Part shown: positions 1 through 61,834 of the stretch, piece after piece
Numbering within the stretch: position 1 is the stretch's first letter
Layout of the letters: every line of letters starts with the position of its first letter
Assembly: GCA_002269645.1 (NCBI GenBank)
Contig: NIVC01004069.1
Span: forward strand, 1 to 61,834
DNA from: Macrostomum lignano
Taxonomy: Eukaryota
Direction of reading: 5' to 3'
Length of the DNA stretch: 61,834 nt
Notes under the pieces: generated by a model
Told to the model about the DNA's origin: nothing
Database searches by the model: none
The model's input: only the letters and a program-made list of their open reading frames with translations
Program-made: the position numbers and the translations under genes

Positions 1-443
1 CCTTACATACTCAGCAAAATTAGAAAGTTGCCACCAACTCTAGCAAGTCAACTAATTTTGAGACAAATTTGCTGCATTTTAAAGGGTGGTGACTTTTTTA
101 TGTTGCTGATACAAAATCTATGCAAAGCAAAAGACAAAAGAGCTAAAACTGAGTGAAATTGACATAGTGACATTAAAGAAGAAAATAAGGAAAAAATTAA
201 TAAATATCAAGTTAAAGCACACACTATAAAACAGTCATTATGTTCCACTTATCTATACCTAAGCTCTATATATTTATCTATATTATATATTTTCTGTTTA
301 TCTATCTATCAACTAATGCGTGTATCTGTCTGTCTATTTATGTGTGTATCTATTTATGTGCAAAACCTATTAATCAATTTATATATCACTGGAACATAAT
401 GACTGTTTAATTGTGAAATGTATAGAATGTAGTAAATTTAGAA

Positions 444-2045
444 CTAACAAAATACAGCAATCAATGACTGAGCAGGTGCGCGGGATACGGCATCACATTG
501 TCTGAGCTTAGATAGTACCTCCAGAGTTTCAAGGAAAGCTTCTAGGTAGGGCACATGCTGCAGGTTAAATGACACTGAACAGATTGCGATTGCAACAACC
601 ATATCCTTGACACAATTGCAACAAAGTACAGCACCATTTACCAAAATGCCGCGCCAACTACTATCCTCCCTCAAAATGTAAATAGGCAACTCAGCATCAA
701 AATTTTTTGGGGTCAATTCTCACTTGACCGAGTAGCAGGCAAAGGCTGTTCATCAGAATAGTATCATCGTCATCACAATCATTATTGACATACAGCTTGC
801 AGTACATGTATCGCTTCATCGTATCTCGCTTTTGCCACATATTCCAAAGTGCACCACAAACATTCCGTTCAATATCCTCTGGTGTTCGAGGAAGAACATA
901 ATCTGCTTTCCGCCTGGAGTTGTAAAGTTCTATCATAAGAAAGGCCTCTTGCAGAAGCATAAGTGGCACTGATAGTGGCTTGTACAACTCCAACTCCTCT
1001 TCAACAGTTTTATCTTGGCAACACAAGATTCGTTCACTAAAGAGACACTTCATGTTGGATAGCACATCTTTGATTTCCATTATGAGATAGTTCTCATTTA
1101 GTCTAATCCAGTTGCTTTCGTGACTTTCAGGAATGTATTCCTGCACATCTCCAAAAATCACGCTTTTGGCAATCATGCTTGTTGACATAGTAGTACTCTC
1201 GGCATTTGCGCAATCAACCTTCTGGCGCTTTGCCTGTACTACTACATCTTTGTTGTTTTCATCTTCGTCATCTTCAAAGGCAGCAACATGGCGCTTGCTA
1301 CCAGTTAGCCAACGTTTTTTTCATCATTTTTTTCTTCAGCTAAAGAGTCCAAAATGCTAGATTTTTTTGCATCAGCCGGACGCTTTTTGCGACCAAATTT
1401 TTGGTGCATCGTTTGTACTATTGGACTGTCACATTCGCTTAGAATCTTCCAATGGATTTCCTTAAATCGTCGGCAAATTTTCTGCCGCCAAAAAAATTCT
1501 ATCAGTCAACCCATCTTGCAGTCCTGGGTATGTAGAGATGATGGCAATGCAAATGTTGTGGAGCTCTTTACTATAAAGGTAGGGATCTTGTTTGCTTTTG
1601 AAGTTGGTAAATAAATCGTTGATAATATAGGCCAAAAACCTGTGTACAAAATTTGCTTTCAACATAAGCCTAACCTAGGATCGCACTCTAATTTCTTGAG
1701 GGCAGATTCCAAATCAGCCATTTTTGGAAGCAAGTAAATGGTTGGCCATGGTCTTAAATTGGCATCAATAGGCGATCCTGCTATACCAGACATTGCTACT
1801 CTGTTAGGCATTGCCACTCTGCTGGACATCGCCACGTTAGGCGTTGCCATTCCGCCAGACATTGCTGCTCCAGAAGGCGTTGCTGCTCTGTCAGGTGTTG
1901 CGACTCCACCGGATTTTGCTGCCTTGCCTGACATTGCTGCATGGATTATTTCTTGTCCAGGCTCTAGAAAAAAGAGCTTAGTACTGGCCTTGGATAGTTC
2001 TGGCAAAAAGTCGCTATCATTGATGTCGAATCCATTGGATGTCAA
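444..2045 (-). pseudogene. Fragmented accessory ORF of a decayed EnSpm/CACTA-type DNA transposon (SAMD3-like C-terminal region)
   Basis: Consecutive same-strand ORFs 1659-2045, 1462-1665, 697-1188 and 444-716 join by frameshifts (..DPKKF/..PKNFDAELP). The end AIAICSVSFNLQHVPYLEAFLETL resembles the C-terminus of accessory proteins of animal CACTA elements. It lies just downstream of the EnSpm transposase remnant on the same strand. Confidence 0.45.
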
Positions 2046-3299
2046 AATTTAGATGCCTTCAACTGCAGCTATTCCGAGCTTTAAACAGCCTTGGACAAGA
2101 AGGTCTTGCAGTGATGAAGCTAAGATCAGCTTCTTGCTCAACCGGTCGTGGTTGCTGATACAAAGCTGCATTGCAAAAGATTTAGATACCTAGAGTTTAT
2201 CAAAGTAACATATTTGTTTATCTACATATACAGTAGCTTAGTTTACATAGTTTATAGTTTTTACTGTTTTTACACTAGGTAGTTTTACTCAATTTTACTC
2301 ACTAGGTAGATACTTAAATATGTGCACTGTTATGCCATTAAAATTGATTTATTAATCATAACATAACATTTCTTTTAAATAGCTGAAATTTACTCTAAAT
2401 TTCTATGCCAACTTGCCCAAGGCATCAGCCTTCAGGGTAGGGATATACTTAAGCCATATTGTTACAATACATGGCTCCATCTTTTGTCAGCTAGCATTCA
2501 TACAGTGGCTAAATCTGACAAAACAATACACAGTGGTAGTTGAATATTAAGCAACTAATAATAGTAAGATAATTTTCTTTATAATGGTAAGCTAATTCCA
2601 TAAGTAATAGTAACAGTAGTTTTTCAAGTAAAATTTTTACAGTAAAGATAAATATATTGAGATTTAAATATATACTAAAAACACCATAAAAATAAGTTAC
2701 CCAAACTAAAAGTAGACTTTGTAAGACATAGGCACAAGTCTGTAAGACTTACATGCCAGATTAATAGCAGCAAATCAGCAACTTTTGAGGTGTGAAAAGA
2801 GCTGGAAAACCAGTACAGCTATCAAGATAGTAATGTTTTTTAGAAAACCAAAGGGTAATTGTCATAAGCCTATAAAAGGACATTAGCATCAGGGTAAGCT
2901 GCCTTTAGAATTGCACAAAGTCTAAAAAGACTCAACATGCTATGAAAAAATATACCAAATTAGCTAAACAAATTTTGAGTTTAATATTCAAGATTAAATG
3001 AGTATTTTATTGCAACAAATAACAGACCTTTTATCAATGTTAATTGAATAGGCCTATGGGGCAAGTGCTCTCCTAATTCAATTAAAATAGTAATATCATT
3101 GTTGATTGTACATGAAAAGCAATGTAAATGACATAGAAATTGACTTCTGACTTGCTTACAAACAAGAATCCATTTATTATGAACTTAAAGAATATTGCTT
3201 ATTAGTAAAAATTTTACTTTATTATTTTGTACTATTGGTACTACATATCTTAAATTTATTGTTCAGGCTAATATAATGAAAACCTTTAAACTTTAGCCC

Positions 3300-5500
3300 T
3301 TTACAGACAAAGCAAATGTTTCCTAAAATCAAATAAACAATATTAAGTTTTTTACAAAGTTGTAACTGCTCAGTATGTTCTAAAATGGAGTCAAATTTTG
3401 TAGGAATTATACTTGAATACTGAATCTCTAAAAGTGTATAACTAGAAATTATTAGTGCTTTTTGAATTTGGAACTTTTTAGCACATGTAAAAGCAACATT
3501 TTTAAATTCCTAGACCTTCTACTTATATCTTTAATTATTTGGTGCTCTGCTTCATTTCTCATTGTCCAAAGGTAATACGCTCGTACAAACCATTGTATAA
3601 ATTATATAACTCTGGATAATGACAAATATAATGTAATTTACACTTGTATTTAGGATTCTGTTTAGTGTACTCATATTTTTTTCAAGCTGAAAAGCAATAA
3701 GATGCTGAAAATACTCTATATTTATAAAATTATTAGTACAAGGTGAAAATACAATATCGGTAAATTGATGCTGATATAGATAAGGAGCCCAAATCTTGTT
3801 CTCAAGATCAAACAAATGTACAAATAAAAGCCCAAAATATTGTAATATGCTAAACATTTGACTTGCAGTACAAGGTAAATGAAAGTTTTGTATATTATAC
3901 TTAGTTATTTTAGGCATTGAAACTTTAAGAACCTTTGAAATTTGTTGATTAATCTATTCAATACTAATACTTAAGTTTTTCATTGCATAATTTAATATAA
4001 TACATACTACAATATGTGACATTCCTTCTAATATATCATGCATAATATCAGGGGCAAAGAAATATGGTAGCTCAACATAGAAAATATTGCTTAAAATAGA
4101 TTGCAAAACAAAGCCATTTGATAAATTAAATGATGAATCAATAATTGATGCATGAGTTCTTAAATCAAATTAAAAAGAATTGCTTAAATTTTCAGTATCA
4201 ATACTACAAGTGTCAATATAATTTTTTTACAGAACCTACAAATAAATCCACTAGAAAACACTTATTTAATCCTATCATTTAATACATGGATAAATTATCT
4301 CTAGTCATAAAACAGGCAACAATAGGTAAATTTAAATTAATTGCTTCTACAATAGCAAAATTGTTTAGATATAAATCATTTAACTCTTCAACTAATGGCC
4401 CCAAAACAAAATTTATACCTAACTTTTTAACTTGTAAATCTAAACATAGCATAAAATATATTTCATTGCTTTATTGTTTGCTGCTGACAATTGTTTCTAA
4501 TGGAAAAACTAGTTGAAATAAACAATAGAATATCAGATACTGCTTATTGCAAGCAGACTATGTTTTACCTTATTTTTTAAAATCTCAGTATCCAATAAAA
4601 ATTGTAGCATTTTTATTTAAACATTAAACTAAATAAATAGCATTCAAGAATCTTTTTTGCTTTAATAATTTAAACTTTGTGTATAAGTAGCTTGCTATAA
4701 AAGTGCCAGGAAATATTGCTTATATATAGCCTATTGTCTGGATATTTCTCCCATATAATTTATTAGTGATTTTCATTTTTAGCCAGCTTTTTGGGCTATT
4801 AAAAGTTCTTTAATAAGGATGAATTTAAACAAAAAAGGATAGGATAAATTTTTGAAAGAAATATTATATTACTGTTTTCTTATTTAGACTAATTGTAGTT
4901 TGTAAAAAAGTTCAAAATCTAATATAAGGGGTATCCTTAAAGTACTTATCATATTTGCTCCAGCTCTTTAATATTTTCACCAATCTTTAAGGTGTCAGAT
5001 AATATCACAACGGCTAATTTTGAAATAACTTCAAGAGTTGAAATGTAAACTAATTATGATTTTGGCACTTTTTTCCATCTCAATCTTGGTTTTAAGATCT
5101 TGAGAAAGAATTCAAGATTTGTGACTATCCAACTATTTATTAATCTTGAACTTGATCATAGAGGTCTTGTCTAAACCCTATATTTTTTATGTTTAAAAAG
5201 TTGATATTTGAAGTTTCTTTTTATCCAGTTCCAGTTAGTTTATAATGAAAATGTGAAGAAAGGTCAGCACTAATATTATACAACCAATGTTTTAGTAATG
5301 CTTTTTAAGGACTAAGTTTTTTTAATAGATTGGCCTCCAACATTGTAGTTTCAATCCCAAGTATTAAGTTGTCCCTATATTATGTAGAAGTCAGACATAA
5401 GAGATTTACAATGCTGTAAATAGAAAAACAGTTAATAACAATAGTATTTAGAACAACAAATAATTGTTAACAAAAGTATTTAGAGTATCAACAATGCCCA
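3300..5500 (-). mobile_element. Decayed EnSpm/CACTA (animal-type) transposase pseudogene
   Basis: Minus-strand motifs in the expected order: RDNLSMY*MIGLNKCFSSGFICRFC (CRFC at 4229-4240; cf. GDNLG..GF..F....CRFC); TASQMFSILQYFGLL..WAPYL..FTDIVFSP (ORF 3552-3917); WTMRNEAEHQ (3542-3568; cf. WxMRFExKH); then FKNVAFTCAKKFQ. Many stops and frameshifts. Boundaries are approximate. Confidence 0.75.
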
Positions 5501-5932
5501 ACATTGTATACAACCTCAAATCACTGACATTCAACATAATGGGTCCAAATTAAAATCACTTTAAAAAACACAATGCCAGCTAGCATTAGTACAAGCAAAA
5601 AAAGCAATAATAAAAAAATTACCATTATGTCTACTTTGCTTTTTATAATGTCTATTTGTCAAGTCTCCAAACAGCAAGTTGTAGAAAGTCTTGAAATTCA
5701 AAAAATCCTAATGACAATAAAATTATTGATTTTTCAAATAAAACATAAATGGAAGAAAAGATACTATCTGGCTTGGAAAACTACTATCTGGCTGTGTCAG
5801 TTTGGCATCAAGGGCTCAAAATCAAGATAGAAAAACAAAATTATGTTATTACTGTGGAACTGACTTTGTTTTGGTAAGTTTGTTTTAAATATCAATTTCT
5901 GATTTACGCAAACCTCAGCCATTTGCATAGCT

Positions 5933-8900
5933 ATGCTCAGATTTGGTCGTCACAAATCTCCCAGAGATTTGGTGCTGCAGTTGCAGTCCGCATTGCGCTC
6001 GTTGCTTCAGCACAGCAGCTCTGATAGCCGCGAATTCAAGCGAGCACACGAAGAAGTTGCCAAATCCATTGCTTCGTTGAAGCTGTTGCTAACTAATCGA
6101 TTAGAGGCGTCTGGAGCAGGTTCAAGCAATCGCGAGTCTCATGAGGCTGCAATCGAAAAGTCCAGGTTGAGCGAGGCCCTGTCTGAAGTAACTAGAGTAG
6201 CTTTCAGTCAAGAGTGCTCAGGATTTCTGCCAATGCTGCTCGATTGCATTGATCGGGTAGACTTTGAGTGCGCCAAATTTATTGAACACCTGTTTGGTAA
6301 TTTGCTCTCTAAACAGATTGGCAACCGGTATCCAGCTGTTGAGTATATCCTGGAGAATAGACAGGTAATTTAAAGGTTAATTGTCTGCTATAGTAGTCGC
6401 TTAATGATGATTGTGCTAAAAGTTTCTGTAATTTAATCATTAGAATCGCCTAATATAGTCATTCGGTCATTAGAATCGCCTAATATGGTCATCCAGTCAT
6501 TAGAATCGCCTAATATAGTCATTCGGTCATTAGAATCGCATAATATTGTAATCCAATCATTAGAATCGCCTAATATAGTCATTCGGTCATTAGAATCGTA
6601 TAATATTGTAATTCAATCATTAGAATCGCCTAATATGGTCATCCAGTCATTAGAATCGCCTAATATAGTCATTCGGTCATTAGAATCGCATAATATTGTA
6701 ATCCAATCATTAGAAACGCCTAATATAGTCATTCGGTCATTAGAATCGTATAATATTGTAATTCAATCATTAGAATCGCCTAATATGGTCATCCAGTCAT
6801 TAGAATCGCCTAATATAGTCATTCGGACATTAGAATCGCATAATATTGTAATCCAATCATTAGAATCGCCTAATATAGTCATTCGGTCATTAGAATCGTA
6901 TAATATTGTAATTCAATCATTAGAATCGCCTAATATGGTCATCCAGTCATTAGAATCGCCTAATATGGTCATCCAGTCATTAGAATCATCTAATATAGTC
7001 TCCAGTCATTAAAATCGCCTAATATGGTCATCCAGTCATTAGAATCGTCTAATATGGTCATCCAGTCATTAGAATCGCCTAATGTGGTCATCCAGTCATT
7101 AGAATCGTCTAATATGGTCATCCAGTCATTAGAATCGCCTAATATGGTCATCCAGTCATTAGAATCGCCTAATATGGTCATCCAGTCATTAGAATCGCCT
7201 AATATGGTCATCCAGTCATTAGAATCGCCTACTGATCACATTTCAATCGCTAACTGATTATAATCAATAAAAACTGATAGCTAAAAAAACCACCAACTCA
7301 TCAGGTACTGTACAAGCTGGTAGATGGCTACCATCGACCTGAGCACGCCATCACCTTCGGTGGCATGCTCCGAGAGGCATGCCGTCACGAACGCGTTGCC
7401 GAAGCGTTCCTATGGGATTCGAGCGGCTTCTATCGGCTATTCGATCACGTGCACGGCACGGCCTTTGATGTCAGCTCCGACGCTTTCACAACTTTGAAAG
7501 ATTTGCTAACAAGGCACAAAGCTGTTGTAGCTCGGTTTCTCGAACAGAATTATGTAGAATTTTTCGACAATTATAAACGACTAATTGAGTCGGAGAACTA
7601 TGTCACTAAGAGGCAGGCTTTGAAGGTTGGTTGCTTTTTCTAATCTATGTATTTTTGAAAGGTTTCTAAGTCACGATAAAAATTCTCATTCTCATTCATC
7701 CATTCTCAAACTCATTCATCATCATCATCAACTTTTAAGGGCAGCCTCCTCAACATAGTCTCCAACTGTAGCAACACACTTTCCCTCAATGAGGGGATCG
7801 ATAATCAAAAAAGATCCATAAAAACTGACTAAATTGTGTACTTCACCTTTCACTGTAAGACTATCAGTGGCATTGCTGTACACCCGCTGTCCGCTTTACA
7901 CCCTGAATCAGCGAATCATAGTTGCGCAAGAACACACGCTCACACAGAGTGTACAGTGGCCCTGTCATAGCATCATAGTCTCATTAATATCTTGAATAAT
8001 TATTAATAATTTCAGTTGCTAGGCGAGATTCTGCTCGATCGCTACAACTACAGCGTGATGACCAAGTACATCGCCAGTGCAGACAATCTGAAACCGATTA
8101 TGAACGCTTTGAAAAGTCGACAGAAGCAAATCGCGTTTGAAGCGTTTCACTGTTTCAAGGTAAACTTGATTTAATTGTTGGAATCGAGGACTTACTGTGA
8201 GGTTTCAAGAGATTTGCTGTGACAGATTTAATGTGAGATTTCGAGAGATATACTGTGAGATTTCGAGAGATTTAATGTGAGATTTCGAGAGATACTGAGA
8301 TTTCAAGAGATATACTGTGAGATTTCGAGAGACACTGTGAGATTTCAAGAGATTTGCTGTGAGATTTTTAGAGATTCACTGTAAAATTTTGTGAGATTTC
8401 GAGACACGCCTCTGCCTGTCTGCTCGCCTTTAGGGGCTAGCGGAATGGGTGACCCTCGCCTCCCCGCTGTGTCTACCGACCACCCTGCAGCTAAATCAAG
8501 AAGGGATTTTAGGAGATTATTCACTGGGAGATTACTGTGAGATATATTGTGAGATTTCGAGAGATTTACTGTGAGATTTCGAGAGATTTACTGTGAGATT
8601 TCGAGAGATTTACTGTAAGATTTCGACAGATTTGCTGTAAGATTTCGACAGATTTACTGCTATATTTCGAGAGATTTACTGTGAGATTTCGAGAGATTTA
8701 CTGTGAGATTTCGAGAGATTTACTGTAAGATTTCGACAGATTTGCTGTAAGATTTCGACAGATTTACTGCTATATTTCGAGAGATTTACTGTGAGATTTC
8801 GAGAGATTTACTGTGAGATTTCGAGAGATTTACTGTGAGCTTTCGAAAGATTTACTGTGAGATTTCGAGAAATTAATTGTGAGATTTTGAGAAATCTACT

Positions 8901-10081
8901 GTGAGATTTTAAGAGGTTCACTGAGATTTTGAGAGATTTATTGTGAGATTTTAAGAGATGTACTGTGAGATTTCGAAAGATTCACTGAGATTTTGCGATC
9001 AATTCAGACAAACTACCATTCGATGGCAGTATAGAGTTAGGAGCTATTTATAATTACCCATAGCCTAGCTTAATGACAAATTAATGAGACTGTCTCCATG
9101 CAGCTTAGTGCGGGCGATTTTGCTTTGCACTTACCTTTGTAAATTGTTAATCAGTAGGTCGATTGCGCTTGAGTTATAAACAATACTAAGTGCCCTTACT
9201 TAATACAGCACGTTTCCTAATGTTATTTTTAGAATCTGTAGTTACATTGACTGTCTGTTAGTCTGTCTGTGTGCGTCATTCAGCAGGTCATAGTGATTAG
9301 ATTAGTATAGGCCATAATGTGCTAGTCTCTGAATAATTTATGATCGACATCCTCATTGACGTGATAAAGCTAACTTTTTACGATTGGCGATTGACACGTT
9401 CGAAAGGTTTTTTTGTAACTCTGCGCACACTATGCGTCCTGCTGTATGAATGATGAGCATAGGTTTCATTTTATGGCATTGTAAAGACTCAGGGAGGGGT
9501 TTAGCAGTGGTTCATCCTGAAGATTCAGGGAGGGGGATAGCAGTGGTTCATCCTGAAGATTCAGGGAGGGGTTTAGCAGTGGTTCATCCTGAAGATTCAG
9601 GGAGGGGGATAGCAGTGGTTCATCCTGAAGATTCAGGGAGGGGTTTAGCAGTGGTTCATCCTGAAGATTCAGGGAGGGGGATAGCAGTGGTTCATTCTGA
9701 AGATTCAGGGAGGGGGATAGCAGCGGTTCATCCTGAAGACTCAGGTAGGGGATAGCAGCGATTTATCCTGAAGACTCAGGTAAGGGATAGCAGCGATTTA
9801 TCCTGAAGACTCAGGTAGGGGATAGCAGCGGTTCATCCTGAAGACTCAGGTAGGGGATAGCATGTATATCTGAGTTCTAACCACGGCACCCTTTTCCCCA
9901 GGTGTTCGTGGCCAACCCGCACAAGCCCCGTGCAGTGCAAAGCATCCTGGTGCAGAATCGGGACCGGCTTGTGGAGTTTCTGCAACGCTTCCAGTCTGAC
10001 AGACAGTCGGACAGTCAGTTTGTTGATGAGAAGCAATATCTGATCCGTCAGATTCAGGAGCTGAGTCCTATCGAAGCTTGA
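5933..10081 (+). CDS. CAB39: MO25/calcium-binding protein 39 (STRAD-LKB1 scaffold), 358 aa; exons 5933-6364, 7305-7625, 8016-8159, 9902-10081
   Basis: All introns are GT-AG and phases are consistent (1077 nt). Family motifs: FDVSSDAFTTLKDLLTRHK, SENYVTKRQALKLLGEILLDR, AFEAFHCFKVFVANP, DEKQYLIRQI. A short 5'UTR intron is likely at 5874-5930. Confidence 0.95.
6435..7235. repeat. 30-bp minisatellite in MO25 intron 1 (tcattagaatcgcctaatatggtcatccag)
   Basis: Direct reading of the tandem units; source of the (VIQSLESPNM)n ORFs. Confidence 0.95.
8215..9000. repeat. ~22-bp minisatellite in MO25 intron 3 (tttactgtgagatttcgagaga)
   Basis: Tandem units, interrupted at ~8405-8505 by a LINE 3' fragment. 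Confidence 0.9.
8430..8500 (+). mobile_element. Isolated 3'-terminal fragment of the Loa-like LINE family
   Basis: ggggctagcggaatgggtgaccctcgcctccccgctgtgtc..ccctgcagctaa aligns with the reverse complement of the LINE 3' ends at ~34390-34450 and ~44160-44200. Confidence 0.8.
9485..9862. repeat. 36-bp minisatellite in MO25 intron 3 (gattcagggaggggatagcagtggttcatcctgaa-like)
   Basis: Tandem units; source of the (VVHPEDSGRGIA)n ORF. Confidence 0.95.
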
Positions 10082-10364
10082 CCTGAACTCATTTTTTATG
10101 GAACTCAAGTTATGATTTTACAAGGCTGGCTCTTTAAATTTTTAACATCTTTATGAAAGATCCAATAATATTCCTTATGATTTTCCTCTTCATTTTATAC
10201 TGTAATCTCATTAATATTCCTTACTCAATAAGATTAATCTTTAAATTGCTGCATTTTATTTACTAAGATAAAGTGTGATTTGAAAAAAATTATTTAATTG
10301 TTTTTGATATAAGGTCATCGTTATTTTCGTTTTCTTGTTTTTTTAATTAGTTTTATTCGCAGGC

Positions 10365-11085
10365 TCAGATATTAGGGATATCACAGGCCAAATAGTGGGG
10401 ATATAACATGTCAAATATAAGGAATATAATTCAGGCCAAATATTAGGGATATAACAGGCCAAATAGTGGGGATATAACATGTCAAATATAAGGAATATAA
10501 TTCAGGCCAAATAGTAGGGATATAACAGGCCAAATAGTAGGGATATAACAGGCCAAATATAGGGATATAACATGTCAAATACAAGGGATATAATTCAGGC
10601 CAAATATTAGGGATATAACAGGCCAAATATTAGGGATATAACAGGCCAAATATAGGGATATAACAGGCCAAATATAAGGGATATAACATGTCAAATATAA
10701 GGGATATAACAGGCCAAATATAAGGGATATAACATGTCAAATATAAGGGATATAACAGGCCAAATATGAGGGATATAATTCAGGCCAAATATTAGGGATA
10801 TAGCAGGCCAAATATTAGGGATATAACAGGCCAAATATAGGGATATAACAGGCCAAATATAGGGATATAACATGTCAAATATTAGGGATATAACAGGCCA
10901 AATAGTGGGGATATAACATGTCAAATATAAGGGATATAATTCAGGCCAAATATTAGGAATATAACAGGCCATATTTTAGGGATATAACAGGTCACATACT
11001 TGGGATATAACATGCAAAATGTTAGGGATATATCAGGCCAAATATTAGGGATATAACAGGCTAAATTTTAGGGTATAGCATGTAA
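10365..11085. repeat. ~22-bp minisatellite downstream of MO25 (caggccaaatatagggatataa)
   Basis: Tandem units read directly. Confidence 0.9.
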
Positions 11086-11509
11086 ATAATGTGTTTGCGT
11101 ATACAATGATATTCTTTGTAAAAACAATATAGTTTGCTATTATTAATGTGAAGGTGCTGCCTTAAATTTTTCAATCAATTGTCTGTATTTTCATCGCTGA
11201 TTTTTGCTGCCTATTTCGTAGATGTGTTATTAGAGGTAGTTAAAGTTTTGTTGAGCAGGAAATATTTGCTTAATTCTGTTTTTTTTCAATGAACTTCTAA
11301 TCCGTCCATACGTTTCCTCTCTTGTTGAGGCTTGTGCCTTGGTTTTACCAAAAACAAAAAATATATTTTTTAATATCATTAGCAGTAAAATGCGTTGGCT
11401 TTGTTTCATTTTTTGTTACATGAGCTTATTTATCACATCATCAAAAAGTTCCCCATTCCAATATTCACATTTCGGATATTCACTATTTTCACAAACGCAG
11501 TATTCACAA

Positions 11510-11955
11510 TTTGAAAATTCACTTTTTCACAATCCCAATATTCACACAGTCTTCACAATCCCAATCTTCACAGTCTTCACAATCCCAATATTCACAGTCT
11601 TCACAATCCCAATATTCACAGTCTTCACAATCTCAATCTTCACAATCTTCACAATCCCAATCTCCACAGTCTTCACAATCCCAATATTCACAGTCTTCAC
11701 GATCACAATCTTCACAGTCTTCACAATCTCAATCTTCACTGTCTTCACAATCTCAATCTTCACAATCTTCACAATCCCAATCTTTACAGCCTTCAAAATC
11801 CTAATCTTCACAGCATTCACAATCCTAATCTTCACAATCCCAATCTTCACAGTCTTCACAATCCCAATATTCACAGTCTTCACGATCACAATCTTCACAG
11901 TCTTCACAATCTCAATCTTCACAGCCTTCACAATTCTAATATTCAATCTTCACAG
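11510..11955. repeat. Compound ttcacaatc/ttcacagtc tandem repeat (9/15/24-bp periodicity)
   Basis: Tandem units read directly. Confidence 0.9.
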
Positions 11956-12133
11956 GATTAAAAATAGATATACGAAATAGCAATTAAGTGATTAACTCTG
12001 ATTTATCACACCTGTTTATGCTTTAACCGTCTTCTGCAGAACAAAAATTGCTTTTAAAATTAAGAAATTAAACAAAACAGCCGGGCCTCTGACGCGAACT
12101 GGTTGTTGACCCTGCGCTGGTCAGCCCTCGAGC

Positions 12134-14298
12134 ATGTCGATGCTTGCTTGGTTTCCAGTCTCCAGGCACCAGTTGACACCGCTGTTACTTCTGCTGGTGC
12201 CAATTGACCTGATTTTGTGTCAGGTAAATGTTATTAACATTCTTAAATAATGTTATTCTTAATGTCAGATTCTCAACCTGAGATTCTCATCTCATTGTCA
12301 GATTCTCAACCTGAGATTCTCATCTCATTGTCAGATTCTCAACCTGAGATTCTCATCTCATTGTCAGATTCTCAACCTGAGATTCTCATCTCAGTGTCAG
12401 ATTCTCAACATAAGAATTTCATCTCAGTGTCAGATTCTCAACCTGAGATTCTCATCTCAGTGTCAGATTCTCAACCTAAGAATTTCATCTCAGTGTCAGA
12501 TTCTCAACCTGAGAATTTCATCTCAGAGTCAGATTCTCAACCTAAGATTCTCAATGTAAAGATTCTCTACCTGAGATTCTCAAACTGAGATTCTCAATTT
12601 CAGATTCCGACTATGAGATTATTATCAAGGCTAAAGAGTCTCACTATGAGATTCTTAGCAATGCGAAAGAGTCTCACTATGAGATTATTCAAGGCTAAAG
12701 ATTCTCACTATGAGATTATTCAAGGCTAAAGAGTCTCACTATGAGATTATTATCAAGGCTAAAGAGTCTCACTATGAAATTCAATTTTCATTTTAATTCT
12801 CACAGAAAAATCCAACATTAAGAGTATTCTCCTGTCTCAACACCTGCTCAGCAGAATCGAGACCCAGATTTCGGCAATTCCAATTCCCGACTCATCCAGC
12901 ATGAGCCAGGCGCCATCCTCCACAAGGAAGTGCGTCAGAAGCTTGCAACTCCAGCTGTACCAACGCAACGTCCCATACCTGACGATGTTGGCCTAGCTGG
13001 GGAGAACAACTTTGCGCTGTTGGACCCGCCAGACACTGAGTTTCACGTTTGGCGAGCGCCGTTCCCCAGCGTCGGTGAGGCCTGGCCCCGACCGACTCGT
13101 CAGTACGCCAGTCGCAGTCGGGGTCGCATTACCGCGCCGGAGCACCTCAGCTTAGCGGCTAAAGAATTTCAGTTTGTTTTAACTAGCCCAACAGAGTCTG
13201 ATTGTCCGATAGCGGTTGTTGAGCTGCTCAAAATGGCTTTTCAACGGTATAGGCGGGTGATTGTTGATCAGAGAGCCGTTAGCGTGGCCGCTGGAGCTGC
13301 CGCTGATGCTGATGGACACATTCGGCAGCTCAGTGTGCGGCTGACTATTCAGTCTTCTGATGAAAAGTGGCGAACGGCGCCTCTGATGCCCAGTCTGGAC
13401 ATGGATGAGAGCTGTGAGTGCTGACTGTTTTATGTGTAACTTTTTTGATTTTTGATTTTGTTTGTTGTAAACCGCGTGTGTGCGGTCAATTTCTTTTCTC
13501 TAATCTTCTCTCTCCTCTCCTCTACTCTCCACTCCTCTACTCTCTCCTCTCTACTCTATTCTGTCTCTACTCTCTTCTCTTCTGTCTCCTCTCTTCTCTC
13601 CTCTACCCGCTTCTGTCTTTCCTCTACTCTCTTATCCCTCCTTCCCTCTCCTCTCCCCACATCTATTCTCTTCTCTCGCCTCTCCTCTCATATTCTCTCT
13701 TCTCCCCTCTCCTTTCTTCTCCTCAATCCTCTAGCCAACTCTGCTATTAACCGCCTTAACGGTAAAACTAGCTATGCAAAAAAGATTTGCATATAATCTA
13801 CGTTATATGCGCACAATATAACATAATAATATTATTAATTTGCTTAGTCAAAAAGGTTTTTTCCTGTCAGTGTCGCTATCAGTGTGGCTCGATGCATTTC
13901 TGCTCGTAGTTAATTATCTATATTTCTTCTTTAATTAACCGCTCTTAGACACGCTAAAGATTAGCAAAACTGAAGCGGTGCTCAGTGCCCCAGAGCCGTG
14001 GGGTGTTCTGCGCGGCCTGCAAACTTTCAGTCAGCTGGTGTGGCAGACTCAAGACGCAGCTGTGAGTTCCGCTTATCATTCATTATTATTACATATTTTC
14101 ATATGAAGTTAGCATTGCCCGTCTGTTGTTATTAATTTTAGCTGTACATTAACAGTACAACAATATTTGATAAGCCAAGATTTAAGCACCGCGGCTTGCT
14201 GGTGGATACGTCCCGACATTACCTAAGCATGGAGACGCTAAAAACTAATCTAGTAAGTTTCTATTGTTGATTGCACTCTGTCTGTGTGTCTGCGTTGG

Positions 14299-14331
<33 letters not shown>

Positions 14332-14462
14332 GCCTGTCTGTCTGTCTGTCTCTGTGTGTCTGTCTGTCTGTCTGTCTGTCTGTCTGCCTGTCTGTCTGTC
14401 TGTCTGTCTATCTGTCTGTTTGTCCGTCTGTCTGTCTGTCTGCCTTGGTGTAGGTCTGTCTG

Positions 14463-14503
<41 letters not shown>

Positions 14504-14557
14504 GCCTTGGTGTCTGTCTGTCTGTCTGCCTGTCTGTTTGTCTGTCTGCCTGTCTGC

Positions 14558-14604
<47 letters not shown>

Positions 14605-14624
14605 CCTTGGTGTAGGTCTGTCTG

Positions 14625-14669
<45 letters not shown>

Positions 14670-14723
14670 GCCTTGGTGTCTGTCTGTCTATCTGCCTGTC
14701 TGTTTGTCTGTCTGCCTGTCTGC

Positions 14724-14773
<50 letters not shown>

Positions 14774-14827
14774 GCCTTGGTGTCTGTCTGTCTGTCTGCC
14801 TGTCTGTTTGTCTGTCTGCCTGTCTGC

Positions 14828-14882
<55 letters not shown>

Positions 14883-14978
14883 CCTGTCTGTTTGTCTGTC
14901 TGCCTGTCTGCCTTGGTGTCTGTCTGTCTGTCTGTTTGTCCGTCTGTCTGTCTGTCTGCCTTGGTGTAGGTCTGTCTG

Positions 14979-15011
<33 letters not shown>

Positions 15012-15032
15012 GCCTTGGTGTAGGTCTGTCTG

Positions 15033-15070
<38 letters not shown>

Positions 15071-15072
15071 CC

Positions 15073-15111
<39 letters not shown>

Positions 15112-18100
15112 ATGTCTGCATATCAGTCTGTCTTTCTGTCTGTCAGTCTGCCTTAGTGCCTGTATGTCTATCTATCCATCTATTTTTTTAAACCTACAGG
15201 ACGCCATGGAGATGAACAAATTAAACGTATTTCACTGGCACATTGTGGACGATCAGTCGTTTCCCTATCAGAGTGTGGTATTTCCTAAGCTATCTGAGAA
15301 GGTAAAGAATCGCTTTAAAGTGTTTTTTACTATGCTTTAATTATTTGTTTAATCTAAACAACATTTTTTAACACAGGGCGCATATGATAGTAATAGCATT
15401 TACTCATTATCCAATATTCGAGAGATAATTGAGTACGCCAGAGTTCGGGGCATTCGAGTTATACCCGAGTTTGACACGCCTGGTAAGTCATGCCGAACTT
15501 TGGTTTGATAAATGCTATGAAAATCCTTCCGGCTGAAGCAAATACCTTTACCCCAGATGTTCACACACTGGCCATAGAATAAACCCCTCTACCCCAGATG
15601 TACACACTGGCCATAGAATACAACCCCCTCTACCCCAGATGTACACACTGGCCATAGAATACAACCCCCTCTATCCCAGATGTACACACTGGTCATAGAA
15701 TACAACCCCCTCTACCCCAGATGTACACACTGGCCATAGAATACAACCCCTCTACCCCAGATGTTCACACTGGCCATAGAATAAACCCCTCTACCCCAGA
15801 TGTTCACACTGGCCATAGAATAAACCCATCTACCCCAGATGTACACACTGGTCATAGAATACAACCCCCTCTACCCCAGATGTTCACACACTGGCCATAG
15901 AATAAACCCCTCTACCCCAGATGTACACACTGGCCATAGAATACAACCCCCTCTACCCCAGATGTACACACTGGCCATAGAATACAACCCCCTCTATCCC
16001 AGATGTACACACTGGTCATAGAATACAACCCCCTCTACCCCAGATGTACACACTGGCCATAGAATACAACCCCTCTACCCCAGATGTTCACACTGGCCAT
16101 AGAATAAACCCCTCTACCCCAGATGTTCACACTGGCCATAGAATAAACCCATCTACCCCAGATGTACACACTGGTCATAGAATACAACCCCCTCTACCCC
16201 AGATGTACACACTGGCCATAGAATAGACTCCTCTACCCCAGATGTACACACTGGCCATAGAATACAACCCCCTCTACCCCAGATGTACACACTGGCTATA
16301 GAATAAAAACCCCTCTATCCCAGATGTGCACACACTGGCCATAGAATATAACCCCCTCGGCCCAGATGTACACACACTGGCCATAGAATAAAACCCCCTC
16401 ACCCCAGATGTACACACTGGCCATAGAATAAAACCCCCTCACTCCAGATGTACACACACTGGCAATAAAATAGAACCCCTCTACCCCAGATGCACACATA
16501 CTAAGCCTTTACTCAAGACATACACATCCTCAAGTAACTCAAAACCTTTCCATTTAGCTTAAGTTTTCTATCTATATGCTACTAAAAGCAGAAATTAAGA
16601 AACGCCATGCCTGTAAAATTTTCAGCCCACACGCACAGCTGGTCTCTTGGCTATCCGGAAATTTTCACGCAATGCTTCAACTATGCCAACCGCTGGACCG
16701 GTTTCTATGGTCCCATGAATCCGGCATTGAATGCTACCTTCGATTTTCTTAAAAAGTTGTACGCAGAAATTTCTAGCGTATTCAAAGATAATTATATTCA
16801 TCTTGGAGCTGACGAAGTTGGCACCTCTTGTTGGTAAGTGTTTAATGTTTATCTGTTGTACTCGTAGCTTATATCAAACATTAATGTCAAAGCTCTATTA
16901 TCACCTTACAGGGATAATAATCCCATTGTGAATCGAATGCGAGCTGATTTTGGTTTCTCTAGGAGTGATCAGCTGATTGATTATTATTTTCGACGGTAAA
17001 GTTACTTGCTGTGTGGATTTTAGTTAGTTCACACTCCCACTTTTCTTTTATTGAGTATTGTTTACACTGTACCAATACCCACAGATTGCAAAATATCATA
17101 ACATCTTTGAGTGCCGGCAAGTCAAATAGTAACAAACGCGGTTTTATTGTATGGCAAGAGGCTTACGATCACGGTGTTATGGTGAGTTTTGGTGACAAAT
17201 GGCTTCTGATTCGAGTAAATTCGATTCTTTAGTAAATGTTGTGTGTACATCTGGGGTTGCGATGGGGTTTTATTTTATGGCCAGTATGTGCACATCTAGG
17301 GTAGAGGGGGGGGGTTAATTCTATTGCCAGTGTGTGTGCATCTGGGGTAGAGGGGGTTTTATTCTACGGCCAGTGTGTGTAAATCTGTGGTAGAGGGGTT
17401 TTATTCCATGGTCTATGTACATCTGGGGTAGAGGGGTTTTATTCTATGGCCAGTGTGTACATTTGGGGTAGAAGTTTTATTCTATGGCCAGTGTGTGTAC
17501 ATCTGGGGTGAGGGGGGTTATTCTATGGCCAGTGTGTGTACATCTGGGGTAGAGGGGTTTATTCTATGGCCAGTGTGTGTACATCTGGGGTAGGGGAGTT
17601 TTTATCAGAACTATAACTGATTACAATACATTGAAGTGTAGCCAGTTTTGCAGTAAACTACAATAACCATCTTTCTGTTTTCTAAGTTTCAAAAACTTTA
17701 TGGAAATCTAACTTAAAGTTCAATAATACTATTAGTAGTAGTAATAAAATATGTCTTACTTTATTTTTCTCATTTTAGCTAAAGAGAGGCACCATAGTGC
17801 AGGTATGGAAAGGCGAAGCCTCCGATGTAGCCATGGTCGCCCAAGCTGGCTACCGAGTTCTCTACAGCACCTGCTGGTACCTGGACAGGCTAGAGTACGG
17901 TCCTCAGTGGACTAAAATGTACCTGTGCGATCCTATTGCTAATTATGCTGGCACTTATAATGGCGGACCGTTTCAACAGCAGATGCCGCAGCAGCAGCCG
18001 CCACCTCAGCAGCAACAGCAGCAGCAGCCACCGCCGCCTTCTTGGATGGCCAACGTTCTTGGCGGTGAAGCCTGCATGTGGAACGAATACCAAGACGATA

Positions 18101-21100
18101 ATACTGTGCTGCAGAGGATTTGGTAAGGCCACTTGAGGATTGACGCTGCACTCCATCAGATTTTATCTCCTTGAATCCCACACCCCGTCCTATTGAATCC
18201 CACACCAAATCCTATTGAATCCCACACCACATCCTATTGAATCCCACACCACATTCTTTTGAATCCCACACCACATCCTTTTGAATCCCACACCACATCC
18301 TTTTGAATACCACACCACATCCTTTTGAATCCCACACCACATCCTATTGAATCCCACACCAAATCCTATTGAATCCCACACCCCATGCTATTGAATCCCA
18401 CACCCCATCCTATTGAATCCCACACCCCATCCTATTGAATCCCACACCACATCCTATTGAATCCCACACCAAATCCTATTGAATCCCACACCACATCCTA
18501 TTGAATCCCACACCACATTCTTTTGAATCCCACACCACATCCTTTTGAATCCCACACCACATCCTTTTGAATACCACACCAAATCCTATTGAATCCCACA
18601 CCACATCCTATTGAATCCCACACCAAATCCTATTGAATCCCACACCCCATCCTATTGAATCCCACACCACATCCTATTGAATCCCACACCACATCCTATT
18701 GAATCCCACACCCCATCCTATTGAATCCCACACCACATCCTATTGAATCCCACACCAAATCCTATTGAATCCCACACCACATCCTATTGAATCCCACACC
18801 ACATTCTTTTGAATCCCACACCACATCCTTTTGAATCCCACACCACATCCTTTTGAATACCACACCACATCCTTTTGAATCCCACACCACATCCTATTGA
18901 ATCCCACACCAAATCCTATTGAATCCCACACCCCATCCTATTGAATCCCACACCCCATCCTATTGAATCCCACACCACATCCTATTGAATCCCACACCAC
19001 ATCCTGTTAAATCCACACCACATCCTATTGAATCCCACACCACATCCTGTTAAATCCACACCCCATCCTATTGAATTCCACACCCATTGTATTGAATCCC
19101 ACACCCAACCTTTTGAATTTCTCCAGGGCCAGGCACAATTCCGGATTTTCATCCGGTTCCTAATATAGAATGCCTATTTAAAAATGCTGGACGAAAGCCG
19201 GATGAATTGTTAACATTACGGATGAAAGTGTAAATTTTTTAGTACTTTCATCCGGTCCTAGCTCCGCGGGTATCTCCGGAAAAATCTCCGGTTTCCATTC
19301 GTTTTTAGCGGATGTAAATGCGGACTACAAAACCGGATCAAATCCGGATCAGCAGTGCAGGATGAAATACCGGGTTAATCTCCGGATAAAAAGCCGGATC
19401 TCTATAGTCCGTGAATTTGGCAGTATAAAATTGATTACTAATAAGAGATGAAAAAATCGGAAACACGTAACACAGTCTGGAGCAGTTATTCCGGCTTCAA
19501 AATTCACGCCTGGCGAAATATTCGTCCATTCCATACATTTTTTTTTCAAATTCGCACTAACACTGACTCTAACACTAGCTGCAATCGGCAGCGAAAGCGG
19601 TGCGAGGTTGCGATTGATGTGAAGGAATAGAATAGCGTGTTTAGACATCGTGTCTCATTTAACTCTACTGCAAGTAGCATGTGTAAGACACTTCAAATAG
19701 ACATAGGCGATTTACAGAGGGTCATGTGCCAGTTCCCTCTCGCGTCACCACCTACAATCTCATTATCGTCTACTCTCTCACCCACCTCAACCATCTCACC
19801 CTCTACTCTCTCAGTCTCTCTACTCTCACTATCTCTCTAATCTCCCACCTTCCCTCTACTCGCTCACATTCCTCAACCTCTCTCTCACCCTTCCTCACAG
19901 GATAAACCACCATAAATCGCTAACAGTACACATTGGGGGATCCACCACAGATTAAGAGATAAACCACCATATAGGCTAACACTACAGATTAAGGGCTCCA
20001 CCTTGGACACCAAAAGGGGACCACAAAATTTTACCTTTTAGTTAGCTTTAAATTCTTATGTTACTAATCGCGAACTATTAGGTTCGGCATGTCGTTAGTC
20101 CCGTCCAGCTCCGATATGTCGACAACCTGCTTGGATGCGTCTACCTGGCGTGCTTCGGCTTCTTTGACTAAGCCAGTCGGACGTCCGAGTACGTCGGAAT
20201 CTTACGGCTGGGTGGTGGACGGCTTGTTGGTTGTGGACTGATTGGTGGTACCCGGCTTGGTGCTTCCCGGATTGGTGGCATCCGGCTTGGTGGTTCCCGG
20301 ATTAGCCGCTTTCTTCGTTCTGACACGTTTCGGGTACCCCAGCTTCTCGCGAGCTGTTTTACCGCAACCGGTGAACGCTCGGTGGAGTTCGGCTTGGGTG
20401 TAAACGATAGATGCATTCGCCAGCCAAATTTTGGCTGCGGCCAATTTTCCAGGGTTTGCAGCACCTGACCTGTAGCCTGCAATCCGTCGGCCGGACAGAC
20501 TGGACGAAGCTAGTTCCTCGTCCGTAAATACGCTTCTGAATAGAGCCCTTATCAGCGTTAATCACGCTAAGCGTCGCTTATCCTTAGTCTTTTTGTGGGC
20601 CTCGTCATCTATGTCCACCGGGTGCTTCATCATTTCCTTATACTCCTCGTGCCGACTGTCCAGGTCGGACCTATGGCCAACGGTCACAAGTAGAAAAGGC
20701 TGCCTCTGACAGCGGTACACAACTTGAGATAGATGATCCCGGTTGCGTGTCGGACGTAGATTCGCATGCTGAAACCAGCGCACAAAATTCTCGGCCGTCA
20801 TCGCCTTCGGCCGCGTCAGATAGTTATTCGTCAGACATATCTGCATCAGCCGAAGCTGCTGATTGTGCCTGGACAAGTCCAGTCAAGCAGCTGGAAGCAC
20901 GCGTTATTAGAGCGTTGGCTGTCGATACATTGCGCTGAAGACAAACGAAGTTTCCGTGTTCTTGGCCTAACTGTTTCAGCAATGAAGCTTTAACTTTACG
21001 ACCGGCCATAATTTTTAGGCCCAGCTCGCGAATTTCCTCCTCGAACCTGCGTGATGTATGTACGTGGTTGCAGGGCATGTTGCAATCGCGTAATTTGAGA

Positions 21101-24100
21101 ATAATTAGAGTGTCAGATAAACTCTTTTCTCGTTAGTAGTTTAAGTGTCAGTCCGCGGCAAGACGAGCATCTTCGCGGCAGCTCTGCGGCGATGCGTACA
21201 CGTTCGTCAGCTTGGCCGCGGCAGCCACCTCCCCCTTGCTATCAAAGGGACCCTTTATTGTGGTCCCTGTGTAGCGTTTAGCTCGGAGTCTATTTGTTTT
21301 CGCGGTTACGATTGCGGCTACGGAGCCGATATTCAGTGGCAATGGTGTTGTCTTGCAAACGCTAACAATAATTGCGCAAGTTGCGCAAGTTGTCGCGTTC
21401 CAAGTATTGAAAAACGTATTACCGAGCCGTAACTTCAGACTTAAACGGGGTCATTTGATGCTGGTCGTCCGCGCTTCCGACTACTTTCGAGTTTCGACTA
21501 ACTTCCCTTAGGGACAACGGATGGTTCGTTATAGGTATCGTTATTGTCATCGTCCGGTTTCCCTTTTCCTATATTCCTTTTCGTCGCCATAGCTGTTGAT
21601 TTGCTGCGCTAGTACGCCGTCCAAGGCTGTGGGAGTGAGGATACGTTCCCCATTACTATAAGTGTCATAGTACGAAGTAGGAGGGCGGTTAAGCGCAGAA
21701 AAGAATAGCGGAAGAAGCAAATAGCGGAATAGCGCGGGTTACTTGTACAATAGATAAGACGTACTCAAAAGGAATAAGTTCAAGAGTTCAAGCATACTAC
21801 AGAAAAGGAGCTTTTAAAGAGAAAATTGAAGACACCCTTCAAATTTCATCAAAACTGTCATATGGCAGCTGTAAATTGTAAAAATAATAAGTTTAATGAT
21901 AACTTTGCAAAAAGATGTTCCGGTAATTAGTTGTCATTCTACATACAACAAATAACAATGCTTCACTTCATCATCGCTTCATCATCCTTAATCATCGCTT
22001 CATTAAAGCTACGGAGCGAAGCCGTCATAGCACATCTCTCTGGCCAAGTCACTCCGATCTTCAGGCACAATGCTCGTTATATAGTCCTGATAGAGTTCAC
22101 TGTTGGCCTCGTGGAGCACATCATTTGCCACAGGCTTGTCTGCAGGGAACACAATAAGATCTAGCAGCCTGCGGGCCGACACAAAGGTCTCGAGCTGGTT
22201 TTTAACATCGAAGACCCAAAAGTTAGCCACTTTAGGTGACTGGCAGTTACTACATGCTTCATTGCTGTCTTCGGTTGGGCCAGGGCTATTCCTATAGCAG
22301 ACATTGCACACTGTCCAACATTTAGACGTGCCAGTAGACATCTGCACAGACTTGAGCGCGTTGCGCGCCGCTCGCTCAGTCCGCTCGCCCAGTCCGTGGC
22401 AGCCTATTACCTGGTTCCAGACGATGAGAGAGCGTTAGAAGCCGTATAACACTTTCACGGGACAGTTTGACATCCTGAGCAAACGACTCGATTTACAGCA
22501 GCGCTTCACCAAGTGTTGGAGGCAACGCTTCGTGCCATGGCTGGAACAACTTTGGGTCGGGCTCAGGTTCAAGCTCTCCTGGATCCGGCACGTTGTTGTC
22601 TTCAGAACCTAAAAATAGAAATTGATAGCAGTTTTGTCAAAATCAAGCCGCGTGGTCCATTGTTTGCTGTCCATAGCTACATGCATACATACAAATCTGA
22701 ATACACTCCAATGTACTGAATGCTTACTGTGTAATAGTAAACTGTAAGTATTAACTATTACTTACCGGAGTCACCTGAGTAAGTACTAGGAGTACTCGGA
22801 GGAGGTCCACCTGAATCTCCGGCGATGTCCATCGCTTCAGAGACATCGGAGCCAGTGACGGAGCTGTCGCTGTCGCTAGTACTGTCCTCTGAATCGCCTG
22901 CGGTACATAAGCGTCAAATTTCGAAATTAAATTTCTATTCCAATAATCATCCATATTCCTAATGACCTTTCATAACTAATAAAACTGTATACTATAGAGT
23001 ATACTTTCCAACTACCTATACTACCAAATGTGCATAATTATGAGCTTGAATGTGTAGTAACTGCAGATTACCCAGGTACAGAATCAAAAACCTACCACCT
23101 GTCTCACAAGCCGCTCCTTGGACACTTGGCACGCAAGCACTTCCAGCTCCTTGGCCAGTTGAACAGTTGCCGCTTGAGGAAGCGACAGTTAGGGGGCTGA
23201 TGGAGATTGCTCCCGTGCCTCAGCTCTGCGCTTCAGCATGTAAATGCGACGCGCCTGTTTTGATTTTTCATCTTCATCCATATCGCCAGATGGGCTGGAA
23301 ATTCGGGTTTTATAATTTATGAATTTAATTTTTGTAGTTGCTGAAGTTATCCTACGCAAAAGCATATGCAGAATTCTATAGACATTGGCATTAAACGGAC
23401 ATATGATTATATATATATATATAAACCTAAATTCATCCTACATACGCATAGTTTCTGTATATCTCTGATAACATATTGCAAAAGATCGAAAGGAATTTGC
23501 GACGCTGACCAGGTGTTTGTATGCCAGGGATTGCCTGAGGAGATCACCGTATGATGGGGTCATCTTCCATCGGTTTTCCCTCGGAGACTCCTTCCATAAT
23601 CCCCATGACTATTTAGAATAGAAAATCTGCTTTACATAAACCACACTGACTCAAAACTGTAGGGAGAATGTAAGTAGATTTAATCCGGTATTTTATCCGG
23701 TTAGATCCGTCTCGAACAGCGGAGAAACGAGCGAATGAAATACCGGATCAATTTCCGGACGGAAAAACTACTCTCGTCCGCTGTTCGTCCTCTCGTCCGG
23801 AGGTCGTCCAGATTTTGCTCCGGTTTTTGTCCAATTTTTGTTAGACAATCGACCGGATAAATTTCCGGGTGAAAACCGGATGAAAGATGTTTGCAAAAAA
23901 ACTTTTTATTCAGTTTTGGTCCGGAGGATCCTCCGATTTTTGATCCCGACCGTACAACCGGATAAAATCCGGATAAAATTTAGCTTGATCCGGAAAAACC
24001 ACTAAAACTGGACAATACTGGACCAAATCCGGACGAAAACCAGGTGTTTAAGCCAGGCAGCTTAAATCCCACACCCATTCTATTGAATCCCACACCACAT

Positions 24101-26576
24101 CCTATTGAATCCCACACCCCATCCTATTGAATCCCACACCCATTCTATTGAATCCCACACCACATCCTATTGAATCCCACACCACATGCTATTGAATCCC
24201 ACATCCATTCTATTGAATTCCACACCCCACCTTATTGAATCCCACACCCATCCTATTGAATCCCACACCACATCCTATTGAATCCCACACCACATCCTAT
24301 TGAATCCCACACTACATCCTATTGAATCCCACACTACATCCTATTGAATCCCACAATTTATCATATTGAATCCCACACGAATCCTATTGAATCCCACACC
24401 AATCCTGATGAAATACCACAACTAAAACCCATAGCTCGTAAATGCTACATCTTAAACCCCAGAAACTCCGCACCACATGATCATTTAGAATCAGATTTCA
24501 GCCTAAAGTCCGCAACGGCTCCAATTACACTTACAAACCCTGTTCATAAAGCTGGGCTACAAGCTTCACACATTCACCCCCGTGTCCCACCAATCCAACA
24601 GGCCTCTCGCTTCCGCAGTAGCTGAGCGTCTCTGGAGCTCACCGGAGGCCACTCGCGACCTGCTAGCCGCTGGGCGCCGTATCGAAGAGCAGCGCTGCAG
24701 GATGCGAGCTCGCGGCATCCCGGTCGGCGTAGCCAGCGGCCCCGGCTCTTGTCGGCCGCCGCCACCTGCCGGCAACAGATCAAGGAATAAGCTTCCAAAA
24801 AGGAATAGAAAAATTCCAAAACTAGAGAAACAGTCGCTAACAAATCGAATGGTTGGCGTTAAGCAAACGGCGGCTCCTTTGTCTGCTACTGGGTCTGGCT
24901 CCTCGAAAATTGACAGCGATTATGCGGACTCCGATCACGACTTGTCGTTTCGTCGAGCCCTTGTTAAACGTCGAGGGCCCCAGCAGCAGCATCGAGATAA
25001 GGTAAAATCAAAATCAGTAGTGTCAAAATCAAAATCATTATTGTCAAAATCAAAATCAGTAATGTCAAAATCTAAATCAGTAATGTCAAAATCTAAATCA
25101 GTAATGTCAAAATCTAAATCAGTAATGTCAAAATCAAAATCAGTAATGTCAAAATCTAAATCAGTAATGTCAAAATCTAAATCAGTAATGTCAAAATCAA
25201 AATCAGTAATGTCAAAATCTAAATCAGTAATGTCAAAATCAAAATCAGTAATGTCAAAATCAAAATCAGTAATGTCAAAATCTAAATCAGTAATGTCAAA
25301 ATCAAAATCAGTAATGTCAAAATCAAAATCAGTAATGTCAAAATCTAAATCAGTAATGTCAAAATCAAAATCAGTAATGTCAAAATCAAAATCAGTAATG
25401 TCAAAATCAAAATCAGTAATCTCAAAATCAAAATCAGTAATGTCAAAATCAAAATCAGTAATGTCAAAATCTAAATCAGTAGTGTCAAAATCAAAATCAG
25501 TAATGTCAAAATCAAAATCAGTAATGTCAAAATCTAAATCAGTAATGTCAAAATCAAAATCAGTAATGTCAAAATCAAAATCAGTAATGCCAAAATCAAA
25601 ATCAGTAATGTCAAAATCTAAATCAGTAATGTCAAAATCAAAATCAGTAATGTCAAAATCAAAATCAGTTATGTCAAAATCTAAATCAGTAATGTCAAAA
25701 TCAAAATCAGTAATCTCAAAATCTAAATCAGTAATGCCAAAATCAAAATCAGTAATGTCAAAATCAAAATCAGTAATGTCAAAATCAAAATCAGTAATCT
25801 CAAAATCAAAATCAGTAATGTCAAAATCAAAATCAGTAATGTCAAAATCAAAATCAGTAATGTCAAAATCAAAATCAGTAATGCCAAAATCAAAATCAGT
25901 AATCTCAAAATCTAAATCAGTAATCTCAAAATCAAAATCAATAGTCTTAAAATTAAAATCAGTAATGTCAAAATCAAATTCATTCATGTCAAAAATCAAA
26001 ATCAGTAGTTTCAAGATCAGTAATGTCAAAATCAAAATCAGTAATGTCAAAATCAAAATCAGTAATGTCAAAATCAAAATCAGTAATGCCAAAATCAAAA
26101 TCAGTAATCTCAAAATCTAAATCAGTAATGTCAAAATCAAAATCAGTAATGTCAAAATCAAAATCAGTAATGCCAAAATCAAAATCAGTAATGTCAAAAT
26201 CTAAATCAGTAGTGTCAAAATCAAAATCAGTAATTTCAAAATAAAAAATCAAATGCAGGTTCCAATCGCAGAGTATCAACATCGAAATAGGATTTACGCG
26301 ATTTCCAAGAGCCAGCATCATCAACACCCGGTGGCTCTGTTCCTAGCCCTGGTGCTGGCAGCTCTGGCTCTGTTCCTGGTGCTGTCCAGAGCGGTGTTCG
26401 TGCTGAGAATCACCCGCTACGGTGGCAGCACCGCAGGTTTGGAGTCGGCCGGCTCCACCGAGGGCAAGGCTGCATGGCTTCTGTGGCCCTGGCTGCGGCC
26501 CCGGCGACTCCTGCTGTGTCTGGCCATTGCCGCGGCTTGCAATGTGCTGGTCTGGCTCTGGACTTCTATGGTCTGA
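12134..26576 (+). CDS. HEXB: Beta-hexosaminidase (GH20, HEXA/HEXB-like), 844 aa, with signal peptide and a C-terminal hydrophobic extension; exons 12134-12223, 12852-13413, 13949-14061, 14142-14252, 15200-15301, 15377-15482, 16626-16833, 16912-16995, 17085-17181, 17779-18122, 24602-25001, 26259-26576
   Basis: All junctions are GT-AG and phases sum to 2535 nt with no internal stop. GH20 motifs: [69 protein letters not shown] (catalytic D-E), [28 protein letters not shown]. The exon 2 acceptor (12852 vs 12855) is a NAGNAG ambiguity. The HEXA vs HEXB distinction cannot be resolved here. Confidence 0.92.
12265..12780. repeat. 33-bp then ~36-bp minisatellites in hexosaminidase intron 1
   Basis: Units tcagattctcaacctgagattctcatctcagtg and aaggctaaagagtctcactatgagattatt(atc). 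Confidence 0.9.
13490..13735. repeat. CT-rich low-complexity tract in hexosaminidase intron 2
   Basis: Imperfect ctctc/ctact repeats. Confidence 0.85.
14277..15180. repeat. (TGTC)n microsatellite in hexosaminidase intron 4
   Basis: ~900 bp of tgtc with interspersed tgccttggtg variants. Confidence 0.97.
15545..16500 (+). repeat. ~40-bp minisatellite in hexosaminidase intron 6 (ctaccccagatgtacacactggccatagaatacaaccccct)
   Basis: Tandem units read directly. Confidence 0.95.
17241..17600 (-). repeat. Same ~40-bp minisatellite in inverted orientation, hexosaminidase intron 9
   Basis: Units gtgtacatctggggtagaggggtttattctatggccagtgt are the reverse complement of the intron 6 units. Confidence 0.92.
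18170..19118. repeat. 22-bp minisatellite (attgaatcccacaccacatcct), left part, hexosaminidase intron 10
   Basis: Tandem units; the same array resumes at 24063. Confidence 0.95.
19120..24062 (-). mobile_element. Internally deleted EnSpm/CACTA-type element inserted in the intron 10 minisatellite
   Basis: Spliced transposase 5' part: [50 protein letters not shown] (22009-22480), truncated at the first DG motif. TCCGG/CCGGA subterminal motifs are dense at both ends (19130-19430 and 23685-24040). No clean TIR pair was found. Confidence 0.7.
24063..24410. repeat. 22-bp minisatellite, right part of the intron 10 array
   Basis: Same unit as 18170-19118. Confidence 0.93.
25003..26250. repeat. 21-bp minisatellite filling hexosaminidase intron 11 (gtcaaaatcaaaatcagtaat)
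   Basis: Begins at the donor AAG|gtaaaa (25002) and ends before the acceptor aaatgcag (26258); source of the (SKSKSVM)n and (DFDITDF)n ORFs. Confidence 0.95.
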
Positions 26577-27593
26577 TCTTGAGCTTATTTTCGTCAGCTG
26601 TTTCACTTCTGTAAATGCTTTTGGCTCTTTCTGTATTGTCCACTCTACTCTATCTGCTCCCTACTCTATCTACTCCCTACTCTGTCCACTCTACTCTATC
26701 TGCTCCCTACTCTGTCAACCTCTAGTTTCCAATACTTCCGTCTCGTCGTCACTGCTGTTTCTAGCTCATCTGTCCACTCCTGCTTGCATCCCCTGTGCAG
26801 CATAATTTCCATGTTGATCTCGCTGTGGCACACGCTTTTTTCTAGCAAGTAGTTTGACCTGTCTTACCCTTTCCCTCAGTCGATCTCATCTTTATCTAGT
26901 ATGCTGCTGTTTTACGTTTCAATTTTGCTAATTTTACTATTCAATTTTGCACCGTCAAAATAGTCAGGTTATGAATGTAACTTTAAACATAACAACTTGT
27001 GCCTAACACATTAACTCTGTAATACCAGCAGCTTCCTTATTTGATTTCTGTTTGCTTCTGTTTTCGAATAGTTAGATTCGTTTTAAGCTTTGCTGTACGA
27101 ATAACTATAACTATACGATAACTGCAGTGTCAGTACATAGATAATCACTACATGTGTAACTGACATCGACTCCAATATACATGTAGAAGAAACAGTATTC
27201 TAATCATTGATTATCCAATCTTTTATAAACATTTCTGATAGCACACCCTGTACTTATCAACTTTGTGTCCGGCATTTTACCCTTTAAATGTCCTTAAATC
27301 AGACTTCCCTTTTCCTTTTTCTATCTAATGCAATCGCCGTTATAACAGTTTGTAGTCAGTGCAAGTTTTACCGCTGCGGTTGTTTATAACAAATATCTTG
27401 TAAGAGTATATTTAGTCACATTCTGAAAATGAATAAAAATAAATTAATCTTGTCGTGCATGCTTTTATTACTGAAGATTTACATCAGTTTACAGTTGAGT
27501 GTATTTTTATTCTGGATTTATTATGAAGAAAACAATTGACAAATATAACGCATCTGAAGTGTAAATATAATGATTACATTCAGACTGTGTCCG

Positions 27594-27642
27594 ATCGGGT
27601 CTCAACGAACTATAGAAAGTTTTTCCGTTACGAGACCGTCAT
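27594..27642 (-). promoter_or_regulatory. Type II SECIS element in the selenoprotein L 3'UTR
   Basis: mRNA sense: AUGAC-GGUCUC-GU-AACG-G-AAAAA-CUUUCUAUAG-UU-CGUU-GAGACC-CGAU. It has the AUGA/GA core, helix GGUCUC:GAGACC plus AACG:CGUU, unpaired adenosines and an apical mini-stem (AAC:GUU). It lies on the same strand, downstream of a gene with in-frame TGAs, and upstream of AATAAA at 27511-27506 and 27469-27464. Confidence 0.88.
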
Positions 27643-27739
27643 TAATGCGCTATATATATGTCAACTGCGTGTAATGTAATACATGTAATAAGTATACTAT
27701 TTTGGAATGGCAGAATGGATATTGGTATTTGACTGCAAC

Positions 27740-28100
27740 ATCAACATCTTGTACCGACAGCAGTCCTTTCAAAACATCCTGTACAGACAGCAGTCCTTTC
27801 AAAACATCCTGTACAGACAGCAGTCCTTACAAACATCTTGTACCGACAGCAGTCCTTACAAACATTTTGTACAGACAGCAGTCCTTACAAACATCTTGTA
27901 CCGACAGCAGTCCTTGCAAACATCTTGTACAGACAGCAGTCTTTGCAAACATCTTGTACAGACAGCAGTCCTTACAAACATCTACATGTACAGACAGCAG
28001 TCCTTGCAAACATCTTGTACAAACAGCAATCCTTGCAAACATCTTGTACAATCGGCAGTCCTTACAAACATCCTGTACAGACAGTAGTCCCTACAAACAT
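27740..28100. repeat. ~30-bp minisatellite between the selenoprotein L stop codon and the SECIS (caaacatcttgtacagacagcagtcctta)
   Basis: Tandem units read directly. Confidence 0.92.
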
Positions 28101-28224
28101 ATTTATCCTAGGGCGCGTGTTCTGTACGTCTGTAGTCAATTCTACTAAGTGTTCATATTTTCCGGTAAAATAGCACCAGCATAACATAAAGCGACAAGTT
28201 ATTTAATAAGCTACGCTAGCTACA

Positions 28225-30425
28225 CTACATGTACTCGCGACACTTGGCTAGAATAGTATCAATACTCGGTCGGTCAGTAGACGATCCGCCTGCCTGACTA
28301 AACACAAGCCGACACTCTGCATCACTACCCGATCCGTTATATTCTACTTTCAGTAGAAAATCGCCACCCATCTGCAGCAGATCCTCTGTGTTCACATCGG
28401 CCGGTTTGTCCGTTTTAACACCACAAGCGGACAGTTGGGCGTAGTGATGAAGAGCCGCTACGCCCCAGCTGTTGACAGCGGAACGATTCAAACCAAAGCG
28501 TCGATACAGGTCACGTTCCGGGTCGGCGAAGGCACCTACTGAAGGATCATCGGATGTCTCTGTGCATGTACTATTTGGAGCTTTGTCAACTAGGCAGACG
28601 CGAGTTAACCAGTTGCGGATGACGTCTGGATCGGAAGCGAAGCTGATGAGCAGCGGGCGGCAGTGCGCAGCTTGCAGGCTTGGCTGCGCGGGTGTGTAAG
28701 ATTTGGGTTATTGTAAATAATATATTATCCATGACAGTTAGTCAGTCAACCTGTCACAATCGCAGAGTTAATACGGCATGCAGTGGCGTAACACGGAGGC
28801 GTGATCGGAAAACGAAACTTAAAAAGGCCAACAAGCTAGATTTATGACAAGAAATTAACAAGCCCGGGATAGCGGTAGCCCACCAAGAGGCAGGGGCAGG
28901 GCCCACCAAAAGATGGAGGGCGCCCACCAAAAGACAGGGGCTCCCACTAAGAGACAAAGGGTGTCCGCTAAAAGACAAGGACGTCCACCAAGAGACAGGG
29001 GTGCCCGCTAAAGGACAGGTACTCTAACCAATAGACAGGGGCACCCAGCAAGAGACAGGGGCGCCCACCAAGATCCTTGAGACCCTTAAGTTTGATTAAC
29101 CTTTACCTTGATTACTGACTAATCTCTGGACTGTTTTTACAAAACGACACTTACTCTAAGTGGAGCAACCCATCTCAAGACCCAATTGTCTGGCACAAGT
29201 ATATGCCCCTACCTAGGGCTTTGGGGACGCCTCAGACAAAAATTGAAATACTGTAAACTACTGTATGCATGTGTGGCACCATAGGGTAATAAGTGTGTTT
29301 GTTATAAAGTCATTCAGAAGTAGGTCATTCAGATAACCCAACATCATGCATGAGTATACATTTATAGCAGGAGATATAGTATATGGATGAACCTAAAGAG
29401 GTGCATACATTTTAAAGCTTAGCTGCCAGAAAAATGAAATTGCCATTTTGGGGAACTATGAAAATGATTTGGTATGCAAACTTTCAAAACTAAAAGGCTC
29501 TTAACAATCTCTTAATATAAAACTACTCACAAGCCGCAGCTGCAACTCTGCCGCATGCTGCTGTCATGGATGTCAGGCTAAATGGCGTAGGAAAACTAGC
29601 AAAAGAAATTTCGTTTCTTGGCCAATCAGATCGCTGAGTGGGAGCTGCTGCTTAGTCATTGCACAGACTAGTTGCATTTGAAGGACATCAGTAGCATTGG
29701 ATCCAGGACTTTGAGGTAGCCACTGCTGTAGATATTTTGAATCAAGCTTAGTGAGAAATTCATCCCACGATTCCTATAAAAAATCAAGAAAAATAATCAT
29801 ATAAAAAATTTTGTGAAATTAATATTTTAGTACAATAAAAATGTGGTTACCTCAAATTGCAAAAGATTTTCATATACTTCCTGAACCTCATATTGTGCAA
29901 AATTTGCTTTGAACAGGGAATCTAATTCCTTGAATGAGTTGACACTGCATCTAAAAATTATCATATATATAAAAAAGTTTTTTTATTGATCATTAATATA
30001 TAATGCTATTAATTTTTTCCTAAACTGCAAATATACTTACTGTTTAAGCATAGATGAATATAAGCCAATCAATCTTCCACAAGTCAGCAATCTTTTGTCA
30101 AAGTTTTCTATACTATCATCTGAAAGGTAAATTTAAAAGATAAAAATTAGTAGACATAGAATGTTTGCAGGGTATCAATTTACCTGTGAATAGTTGAAAT
30201 TTTCAGTTTCTAACTTAATTTGATCTTCAACTAACGATTTTTAATTATTATATTGGAAACTTATTTTGCCCTTAAATCACCAATTGATAATTAAAAACAG
30301 ACTTTTTGAGAAAACAGCTAACGATTACAAAGGAAGGCTTACTCACCTGCAAAAGTGTCCTTCAATTCAAGCAATACTTTGTTGGCATTTTGAATAAAAC
30401 TACTGACTGCAGAGAGGAAGTCCAT
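28225..30425 (-). CDS. SELENOL: Selenoprotein L (thioredoxin-fold, AhpC/TSA-like), 319 aa, with two Sec (UGA) at codons 153 and 156; exons 30425-30347, 30119-30041, 29950-29851, 29773-29531, 28683-28225
   Basis: All introns are GT-AG, phases 1/2/0/0, total 960 nt. Exon 4 reads LLLVFLRHLA-TGA-CAT-CCA-TGA-QQH (TGA at 29575-29573 and 29566-29564). Flanking motifs ENLLQFEESWDEFL, LLISF, ADPERDLYRRFGL, QMGGDFLL and DRPSID are typical of SelL/peroxiredoxin-like proteins. SECIS is present downstream. Confidence 0.9.
28870..29075. repeat. ~21-bp GC-rich minisatellite in selenoprotein L intron 4 (cccaccaagagacaggggtg-like)
   Basis: Imperfect tandem units. Confidence 0.8.
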
Positions 30426-30904
30426 TGTTCTGAAGATTAAAACTTATATATGGACTATTATGAACACAATAAACTGAATCTAGATTGTGCTAGCTACATG
30501 ATAAAACTGTATCTAAAGAAAAATTGGAGGCAGAAAAGGCGGCGCAAAAAATATAATACTATTTCGTTGAATCAATTTGAACGAAAAATGACATTAGTAT
30601 TTATAAATTTTTGGACTTTAGACAGTTTAAAGAAAATTTAAATGACGGAAAAGTAAATATTATAATATTAATTGCTTCTTGAAACAGCTATGTAACCACC
30701 AGAACCTGAAAACCATAGACTCATTTGATTAAATAATTCTAAAAAGTGATATCTTTAAAAATCGGAAAGAAACCTAAACATTCACGGAATCGTCCATGAA
30801 CCACTTCACACGTTCAAAGAAGCTATGCCCCCCTCAGCCGATGCCAAAAAATTGGGCCATACTGCTTTGGCCTGTAACTAAATACAGAACAACAGGATAC
30901 GCGT

Positions 30905-33630
30905 TCAGCGTCACAGCTGGCGCGCCTCAGGGTCAGCAGGTCGCGAATGAAACGCTACGTACGCCGCCGGCCGAATCCAGGGCGCCGGCGTCAGCCAGCA
31001 GACAGTCCACGAAACGCAAGTGCGTTTACCAAGGCCACATCATCATTCGCGTCGAGTCGTACTGCCCAACATCTGGTGCAGGAGGTGCTGCTGCAGGCAC
31101 AACAACAACAATTCAGAATACAGTTGCGTCACAGGGCGTACTTCAAGGCCAAGTCACGAATGAACGCCACGCCGCCGGCCGAATCCAAGACGCCGGTGTC
31201 AGTCAGCCCGTGCGCGCCTGCCCCCGCCGGCAGGGTGCCTGCAGCGTTAGCAGCAGCACCTCCTGCGCGCCTCTCTGGGCAGTACGATTCTGTGCTGACG
31301 ATGTGGCCTGCCAGCTGGAGTCGCTGACGGCGCAACAGGTCGCTTGGACGGACCAGGCCGGCGCGATGATACAAAGCCGCGTTGGTCACTCACTCGTAGC
31401 CGATCTTGAAGGCGGCTCGCAGCAGGCCATGCAGCGTGAAACAACAACAACATCGTCAGCGCCCAGGCGATCTCGGCGTTTGTACAGCAAGACGGTGTCG
31501 ATAGATCACTGCCTGGAACAACGCTGCCCTCTGGCGGCCAGGTAGGGCCTCGGACGGCAGGACTGCACTCTCAGAACGAAAGGCAGCCTAGGCAGCCCGC
31601 GGCGACGCCATAAATCTTCGCGGACGCCGGAAACCAAACCGCCAAGGTAGACGAACTGCTGACAACGCGGGGGCTCCATCACCTGTCCATACACGCCCCA
31701 GCACAAAATCACAGCCCCGATGTCATCAGAGACGAGCACGACAGTTTTCTGCGTGTTGACCACCAGGCGACACTTGCCGCATCATCAACTATAGATTGTA
31801 CAGTTGTCTTGGCGCCCTCAACAGTTCAGGTCAGCAGGGCGAAATCCTCGGCGCAGCCCAGCACGCTGAGCTGTCTCTCCGGTTGACGTCGACCCACGCG
31901 TCGCCGCAACAGAAAGCGGTCGTCGTTGTGTAGGAAGAGCGGTCCGCAGCACCCAGTCAAGCACCAGAACGAACAGGAACGGAGCAAGCGTATCTCCCTG
32001 AAGCACCCCCGGAGGATGTCTCAAAGAAGTCCGATAGGCCGTTCGGTGTTGAAACAGCAGCTTATCACGGTATCACGGTACATCGACATGATGGCGGAAA
32101 TCAGCTGCTCTGGCCCGTTGTACGCATGGAGCACCTATGGGAGCACAAACCTGACGACCGAGTCGAATGCCTTCTTGAAATTTATGAAGAGAACAATCGA
32201 TCAGGATCGGTGGCGTATCCGCGCCTCCTGGATGACTCGGCGAAGAGCTAGGATCTGCGTCATTATGCCGCGATGGGGCCGGAAGCCGTTCTGCTCAGGA
32301 CGCTGGTACGGATCCAGCACGGGTTGCGACTGCGATAGCAACATCCGGTTAAACAGCCTCGCAGCGCATGCTTCTCTGAAATTGTGAAATTGCGTTGATG
32401 TGCCTCCTCGGTGGGTTCTCTCGATGGTTCTCTCGTTGGGTGCCTCCTCTCCGAAGAGCACTCGGTTCATCACTCTGGCGACCTCGCTGGCTAACACAGT
32501 GGATGCGCCAGCGCCACGATGGGCACCTCATCCGGACCCAGCGCTTTCCCGCGCGGTAACTGTTGGTCGAGCCTCACAATGTCTACTGTGCTGACTAGTG
32601 CTAGGCTGAAAATCTCCTCTTCCAGCAACGGAATATCAGGGCGGCGCGTTGAAAATGGCGGCGAAGAACTCACGCAGCTCGTTCCTGCGCTCGTCGGCAG
32701 AGTCACCCGCCGGGTTTAGCGGAATGCGCCGCTTTCACCCCGTCAGAGCGTTGAAAGCCGACCAGGCCACGCGACCTCTGTCACAACAACCACTGGAGAC
32801 GGCCTGAATGGCGTCATCAACAACAGCCTGCTGGCGCTGCAGATAGACAGCCGCCAAGGCCTCCTCTGCCTCGCGCGTTGGCCGCCTGCTTAAACGAAGT
32901 CCCTTCTTCAGCACTTCCCTCGCTTGCCCAAACGCGGGGTCGTCTTGCCATACCGGCTGCCCCCGCTGGGCCGGTCGCATCAGAGGGACTGCTTGTTCTG
33001 CGGCGGCCCAAACTGAAACACACACAACTCCGCGTACTCGGCACCTCCACGATTGCCACCGAGCGCAGTGATGAAAGCGCTATCAAAGCAACTGTGCGTG
33101 TCGGCGTTCCTGAGCACGCGGTCGTAGCCGCTGCAGCGGACGGTAGAGCGAATCGCGAAGACAAAGGTCGCAGACGACGCGAGGAGTCCATGCTCAGACC
33201 GCATAGCCAGCGGCGTGATGGCGCGGCGGCGCTCGCGGAAGCGCACCAGCACATGATCGAGCTGTGCCTGCCTCCTTGTTGCGTTCCGGCCACGCACACA
33301 TTCTGATGCTTGCGCTTGCAGCCCACAAAAGTTGCGAGTCTGCCCGGTGGCTTGCGGAAGCGGGTGTTGGCCGACACCATTTCCTGCTTCTCTAGAAAAT
33401 CCTCCAGCGCTCTGTTGCTGCCGTTCTCACCTGGAGTGACGAACGGTGACCGCTAAGACCTCATTAGCGGTTAGCGTTAGCGGTTCGCGTTCAGGTCTCC
33501 GAGGATGATCACTGTGTCACACTGCAACGTTTGCCTCCACCTGTACCGAAAGCTGCTCGAAGAAGTCCTTAGCCTCATCAGGACAGGTGGCGGGGGGCGC
33601 ATACACACAGAACCGGCGAACGTTTGTTAC
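30905..33630 (-). mobile_element. 5'-truncated, frameshifted RTE-clade non-LTR retrotransposon
   Basis: APE motif VIILGDLNA (~33490-33520), GKALGPDEVP, EQNGFRPHRG..QILALRR, GVLQGDTLAPFLF, YAED in place of YADD, YLG, and LQLAGHI. Confidence 0.85.
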
Positions 33631-33939
33631 AATTACTTGACTTGTGACTATATGCAAGGTAATATTGGGTTGTAGTGCTTGGTAGTATAGCTTGTCCCTC
33701 CCCCTTCAAAATTTTTCTGGATCTGGAGTGTTCTGGGGAGCTCAAGGACGAAAATGCCCTTGAAGTGAAGCTTGAAAAAAAGTGAAGCTTGCAGACAAAT
33801 CCCTGAGACTTTATTGCATTAAATATGATTCTTTTACTAACCAGTCAGTAGCCTTGGACCAAACACTTGCTTCTACCGTCGGAAAACTGCTCACCCGAAA
33901 TTTCTCGTGCTACAAAAGACTCTCAAAATGTCCAACAAG

Positions 33940-34270
33940 GGCTTTAGCACCAAGGGCTATAGCACCAGGGGCTTTAGCATCAGAGGCTTTAGCACCAGAG
34001 GCTTTAGCACCAGGGGATTTAGCACCAAGGGTTTATCACCACGGGCGCCAGCGGCACAGGGGACGCCAGCGGCACCAGAGGCTTTAGCACCAGGGGCGAC
34101 AGCGGCACCAGGGGCGACAGCGGCACCACGGGCGACAGCAGCACCAGGTGATTTAGCACCAAGGGTTTATCACCAGGGGCTCCAGCGGCACCAGGGAGGC
34201 CAGCGGCACCAGAGGCTTTAGCACCAGGGGCGACAGCGGCACCAGGGGCGACAGCGGCACCAGGGGCGTC
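33940..34270. repeat. GC-rich 18-bp-based tandem repeat (ttagcaccaggggc / gcggcaccaggggcgaca)
   Basis: Tandem units read directly. Confidence 0.85.
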
Positions 34271-34373
34271 ATAACTTTTGCCTCTCCCCCAAGCTACATG
34301 AACGTCTCCTAGTGCTTCACCCCACTTGTTCGCTCTTGACAGTGAAGCAATCACGTGTGACCTACAATTGTCA

Positions 34374-36090
34374 CTTTGACTTACTTTTCTTAGCTGCAGG
34401 GCGGTCCGAAGACGCAGCGGGGAGGCGAGCGTCGCCCATTCCGCTAATCCCTGAAAGACCCGCTTAGGCTAGGGCGCGGGGCCGGTCAGGGAGGTCTGCC
34501 GGTCCTGTCTGCAGCGTTGTCTTCGGTGGGGAAGACGGAGGCTCGCTCGGTGGCCCGGAAGAACCGGATGAGCCGTGGGATGTTCTCGGGCCGGCAAACG
34601 TCGTCCAGGGACGGGTTGGGCCCGAGGTGGTTGAGCCGGTCTCGGTTGAAGGCCGGGCAGTAGCAGACGAAGTGCTTGGCGTCTTCGTTCTCGAGGTTGC
34701 AGAAAGGGCAGAGTTCGCTCCGGCGGGCACTTCGGAGGAAACAATGCCTTGCAAAGCAACCGTGACCTGTGAAGGTCATAGTGAGAGCGCGGATATCTTT
34801 TCGATTTTGGTTCAAAAGGATTCTCCGCAGCTTGAGGGACGGATTGGGCACTGCCGCACGAGATTGGCGGCAGTTGGAGATACCATCCCATCTGCGCAAG
34901 TGTAGGATGTCCGCCCAGTCGTTAATCTGACGATTGATGACTGTGGCGGGGATGGGGGCCAGGGGCACGGGGCCAAGGGGCGAGCCGGAACAGCCTGCCT
35001 TAGCGAGGGAGTCGGCAGAGCTCGTTACCTTTGAAGCCGGCGTGTCCTGGGATCCATGTAAGCCGGACGGTGTTCCTTCGAGCCAGCTTGTTGAGCTGCC
35101 CGATACAGTCGCGGACTGTTCGGGAGTTCGTAGTGGTGTGACACAGGGCCTGCAAAGCGGCCTGGCTGTCAGAGTGGAAGAAAATTCTTCTGTCCTTGAA
35201 ATCCCTGCAGTGGAGCTCAGCTGCACAGGAGCTGATGGCAAGGATTTCGTTCTGGAAGACGCTGGAGAGTCTGCCAGTGTGTTGGGCGTGAGTAGCGATC
35301 ACGCGGCCGTTGATAAGAATGCAGACTCCAAAGCCGGATAAACCGTCTTTGGAGGATCCGTCAGTAAAGCAGTGAACCTCCTGAGGAGCCCAGCTGTCGT
35401 TGGCGTTCTCCCTAGAGGGGATAGTGACTTTGAAGCGTTGATTGAGGGAGCGCGGCTCAGCGTCCGAAAGGACAGCCGCATTCCCACTCTCCTCCAGAAC
35501 TTTAAGGCACAGGTCAGAGTGCGGCAGGAGCTTGCGCTTCGCCATCGCTCTTTGTGGCTTGAAGCTAACGCCAGCCTCGATGAGCCGGCGGGTAGTTTTA
35601 GCAGCCTCGCGACGGACAAAGATGTCCAGAGGCGCGAGGCAAAGAAAGGCGTTGAGGCCGTCAAAGGGAGCAGAGAGCGGGGCATTCAGGATCATGCGGC
35701 ACGCACGTCCCTGCACCTTTTTGAGGGCTTCGTGGCAGGTTTTAATCTGCAAGGCGCTGGTCCAGACCAGGCCGGCGTAAGTAACGGCCGGTCGGACCAT
35801 TGCGGTAAAGATCCACCAGAGCTGTTTCGGGGTGAGGCCCCAGGTGGTGCCGACGGCTCTGCGCAGCTGCGCAAGAATCGCGAGGGCTTTTTTGGTTTTG
35901 GCCTGGACGTGGGTGGACCAGCTCAGCCGATGGTCCAGCGTCACGCCGAGACACTTGGCTTGCTTGCAGGATGGAATTTCCATCCCGTAAAGCTTTAGTG
36001 GGCGAATACGCCAGTTAACCCTGCTGGTGAACATGATCGCGACAGTTTTGGTCTCAGAGAGCCTGAGGCCGCACCTGTCCACCCATTTGT
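34374..36090 (-). mobile_element. 3' half of a Loa/Lian-like (R1 group) LINE: RT C-terminus, RNase H, C-terminal Cys/His knuckle, 3'UTR
   Basis: KCLGVTLD, FTDGS..DSQAAL..WIPGH (RNase H), GHGCF..CPFC..EDAKHFVCYC, and 3' end ..CCTGCAGCTAAG..GTAAGTCAAAG. Frameshifted. Confidence 0.9.
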
Positions 36091-36730
36091 AGTGTGAGCA
36101 TCTTTTGTGTAATTTCTGAATTCTATTAGTTAGTTAGCTTCTGTATTATTGTTGTTAATTATTGTATTTCGCTTTAATTTAGTCCCGTTTTCAATGTACT
36201 TTTTTTCTTGATTAGTTAGAGTTTATTTTGCGTAAACCGGCTAGAAGTCAGAAGCCAACTGTGACTCAGCGGAGGGTTGAGTTTTTCTGCGAACCCCGGC
36301 TTTGCGCGGCCAGCCAATCAGAACCGGCCTGGACCCTGGCACGCGGCAAAATCCGCTTTGAAAATCCGGTTTCGCGCTTTGAGGCGCCTGAGTTCGTCAC
36401 CCCCGGTCCATGTTTTGCTCCCTGCCGGACCGCTTCAGTCTTATAGCGTAACGTCTACGGCAAATTTCTGTCTGAAGTCGTCGCTATTTAGCGCGGTTAG
36501 ATAGAGACTGTCGGATTTGACCAAGTACGCGGCCTCGACCCAGAGGGCCTCAGTGTCACACTGAAGGGCAGCGCTGATAGAACTTAGTCAGTGCTCCATT
36601 GCTCCGTTAGGGATAGGTGACTAGAGGAAAGAGCAGAAACAGACAATCGAGTACGCTCGTAGAAAATGTAGAGGGTTATACATGTTATTTGTTGGTCTGT
36701 ATGGCCAGGGACTCCTGGGCCCACTTCGCG

Positions 36731-37235
36731 TAGGGGGACATGACACGCGCCAGTTTTTCTCCCTGACTCCCCTCTCCGCTGCCAGCTGGAGGCCGATTTT
36801 GGCTAGAATTCTTTCGACTTCTAGAATGTAGAGTAGTAGAGTAAATGTAGAGTACTCAGGATTGGACTTAGTTTATTTGAATCCGAAAAAAACTTTACAC
36901 CAAATTTCTTTCAAAACAAAATTTCGTTTACTTACAGAGTCTGACTGACTCATTCATCTAAAACTTTGTGTGACTGTGAACTTTCTGTACAGTGTGCTTC
37001 TTAATGTCCTCTCCTATCTTGCAGAGCATTTCTCTTTTTGTGAGATTGGCCCCCTTCGGGCCCTCTCATTACTAACAGTCAAATGCGCATGTATATACAG
37101 ATAGCTATATCAAGCATACTTTATAGCCAGTGCTTCTTTAAAATGTCTTCCCGGCATCTCCTCATTCTTTCTACATGTACTTCGAGAGATCGGCCTCCAG
37201 CTGTCAAGCCTCAAAATTCGTATCATGTCCCCCTA
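36731..37235. mobile_element. MITE with 17-bp inverted ends including the terminal TA (Tc1/mariner-type)
   Basis: TAGGGGGACATGACACG at 36731-36747 and CGTATCATGTCCCCCTA at 37219-37235 (1 mismatch). A second inverted internal block cagctggaggccgat is also present. Confidence 0.75.
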
Positions 37236-37490
37236 AGGCAGGGGTGGGAAACTTTTTACCTCTAACAGAAATCGTGGAACCATTCTATTCATGGTCTATG
37301 AGCCCTGGCCTGGACCATGGCTGGATCAAACAAAGAGGCTCGAAATACGCTATTTTCTTGGAGAAAGCAACTTTAAGCAGGGGGGGGGGGGCAAAATGTT
37401 TGGGGAACGAACAGAAGCCCAGAAAAGTAAACTTCTCTGGGTAAAAAACTTTTGTTTCCTAAAAAATTAGCTTTAGCTACAGCCTTGTAC

Positions 37491-38740
37491 CTCGATTGGG
37501 GACATCAGATCCGGTGACTCAGCTGGTGTCCGTCTCCAGTTTATCAGGTTTTCCCGAATGAAATCTTGAGCTCGCCGACTTGTGTGCTTGGGATCATTGT
37601 CCTTAGTAATAATAAATGGGTGCATTCGATTTGTTTTCTATAATCTTTTGCTTTAATACGGTGCTTAGAAAGCAGAAGCTTTGGCTTTGACTTACAGCAA
37701 ACAGTCGATGACCATTAGGAAACAAATCGCGAATGGTAGGAAGCAATGCATCAGTCAAAATTTCCTTAACGTAGAAATCGGCAGTCACAATCCCTTTGAA
37801 AATCAATTGGCACACAACCGGCGAGAGGCATTACTGCCCATTCCGCCGACTCCCCTGAGCAGGCATACAAGCGCGCGGATACGTTATGCAGGCACACACT
37901 CACACAGTAGTGTACAGCGGCCCTAACTTTATCAATTGTTAGGCATGTACACTTCACTGCGCCTTGGGGGGGGTTGGCTCTCAAGGCCGTTAATTGCACA
38001 AGCGAGCCAAGCCAAGATTCCAATCCAGCCCCAAATTAATGTGGCTGCACTTGGAATCGAGCCTGGGTCGCGGCACACCAGAGCAGCTGCGCTACCGCTG
38101 GGCTACGGCCCCCGACGTGCACCTTTGAAAAGTCAGTTAATCTGCGTGTCTATTGCATCATGTATATCTGTGTAACTAATATATGTGTCCTAGAAAATGA
38201 ATACAGTAAAATGACAAGGCACAATATGATTAAAATGCTTCAGCAGGAAAAAATAATACTAAAATATAATTGTGTGTTCCTACCTGCAAAGGATGCTTTG
38301 GAACTTGAACCTTCGGTCGAGCGCAGTTTACTCGTCGGAACACAGTTTGATGCGTCTTTCGGGAAATAGCAACTGTGCATTCATCAGTGAATATAACGTC
38401 ACTGAAGGTGTCATTTAACTGCATCTTCATCAGGCTCAAAATACACCTCACTGGTTGGTTTTTTTCTTAATAACTTGGCAGTATTGTGTAGACGTTCGAA
38501 CCCAACCGAGCTTTTGTCTGATTCTCTTCATTGTGCGAATGGATAGCTTTATAATTATATCAAACTCTAATTCCGTTTTCAAGCAGAGCTCCCTTGCAGA
38601 AATTCGACCACCAGTCTCTTTGATTAACTTGTCAATAAATATAGCCTATCTTAGACACCATTTCTTACCACCAGTTCTTTTGCCGAATTTCCTCTTTGCA
38701 GGAATCAGATGCGAACGGACACTTCGCTGAGCAACTTTTA
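37491..38740 (-). pseudogene. Intron-containing Tc1/mariner-like transposase remnant
   Basis: VIFTDEC (first D); LIFKG..ILTDALLP..HRLFA|DNDPKHTS..W..ESPDLMSPIE, with GT-AG introns between blocks. Stops and frameshifts upstream; C-terminus missing. Confidence 0.75.
37890..38113 (-). mobile_element. tRNA-derived SINE
   Basis: Head 38112-38042 has an A box TAGCCCAGCGG and a degenerate B box GGCTCGATTCC, with a mismatched acceptor stem. The 3' segment 37893-37924 recurs at 7933-7963. Confidence 0.65.
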
Positions 38741-40223
38741 AAAGTGCACTAATAACTTTCACACTTTTTCCTTCTACAAAAAAGAGTCGTTCTATTCGGA
38801 GCTTCTGTGCTATGCTAAGATGCTGCCCTCTTTTTAATAGATAGTTGCATATACAAATTAATAGGAAGAAGCAAGCAATCTATTAGATCACCCGCGGGAA
38901 ATCTAACACAATCTAACATAGCTCATTATTTTTTTCGTTTCCCACACCCCTCCACTGTTCCCCACCTCATCCCGCCCAATGATGAATCCTCCAATGACAA
39001 AGCATCAAAGAGGCCGCAAATTACAAGATTATCAAATTATTTCAATTAAATATGAGCTGAATTAAAATTACATAATTTGCATTAGCATTCAATCACAATT
39101 TTACGAGAAAGTCAATGGCGTGCAATTGTCGATGCCATAGAGAATCATGTCTTTATATCGAACTGGTTTCGGAGCTATTCAAGGCGATTTTTGCCTATTC
39201 TAGTGTGTTTAAAAAGGAAAAGTCCAAGATATGTAAATTGCAAATCAATCAGCAATTGACAAGCTGTATTACTAGACTCAAATATGAGATTCTACAGATC
39301 ATTAGAGCGTCCACACTATCCAAAAGGTATTCAAACAGAGTCCACACTAACCCATACTACATTAAGAGTGTTTGGTAGGGAAACTCGGCCCGTGTTTCCA
39401 TTGCAATTAGCAGCAGGCGCGCTCTGATGAGCTGGAGTTTTCCTGTCTGTCCGAACCGGCTACATGTATTTTACAGTACTAAATACAGCATTTATGTATA
39501 TTGAACTGCATTTTTGCAGCTCTGCTGTCTTTATGACTTCGCATTTTTGTACCCTACTTTCCACTTTCTACAAGCGTTTATCTAGGACTCCTTTCTCTTG
39601 GCGACACGACATCATGCAGCCAAGGACGACTAAAGTAACGTATATATCTACTTAAGTAGTCCTTGCATGCAGCATAGCTCTAATAGAGGAAAATTAACTG
39701 CCGCAGTGCATTTTTCGCAGTGCACAAATCGAACTACTCTCCAGATTTTCTTTTCCAGGTAGTTCCGTAGCTAAACTACAAAAACAAAAAAATATCGATG
39801 TATCTTGCTGAGCTACGGTTCATGACGGCCTGCTGCTCAAGAAAAGAGTCAGAATCATCTTCAGGAGAAAAGTCTGTTGGCCCGGCGGGACAATGCAGCT
39901 TTTTGAATTCTAAGCAATACACTTTGTTATTTTGAATTGCCTGGTCTGCTTTTAGCTGCTTTTTCTCGGATATCAAAGGCCAAGTCCACGCACCAAAGAA
40001 TAAAATATCACTGTTTAAAATCCTTAATATGTGCTTTACTGCTTAAGGATACATTGCAGACTCATCACATCAAAGTATATTTGGTCTTTAATCGGAACAA
40101 TAATTTGAATTCACGAATGAATTGCAAACGTATTGCAGAAGGTGCTAACTAGTTTTTAAGCACTTTGATCGAAGATTTTAAAAAATAGAATTCATTTAAA
40201 AACTGTCTCGTCGATCATTTCTT

Positions 40224-40556
40224 TCACAAGCTGTCCAGCATTTTCATTGCACTTTCTCGATCAATTTTTTTCAGACAACCGTAAATCAGTTGTGAAGTGC
40301 CGTCTGAAACTTTGCAACCGGACGCAATGCAATTACTCACTTCTTCCAGATTGTCACCGAATTGGAATATACAAGCTCCGTACACTGACTTGATCTCACA
40401 GGTTTCCGAAAGAACACGAGCTGTTTTCCAGCACTTAATATCCATTTCACTTTGCTCGCCAGAACCAGCGACATCCTCGATAGCTGCGGTTCCCATGGAA
40501 ACCAGGGCAAAAATAAGAACGCAAACTTTAAGAATATTTCGGAAACTCTCAGCCAT
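40224..40556 (-). CDS. Small secreted cysteine-rich protein 1 (110 aa, single exon)
   Basis: MAESFRNILKVCVLIFALVSMGTAA resembles a signal peptide. Six mature Cys with spacing C-x10-C-x8-C-x13-C-x4-C-x12-C-LKK. Paralog at 42918-43199. Confidence 0.75.
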   Translation of the reverse strand: MAESFRNILKVCVLIFALVSMGTAAIEDVAGSGEQSEMDIKCWKTARVLSETCEIKSVYGACIFQFGDNLEEVSNCIASGCKVSDGTSQLIYGCLKKIDRESAMKMLDSL

Positions 40557-42917
40557 AGTAATGTTTATCCAATGGGTAGCTTTCAGATGAGATATAACGT
40601 TGCCGATCTGCAACTATAAACTCAGTCAAAGCTTTAGTTGATGGTCTCTGTTTAAATAAAATTATTTTAGCAGTGGAGAGTGCGTGTATGTTTCGAATAT
40701 TTTTGCTAGCTTGAAATTTTTCTTTTCGTTATTCTATTCCATTTTTTCTTAAACTCGATAGAGCAAGCGGCACACAACATTCTAAAATGTTTCATTTGCT
40801 GAAGAGTAGATGTCTAAAAAAGTTTTTAGAATCTAAGTAGCTTGAATATTTTAATTATGAAAGAATTTTTAAGTGATATGCAATTGTCAGTGGAAAGAAT
40901 TTTATTTTAATTTGAATATCATGAGCGCGCCTTCTGTATGGTTAAGAATTTTTAGCATTTTCAATTTTGCTAAATTAAAATTGAAAAAAAATCAATGGTA
41001 TGTGAGGCGAGGCGACTCGATTCGTTTCATGTAGTAAGCCAGACACGAACGATTTCCAAATTTCCCAATTTCAAGCATCAAGTAACGGCTAATGATGCTG
41101 TTTTGTTGAAACTATAGAGTGCAAGTACTTGATAACTTCAGCACATTGCCGTCGGTGTGTTTAAATAATTTACCTTTTAGGGATTCAGTTTTTCATAACT
41201 GCAATCAATTTTGCCCGCAGAACTTCACGACTATATCCATGTCTCATAGCTTCCTGTTACCTTCAACACATTTACCATTTACAAGAGAAACGAACGCTAC
41301 AATCGAACAGCATCGTATGTAAGTACTCAAGTGAGTGGCTAAGGTCTTCATGGATGTCATCACCAAGCAGAAGTGCATTCATTCGGTGAACCATACCCAA
41401 ACGTACATCCAGAGATGTCCAGGGCCTGGTCGACATCTTTGACTGAATGATACATATTCTGAGTACTTTGTCATCGATTGCAGACTCATTTTTACCTCAG
41501 ACTGGTCTAAATGGCATCGCAGTTTTTTTGAAGGAAGTTCGTGAAAAGTTTGCAACTACACCTGTGCTACTGTAGAAAAACGTTTTACTAAAAATCTGTG
41601 CAAGTAGACTAATAGTGTTATAATTTTTATTGCTAGACTTTAGGCAGTAACACTACATGTACACTATAACTATTCTTTTATTGTGAGGATTGCCACAGAG
41701 AGTCTCTGCAAGCGCGAAGTTTCTACAAGGATGATTCCTGCTGCAAAAATATCACTGTTCCAACTATGAATGCCTCTATTGATGTCGATTGATGAGTGAA
41801 ATCAAAAGCGCCTTTTCTACCTAGGAGAATGAAAGACTACTTTAAATTAATTAGTTATTGCATCATAGAGCTCTGCACTAGTAGTTTAGCCTACTAGATT
41901 TAACTAACTTTAACAGAATCAGAACAATAACTTTTGTTCTCTAGCGATAACGTGCTTGACTTTGTCAGATTTTGATTATTTTGCAAAAGGCATGCTTTTA
42001 ACAATCTTTCTGGCCGAAGTAACCGGACCTCATCAAAATACGCCGTAAAATATACCACTCAGCCTATGTCAAGTTCTGCTCATAGTAGTTTCAAACTGTC
42101 CTTGTTAAGCAACTTCCACGACACCTGCCGTCAGCATCGACATTAGCTGTTCAGCTGAGTCGGGCGTCTCCTCAGTGTTCTGCATGGTGGAAAATTTTAA
42201 ATCCACACGGCACAGTCTGCTGTCGCTGTGCCTGGCGCAGAAGTGCGGAGGAGCGCCAGCCGTTATCGAGCGCTGCATCCACTTCTAGTCTATACCAGTT
42301 TATTTCTGCTCTTAAGCTTAAATCTTTCTATTATAGTCATAAAGTCTTATGCAACTTGAAACTTTATGCTGCAATCTTAGTATTGTTTTTTAATTAGTTT
42401 AGTGAAAACTTAAGCTCGACTTGAGCCCGTGCGTGCAACATTTCAACGTCTGCCGATGTACCCGACGTACCCGACGTCACTGGGCATCATTTGACAGCTG
42501 CGTGGATAGATGCCTGTTTGTCTGATTATCAGTTAAATATGAAATAATTGGCTTTAAAAAATTTTACATCAACCTGCAGGCAAATGACTTAAACATTGGT
42601 TTATTTGCTCTTAAAAAGCCAATAAGGAAAAATCTAGCGATCACACTAGCGGAAAAAATACCCAACTCGACAATGCTTTTCGTAAGCTTGTTTCCAGTTC
42701 AAGATTCGAAAAAATACATTTCAGCAAAGTCTTTAAGATTAGTGAGCATGACGTTGCCAGTCAACTTCACTTGCTGCTAATGCGTTGCAAACTTGAACTT
42801 CTCACATGAGTATTATTTGCCAATCACTTATCTTGCGAGACCGTATCAATTTGTTTTATTCAATCGTAACTAGTAAAAAAATCTTGCGAAAGTCAATTGA
42901 AAAGCGCAACTGCAATA

Positions 42918-43199
42918 TCATGGCTTTTTAAGACAACTGACAATCAGCTCGGCCGATCCTCCGCACCTGCCAGCCAGGCAGTTCGCCACCCTGTTGTAGT
43001 CGCCGCTGGATGATGCCGCACAGCCGAAAAGCGAGTTGACCACGCACACTAGAGAGTTGACGCCGGCCAGCTTCATGCAGTAGGTGTCGATGTAGATCCG
43101 CGGTGCATCGTTCTTTGGAGTCGCATCGGCAACAGTCATCGGTCCCAGGGCTACAAGCGCTAGCAGGACTTTCAGATAGCAAAGCTTTGAAATTAACAT
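42918..43199 (-). CDS. Small secreted cysteine-rich protein 2 (93 aa, single exon)
   Basis: MLISKLCYLKVLLALVALGPMTVADA resembles a signal peptide. Cys spacing C-x10-C-x7-C-x13-C-x4-C-x9-C-LKK. Confidence 0.75.
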   Translation of the reverse strand: MLISKLCYLKVLLALVALGPMTVADATPKNDAPRIYIDTYCMKLAGVNSLVCVVNSLFGCAASSSGDYNRVANCLAGRCGGSAELIVSCLKKP

Positions 43200-43964
43200 C
43201 TTTGCTGACTAGAAAATCACCCGTGCCCAACTAATGGAATAAATAGATATCTTAGTTCTGCAATCCAGTGCGTGGCTATATGACCAGCGCTACATTTTAA
43301 ATAGTGCTGTTGACTTAACTAATCATAATTTATAGCCTAATAGTAAACCAATTAATGTCATAAATTTCTTTGCATAGGAAACTAGCCACAATCTTCTCGG
43401 GTACAGGTTCCAGAAAAAAACCGACTTTTGTCTTTAGAGTTTAGCCCTTGTGTAAGCTTGCCTAAGCTTGTGTTGTGTAAGCTCGTATCTATACAGTAGG
43501 GAATTAATAAACCTCTCTCGAAGCATTGCCCTTTGTAGTTTAGCTTGTTAATTACCGACAATAAAATACAAAGCGCCATATGCCATTTTCCTTTGGTTTA
43601 GGGTACAGTCAGGCTGAGAGTTCAATTGAAGAATGGAGTATCAGGGTACTTGACAAGATTAAAAAACAATCGTACTATTGCACTCGGTAAATGCTACTAA
43701 ATATCTTACTATGCTAGTAGTAATGTGCTGTGAATATATTAGTTTTAATTCCTTTTTCATTTAAACTTCCTTATATTTTCATACAGTCGCAGTAGTCGCA
43801 GTAGGTTTCAGAAGGTTTTGAATTTTTTTCACGAAAAGGATAGTCCTATTTTAAAAACGCACTGAAGAGTATGATTAATTTTTTTCAAAGTACGGATTGC
43901 ACGTTGAATTTATTTTCATTAAAATATTAGCATAAAGCATGCGTGTTATAGTACGTATTTATAC

Positions 43965-50245
<6,281 letters not shown>

Positions 50246-51949
50246 ATTTATACACGCAAATGAAATAAGATGAATAAATAATGTGAGAAAAGCATTTCCG
50301 TAAATAGAAGTTATAAATTCACTCCGGAATAACAAAATGATTTTGAGCACAAATTCAAATCAGCGCCTCTCGCTCCTGGTCTCTATCGCGCATCGCAGCG
50401 GCGGCGGCTGCAGCGGCGGCCTCTTTGATGTCCAGCTGTTGCAGGAGCATCGCGGTGGTTGGTCCGAGGTCTGGGATTTGATCTAGAGAAGGACTGTCTT
50501 CAACGGCTTCTGCTAAAGATAAAATTGAAAATCGTTTAGTAAACCTCATTAGGCCATTTTTTAAACAAAACAAAATACATGTACGTTCAACATATAGACG
50601 CCAAATCATATACGACAATTCATAACTATATTTCGTCTATTGGTATTCAGGTATTTTATGAATTTATTCCGTTTCTGGTTTACTGTGAAAATTTTACCAA
50701 GTTTTTTCCTTTTTCTATAATTTACAAATCACAGTGTTGCTATACTGGTGCAAAAAATATCGCGTTCATAAAAGAAAACTTTATGAAAAAACAATTCATT
50801 TACTGAAAATGGTAAATGCTAAAGACTTAAGTAGCCATCTAGCAGTATTATCAATTTGGCTCGTCTTCATTCTAAAATCTCCTTCCATTCTCACTTATTT
50901 GCACCGCCTATTCAATGCCCCTTAGAGCGCCCTCACTGAAGTTTATCCTTTCCTTAACACTTCTCTTCATCACTTTTCCTTTTCGTTTCATTCGTATTAG
51001 CAAGTGGCACTTTTTCATAGATAATTCCCCGATGATTGCCCGAACCGAGCAGGAAGGAAATATCTCCCTAAGGCGCTGAGAGGCCTAAGGCGACTCGCCC
51101 TTACAAAGAGCCTCTCCACTAACCGCAGCCTGTCAAGCGTGCGAAGAATAAGACGCCGGATCTGGGCTGGAGATTGCGCCAGTTTCGCTGGCCAAGACAT
51201 CGGTGGCCAAGATCCGAGCTTCAAATGCTTCCATCGCAGCTAAGCCGAAAAAAAACAGCCCCAAGATGAAACAGGGGGCGAAGAAAAAGGTATTTTGATC
51301 CCCGCAAAATGCATATTTTATCCCCCTAGGACCCAGCAGTCTTCGAGACATAAGCTCCCCTGGAATAGGGCTGTTGATAACAAAAAATAATGAATCATGA
51401 AAGAAAGCTCATACTGTAATAATGTTTTTAGGCTGCTATTTTATGAAAAAATGCCGCAAAGTGGCGAAACACTTCTGTATCGTCAATTTAACAACTGCCT
51501 AAATATTTCTAACTAATTCTGCTATAATATTACACATACCTTCACTTGCCGTTGTCGATGGCGCTGGGTTCTTCCCCGCCGCAGCTTTCGTTGTGACCGG
51601 CGTCGTGTCGAAGGTTAATTTAGTTTTATCGACTTTTGAGTTCACTGACCGTTCACTACTTTGATTATTGTCACACGCTGGCTTCTTTTCGGCCTTCCTG
51701 GCGGCCTCTCTGGCTTCTCTCTCGCATTCGCTGCAGTAGCTGTCCGAGCCGAGCAGCTAGCATCGCCCGGATTCTGATCATCGTTGTCAAAGTCACCTTC
51801 TGAGCAGCCGCCATCGACGTCACTGCCCGCCCGATTGTCAAAATCATCTTCAGACTCCGACGAAGAAGACGAACCAGCGGCCAGAGATGCGGACTCCCTG
51901 TCTTTACTGGAGCTGCTCCGGTCTGCACCAAGTTAGATAGTTGACGATC

Positions 51950-54616
51950 GGCACCTCCGATCGGCGTCCGTTATTGAAGGTAGGGGTACTACCCGAGCTA
52001 CAGAACTCAGGGGTTTTAGTAGCAATATAAGCCAGGAAGTCTTCACCTCTCTGGTTAATATCAGAACTGCCCCAGTGGGTATGGTGGGCGTTGATATCGC
52101 CTGCCACAAGCAGCTCATAATTTCTGGTGGAGCAGAGCTCGACCAGTGTGACAAGCTCCCCTGGGATCATCTCGCCGTCACCCGGTAGGTAAACGGAGGC
52201 GATGAGGGTAGCACTCCCACTCCCAGGGAGTATGTCTTCAGATTGGATGACGCAGATGTCCCTGGTGGACAGGTCCGATCTGAGCCATGCGTTAATAGAA
52301 TTGGACACCATGATGCAGGATCTTGGTGTCATGTTTCCCTCCCGGGTGCCAGCGGTTAAACACTGGTAGCCGGTGGGGACATGTTGGGGGCTGCCCCTTA
52401 GCGTCCAAGGTTCCTGGATAAGGATAATCCCTGGCGCGTATTGGTCAGTGTGCTTCAAGAGGTTGACCGAAGCAGCAATGCCGTGCTGCAGGTTGACCTG
52501 CAAGCAGTGGATGCCCTGGGAGACGGTCATGTCTACTGTCCAGGGGAGGAGAAAAGCAACTCATTCTCAGCCTCATCGGTGAGAGTTGAGTCGCCAATTT
52601 CCATTGGCTCAGGCAAGGACCACTAGAAGTAACTTCTAGTGGTCCTTGGGCTCAGGCCCAGCCGCCTCCCCAGCCGCCGCGGAGGCGGACACGGCGCCCA
52701 CGGCAGGTGAGTCACCTAGCCGCGCTACACCGCCCTCCCCCCAGCGACTGGGGTACGGCTGCTGCCTTCGCCTTGCGCCGCCCCGCCGTCGGGAGTCTGA
52801 GCTCGGCCGGCAGCGTCCTGCTGGTGGTAATCCCACCAGTTGGAAGGCTGAACCATGCCGTCGTCCAGTTCCCTCGGCTGGCTTTCAGTGTTTTTGCGAG
52901 CAGCACGAGTCTGCTCGAGGTGAAGTCTCAGAGACTGAGCTTCGTCAAGTGCGCGCTGGATTAGCCCGGACCGCCGGTTACTGCGGGCGGGTCTACGTCC
53001 GCGCGAGGCGGACTCAGCAGCGCGAATAGCCTTGTTAGGCTCGGGATCGGGTTGCTGCTGCCGCTTGGCCGGCGGAGCCTGAGCCCCAGCTCCGGGAGCG
53101 GCGCGCTTCCCGTCGTTCTTGGTCTCCACCTTGCCCTCCTCACAGTGGAGGATGGTCAGTTGATGGAGACCAAGCTGACGTGGAGGTTTGTGCCGTGTGG
53201 TAGCCGCTTGGCCCATCCCTCCGTCAGGCCGAGGATGACGGTGGCCCCGATCGTGCCCTTGCGGACCGTGCTGTGGTACACAAGACCACTGGCGTCAAGA
53301 TCCGGGTGCCGCTTGAGCAGGAGCTGCCGCAGCTGCTCCCCGGACTTGATCGCACTGTCGGCCGGGACCCAAATCCGATGGCGGATGGTCTTCGGCCGCT
53401 CGCTCTCCAGGGCGAAGGTCGACTGGCCCAGATCGCTGTGCCAGTCGAACTTGGGCAGCTGATCCCGCAGGGTCTGGGTGCTTTCCTTGAATTTGCACCA
53501 CAGTAGGATGCACCCGTTCGCCTTGGTGGACTTGACGATATCCACGAAGACGCCCTTCAGGGTTAGGTTGAGCAAGCCCTCGTCGATGGTACGCCACGCG
53601 ACGTCGAGCTGCTCGGGCGTCAGGTCGAAGTCCCCGCCGAGGATCATCACGGCGGGTTGCAGCGGCTGCTTGACCTTGGAGGCGTAGGACTCGGAGGTCT
53701 TGAGCGGGGCCGCCTTGTCCTTGGAGAGCGGTAGGCCGGCAGGGTTTCCCCCTGAGAGTCCGAGGACACGGCGGTTCCTGACGGCCCAGCCGCGCCACTG
53801 GACTCCCCAGAGGGCCTCCCCGCTGCGGTGGCTCCCGAAGGCCTCACCGCGGCTTGCCCGCCCTCCGCGGGCGCAGCAGCAGCCCGCTTCTTCTGCCGCT
53901 TACGGTTGCGGCGAATGTTTCGCTGCCGTCGGTACTCGGCCGTGCGCGGTCGGCTAGACTGGCGGCCAGGGTGCTCGGCGGCAGCGTTAGCTGGCCCAGT
54001 TGGACCAGGTTGGGCCTTGGTGCTACCAGTGGTAGCTACCGGAGCGGCTGATCCCGGTGGGCCAGAGGCGACCGGGTCAGTTTCGATCGTTTGGGATGGT
54101 GGCGTTAGTGGTCATAGCTGAAAAGCGGGGAGGGCTACTCGTTACGCGAGTTGAGTACCCGACTGGCCGACACCTCAAGCCAGCCGGTTTGAAAAAGGGG
54201 ACCGCTAGCGACCGGACTACTCCCGGCCTTCCAGCCCATCGGCACGGTCAAACACCTTCGGCATTAGAGGGCCTTAGGCATTAAGCATATATTAGCTTCA
54301 AGCAGCAGCACGGCCTGCAGGCTGGCGAGCATACCCAAATTCGGCCAAAGCCACTGGATGGGTCGCCAGCGCCGGAGCCCAGTCTGTCCAGCAGCCCTAG
54401 GGTCTGCCTTGAACACACGCGGGGACGGGTACCCCTGGGTCGACTTGTGAAACAGCGTGGGGGAGTCTGCGGCTGCCAGAAGCAAATAGAGGGTGCAGAC
54501 CTCCCGCCAGCCTTGACCTGCGGATAGGTAGGGGCAGGCGTGAAGCATCGCAGACCTTAGCTCGTAGGCCTAGCCTGCCTTTACTTCACTGGCATGCTGA
54601 ATACGCCTTCGCGTGC
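51950..54616 (-). mobile_element. 5' half of a Loa/Lian-like LINE (5'UTR, ORF1, APE), broken at the end of the endonuclease
   Basis: ORF1 fragments 53156-53650 and 52725-53216. APE motifs LQVNLQH, LIQEP, SVYLP, GDINAHH and PTFNNG. The 5'UTR shares blocks with the 44-49.7 kb LINE. Confidence 0.88.
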
Positions 54617-55121
54617 CCTACAATTGTCAAGTGTAAACCCCATCTGCGATTCATCAATCGGCATGCACCCGGATGAACCAATCAAGATAACCAAAAATAA
54701 CCCAGCTACGGTAACCAATCACGCGCGCTTACACTAGACTAGTGGCTTAACTTCTACCCTGTCATGTAGCTTGACAGCAATTAAAGCATGACCCTTTGAC
54801 ATTTACGAAAATGTGATGAACGACCTCGAGAGGGGTCCGTTTGCCTATAAATACAAGTGGTCGAAAGCGGACCCAGAGCCAACAACCGAACCGCTAGGGA
54901 TCCCATAGCTAGTTAATTCGAAGCTTCCGATTGGTCCGAAACACAGATAACGGCCGGCAATACTCCAAGGAGCACCAAAAAGGACCAACACCAGAGTGAG
55001 CTAGGAACCACGAGGCGCCTGAACAACTGATCAACGAATTCACTAGAACATCCCTGACGCGCCCTGCTGATCTACATGTACTATAATATTACTGTGACCT
55101 TGCACGGGGGCCGCGTAGTAC

Positions 55122-55122
55122 T

Positions 55123-55158
<36 letters not shown>

Positions 55159-55170
55159 TTGTTGTTGTTC
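55122..55170. repeat. (TTG)n microsatellite
   Basis: Direct reading. Confidence 0.9.
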
Positions 55171-58100
55171 AGTGTACATGTTTTATACGCGTCATATACT
55201 CTTTAAGCATATATTAGCTGACTTTTAGAGAGTTACATGTACGATCGAGTACAGTTACTTGTAAAACATGTATAGTTATGTGATTAATGTGATGTGATGT
55301 AAGGTAATGCAATACAATGTAATGTAAACCAATGATGGTATTGAAAGTGCATGTCATTTATGGAAGCTCTTCTTAAAAATTGAATGAAACTCATGAATTG
55401 TAGTTTATAGAAAAATAAAATCATCTTCGAATCATTAAAGTTTCTGGCAAAATGTCATTGATGCAAGTTAATTACGAAAGAACCAAGTTTTTCTTTATTA
55501 AAATCATCTACACCTAAGTTTGTTAAATTGTAAACTAAGATTAGACGGATTACTTTTCAGCACGCGTAAAATTTTCATTGTGTGCCTAAAAGTTCTTAAG
55601 CACACATTCTTAAGCATACATGCCCACATTTCAAAGTAAAATTTGCTCGTAAGTTTTGCAATGAATAGTAGTAATAAAGCATGTAAGTGAAAAATAAAAT
55701 GACTTTTAACGTTAAAAACGTAAGAACTATTATAGTTGCGAAGTGTCTTTGATTTAATCGCTTAAAAGCATATTAATATTTTCAAAATCACCTGTCGAGC
55801 CGGTAGAAATATAAATTAGATCCTTGGAACGAACACAGGAAACTTTCGGCCCAACTTACTATTTTAAATAAACAGGCGCAAGAGCCAATTTTAAAACGGC
55901 TGACGCGCGGCCCGGTGAGCTGTCTGCTTGACTCTCCCGTGGCAAACTTATTAACGAACGAGGAAACTTTCGGCAACTAGCCTTACCATCAGGCATCAGC
56001 CATCGCCATGCCTAATTCCTACTAACGTATCTACGACTGCTATACGAGTAATAATAATTCTTTTGCATTTGGGCAAATAATATAAATTGACTAGGTTCAA
56101 TTGCTTTCACGCGTACTCTACATGTACTAGACAAATCTAGTTAGATCAATCAAGCCGATGCCCGATGGCTATGGTTAGACCTATATTTGTCATTTGTGCT
56201 TTAACTTAACATTTCTTAATTAGCATCGTTAGGTAGGACCTATGCCTATGGACGATTCGGAGCGCTGCCCAGGGCCTGAGTATAGTCTCTGTGCAGGCTA
56301 GTAGGGGCCTATTGTAATTATTTATATAACTGCAATTTAATAAATTATAGCTAGATAGATAGATCAATGAATAGTACTAGTATAGGCCTATTTAATCATC
56401 AGTTATCTAGTAGATATCAATCATAATTGACAAAGAGCCAAAATATGTGGATCAATGTTGGCTTTTCTAATTCAACATAGGTCTAGGTGCAATGCATTGC
56501 CATTAGACTTGTATTTATTTTGTAGCATAACTAGGGCCTATTCTATAGTTTTGTTTGTTAAATTATTTTGACTCTAGAAAAAAAATCTACAAACTATTTT
56601 TAGCACAAAAACTAATTTTAAGAGACTAATGATTAAACACTAATTTGAATAAATATCTATTACTAATATTAGGCTTAGTTTCATTAACACTTATTGTAAT
56701 TTTCAATTTGGCCTAAAAAGCTCAAGTTTAAAAAAGATAAGACTTTTTTATGACTTTTTGTTTTTTTCTAGCCAATTGGCATGCTTTCAAGTTTTATCAG
56801 TTCATCATTTATACCATAGTTTGAATTGTGTTGTGTATTAGTATAGGTATAGGCCCTATGGCTATGCTGGGTCTAGTAGGGGAAAAAGTATAGGACCACA
56901 TTTGTATGCCAGTATTAAAAAGTTTTCAACTATGTACACTGAAGTTGTACACTTTTTTCATTTTTGAACCTATTATTCCTGCATAATTAAAAACTAGAAA
57001 CTATGGACTTTTTAATGTGCAACGAGAAAATAGGCCTACAATTATAAAAGAAGTACGTTAAATATTTTTTGCTAAAAATGAAAAAAAAAATTAAATTTGT
57101 TTTTTTTTCTATGTTCCATAATGATAGTGTTGCATATAGTCTATTCTATATAAAGTCATTTTATTTGATCCTAACATATATATAGGTATATCATAGATAT
57201 AAGCCAAAATTTTCCACTGTGTCATTAGTCATATATGCTAGGATGTAATATGTATGTTGATGTATGTTGAAAAATGGCAAGTTCCCTTGTTGCTGTATAC
57301 CGGGAAATCCCAGTATACATGTTGCCTTCCAAACTATGGCATTTATAGAGTCTAGTGACTTAGTAAGATTTTAAAATGTTCAATTTTCATGTTTTTGTTG
57401 TTATTCTTAGGTAGATCTAATTTGTACAAGTAAATAGACATCTCATTTGTAAAAATTGATTTAGAAATAAAAAAGTTATGACTATTTTATTGTGATAATT
57501 TCTTTGATTTTTATGGTATATTTTTTTTCAATAACAACTATGATTTGTTAATTTAAATATTAATTGAATAAATTAAGTAGAAAAAAGCAAGTCAAAAATG
57601 GTACAAACATTTTAAAAAGAAACAAATAACAAAAGTAAATAAAATAGTAAGATTATGTAAAAGAAAAAGAAAAATCATATTTTTAAATATAAAAAACTTT
57701 TTAGTAAAAAACTTTTTTATTTCAATTCTTTTGAACTGTCTTGTTCATTTTTATATTTGTTTTCTTCATTTTTAGGTGTATACTTTGTTCCCAATCCAAT
57801 AGCAATATTGATATACATAATGTTAGGGGGTGCAATCTTTGTAGCCTTTTCCAGGTGAATCCAGGTAAGTTTTATAAAAAATTGCTATAGCTATTCAATG
57901 TAGAATATTATGCCAAAATTCTACATTGATAAGTCATAGGTGGAAAGTAGTAGCACAATGTTTACTATTGAGCTTTATTGCAGCCAGTATTGAGGCTAAC
58001 ATTATAAAGAGAAAAGTTGTGGCACAATCTCAATTAGAATTATTCAGTTAATAAGATTTTGACCATTTCTAGCCTCCATTAAAAGCATTGGAAAAACTCT

Positions 58101-59153
58101 TTCAAATATTTTACCATCTTCCCATTCAAATTTTTCAATGCAATTATTTCCACATAATCCACAAGAATTTCCATTTGAATAAAGCAAGTTTTTAAAAATT
58201 GGTTTAGGCGTTCAGGCTATAGACTGAAATATTAGTCAGACAAACCTTAGACATTTAGTTTATTGTGAGTGATAATAGAAATCTCAATCAAGGAAAAAGA
58301 CTTGAAAATTAATTATATATTTTTTTCACTGTTGTTTTTGGTCAAAAGGTTTATGATATCTTGATTTATAACTATGGCACACATTGAAATCTTTTTTGGA
58401 AACTTAATGATAAAACTTATAATTGTTTATAAATTTAAATTGCATTTTTATGTAAACTATGTAATTTCTACATATTTTATAAGCTATATGACATTTTAGT
58501 GACATTAATATTTCCATTATTTAAACTTTAATTTAGGTTAATTTAAACTAAAATCAATATTCAATGAAGTAAAAATAATATTATTTAATAATTTTCAAAA
58601 TAGAAATGCAAATGTTATTTTTTTTCTTAAATTTATCATATACCTAGATAGATGAAATTTTTTTAGCATATTAGATATACTTATAAATTGTGCAAAGCTG
58701 AAAGTTTGACAAAGCCAATAGACTTCTTTCTCTTACTTTTAATTTTTAGCCAAAGACCAACCTTTAACTTAAATGTCCATTTTTCAATGTCTTTTGTAGA
58801 TGTGATTTAAGCCCATTGTGATCCAAATTATACATGTACATGTATAAGATTTAAATATCCAATAAGAAAATAGTTTTTTAATGTAACCATCTTCTAAACT
58901 GTATATTAGAGGTTCTGCTTCTGATTATTTGTAAAACTTGTTTATCCACCATTTCTGCCCGTGAATCTGCTACACAACTTGGCCATCATACAAAATTGTC
59001 AACCTTTAGCTCAGGCAATTTGGAAAAAAACTTTTCCAACTGAGAAAATTGAGCTGCCAAATCACTCATTATTTTGAGTTCAATGCACTGCAGCTGAAGC
59101 TTTATTGACTTATTTTTGCTGATTCTGTGTGCCTGTTCAAACAGCCAGCTTCC

Positions 59154-60891
59154 ATGTTTAACAACGATTATAACGACCTAATTAAGATTCTGCGTATTCC
59201 AAGTCATGAGAGAACTGACGAGGTAATTGGTTATGCATGTGTACCATTTGTACTTTTGATTTACGAAGATATGGTCGAGATATTAATTTACTGCGTAGAT
59301 AACAACCATTGGCTCAAAGTATGAGTTTATTTTTAGACATTAGCATAGCCCAGTGTCTTATGCTATGTCGCTGTGAACTAATTGCTTAAAATAATTGATA
59401 AGAAATATGCATTTTTAGCAGTTAGAATGTATCAGTATTTTATTGTAGCTCTGGTGTGTCATTTTTGTGTCATTTGTTCTGTCCTTCTCTCCCGCCCCTA
59501 CCTACCAAATCTACTGCCTTTCTACCCTATTCTCTTTCCGCCTCTACCATATCTACCCTATTCCCTTCCACCCCCTACCATATCTACCCTATTCCCTTCC
59601 ACCCTACCATATCTACCCTATTCCCTTCCACCCCTACCATATCTACCCTATTCCCTTCCACCCCTACCATATCCACCCTATTCCATTCCGCCCTCTACCA
59701 CATCTAACCTATTGTCTTTCCGCCCCTCTACCATATTCTAAGGGTCTTTCCGCCCCTCTACCATATTCTACCCTATTGTCTTTCCGCCCCTCTACCATAT
59801 TCTACCCTATTGTCTTTCCGCCCCTTCTACCATAGTCTACCCTATTGTCTTACCGCCCCCTCTACCATAGTCTACCCTATTGTCTTACCGCCCCCTCCAC
59901 CATATTCTACCCTATTGTCTTTCCGCCCCCTCTACCATATTCTAGCCTATTGTCTTTCCGCCTTTTCTACCATATTCTACCCTATTGTCTTTCCGCCCCC
60001 TCTATCATATTCTACCCTATTGTCTTTCCGCCCCCTCTACCATATTCTACCCTATTGTCTTTCCGCCCCCTCTACCATATTCTACCCTATTGTCTCTCCG
60101 CCCCTCTACCATATTCTAGCCTATTGTCTCTCCGCCCCTCTACCATATTCTAGCCTATTCTCCTAACGTAGGATCTGTTGAACAAGTGAGTGCATAAATT
60201 TTGAGTTATGTAGAGTTTTTGTTACATTTTTGCACCGGAATAAGCAGGTACATTAAATATCTATAATTATCTGTGCGTTCACTGCTTCGAATATTAATAG
60301 AATTCTTAGTCACTAAGCTTTGTGTGGTAGATTTCAATTTCTAAATTTGGGGTTTGGCATATCAGTAAACAGAGCCTTAGAAATTGGAAACAGATTCTGC
60401 ATTAGCGTATGATTTGTTTACATTTTTAACATCATGATTACATTGTAAGTCATCGCTTTAGAGATTGTACAGTTTAAATGCAATGCACACGAATTAATTA
60501 AAAAGTGAAATGCTTCTATTTCTACTTATAAGTAGACTACTGGTCTGAAATGCTTAATTAATGATTTTTCATGTAAAAATGTTCGCAGGAGCACGACTAT
60601 CTGTTTGCATTTCTGCGCAGCATTGACGAATTGAAGCACTACAGAGAGAATTTGTTAAAGTCAATCGCTTGGATTATTAGACACGAAGAATACCCGGTGC
60701 CAAATACTGTTATCTACAGGTAAGCTAAAGTATGCAGTTTATCTAGCTATGCTACTTATTACTCGTTAAACCAGTAGTTATGCGAAAATTTTGATTTCTA
60801 TTTTTAGCAATGGCAGTCGAATCACTTGCTGGTATATTCTATTGTCTGGTTCCATTTTTCTTGGCGGAAAAATGTTTTTGCCAACTACTTG
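59154..60891 (+). CDS. RAPGEF2: 5' exons of a PDZ-GEF (RAPGEF2/RAPGEF6-like), first cNMP-binding-like domain; exons 59154-59222, 60589-60719, 60808-60891; continues beyond the window
   Basis: Spliced product MFNNDYNDLIKILRIPSHERTDE-EHDYLFAFLRSIDELKHYRENLLK..YSNGSRITCWYILLSGSIFLGGKMFLP matches the recalled RAPGEF2/6 N-terminal motif CWYILLSGSVFI...MFLP. Junctions are GT-AG with consistent phases. The start codon is inferred. Confidence 0.8.
59490..60165. repeat. Pyrimidine-rich ~34-bp minisatellite in a PDZ-GEF intron (ccgcccctctaccatattctaccctattgtcttt)
   Basis: Tandem units read directly. Confidence 0.92.
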
Positions 60892-60934
60892 GTGAGTTTT
60901 TCTGTGTTTTATTGTGCTTTGTGAGTTTTTTAGG

Positions 60935-61834
60935 AAGGGGAGGGAGAGGATAGAGGGCGGAGAGGGAGAGGATATGGGGCGGAGAGGGGAGAGGATAAGG
61001 GCGGAGAGGGAAAGGATAGGGCGGAGAGGGAGAGGATATGGGGCGGAGAGGGAGAGGATAAGGGGCGGAGAGGGAAAGGATAGGGGGCGGAGAGGGAGAG
61101 GATATGGGGCGGAGAGGGAGAGGATAAGGGGCGGAGAGGGAAAGGATAGGGGCGGAGAGAGAGAAAGGATAGGGGCGGAGAGGAAAAGGATAGGGGCGGA
61201 GAGGGAGAGGATATGGGGCGTAGAGAGGAGAGGATAGAGGGCGGAGAGGGAGAGGATAAGGGGCGGAGAGGGAGGAATAGGGGCGGAGAGGGAGAGGATA
61301 GAGGGCGGAGAGGAGGGATGATAGGGGCGGAGAGGGAGTGGATAAGGGGGCGGAGAGGGAGAGGATAGGGGGCGGAGAGGAAGAGGATAGAGGGCGGAGA
61401 GGGAGAGGATAAGGGGCGGAGAGGGAGAGGATAGAGGGCGGAGAGGAAGAGATAGGGGCGGAGAGGGAGTGGATAGGGGCGGAGAGGGAGAGATAGGGGC
61501 GGAGAGGGAGAGGATAGGGGCGGATAGAGAGAGGATAGGGGCGGAGGAGGGGATAGGGGGCGGAGAGGGAGAGGATAGGGGCGGAGAGGGGATAGAGGGC
61601 GGAGAGGGAAAGGAGGCGGCGGATAGAGAGAGGATAGGGGGCGGAGGAGGGATAGGGGGCGGAGAGGGAGAGGATAGGGGCGGAGGGAAGAGGATAAGGG
61701 CGGGGAGGGGAGAGGATAAGGGGCGGAGAGGAGAGGATAGGGGCGGAGAGAGGGAAGATAAGGGGCGGGAGAGGGAGAGGATAGGGGCGGGGAGGGGAGA
61801 AGAGGATAGGGCGGCGGATAGAGAGAGGATAGGG
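60935..61834. repeat. Purine-rich ~22-bp minisatellite in a PDZ-GEF intron (gggcggagagggagaggatag), runs to the window end
   Basis: Tandem units read directly. Confidence 0.92.

What the first reader, a model, noticed from the sequence alone, without database searches (positions are those of the whole stretch)
27594..27642. Canonical type II SECIS serving two UGA codons
Seen: AUGA..GA quartet, a ~10-bp helix with a 2-nt bulge, an A-run and an apical mini-stem, ~580 nt 3' of the true stop. Established: eukaryotic Sec insertion needs such a 3'UTR element bound by SBP2. This independently supports reading both TGAs as Sec. I found only this one SECIS, which would then have to recode two UGAs only two codons apart.
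Basis: partly seen in the sequence, partly recalled or inferred. Interest (0 to 1): 0.75.

Follow-up and report, generated by a model that had tools for sequence, protein, structure and literature searches.

The report
SECIS of a flatworm selenoprotein L
The hairpin is very probably the selenocysteine-insertion signal in the 3' UTR of an unannotated Macrostomum lignano selenoprotein L gene; this family is already known to read two UGA codons two residues apart with one such signal, so the finding is correct but largely ordinary.

Summary
The described element is real. On the minus strand, 27642-27594 reads AUGA-C, an 11-bp helix with a 2-nt bulge, four unpaired A, a 3-bp mini-stem, then C-GA-U. 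It lies 582 nt after the TAG stop of a five-exon gene and 71 nt before the first AATAAA.

The gene is selenoprotein L (SelL). TGA codons 153 and 156 (FLRHLA-U-HP-U) align with TGA-x-P-TGA in more than 25 homologues. The source is Macrostomum lignano, whose public gene model skips the UGA exon.

Support for the SECIS:
- It is the only [AG]UGA...GA candidate in 1.8 kb downstream of the stop.
- It is the only hit of an energy-filtered descriptor in the whole window (0.15 expected).
- It ranks first, second and below eleventh in the window with three covariance models built from other species' SelL SECIS.
- It sits in a 148-nt domain with z = -5.4.

"Canonical" is overstated. The A-run lies further from the core than in the other SelL SECIS, the 3' core is CGAU, helix I closes a multibranch junction, and Rfam finds nothing (though it also misses the two control SelL SECIS tested).

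Verdict: a new member of a known kind, of modest interest.

The parts
27594..27642 (-). SECIS hairpin: AUGA (27642-27639), C, helix II (27637-27631/27604-27598 and 27628-27625/27608-27605, with a UA bulge at 27630-27629), unpaired AAAA (27624-27621), 3-bp mini-stem (27620-27618/27611-27609), C, GA (27596-27595), U
   Evidence: Sequence. MFE and pair probabilities. Only hit of the energy-filtered descriptor in the window. Top hit with model R1 (15.7 bits), second with R3 (13.5 bits), 9.8 bits with R2.
27532..27668 (-). Extended structured domain. A basal stem pairs GCAGUUGACA (27668-27659) plus AUAUAGCGCAUU (27655-27644) with GAUGCGUUAUAU (27554-27543) plus UGUCAAUUGU (27541-27532): 22 bp including 4 G.U. 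It encloses the SECIS hairpin and two small hairpins (27594-27580 and 27578-27560). This is the likely helix I, closing a multibranch junction.
   Evidence: MFE -45.3 kcal/mol, z = -5.41, 0 of 200 shuffles. The opposite strand is weaker (-33.7 kcal/mol, z = -2.44). Single copy in the window.
29564..29575 (-). UxxU redox motif: TGA codon 153 (29575-29573), His, Pro, TGA codon 156 (29566-29564)
   Evidence: Aligned with TGA-x-P-TGA in homologues.
30347..30425 (-). SelL exon 1 (ATG at 30425)
   Evidence: Gene model with GT-AG introns. The N-terminus is weakly conserved.
30041..30119 (-). SelL exon 2
29851..29950 (-). SelL exon 3
   Evidence: tblastn with homologues P0062 and P0064.
29531..29773 (-). 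SelL exon 4, which carries both TGA codons
   Evidence: tblastn with P0005, P0060 and P0064.
28225..28683 (-). SelL exon 5, ending in TAG (28227-28225). Contains the invariant QMGGDF and DRP motifs.
   Evidence: tblastn E about 1e-16.
27743..28100 (-). 29-nt x 12.2 tandem repeat inside the 3' UTR, between the stop and the SECIS. It accounts for 358 of the 582 nt of spacing.
27464..27522 (-). Three AATAAA polyadenylation signals (first bases at 27522, 27511 and 27469). The first lies 71 nt after the SECIS 3' end.

Best explanation
The element is the SECIS of a selenoprotein L (SelL) mRNA of the marine flatworm Macrostomum lignano. The gene has five exons on the minus strand (30425-28225) and encodes 319 residues with a peroxiredoxin-like thioredoxin fold. 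Its redox motif is U-H-P-U, with both U encoded by TGA.

The proposed mechanism follows what is established for eukaryotic SECIS elements. The 3'-UTR hairpin forms the AUGA/GA kink-turn core. The core is bound by SECIS-binding protein 2, which recruits eEFSec with Sec-tRNA(Sec) to the ribosome. One element then redefines both UGA codons, about 1.08 kb upstream and nine nucleotides apart, as happens in other SelL mRNAs.

What is shown here: the gene model, family membership, conservation of both UGA positions, and the sequence and structure features and position of the hairpin. What is inferred: presence of the element in the mature mRNA, SBP2 binding, and actual Sec insertion.
For: Gene and family
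- A spliced ORF of 960 nt has GT-AG introns, TGA at codons 153 and 156, and no other in-frame stop.
- Exons 3-5 are colinear with SelL homologues.
- Exon 5 gives phmmer hits to 45 cluster representatives.
- The family alignment has invariant QMGGDF and D-x-P motifs (DRP in all but one of 13 sequences) plus the LLRHxA-U-xP-U motif.
- In homologous cDNA contigs both positions are TGA: L001, L002/3, L004/6, L009, L010 and L013 and 27 of 40 metagenome or metatranscriptome loci.
- NCBI names cluster members 'selenoprotein L'.
- Organism: exon 5 is 99% identical to M. lignano UniRef100_A0A1I8IZH1.

Literature
- SelL has two Sec residues two apart, inserted with one SECIS (PMC3316567). It carries a diselenide and occurs in aquatic organisms (PMC2397514).

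SECIS
- All primary determinants are present.
- It is the only [AG]UGA...GA helix candidate in 1.8 kb after the stop.
- It is the only energy-filtered descriptor hit in 2 x 61.8 kb, against 0.15 expected.
- With model R1, built from 12 SelL SECIS of other species, it is the top hit of the whole window at 15.7 bits. With the same model, nine SelL-locus hits outside the training set (one with a doubtful AAGA core) scored 15-27 bits, and the best apparent false hit in 227 kb scored 14.0.
- Its core, AUGAC...CGAU, matches that of L010 (AUGAC...CGAG), L052 and L038 (both GUGAC...CGAU).
- The enclosing 148-nt domain has z = -5.41 on the mRNA strand and -2.44 on the other strand. Four G.U pairs in the basal stem fit RNA-level selection on this strand.
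- AATAAA signals begin 71 nt downstream.
Against: - Rfam gave no SECIS hit at the gathering threshold or at E up to 10. This is weak evidence, because Rfam also missed the two control SelL SECIS tested (L001 and L006).
- Model R2 (21 sequences) gave only 9.8 bits, below eleven other window hits.
- Model R3 ranked it second, behind a chance-looking site at 19405-19454.
- Whole-window E-values (0.66 to above 10) are not significant without the positional prior.
- Its geometry is an outlier. The AA motif lies 13 nt after AUGAN, there is a one-sided 2-nt bulge, a C.C mismatch abuts the core, and the base before GA is C rather than G or U.
- No simple helix I with an internal loop is present.
- No transcript, paralogue or other Macrostomum sequence could be retrieved to show that the element is in the mRNA or is conserved.
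Confidence: 0.85

Rival explanations
1. The hairpin matches the SECIS descriptor by chance. The real SECIS of this SelL mRNA lies elsewhere, for example in an unrecognised downstream 3'-UTR exon or beyond the region scanned.
For: - Loose SECIS descriptors occur about once per 100 kb by chance.
- R2 scores it only 9.8 bits, and R3 ranks a clearly irrelevant site above it.
- Rfam is silent.
- Its spacing is atypical compared with the other SelL SECIS.
Against: - There is no other [AG]UGA...GA helix candidate in 1.8 kb downstream, and none on the gene's strand elsewhere in the window that lies in a UTR.
- The chance of an energy-filtered match in this 1.8 kb is about 0.002.
- It sits just upstream of three AATAAA signals and inside a domain with z = -5.41.
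Confidence: 0.08
2. The locus is a decaying or non-functional SelL copy. The first UGA terminates translation, giving a 152-residue product, and the hairpin is a relic or irrelevant.
For: - The M. lignano genome is repeat-rich and duplicated, and a 94%-identical second copy exists (P0002).
- LINE fragments flank the gene.
- The redox motif U-HP-U-QQH departs from the family consensus U-LP-U-RDH, and the protein carries lineage-specific insertions.
- Pfam scores fall just below the cut-offs.
Against: - All five exons keep frame and GT-AG sites, and no stop other than the two family-specific TGAs occurs.
- Exon 5, downstream of the UGAs, retains every invariant family residue.
- The SECIS core and helix are intact.
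Confidence: 0.04
3. The 140-nt structured domain is a 3'-UTR element with another role, such as mRNA stability, localisation, or the terminal inverted repeats of a small transposon. The SECIS-like motifs within it are incidental.
For: - The long basal stem with two extra hairpins is not the textbook SECIS layout.
- An imperfect inverted repeat is detectable at the DNA level.
Against: - Four G.U pairs make the structure 11.6 kcal/mol better on the mRNA strand.
- The arm is single-copy in the window.
- The 5' strand of the stem ends one nucleotide before AUGA, as helix I should.
- L022 and L025 SelL SECIS show the same topology.
Confidence: 0.03

Closest known systems
Selenoprotein L (SelL/SELENOL) of fish and marine invertebrates (Shchedrina et al. 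2007, as cited in PMC3316567, PMC2397514 and PMC3473315)
   Same: - Peroxiredoxin-like (AhpC-TSA_2) fold with a roughly 150-residue N-terminal extension.
- UxxU motif, with both Sec encoded by TGA two codons apart.
- One 3'-UTR SECIS for both.
- An aquatic host organism.
   Different: - The motif is U-HP-U-QQH instead of U-LP-U-RDH.
- Two lineage-specific insertions are present (16 residues after the WL motif, and one after QMGGDFLL).
- The SECIS has a longer 5' arm with a 2-nt bulge and a branched base.
- The host phylum, Platyhelminthes, was reported to have lost SelL (PMC3828610).
Type II eukaryotic SECIS elements in general (core UGAN/KGAW, unpaired A's, extra helix; PMC3753652)
   Same: AUGA...GA core, helix II, an unpaired A-run on the 5' side, an apical mini-stem, and a 3'-UTR location.
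   Different: - The base before GA is C, not G or U.
- A C.C mismatch lies next to the core.
- Helix II has a one-sided 2-nt insertion ('bending').
- Helix I is separated from GA by 39 nt that form two hairpins.
SelL SECIS of metatranscriptome loci L022/L025 and L010, L052, L038
   Same: - L010, L052 and L038 share the C...C flanks around the core.
- L022 and L025 share the topology in which helix I encloses the SECIS hairpin plus a 3' hairpin.
   Different: Those elements have an uninterrupted 10-bp helix II, with the A's starting 10-11 nt after the core. They score 28-45 bits with R1, against 15.7 for the window.
Selenoprotein P mRNAs
   Same: One mRNA decodes several UGA codons as Sec using 3'-UTR SECIS elements.
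   Different: SelP has 10 or more UGAs spread over the ORF and two SECIS elements (PMC3316567). Here two UGAs lie nine nucleotides apart and one SECIS is present. The proteins are unrelated.
PRXL2C/AAED1, the Cys-containing homologues
   Same: Same fold and family. Biomphalaria cluster members are named both 'peroxiredoxin-like 2C' and 'selenoprotein L'.
   Different: Cys homologues have CxxC and need no SECIS.

Membership tests
Eukaryotic SECIS element (type II) | 5' core (A/G)UGAN | tested here: met
   AUGAC at 27642-27638.
Eukaryotic SECIS element (type II) | 3' core KGAW, able to form tandem G.A/A.G pairs with the 5' core | tested here: inconclusive
   CGAU at 27597-27594. GA and W (U) are present, but K is C rather than G or U (consensus from PMC3753652). 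The same C occurs in the SelL SECIS of L010, L052 and L038.
Eukaryotic SECIS element (type II) | Helix II of constrained length between the core and the conserved A's | tested here: inconclusive
   11 bp with a 2-nt 5' bulge. AA starts 13 nt after AUGAN, against 9-12 nt in the 18 other SelL SECIS candidates inspected. From my memory of the SECISearch default pattern, the allowed range is 10-13, so this is at the edge.
Eukaryotic SECIS element (type II) | Conserved unpaired A's in the apical loop or bulge | tested here: met
   AAAA at 27624-27621 is unpaired in both the MFE and centroid structures.
Eukaryotic SECIS element (type II) | Additional apical helix (helix III or mini-stem) that distinguishes type II from type I | tested here: met
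   A 3-bp stem ACU/AGU with a 6-nt loop, pair probabilities 0.58-0.75. Weak but present.
Eukaryotic SECIS element (type II) | Helix I plus an internal loop below the core | tested here: inconclusive
   A strong 22-bp stem starts 1 nt 5' of AUGA, but its 3' strand lies 40 nt after GA, so it closes a multibranch junction.
Eukaryotic SECIS element (type II) | Located in the 3' UTR of an mRNA with an in-frame UGA | tested here: met
   582 nt after the stop, 71 nt before AATAAA, on the same strand as the gene. This is a genomic inference; no transcript was available.
Eukaryotic SECIS element (type II) | Recognised by curated or family covariance models | tested here: inconclusive
   Rfam gave no hit, but the controls also failed. 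My own models gave R1 15.7 bits (rank 1), R3 13.5 bits (rank 2) and R2 9.8 bits (not in the top 11). SECISearch3 was not available.
Eukaryotic SECIS element (type II) | Binds SBP2 and supports Sec insertion | not testable with these tools
   Needs binding or reporter experiments.
Selenoprotein L | Peroxiredoxin-like / AhpC-TSA_2 thioredoxin-fold domain homologous to SelL | tested here: met
   - Pfam AhpC-TSA scores 25.5 bits (cut-off 26) and AhpC-TSA_2 scores 23.8 bits (cut-off 27), both just below threshold.
- phmmer and tblastn hits to SelL homologues reach E 1e-9 to 1e-16.
- QMGGDF is invariant across the alignment; the DRP motif is present (R in 12 of 13 sequences).
Selenoprotein L | UxxU motif, with both Sec encoded by UGA, at the redox site | tested here: met
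   TGA codons 153 and 156 align column for column with the TGA pair of the homologues.
Selenoprotein L | Conserved N-terminal extension | tested here: met
   The IGxY and ExxWDxFLxxxD motifs align. Exon 3 is hit by tblastn.
Selenoprotein L | Single SECIS serving both UGAs | tested here: met
   One candidate only. Most homologue loci where a SECIS candidate was detected show a single hit; L021, L026 and L028 have two.
Selenoprotein L | Diselenide bond between the two Sec residues | not testable with these tools
   Biochemical property reported for the family (PMC2397514).

The most novel reading that the evidence does not exclude
The functional unit may be a roughly 140-nt branched SECIS rather than the 49-nt hairpin alone. 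In this reading a 22-bp helix I closes a junction that holds the kink-turn hairpin and two extra 3' hairpins. A similar layout is seen in an unrelated SelL lineage (L022/L025). That would be a SECIS architecture I could not find described in the literature searched. It might influence how efficiently two adjacent UGAs are recoded.
Probability: 0.2. Interest if true: 0.5.

Novelty: new member of a known kind. Interest (0 to 1): 0.3.

Why it matters
- It corrects an annotation. The public M. lignano gene model (A0A1I8IZH1, named 'Protein kinase domain-containing protein') skips exons 2-4 and most of exon 1, including the UGA-bearing exon, and fuses the last exon to neighbouring sequence.
- It shows that a flatworm retains SelL. 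A comparative study of three other platyhelminths inferred that the family was lost before the phylum split (PMC3828610).
- It fits the reported restriction of SelL to aquatic animals (PMC2397514, PMC13493947).
- It adds a SECIS with unusual geometry, useful for testing and training SECIS predictors. Rfam missed the two control SelL SECIS I tested.
- It does not change the understanding of Sec decoding. One SECIS serving two UGAs two codons apart is already established for this family.

Tried and rejected
- **Rfam.** I ran the whole window at the gathering threshold, then 1 kb and 131 nt at E up to 10. No SECIS was found. I discounted this because the two control SelL SECIS tested (L001 and L006) were missed too.
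- **Word-indexed protein searches.** The full protein and exon 5 both returned nothing. Only the exhaustive HMMER search worked.
- **Spliced M. lignano protein look-ups.** I therefore obtained no transcript or paralogue DNA for Macrostomum.
- **P0029.** This homologue shares the insertions, but its contig is only 653 nt with no 3' UTR. Look-ups of P0035 and P0068 found no record.
- **Plain MAFFT alignment of SECIS elements.** It misaligned the 3' cores. I replaced it with a hand-registered seed in which only the apical loop was padded with N.
- **Site at 19405-19454 (+).** It was the top hit with R3, but I rejected it. It has a GUGA core with two mismatched helix pairs, is not formed in the MFE (z = -0.65), and lies 3' of a hexosaminidase gene.
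- **Site at 29915-29970 (-).** A weak model hit that straddles the intron 2/exon 3 boundary and so does not lie in a UTR.
- **Transposon inverted repeat.** I considered whether the basal stem is a transposon's terminal repeat. It is single-copy in the window and its stability is strand-asymmetric.

Full report
**Observation.** On the minus strand, 27642-27594 reads AUGA C GGUCUCG UA ACGG AAAA ACU UUCUAU AGU UCGU UGAGACC C GA U. RNAfold gives a 7-bp plus 4-bp helix interrupted by a 2-nt bulge, four unpaired A, and a 3-bp mini-stem with a 6-nt loop. The energy is -12.4 kcal/mol. Pair probabilities are above 0.9 for most helix II pairs and 0.58-0.75 for the mini-stem.

**The gene.** Upstream on the same strand I assembled five exons: 30425-30347, 30119-30041, 29950-29851, 29773-29531 and 28683-28225. 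All introns are GT-AG. The ORF is 960 nt and ends in TAG at 28227-28225. Its only internal stops are TGA at codon 153 (29575-29573) and codon 156 (29566-29564), in the context FLRHLA-U-HP-U-QQH. Pfam gives near-threshold AhpC-TSA and AhpC-TSA_2 matches.

An exhaustive HMMER search with exon 5 found 45 cluster representatives. The best two are Macrostomum lignano UniProt entries, at 99% and 94% identity. This identifies the organism. It also shows that the public model, a 993-residue 'protein kinase domain-containing protein', jumps from the first six codons straight to exon 5, skipping the UGA exon.

The remaining hits are proteins of about 300 residues that carry LLRHFA-W-xP-W-RDH. In their DNA both 'W' codons are TGA. 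This holds for L001, L002/3, L004/6, L009, L010 and L013 and for 27 of 40 loci retrieved from metagenomes and metatranscriptomes. NCBI names members of these clusters 'selenoprotein L'. Alignment A2 shows homology over the whole length, including the N-terminal extension. tblastn places exons 3, 4 and 5 colinearly. The gene is therefore a SelL.

**What is already known.** SelL is described as a family with two Sec residues (PMC3473315) that form a diselenide, and as restricted to aquatic organisms (PMC2397514). [quoted passage not shown] 2007, which I could not open).

**Is the hairpin the SECIS?**

*Negative or weak results.*
- Rfam finds no SECIS in the window at any threshold.
- Rfam also finds none in L001 or L006, whose SECIS are obvious (L006 scores 39 bits with my model). 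This negative result is therefore uninformative.
- A loose descriptor is not rare: 2 hits against 1.15 per shuffled window.

*Positive results.*
- In the 1.8 kb downstream of the stop this is the only [AG]UGA...GA element with a helix.
- With an energy-filtered descriptor it is the only hit on either strand of the window, against 0.15 per 123.7 kb in shuffles. That is about 0.002 expected in the 3' region.

*Family-specific covariance models.* I collected SECIS candidates found downstream of the stop codons of SelL mRNAs from other species. They share one architecture: NUGA, N, a 10-11-bp helix, AAA(A), a mini-stem, N, GA. A hand-registered alignment of 12 of them shows 95.8% pairing and 58 double-sided changes across 10 pairs. 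This figure is partly inflated because the candidates were selected by pairing.
- **R1**, built from this alignment, places its best hit in the entire window, with filters off, at 27589-27648 on the minus strand: 15.7 bits, E = 0.66, next best 12.5 bits.
- On 41 homologue loci, R1 gave nine hits outside its training set, all on the coding strand, scoring 15-27 bits. One of them (L019) has a doubtful AAGA core. The best apparent false hit scored 14.0.
- **R2**, rebuilt from 21 model-aligned sequences, gives the candidate only 9.8 bits, below eleven unrelated window hits.
- **R3**, built from the 14 cleanest sequences, gives 13.5 bits, rank 2. Rank 1 is a site at 19405-19454 on the other strand, which does not fold as a SECIS and lies beside a hexosaminidase gene.

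The candidate is always the best hit in the SelL 3' region. Its score depends on the model because its 5' arm is 2 nt longer than in the other SelL SECIS.

**Why 'canonical' is too strong.**
- The 3' core is CGAU, whereas the published consensus is KGAW (PMC3753652). L010, L052 and L038 also have C at that position.
- C.C flanks the core.
- Helix II has a one-sided 2-nt insertion.
- AA begins 13 nt after AUGAN.

The published SECISearch3 grading criteria penalise such mismatches and 'bending' (PMC3753652). I therefore expect a grade below A, but I could not run the program.

**Additional support from context.**
- Three AATAAA signals begin 71 nt after the element.
- Of the 582 nt between the stop and the SECIS, 358 nt are a 29-nt tandem repeat. 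Without it the spacing would be about 225 nt, within the 19-430 nt range of the homologues.
- The hairpin sits on a long basal stem. Segments 27668-27659 and 27655-27644 pair with 27554-27543 and 27541-27532, giving 22 bp with four G.U pairs. The stem ends one nucleotide before AUGA.
- The 148-nt domain folds at -45.3 kcal/mol with z = -5.41 (0 of 200 shuffles). The opposite strand gives -33.7 kcal/mol and z = -2.44. The arm is single-copy in the window.
- This is what helix I should look like, except that two small hairpins (27594-27580 and 27578-27560) lie between GA and the returning strand. The SelL SECIS of L022 and L025 show the same topology.

**Conclusion.** I estimate a probability of about 0.85 that this is the functional SECIS of a previously unannotated M. 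lignano SelL gene and that it serves both UGA codons.

It is a new member of a known kind. The small points of interest are these:
- A published survey of three other flatworms inferred loss of SelL in the phylum (PMC3828610). This marine flatworm has it, which agrees with the aquatic distribution of the family (PMC13493947).
- The SECIS geometry, including the branched base, is unusual.

What is missing is transcript evidence, a comparison with other Macrostomum sequences, and any experiment.

Noticed in passing
window 27743-28100 (3' UTR, minus-strand gene): A 29-nt unit repeated 12.2 times (89% matches) fills most of the space between the SelL stop codon and the SECIS. Its role is unknown. 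It may be a minisatellite or repeated binding sites.
   Followed up: partly
window 28878-29073 (intron 4): A 20-nt GC-rich tandem repeat (9.6 copies) lies inside the last intron.
   Followed up: no
window 30425-28225: Exon GC content jumps from 31-38% (exons 1-3) through 46% (exon 4) to 53% (exon 5) within one gene.
   Followed up: no
window 28225-31200, compared with UniRef100_A0A1I8IZH1 (P0001): The public M. lignano model fuses upstream GC-rich sequence, the first six SelL codons, exon 5 and downstream sequence into a 993-residue 'protein kinase domain-containing protein'. It omits the UGA-bearing exon. A second copy (P0002, 94% identical) is fused into a 3935-residue 'RNase H domain' model.
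   Followed up: partly
L021 974-1015 and 1221-1262; L026 959-1000 and 1207-1248; L028 592-633 and 840-881: SelL mRNAs of one uncultured eukaryote lineage carry two tandem SECIS copies, 31 and about 279 nt after the stop. For L021 (the locus included in the model search) they score 40.5 and 35.6 bits with R1. The vertebrate survey PMC3316567 describes two SECIS elements as unique to SelP.
   Followed up: partly
L022 912-1000 and L025 (homologous position): Helix I (GGCAGCA/UGCUGCC) encloses the SECIS hairpin plus a second 3' hairpin (z = -3.34). This is the same branched layout as in the window.
   Followed up: partly
L001, L006 (and the window): The Rfam release 15 scan reported none of the SelL SECIS tested, even at E up to 10 on short inputs. 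L006 scores 39 bits with a family-specific model.
   Followed up: yes
L008 17570-17625 (Biomphalaria glabrata CM074204.1): A good SECIS (27.4 bits, not in the training set) lies inside the last 56 nt of the annotated 'selenoprotein L' CDS. This suggests the annotated C-terminal tail runs into the 3' UTR.
   Followed up: no
L019 1563-1621: A SECIS-like hairpin with a 10-bp helix has AAGA instead of AUGA in the core. It is either a sequence error or not a SECIS.
   Followed up: no
window 19405-19454 (+): A GUGA...GA site scores 11-16 bits with all three SelL SECIS models. It lies 3' of a Glyco_hydro_20 (hexosaminidase) gene whose exons span roughly 15.2-18.1 kb. It does not form in the MFE, and I judged it a chance match.
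   Followed up: yes
window 32800-36100, 44200-49100, 51900-53800 (minus strand): The GC-rich blocks (56-63% GC) are non-LTR retrotransposon fragments, with endonuclease, reverse transcriptase and RNase H domains.
   Followed up: partly
window 14264-15200 and 24582-26250: Long 'ORFs' here are translations of short tandem repeats: an (SVCL)n-like repeat upstream of the hexosaminidase exon, and a 21-nt x 11 repeat at 26011-26247. The Pfam 'antifreeze beta roll' hit in the second is probably a low-complexity artefact.
   Followed up: no
window 31200-30950 (minus strand): Two near-identical segments encoding '...DSAGGVAFIRDLALKYAL' lie just upstream of the SelL start. This is a local duplication of unknown meaning.
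   Followed up: no

What the first reader, a model, noticed from the sequence alone, without database searches (positions are those of the whole stretch)
28225..30425. Hidden selenoprotein L gene with a double-selenocysteine UHPU redox motif
Seen: five minus-strand exons splice in phase to 319 codons. The only internal stops are two TGAs at the thioredoxin CxxC position (LRHLA-U153-HP-U156-QQH), and a SECIS lies downstream. The ORF track reports only the last 88 aa, so standard annotation would truncate or miss the gene. Established: SelL is the selenoprotein family with a UxxU motif forming a diselenide bond, described from aquatic organisms. Inference: an intact ortholog with an HP core and an extra Cys-bearing loop (VCLVDKAPNSTCTETSDD). 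If the host is a flatworm this may extend the known range of the family; I cannot verify that without a search.
Basis: partly seen in the sequence, partly recalled or inferred. Interest (0 to 1): 0.92.

Follow-up and report, generated by a model that had tools for sequence, protein, structure and literature searches.

The report
Selenoprotein L gene in a flatworm
The window holds an apparently intact five-exon gene for selenoprotein L, a known redox protein with two selenocysteines, in the free-living marine flatworm Macrostomum lignano. This is an ordinary member of a known family, but it sits in a phylum reported to have lost the family, and public gene models get it wrong.

Summary
Five minus-strand exons with GT..AG borders join in frame to 319 codons. 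The only internal stops are TGA153 and TGA156 (LRHLA-U-HP-U-QQH).

The interpretation also holds. Seven independent homologous transcripts carry TGA-x-Pro-TGA at exactly these two columns. A profile built from those homologs alone hits only exons 3, 4 and 5 in a six-frame scan of the window, and scores the spliced protein at 193 bits. In a family profile search, the two Sec positions align with the CxxC of prostamide/PGF synthase (PRXL2B) and of ResA/DsbE. A snail protein that NCBI names selenoprotein L matches at 2e-23.

A SECIS-like hairpin lies 582 nt after the stop (27642-27595), followed by AATAAA. It is the only strict hit in the window, but its helix I is weak and Rfam does not detect it.

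The host is Macrostomum lignano: two UniProt models are 97-99% identical over exon 5. Both are chimeras that skip the Sec exon.

The only flatworm selenoproteome survey I found (2013, three species) listed SelL as lost in Platyhelminthes, so this modestly extends the family's range.

Verdict: a new member of a known kind, of moderate-to-low interest.

The parts
30347..30425 (-). Exon 1 (coding part): ATG at 30425-30423, 79 nt, donor GTGAGT
   Evidence: One search gives the splice signals and phase. One search shows an in-frame TAA 7 codons upstream. On its own this exon shows only weak similarity to homologues (exons 1-2 score 3.9 bits). It aligns without gaps to HMM positions 9 onward.
30041..30119 (-). 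Exon 2, 79 nt, acceptor TTTCAG, donor GTAAGT
   Evidence: It is colinear with the homologues' N-terminal helical domain. The support is splice signals plus length, not strong similarity.
29851..29950 (-). Exon 3, 100 nt (CSVNSFKELDSLFKANFAQYEVQEVYENLLQFE)
   Evidence: The homologue-only HMM six-frame scan hits 29958-29851, HMM positions 55-91, E 2.4e-4. The hit ends exactly at the predicted donor.
29531..29773 (-). Exon 4, 243 nt, carrying the redox motif LRHLA-U-HP-U-QQH
   Evidence: HMM scan hit 29770-29531, HMM positions 93-173, E 1e-15 with TGA read through.
29573..29575 (-). TGA codon 153 = first selenocysteine (context GCC TGA CAT)
   Evidence: It aligns with TGA in L001, L002/L003, L004, L005, L006, L007 and L008. 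It lies 42 nt upstream of the last exon junction.
29564..29566 (-). TGA codon 156 = second selenocysteine (context CCA TGA CAG)
   Evidence: Same calls as the first TGA. It aligns with the second Cys of the CxxC in PRXL2B, ResA and DsbE.
28225..28683 (-). Exon 5, coding part (152 codons plus TAG at 28227-28225): C-terminal two thirds of the Prx-like2 domain. It includes the lineage-specific insert LVDKAPNSTCTETSDDPS.
   Evidence: HMM scan E 3.4e-23. phmmer against 1.84 billion representatives gave 45 hits. Pfam AhpC-TSA_2 and AhpC-TSA match.
27500..28224 (-). Inferred 3'UTR (about 705-720 nt). It contains a 29-nt x 12 tandem repeat (27743-28100) and ends after AATAAA at 27522-27517 and 27511-27506.
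   Evidence: Sequence reading and TRF. The extent of the UTR is inferred; no transcript was available.
27595..27642 (-). Candidate SECIS: AUGA-C, a 13-nt 5' arm, unpaired AAAA, a 3-bp mini-stem, the 3' arm, then C-GA. It starts 582 nt after the stop and 1085 nt after the first UGA.
   Evidence: My own SECISearch-like scanner. With strict criteria it is the only hit in the whole window on both strands, and 10 of 1000 shuffles of the 3' flank do as well. With lax criteria 46 of 400 shuffles give a hit. Helix I is weak. Rfam does not report it, but it also misses the SECIS of the control mRNA L001.

Best explanation
This is the Macrostomum lignano orthologue of selenoprotein L (SelL/SELENOL).

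The nuclear gene has five coding exons. Its mRNA encodes a 319-residue, ~35.8-kDa protein with two parts:
- an N-terminal helical region of about 125 residues;
- a peroxiredoxin-like-2 (thioredoxin-fold) domain whose CxxC position is occupied by two selenocysteines, U153-H-P-U156.

Both UGA codons would be recoded as Sec by the eukaryotic Sec machinery, directed by a single SECIS hairpin in the 3'UTR. The best candidate for that hairpin is 27642-27595.

By analogy with characterised SelL, the two Sec residues would cycle between a diselenide and two selenols. That would make the protein a redox-active oxidoreductase whose substrate is unknown.

What is shown here: the gene structure, the homology, the position of both UGAs at conserved Sec codons, and the host species.

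What is inferred: actual Sec insertion, the identity of the SECIS, the diselenide chemistry and expression.
For: 1. **Clean gene model.** Five in-phase exons with consensus splice sites, and TGA153/TGA156 as the only internal stops.
2. **Conserved Sec codons.** Seven independent homologous transcripts have in-frame TGA-x-Pro-TGA at exactly the aligned columns. Some end in a poly(A) run. The shared motif is LRH[FL]A-U-x-P-U-[RQ]-x-H.
3. **Unbiased exon recovery.** A homologue-only HMM finds only exons 3, 4 and 5 in a six-frame scan of the whole window.
4. **Full-length colinearity.** The same HMM scores the spliced protein at 193 bits in one ungapped-at-junction domain, HMM 9-297 against residues 4-317.
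5. **Fold.** All 8 family members hit Pfam AhpC-TSA_2 and AhpC-TSA. The family profile hits PDB 9us9 prostamide/PGF synthase at 1.6e-6, with its CxxC on the two Sec columns. ResA and DsbE align their CxPC there too.
6. **Named relative.** BLASTP gives 2e-23 to KAK6997796.1, 'selenoprotein L [Biomphalaria glabrata]'.
7. **Truncated gene calls in homologues.** Calls in other organisms stop at ...LRHFA or restart just after the motif (P0060, P0061, L005-L008). This is the signature of an unrecognised Sec codon.
8. **SECIS candidate.** It has AUGA, a 13-nt arm, unpaired AAAA and GA. It is the only strict hit in 123.6 kb of sequence counting both strands, it is on the right strand, and it lies 582 nt after the stop and about 75 nt before AATAAA. 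The same scanner finds exactly one such element in the 3'UTRs of four homologous mRNAs.
9. **Recoding context.** Both UGAs are followed by C. They lie 42 and 33 nt upstream of the last exon junction.
10. **One SECIS serves both codons in known SelL** (PMC3316567).
Against: - **No transcript, proteomic or 75Se evidence was obtainable.** Exact look-ups of the predicted products found nothing in the 15-billion-protein collection.
- **The SECIS is unconfirmed.** Rfam reports none. Helix I of the candidate is weak, and the 91-nt fold is no more stable than shuffles (z -0.22). My strict thresholds were set after seeing the candidate, and with lax thresholds 11.5% of shuffles give a hit.
- **Exons 1-2 have little homology support of their own** (3.9 bits).
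- **Pfam support for this protein alone is marginal.** The full-length protein scores just below the Pfam cut-offs (25.5 vs 26 and 23.8 vs 27).
- **The Sec machinery of M. lignano was not examined.** The window contains no tRNA gene.
Confidence: 0.85

Rival explanations
1. Decaying or non-recoded gene. The locus descends from SelL, but the UGAs now act as stops. It would then yield only a 152-residue N-terminal fragment or an NMD target, for example because the SECIS has been lost.
For: Rfam finds no SECIS. The candidate has a weak helix I and unremarkable overall stability. A 358-nt tandem repeat has expanded inside the 3'UTR. No expression evidence was obtained. Other flatworms are reported to have lost SelL (PMC3828610).
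Against: The whole 319-codon frame is intact, with no other stop or frameshift across five exons. All family-invariant residues are kept downstream of the UGAs: H159, F182, W192, D221, R224, Y227, the QMGGDF block and DRP. That is not expected if translation ended at codon 153. A second allele or copy (P0001) differs by one conservative change, in the insert loop (the only other mismatch, at the C-terminal residue, is where that gene model splices out the stop codon). Rfam also misses the SECIS of a bona fide homologous mRNA, so its silence carries little weight. A canonical AUGA...AAAA...GA hairpin sits where a SECIS should be.
Confidence: 0.1
2. The public gene models are right. Exon 5 would then be an internal exon of a much larger gene (UniProt A0A1I8IZH1 'protein kinase domain-containing', 993 aa, or A0A1I8FVG9, 3935 aa), and the SelL-like exons 2-4 would be non-coding.
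For: These models exist in UniProt and contain exon 5 at 97-99% identity.
Against: Both models are visibly chimeric.
- P0002 strings together retrotransposon endonuclease, RT and RNase H ORFs of this locus.
- P0002 also reads the start of exon 5 in the wrong frame, seen by comparing the sequence.
- P0001 joins 'MDFLSA' directly to exon 5, and both models splice out the TAG.
- Homologues from other organisms end where this gene's TAG is, and they match exons 3-4, which the models skip.
Confidence: 0.03
3. Sequencing or assembly artefact. The two TGAs would be errors for TGC/TGT (Cys) or TGG.
For: None specific. It is a generic possibility for a single assembly.
Against: Two independent errors would have to fall on exactly the two codons that are TGA in seven unrelated transcripts. 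The public gene models of the same species avoid exon 4, as expected if it contains stops there too.
Confidence: 0.02

Closest known systems
Selenoprotein L (SelL / SELENOL) of fish and aquatic invertebrates (Shchedrina et al. 2007, PNAS 104:13919; described in PMC3316567, PMC3473315, PMC13134290)
   Same: - Two Sec residues two positions apart (UxxU), in a peroxiredoxin-like thioredoxin fold.
- One SECIS candidate in the 3'UTR.
- An aquatic host.
- The same N-terminal extension and the same invariant residues as seven Sec-containing homologues.
- A match to the NCBI-named SelL of Biomphalaria glabrata.
   Different: - The dipeptide between the Sec residues is His-Pro. It is Leu-Pro in six of the seven homologues sampled and Asp-Pro in one.
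- Gln instead of Arg follows the second Sec; one homologue shares this.
- A 16-18-residue insert lies between the conserved W-L...C segment and the DPER motif.
- A second, smaller insert lies in the hairpin after QMGGDF.
- The host phylum is Platyhelminthes, where SelL was reported absent (PMC3828610).
Peroxiredoxin-like 2 proteins (PRXL2A/B/C; prostamide/prostaglandin F synthase, PDB 9us9; Pfam PF13911 AhpC-TSA_2)
   Same: The same domain family. The profile match is 1.6e-6 over about 146 residues, with the CxxC (LRRFGCVVCR) aligned to LRHLAUHPUQ.
   Different: These proteins use cysteine, not selenocysteine. They lack the ~125-residue N-terminal helical region. They lack the QMGGDF and DRP signature as conserved here. 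Sequence similarity is only remote.
Bacterial thiol-disulfide oxidoreductases ResA / DsbE (CcmG), CxPC motif
   Same: Thioredoxin fold. The C-x-P-C aligns column for column with U-x-P-U, including the proline.
   Different: These are only distant relatives (E 4.5e-5 to 7e-4, over the N-terminal half only). They are bacterial, membrane-anchored cytochrome c maturation factors with Cys rather than Sec.

Membership tests
Selenoprotein L (SELENOL) | Two in-frame UGA codons separated by two codons (UxxU) | tested here: met
   TGA at codons 153 and 156, which are the only internal stops of the 319-codon frame.
Selenoprotein L (SELENOL) | Homologues carry Sec (TGA) at both aligned positions | tested here: met
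   Seven transcripts (L001, L002/L003, L004, L005, L006, L007, L008) have TGA-x-CCN-TGA at the same alignment columns.
Selenoprotein L (SELENOL) | Peroxiredoxin-like / thioredoxin-fold domain with the Sec pair at the CxxC position | tested here: met
   Pfam AhpC-TSA scores 26.5 bits (cut-off 26) for the domain alone, and AhpC-TSA_2 scores 25.1 (cut-off 27). All 8 family members hit both families, with best E-values of 2e-15 and 6e-14. The profile against PDB puts the CxxC of PRXL2B, ResA and DsbE on the two Sec columns. No 3D model was made, because the tool refuses spliced sequences.
Selenoprotein L (SELENOL) | Full-length similarity to proteins already named SelL | tested here: met
   BLASTP 2e-23 to KAK6997796.1 'selenoprotein L [Biomphalaria glabrata]', covering both the N-terminal region and the C-terminal domain. 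The score against a homologue-only HMM is 193 bits. No fish SelL sequence was available for direct comparison.
Selenoprotein L (SELENOL) | A single eukaryotic SECIS element in the 3'UTR | tested here: inconclusive
   The candidate at 27642-27595 has AUGA, a 12-bp helix II with a 2-nt bulge, unpaired AAAA and GA. It is the only strict hit in the window, and 1% of shuffles match it. Against this, helix I is weak, 11.5% of shuffles hit under lax criteria, and Rfam is silent. Rfam is also silent on a control mRNA. SECISearch3 was not available.
Selenoprotein L (SELENOL) | The two Sec residues form a diselenide bond | not testable with these tools
   Requires purified protein and mass spectrometry. 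Here it is inferred only from the UxxU spacing at a CxxC site.
Selenoprotein L (SELENOL) | The host has Sec-insertion machinery (tRNA-Sec, SBP2, eEFSec, SPS2 and the rest) | not tested
Other flatworms have Sec-containing TR, GPx and SPS2 (PMC3828610), so the machinery is expected.
Selenoprotein L (SELENOL) | The gene is transcribed and spliced as modelled | not testable with these tools
   No M. lignano transcript could be retrieved, and exact look-ups of five possible called products failed. Junctions 2/3, 3/4 and 4/5 are supported indirectly, by gap-free alignment to homologues across them.

The most novel reading that the evidence does not exclude
This would be the first functional selenoprotein L documented in Platyhelminthes.

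The published inference from planarian, schistosome and tapeworm genomes is that SelL was lost before the flatworm lineages split (PMC3828610). That inference would be wrong. The ancestral flatworm would have kept SelL, it would survive in the early-branching marine Macrostomorpha, and it would have been lost later on the line leading to triclads and parasites.

The M. lignano protein would also be a natural U-H-P-U variant with a lineage-specific loop. M. lignano is a transgenic-capable model animal, so the still-unknown function of the diselenide protein could be tested there genetically.
Probability: 0.55. Interest if true: 0.4.

Novelty: new member of a known kind. Interest (0 to 1): 0.3.

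Why it matters
**Annotation.** Both UniProt models covering this locus (A0A1I8IZH1 and A0A1I8FVG9) are chimeras that skip the Sec-encoding exon. The gene is therefore invisible to anyone using the current M. lignano proteome.

**Evolution.** The only flatworm selenoproteome survey found (Jiang et al. 2013, three species) placed SelL among families lost in the phylum. A retained SelL in Macrostomorpha moves that loss to a later node. It also fits the known association of SelL with aquatic, free-living animals.

**Function.** The biochemical role of SelL is still unknown. M. lignano is a tractable, transparent animal in which transgenesis and RNAi are possible, so it could be used to study a diselenide oxidoreductase in vivo.

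None of this changes what is known about the family's mechanism, so the finding is useful but incremental.

Tried and rejected
- **Rfam search of 26000-31500 at E up to 10.** No SECIS was reported. The same search on a bona fide homologous mRNA (L001) also found none, so Rfam was set aside as insensitive for this element.
- **The search for homologous proteins with the full spliced protein (U replaced by C).** No hit. A search with a five-sequence alignment returned only 3 proteins. The word index is a poor fit for this family.
- Exon 5 alone was used instead.
- **Single-sequence search of PDB.** Only chance hits. The family profile was needed.
- **P0035 contig look-up.** Not on record.
- **Covariance model of SelL SECIS elements.** MAFFT could not align the short hairpins in register, so I dropped it. 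I relied on my own pattern-plus-fold scanner with shuffles and a whole-window control. A second, duplex-energy scanner returned nothing even for a positive control and was discarded.
- **Exact look-up of five possible gene-caller products of the M. lignano mRNA.** None is in the collection, so there is no transcript evidence.
- **The insert loop as an unrecognised intron.** I rejected this. All GT..AG pairs spanning it have lengths that are not multiples of three (52, 56, 61, 64, 71 and 74 nt, from reading the sequence). The frame on both sides is the one that matches the homologues.
- **Lax SECIS-like hits at 39823-39764 and 38430-38335.** They fail the strict criteria and were judged chance.
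- **The original SelL paper (PMC1955791).** Not held.
Full report

Yes. On the minus strand I rebuilt the five exons: 30425-30347, 30119-30041, 29950-29851, 29773-29531 and 28683-28225.
- Every intron begins GT and ends AG, mostly with good consensus (GTGAGT, GTAAGT, TTTCAG, TTTTAG). Intron lengths are 227, 90, 77 and 847 nt.
- The exons sum to 960 nt: 319 codons plus TAG.
- The only internal stops are TGA at codon 153 (29575-29573) and codon 156 (29566-29564), giving LRHLA-U-HP-U-QQH.
- The ATG at 30425 follows an in-frame TAA seven codons upstream.
- The calculated mass with two Sec residues is 35.8 kDa.

**2. Is it more than chance?**

I obtained seven independent homologous transcripts from public assemblies. 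They came from a HMMER search of 1.84 billion representatives with exon 5 and from contig look-ups. From these seven alone I built an HMM and scanned every stop-to-stop fragment of all six frames of the 61.8-kb window, reading TGA through.

Only three fragments scored:

| Exon | Window range | HMM positions | E-value |
|---|---|---|---|
| 5 | 28542-28234 | 204-297 | 3.4e-23 |
| 4 | 29770-29531 | 93-173 | 1e-15 |
| 3 | 29958-29851 | 55-91 | 2.4e-4 |

The hits are consecutive in the model. Their edges fall on the predicted donor sites and within 3 nt of one acceptor. The spliced protein scores 193 bits as a single domain, HMM 9-297 against residues 4-317, with no gap at any exon junction. Exons 1 and 2 score only 3.9 bits by themselves. 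They rest on splice signals, the open frame and the right length.

**3. What is it?**

*Conserved Sec codons.* In all seven homologous transcripts the two columns aligned with TGA153 and TGA156 are themselves in-frame TGA codons. Examples are GCT TGA GAC CCG TGA CGC, GCA TGA TTG CCG TGA CGT and GCA TGA CTT CCA TGA CGA. The shared motif is LRH[F/L]A-U-[L/D]-P-U-[R/Q]-x-H.

Gene callers treated these transcripts in one of two ways. Some translated the TGAs as Trp (P0005, P0016, P0055). Others split the gene into an N-terminal ORF ending ...LRHFA and a C-terminal ORF (P0060, P0061, L005-L008). Both are what happens when Sec codons go unrecognised.

*Fold.* The domain is peroxiredoxin-like. All eight family members hit Pfam AhpC-TSA_2 and AhpC-TSA. 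The M. lignano protein alone sits right at the cut-offs.

*Active-site position.* A family profile searched against PDB finds prostamide/PGF synthase (PRXL2B, 9us9) at 1.6e-6. Its LRRFGCVVCR lies on LRHfAClPCr. It also finds ResA and DsbE, with their C-x-P-C on the same columns. So the two Sec residues occupy the thioredoxin-fold CxxC position.

*Named relative.* The cluster of one distant hit contains KAK6997796.1, which NCBI names 'selenoprotein L [Biomphalaria glabrata]'. It matches the window protein at 2e-23 across both the N-terminal helical region and the C-terminal domain. That snail model itself lacks the Sec exon.

I therefore file the gene as SelL.

**4. SECIS**

Rfam reports none in 26000-31500. 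It also reports none in L001, a polyadenylated SelL mRNA with both TGAs, so its silence carries little weight.

I wrote a SECISearch-like scanner. It requires AUGA, then helix II starting within 1-3 nt on both sides, then unpaired AA 10-16 nt downstream, then GA. It found one element in the 3' flank, at 27642-27595: AUGA-C-GGUCUCGUAACGG-AAAA-...-UUCGUUGAGACC-C-GA, starting 582 nt after the TAG. The same scanner finds exactly one element in the 3'UTRs of L001, L002, L004 and L007. All have an AUGA or GUGA core followed by an 11-13-nt arm and AAA(A).

Controls:
- With lax criteria, 46 of 400 dinucleotide shuffles of the 725-nt flank give a hit, and the whole window gives 9 hits, 5 of them in one tandem repeat.
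- With stricter criteria, 10 of 1000 shuffles give a hit, and the candidate is the only hit in the window on either strand. These thresholds were chosen after seeing the candidate, which biases the test in its favour.
- Helix I is weak. It adds about -2.6 kcal/mol under constraint, and the 91-nt fold has z = -0.22.

AATAAA follows at 27522-27517 and at 27511-27506. I rate the SECIS as probable, not proven.

**5. Host and public annotation**

Exon 5 is 99% identical to UniRef A0A1I8IZH1 and 97% identical to A0A1I8FVG9. Both are from Macrostomum lignano, in Platyhelminthes, Rhabditophora, Macrostomorpha. From my own background knowledge, this is a free-living marine flatworm.

Both models are chimeras:
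- One joins 'MDFLSA' of exon 1 directly to exon 5 and then splices out the stop.
- The other strings together retrotransposon ORFs of this same locus, reads the start of exon 5 in the wrong frame, and removes part of it as a 74-nt intron.

Neither contains exon 4.

**6. How it most likely works**

*Shown:* an intact reading frame with two UGAs at conserved Sec positions of a thioredoxin-fold CxxC site.

*Inferred from the family literature:* both UGAs are decoded as Sec with one SECIS (PMC3316567), and the two Sec residues can form a diselenide (PMC13134290; the original report, Shchedrina et al. 2007, was not held).

Both UGAs are followed by C. They lie 42 and 33 nt upstream of the last exon junction. 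Under the mammalian 50-55-nt rule that position would spare the mRNA from nonsense-mediated decay. This last point is my inference and is untested in flatworms.

**7. What is particular to this copy**

- His-Pro lies between the Sec residues. Six of seven homologues have Leu-Pro and one has Asp-Pro.
- Gln follows the second Sec, as in one homologue.
- A 16-18-residue insert (LVDKAPNSTCTETSDDPS) follows the segment IRNWLTRVC.
- A shorter insert lies in the hairpin after QMGGDF.

The insert loop is coding rather than an intron. No GT..AG pair across it has a length divisible by three (sequence reading), and the same frame matches the homologues on both sides. One allele or copy has Thr for Ala in the loop.

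**8. Comparison with what is known, and novelty**

SelL is established in fish and in sponge, Trichoplax, Nematostella, Capitella and amphioxus (PMC3473315). It was lost in tetrapods (PMC3316567; PMC13134290).

For flatworms, the only survey I found covered S. mediterranea, S. japonicum and T. solium (PMC3828610). It lists SelL among families 'lost in platyhelminthes'. Three further full-text searches found no report of SelL in a flatworm or in Macrostomum.

So this is a new member of a known family. It modestly extends the family's taxonomic range and corrects two public gene models. It does not reveal new biology of the family.

**9. Limits**

- No transcript or protein evidence could be retrieved.
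- The Sec machinery of the host was not examined. The window has no tRNA gene.
- No 3D model was made, because the structure tool refuses spliced sequences.
- No fish SelL sequence was at hand for a direct comparison.

Noticed in passing
window 31900-36100, 44200-49100, 51900-53800 (minus strand): Several copies or fragments of a GC-rich (56-63%) non-LTR retrotransposon. Pfam assigns an APE-type endonuclease (45990-47213, 51907-52530), a reverse transcriptase (45467-46213) and an RNase H (35003-36082). They lie upstream of the SelL gene on the same strand and are fused into the UniProt model A0A1I8FVG9.
   Followed up: partly
window 12930-13421, ~15190-15300, 24582-24800 (plus strand): Exon fragments of a GH20 beta-hexosaminidase gene (Glyco_hydro_20 at 1.2e-11; Glycohydro_20b2 weak). 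Long tandem arrays separate them and mimic ORFs on both strands: 14264-15156 ('CLSV' repeats) and 24935-26113 ('SKSKSVM' repeats). The gene converges on the 3' end of SelL.
   Followed up: partly
window 27743-28100 and 28878-29073: A 29-nt x 12.2 tandem repeat lies inside the SelL 3'UTR, between the stop codon and the SECIS candidate. A 20-nt x 9.6 GC-rich repeat lies inside intron 4. Copy number could differ between alleles and would change the UGA-to-SECIS distance.
   Followed up: no
P0001 = UniRef A0A1I8IZH1; P0002 = UniRef A0A1I8FVG9 (Macrostomum lignano): Both public protein models covering this locus are chimeras. They combine transposon ORFs, SelL exon 5 and, in A0A1I8IZH1, the first six codons of exon 1, and downstream exons (for example 26580-26400). 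Exons 2-4 are skipped and the TAG is spliced out. The NCBI 'selenoprotein L' model of Biomphalaria glabrata (KAK6997796.1) likewise lacks the UxxU exon.
   Followed up: yes
window 39823-39764 and 38430-38335 (minus strand): Two further hairpins passed the lax SECIS-like scan (AUGA...AA...GA) but failed the stricter one. By eye, the second lies in an ORF that resembles a transposase remnant; I did not test this. They are probably chance matches, and no selenoprotein-like frame was seen upstream.
   Followed up: partly
window 40227-40613 and 42918-43199 (minus strand): Two small Cys-rich ORFs of 93-129 aa that look like possible secreted proteins. They have no Pfam match, and both also appear inside the chimeric UniProt model A0A1I8FVG9. 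They may be exons of an unannotated gene family.
   Followed up: no
L005-L008 and P0060/P0061 (homologous transcripts from public assemblies): In automated gene calls, SelL mRNAs are systematically either split into two ORFs at the UxxU motif or translated with TGA as Trp. The family is therefore largely hidden or mis-spelled in the large protein collections. Word-indexed searches with the correct sequence found almost nothing.
   Followed up: partly
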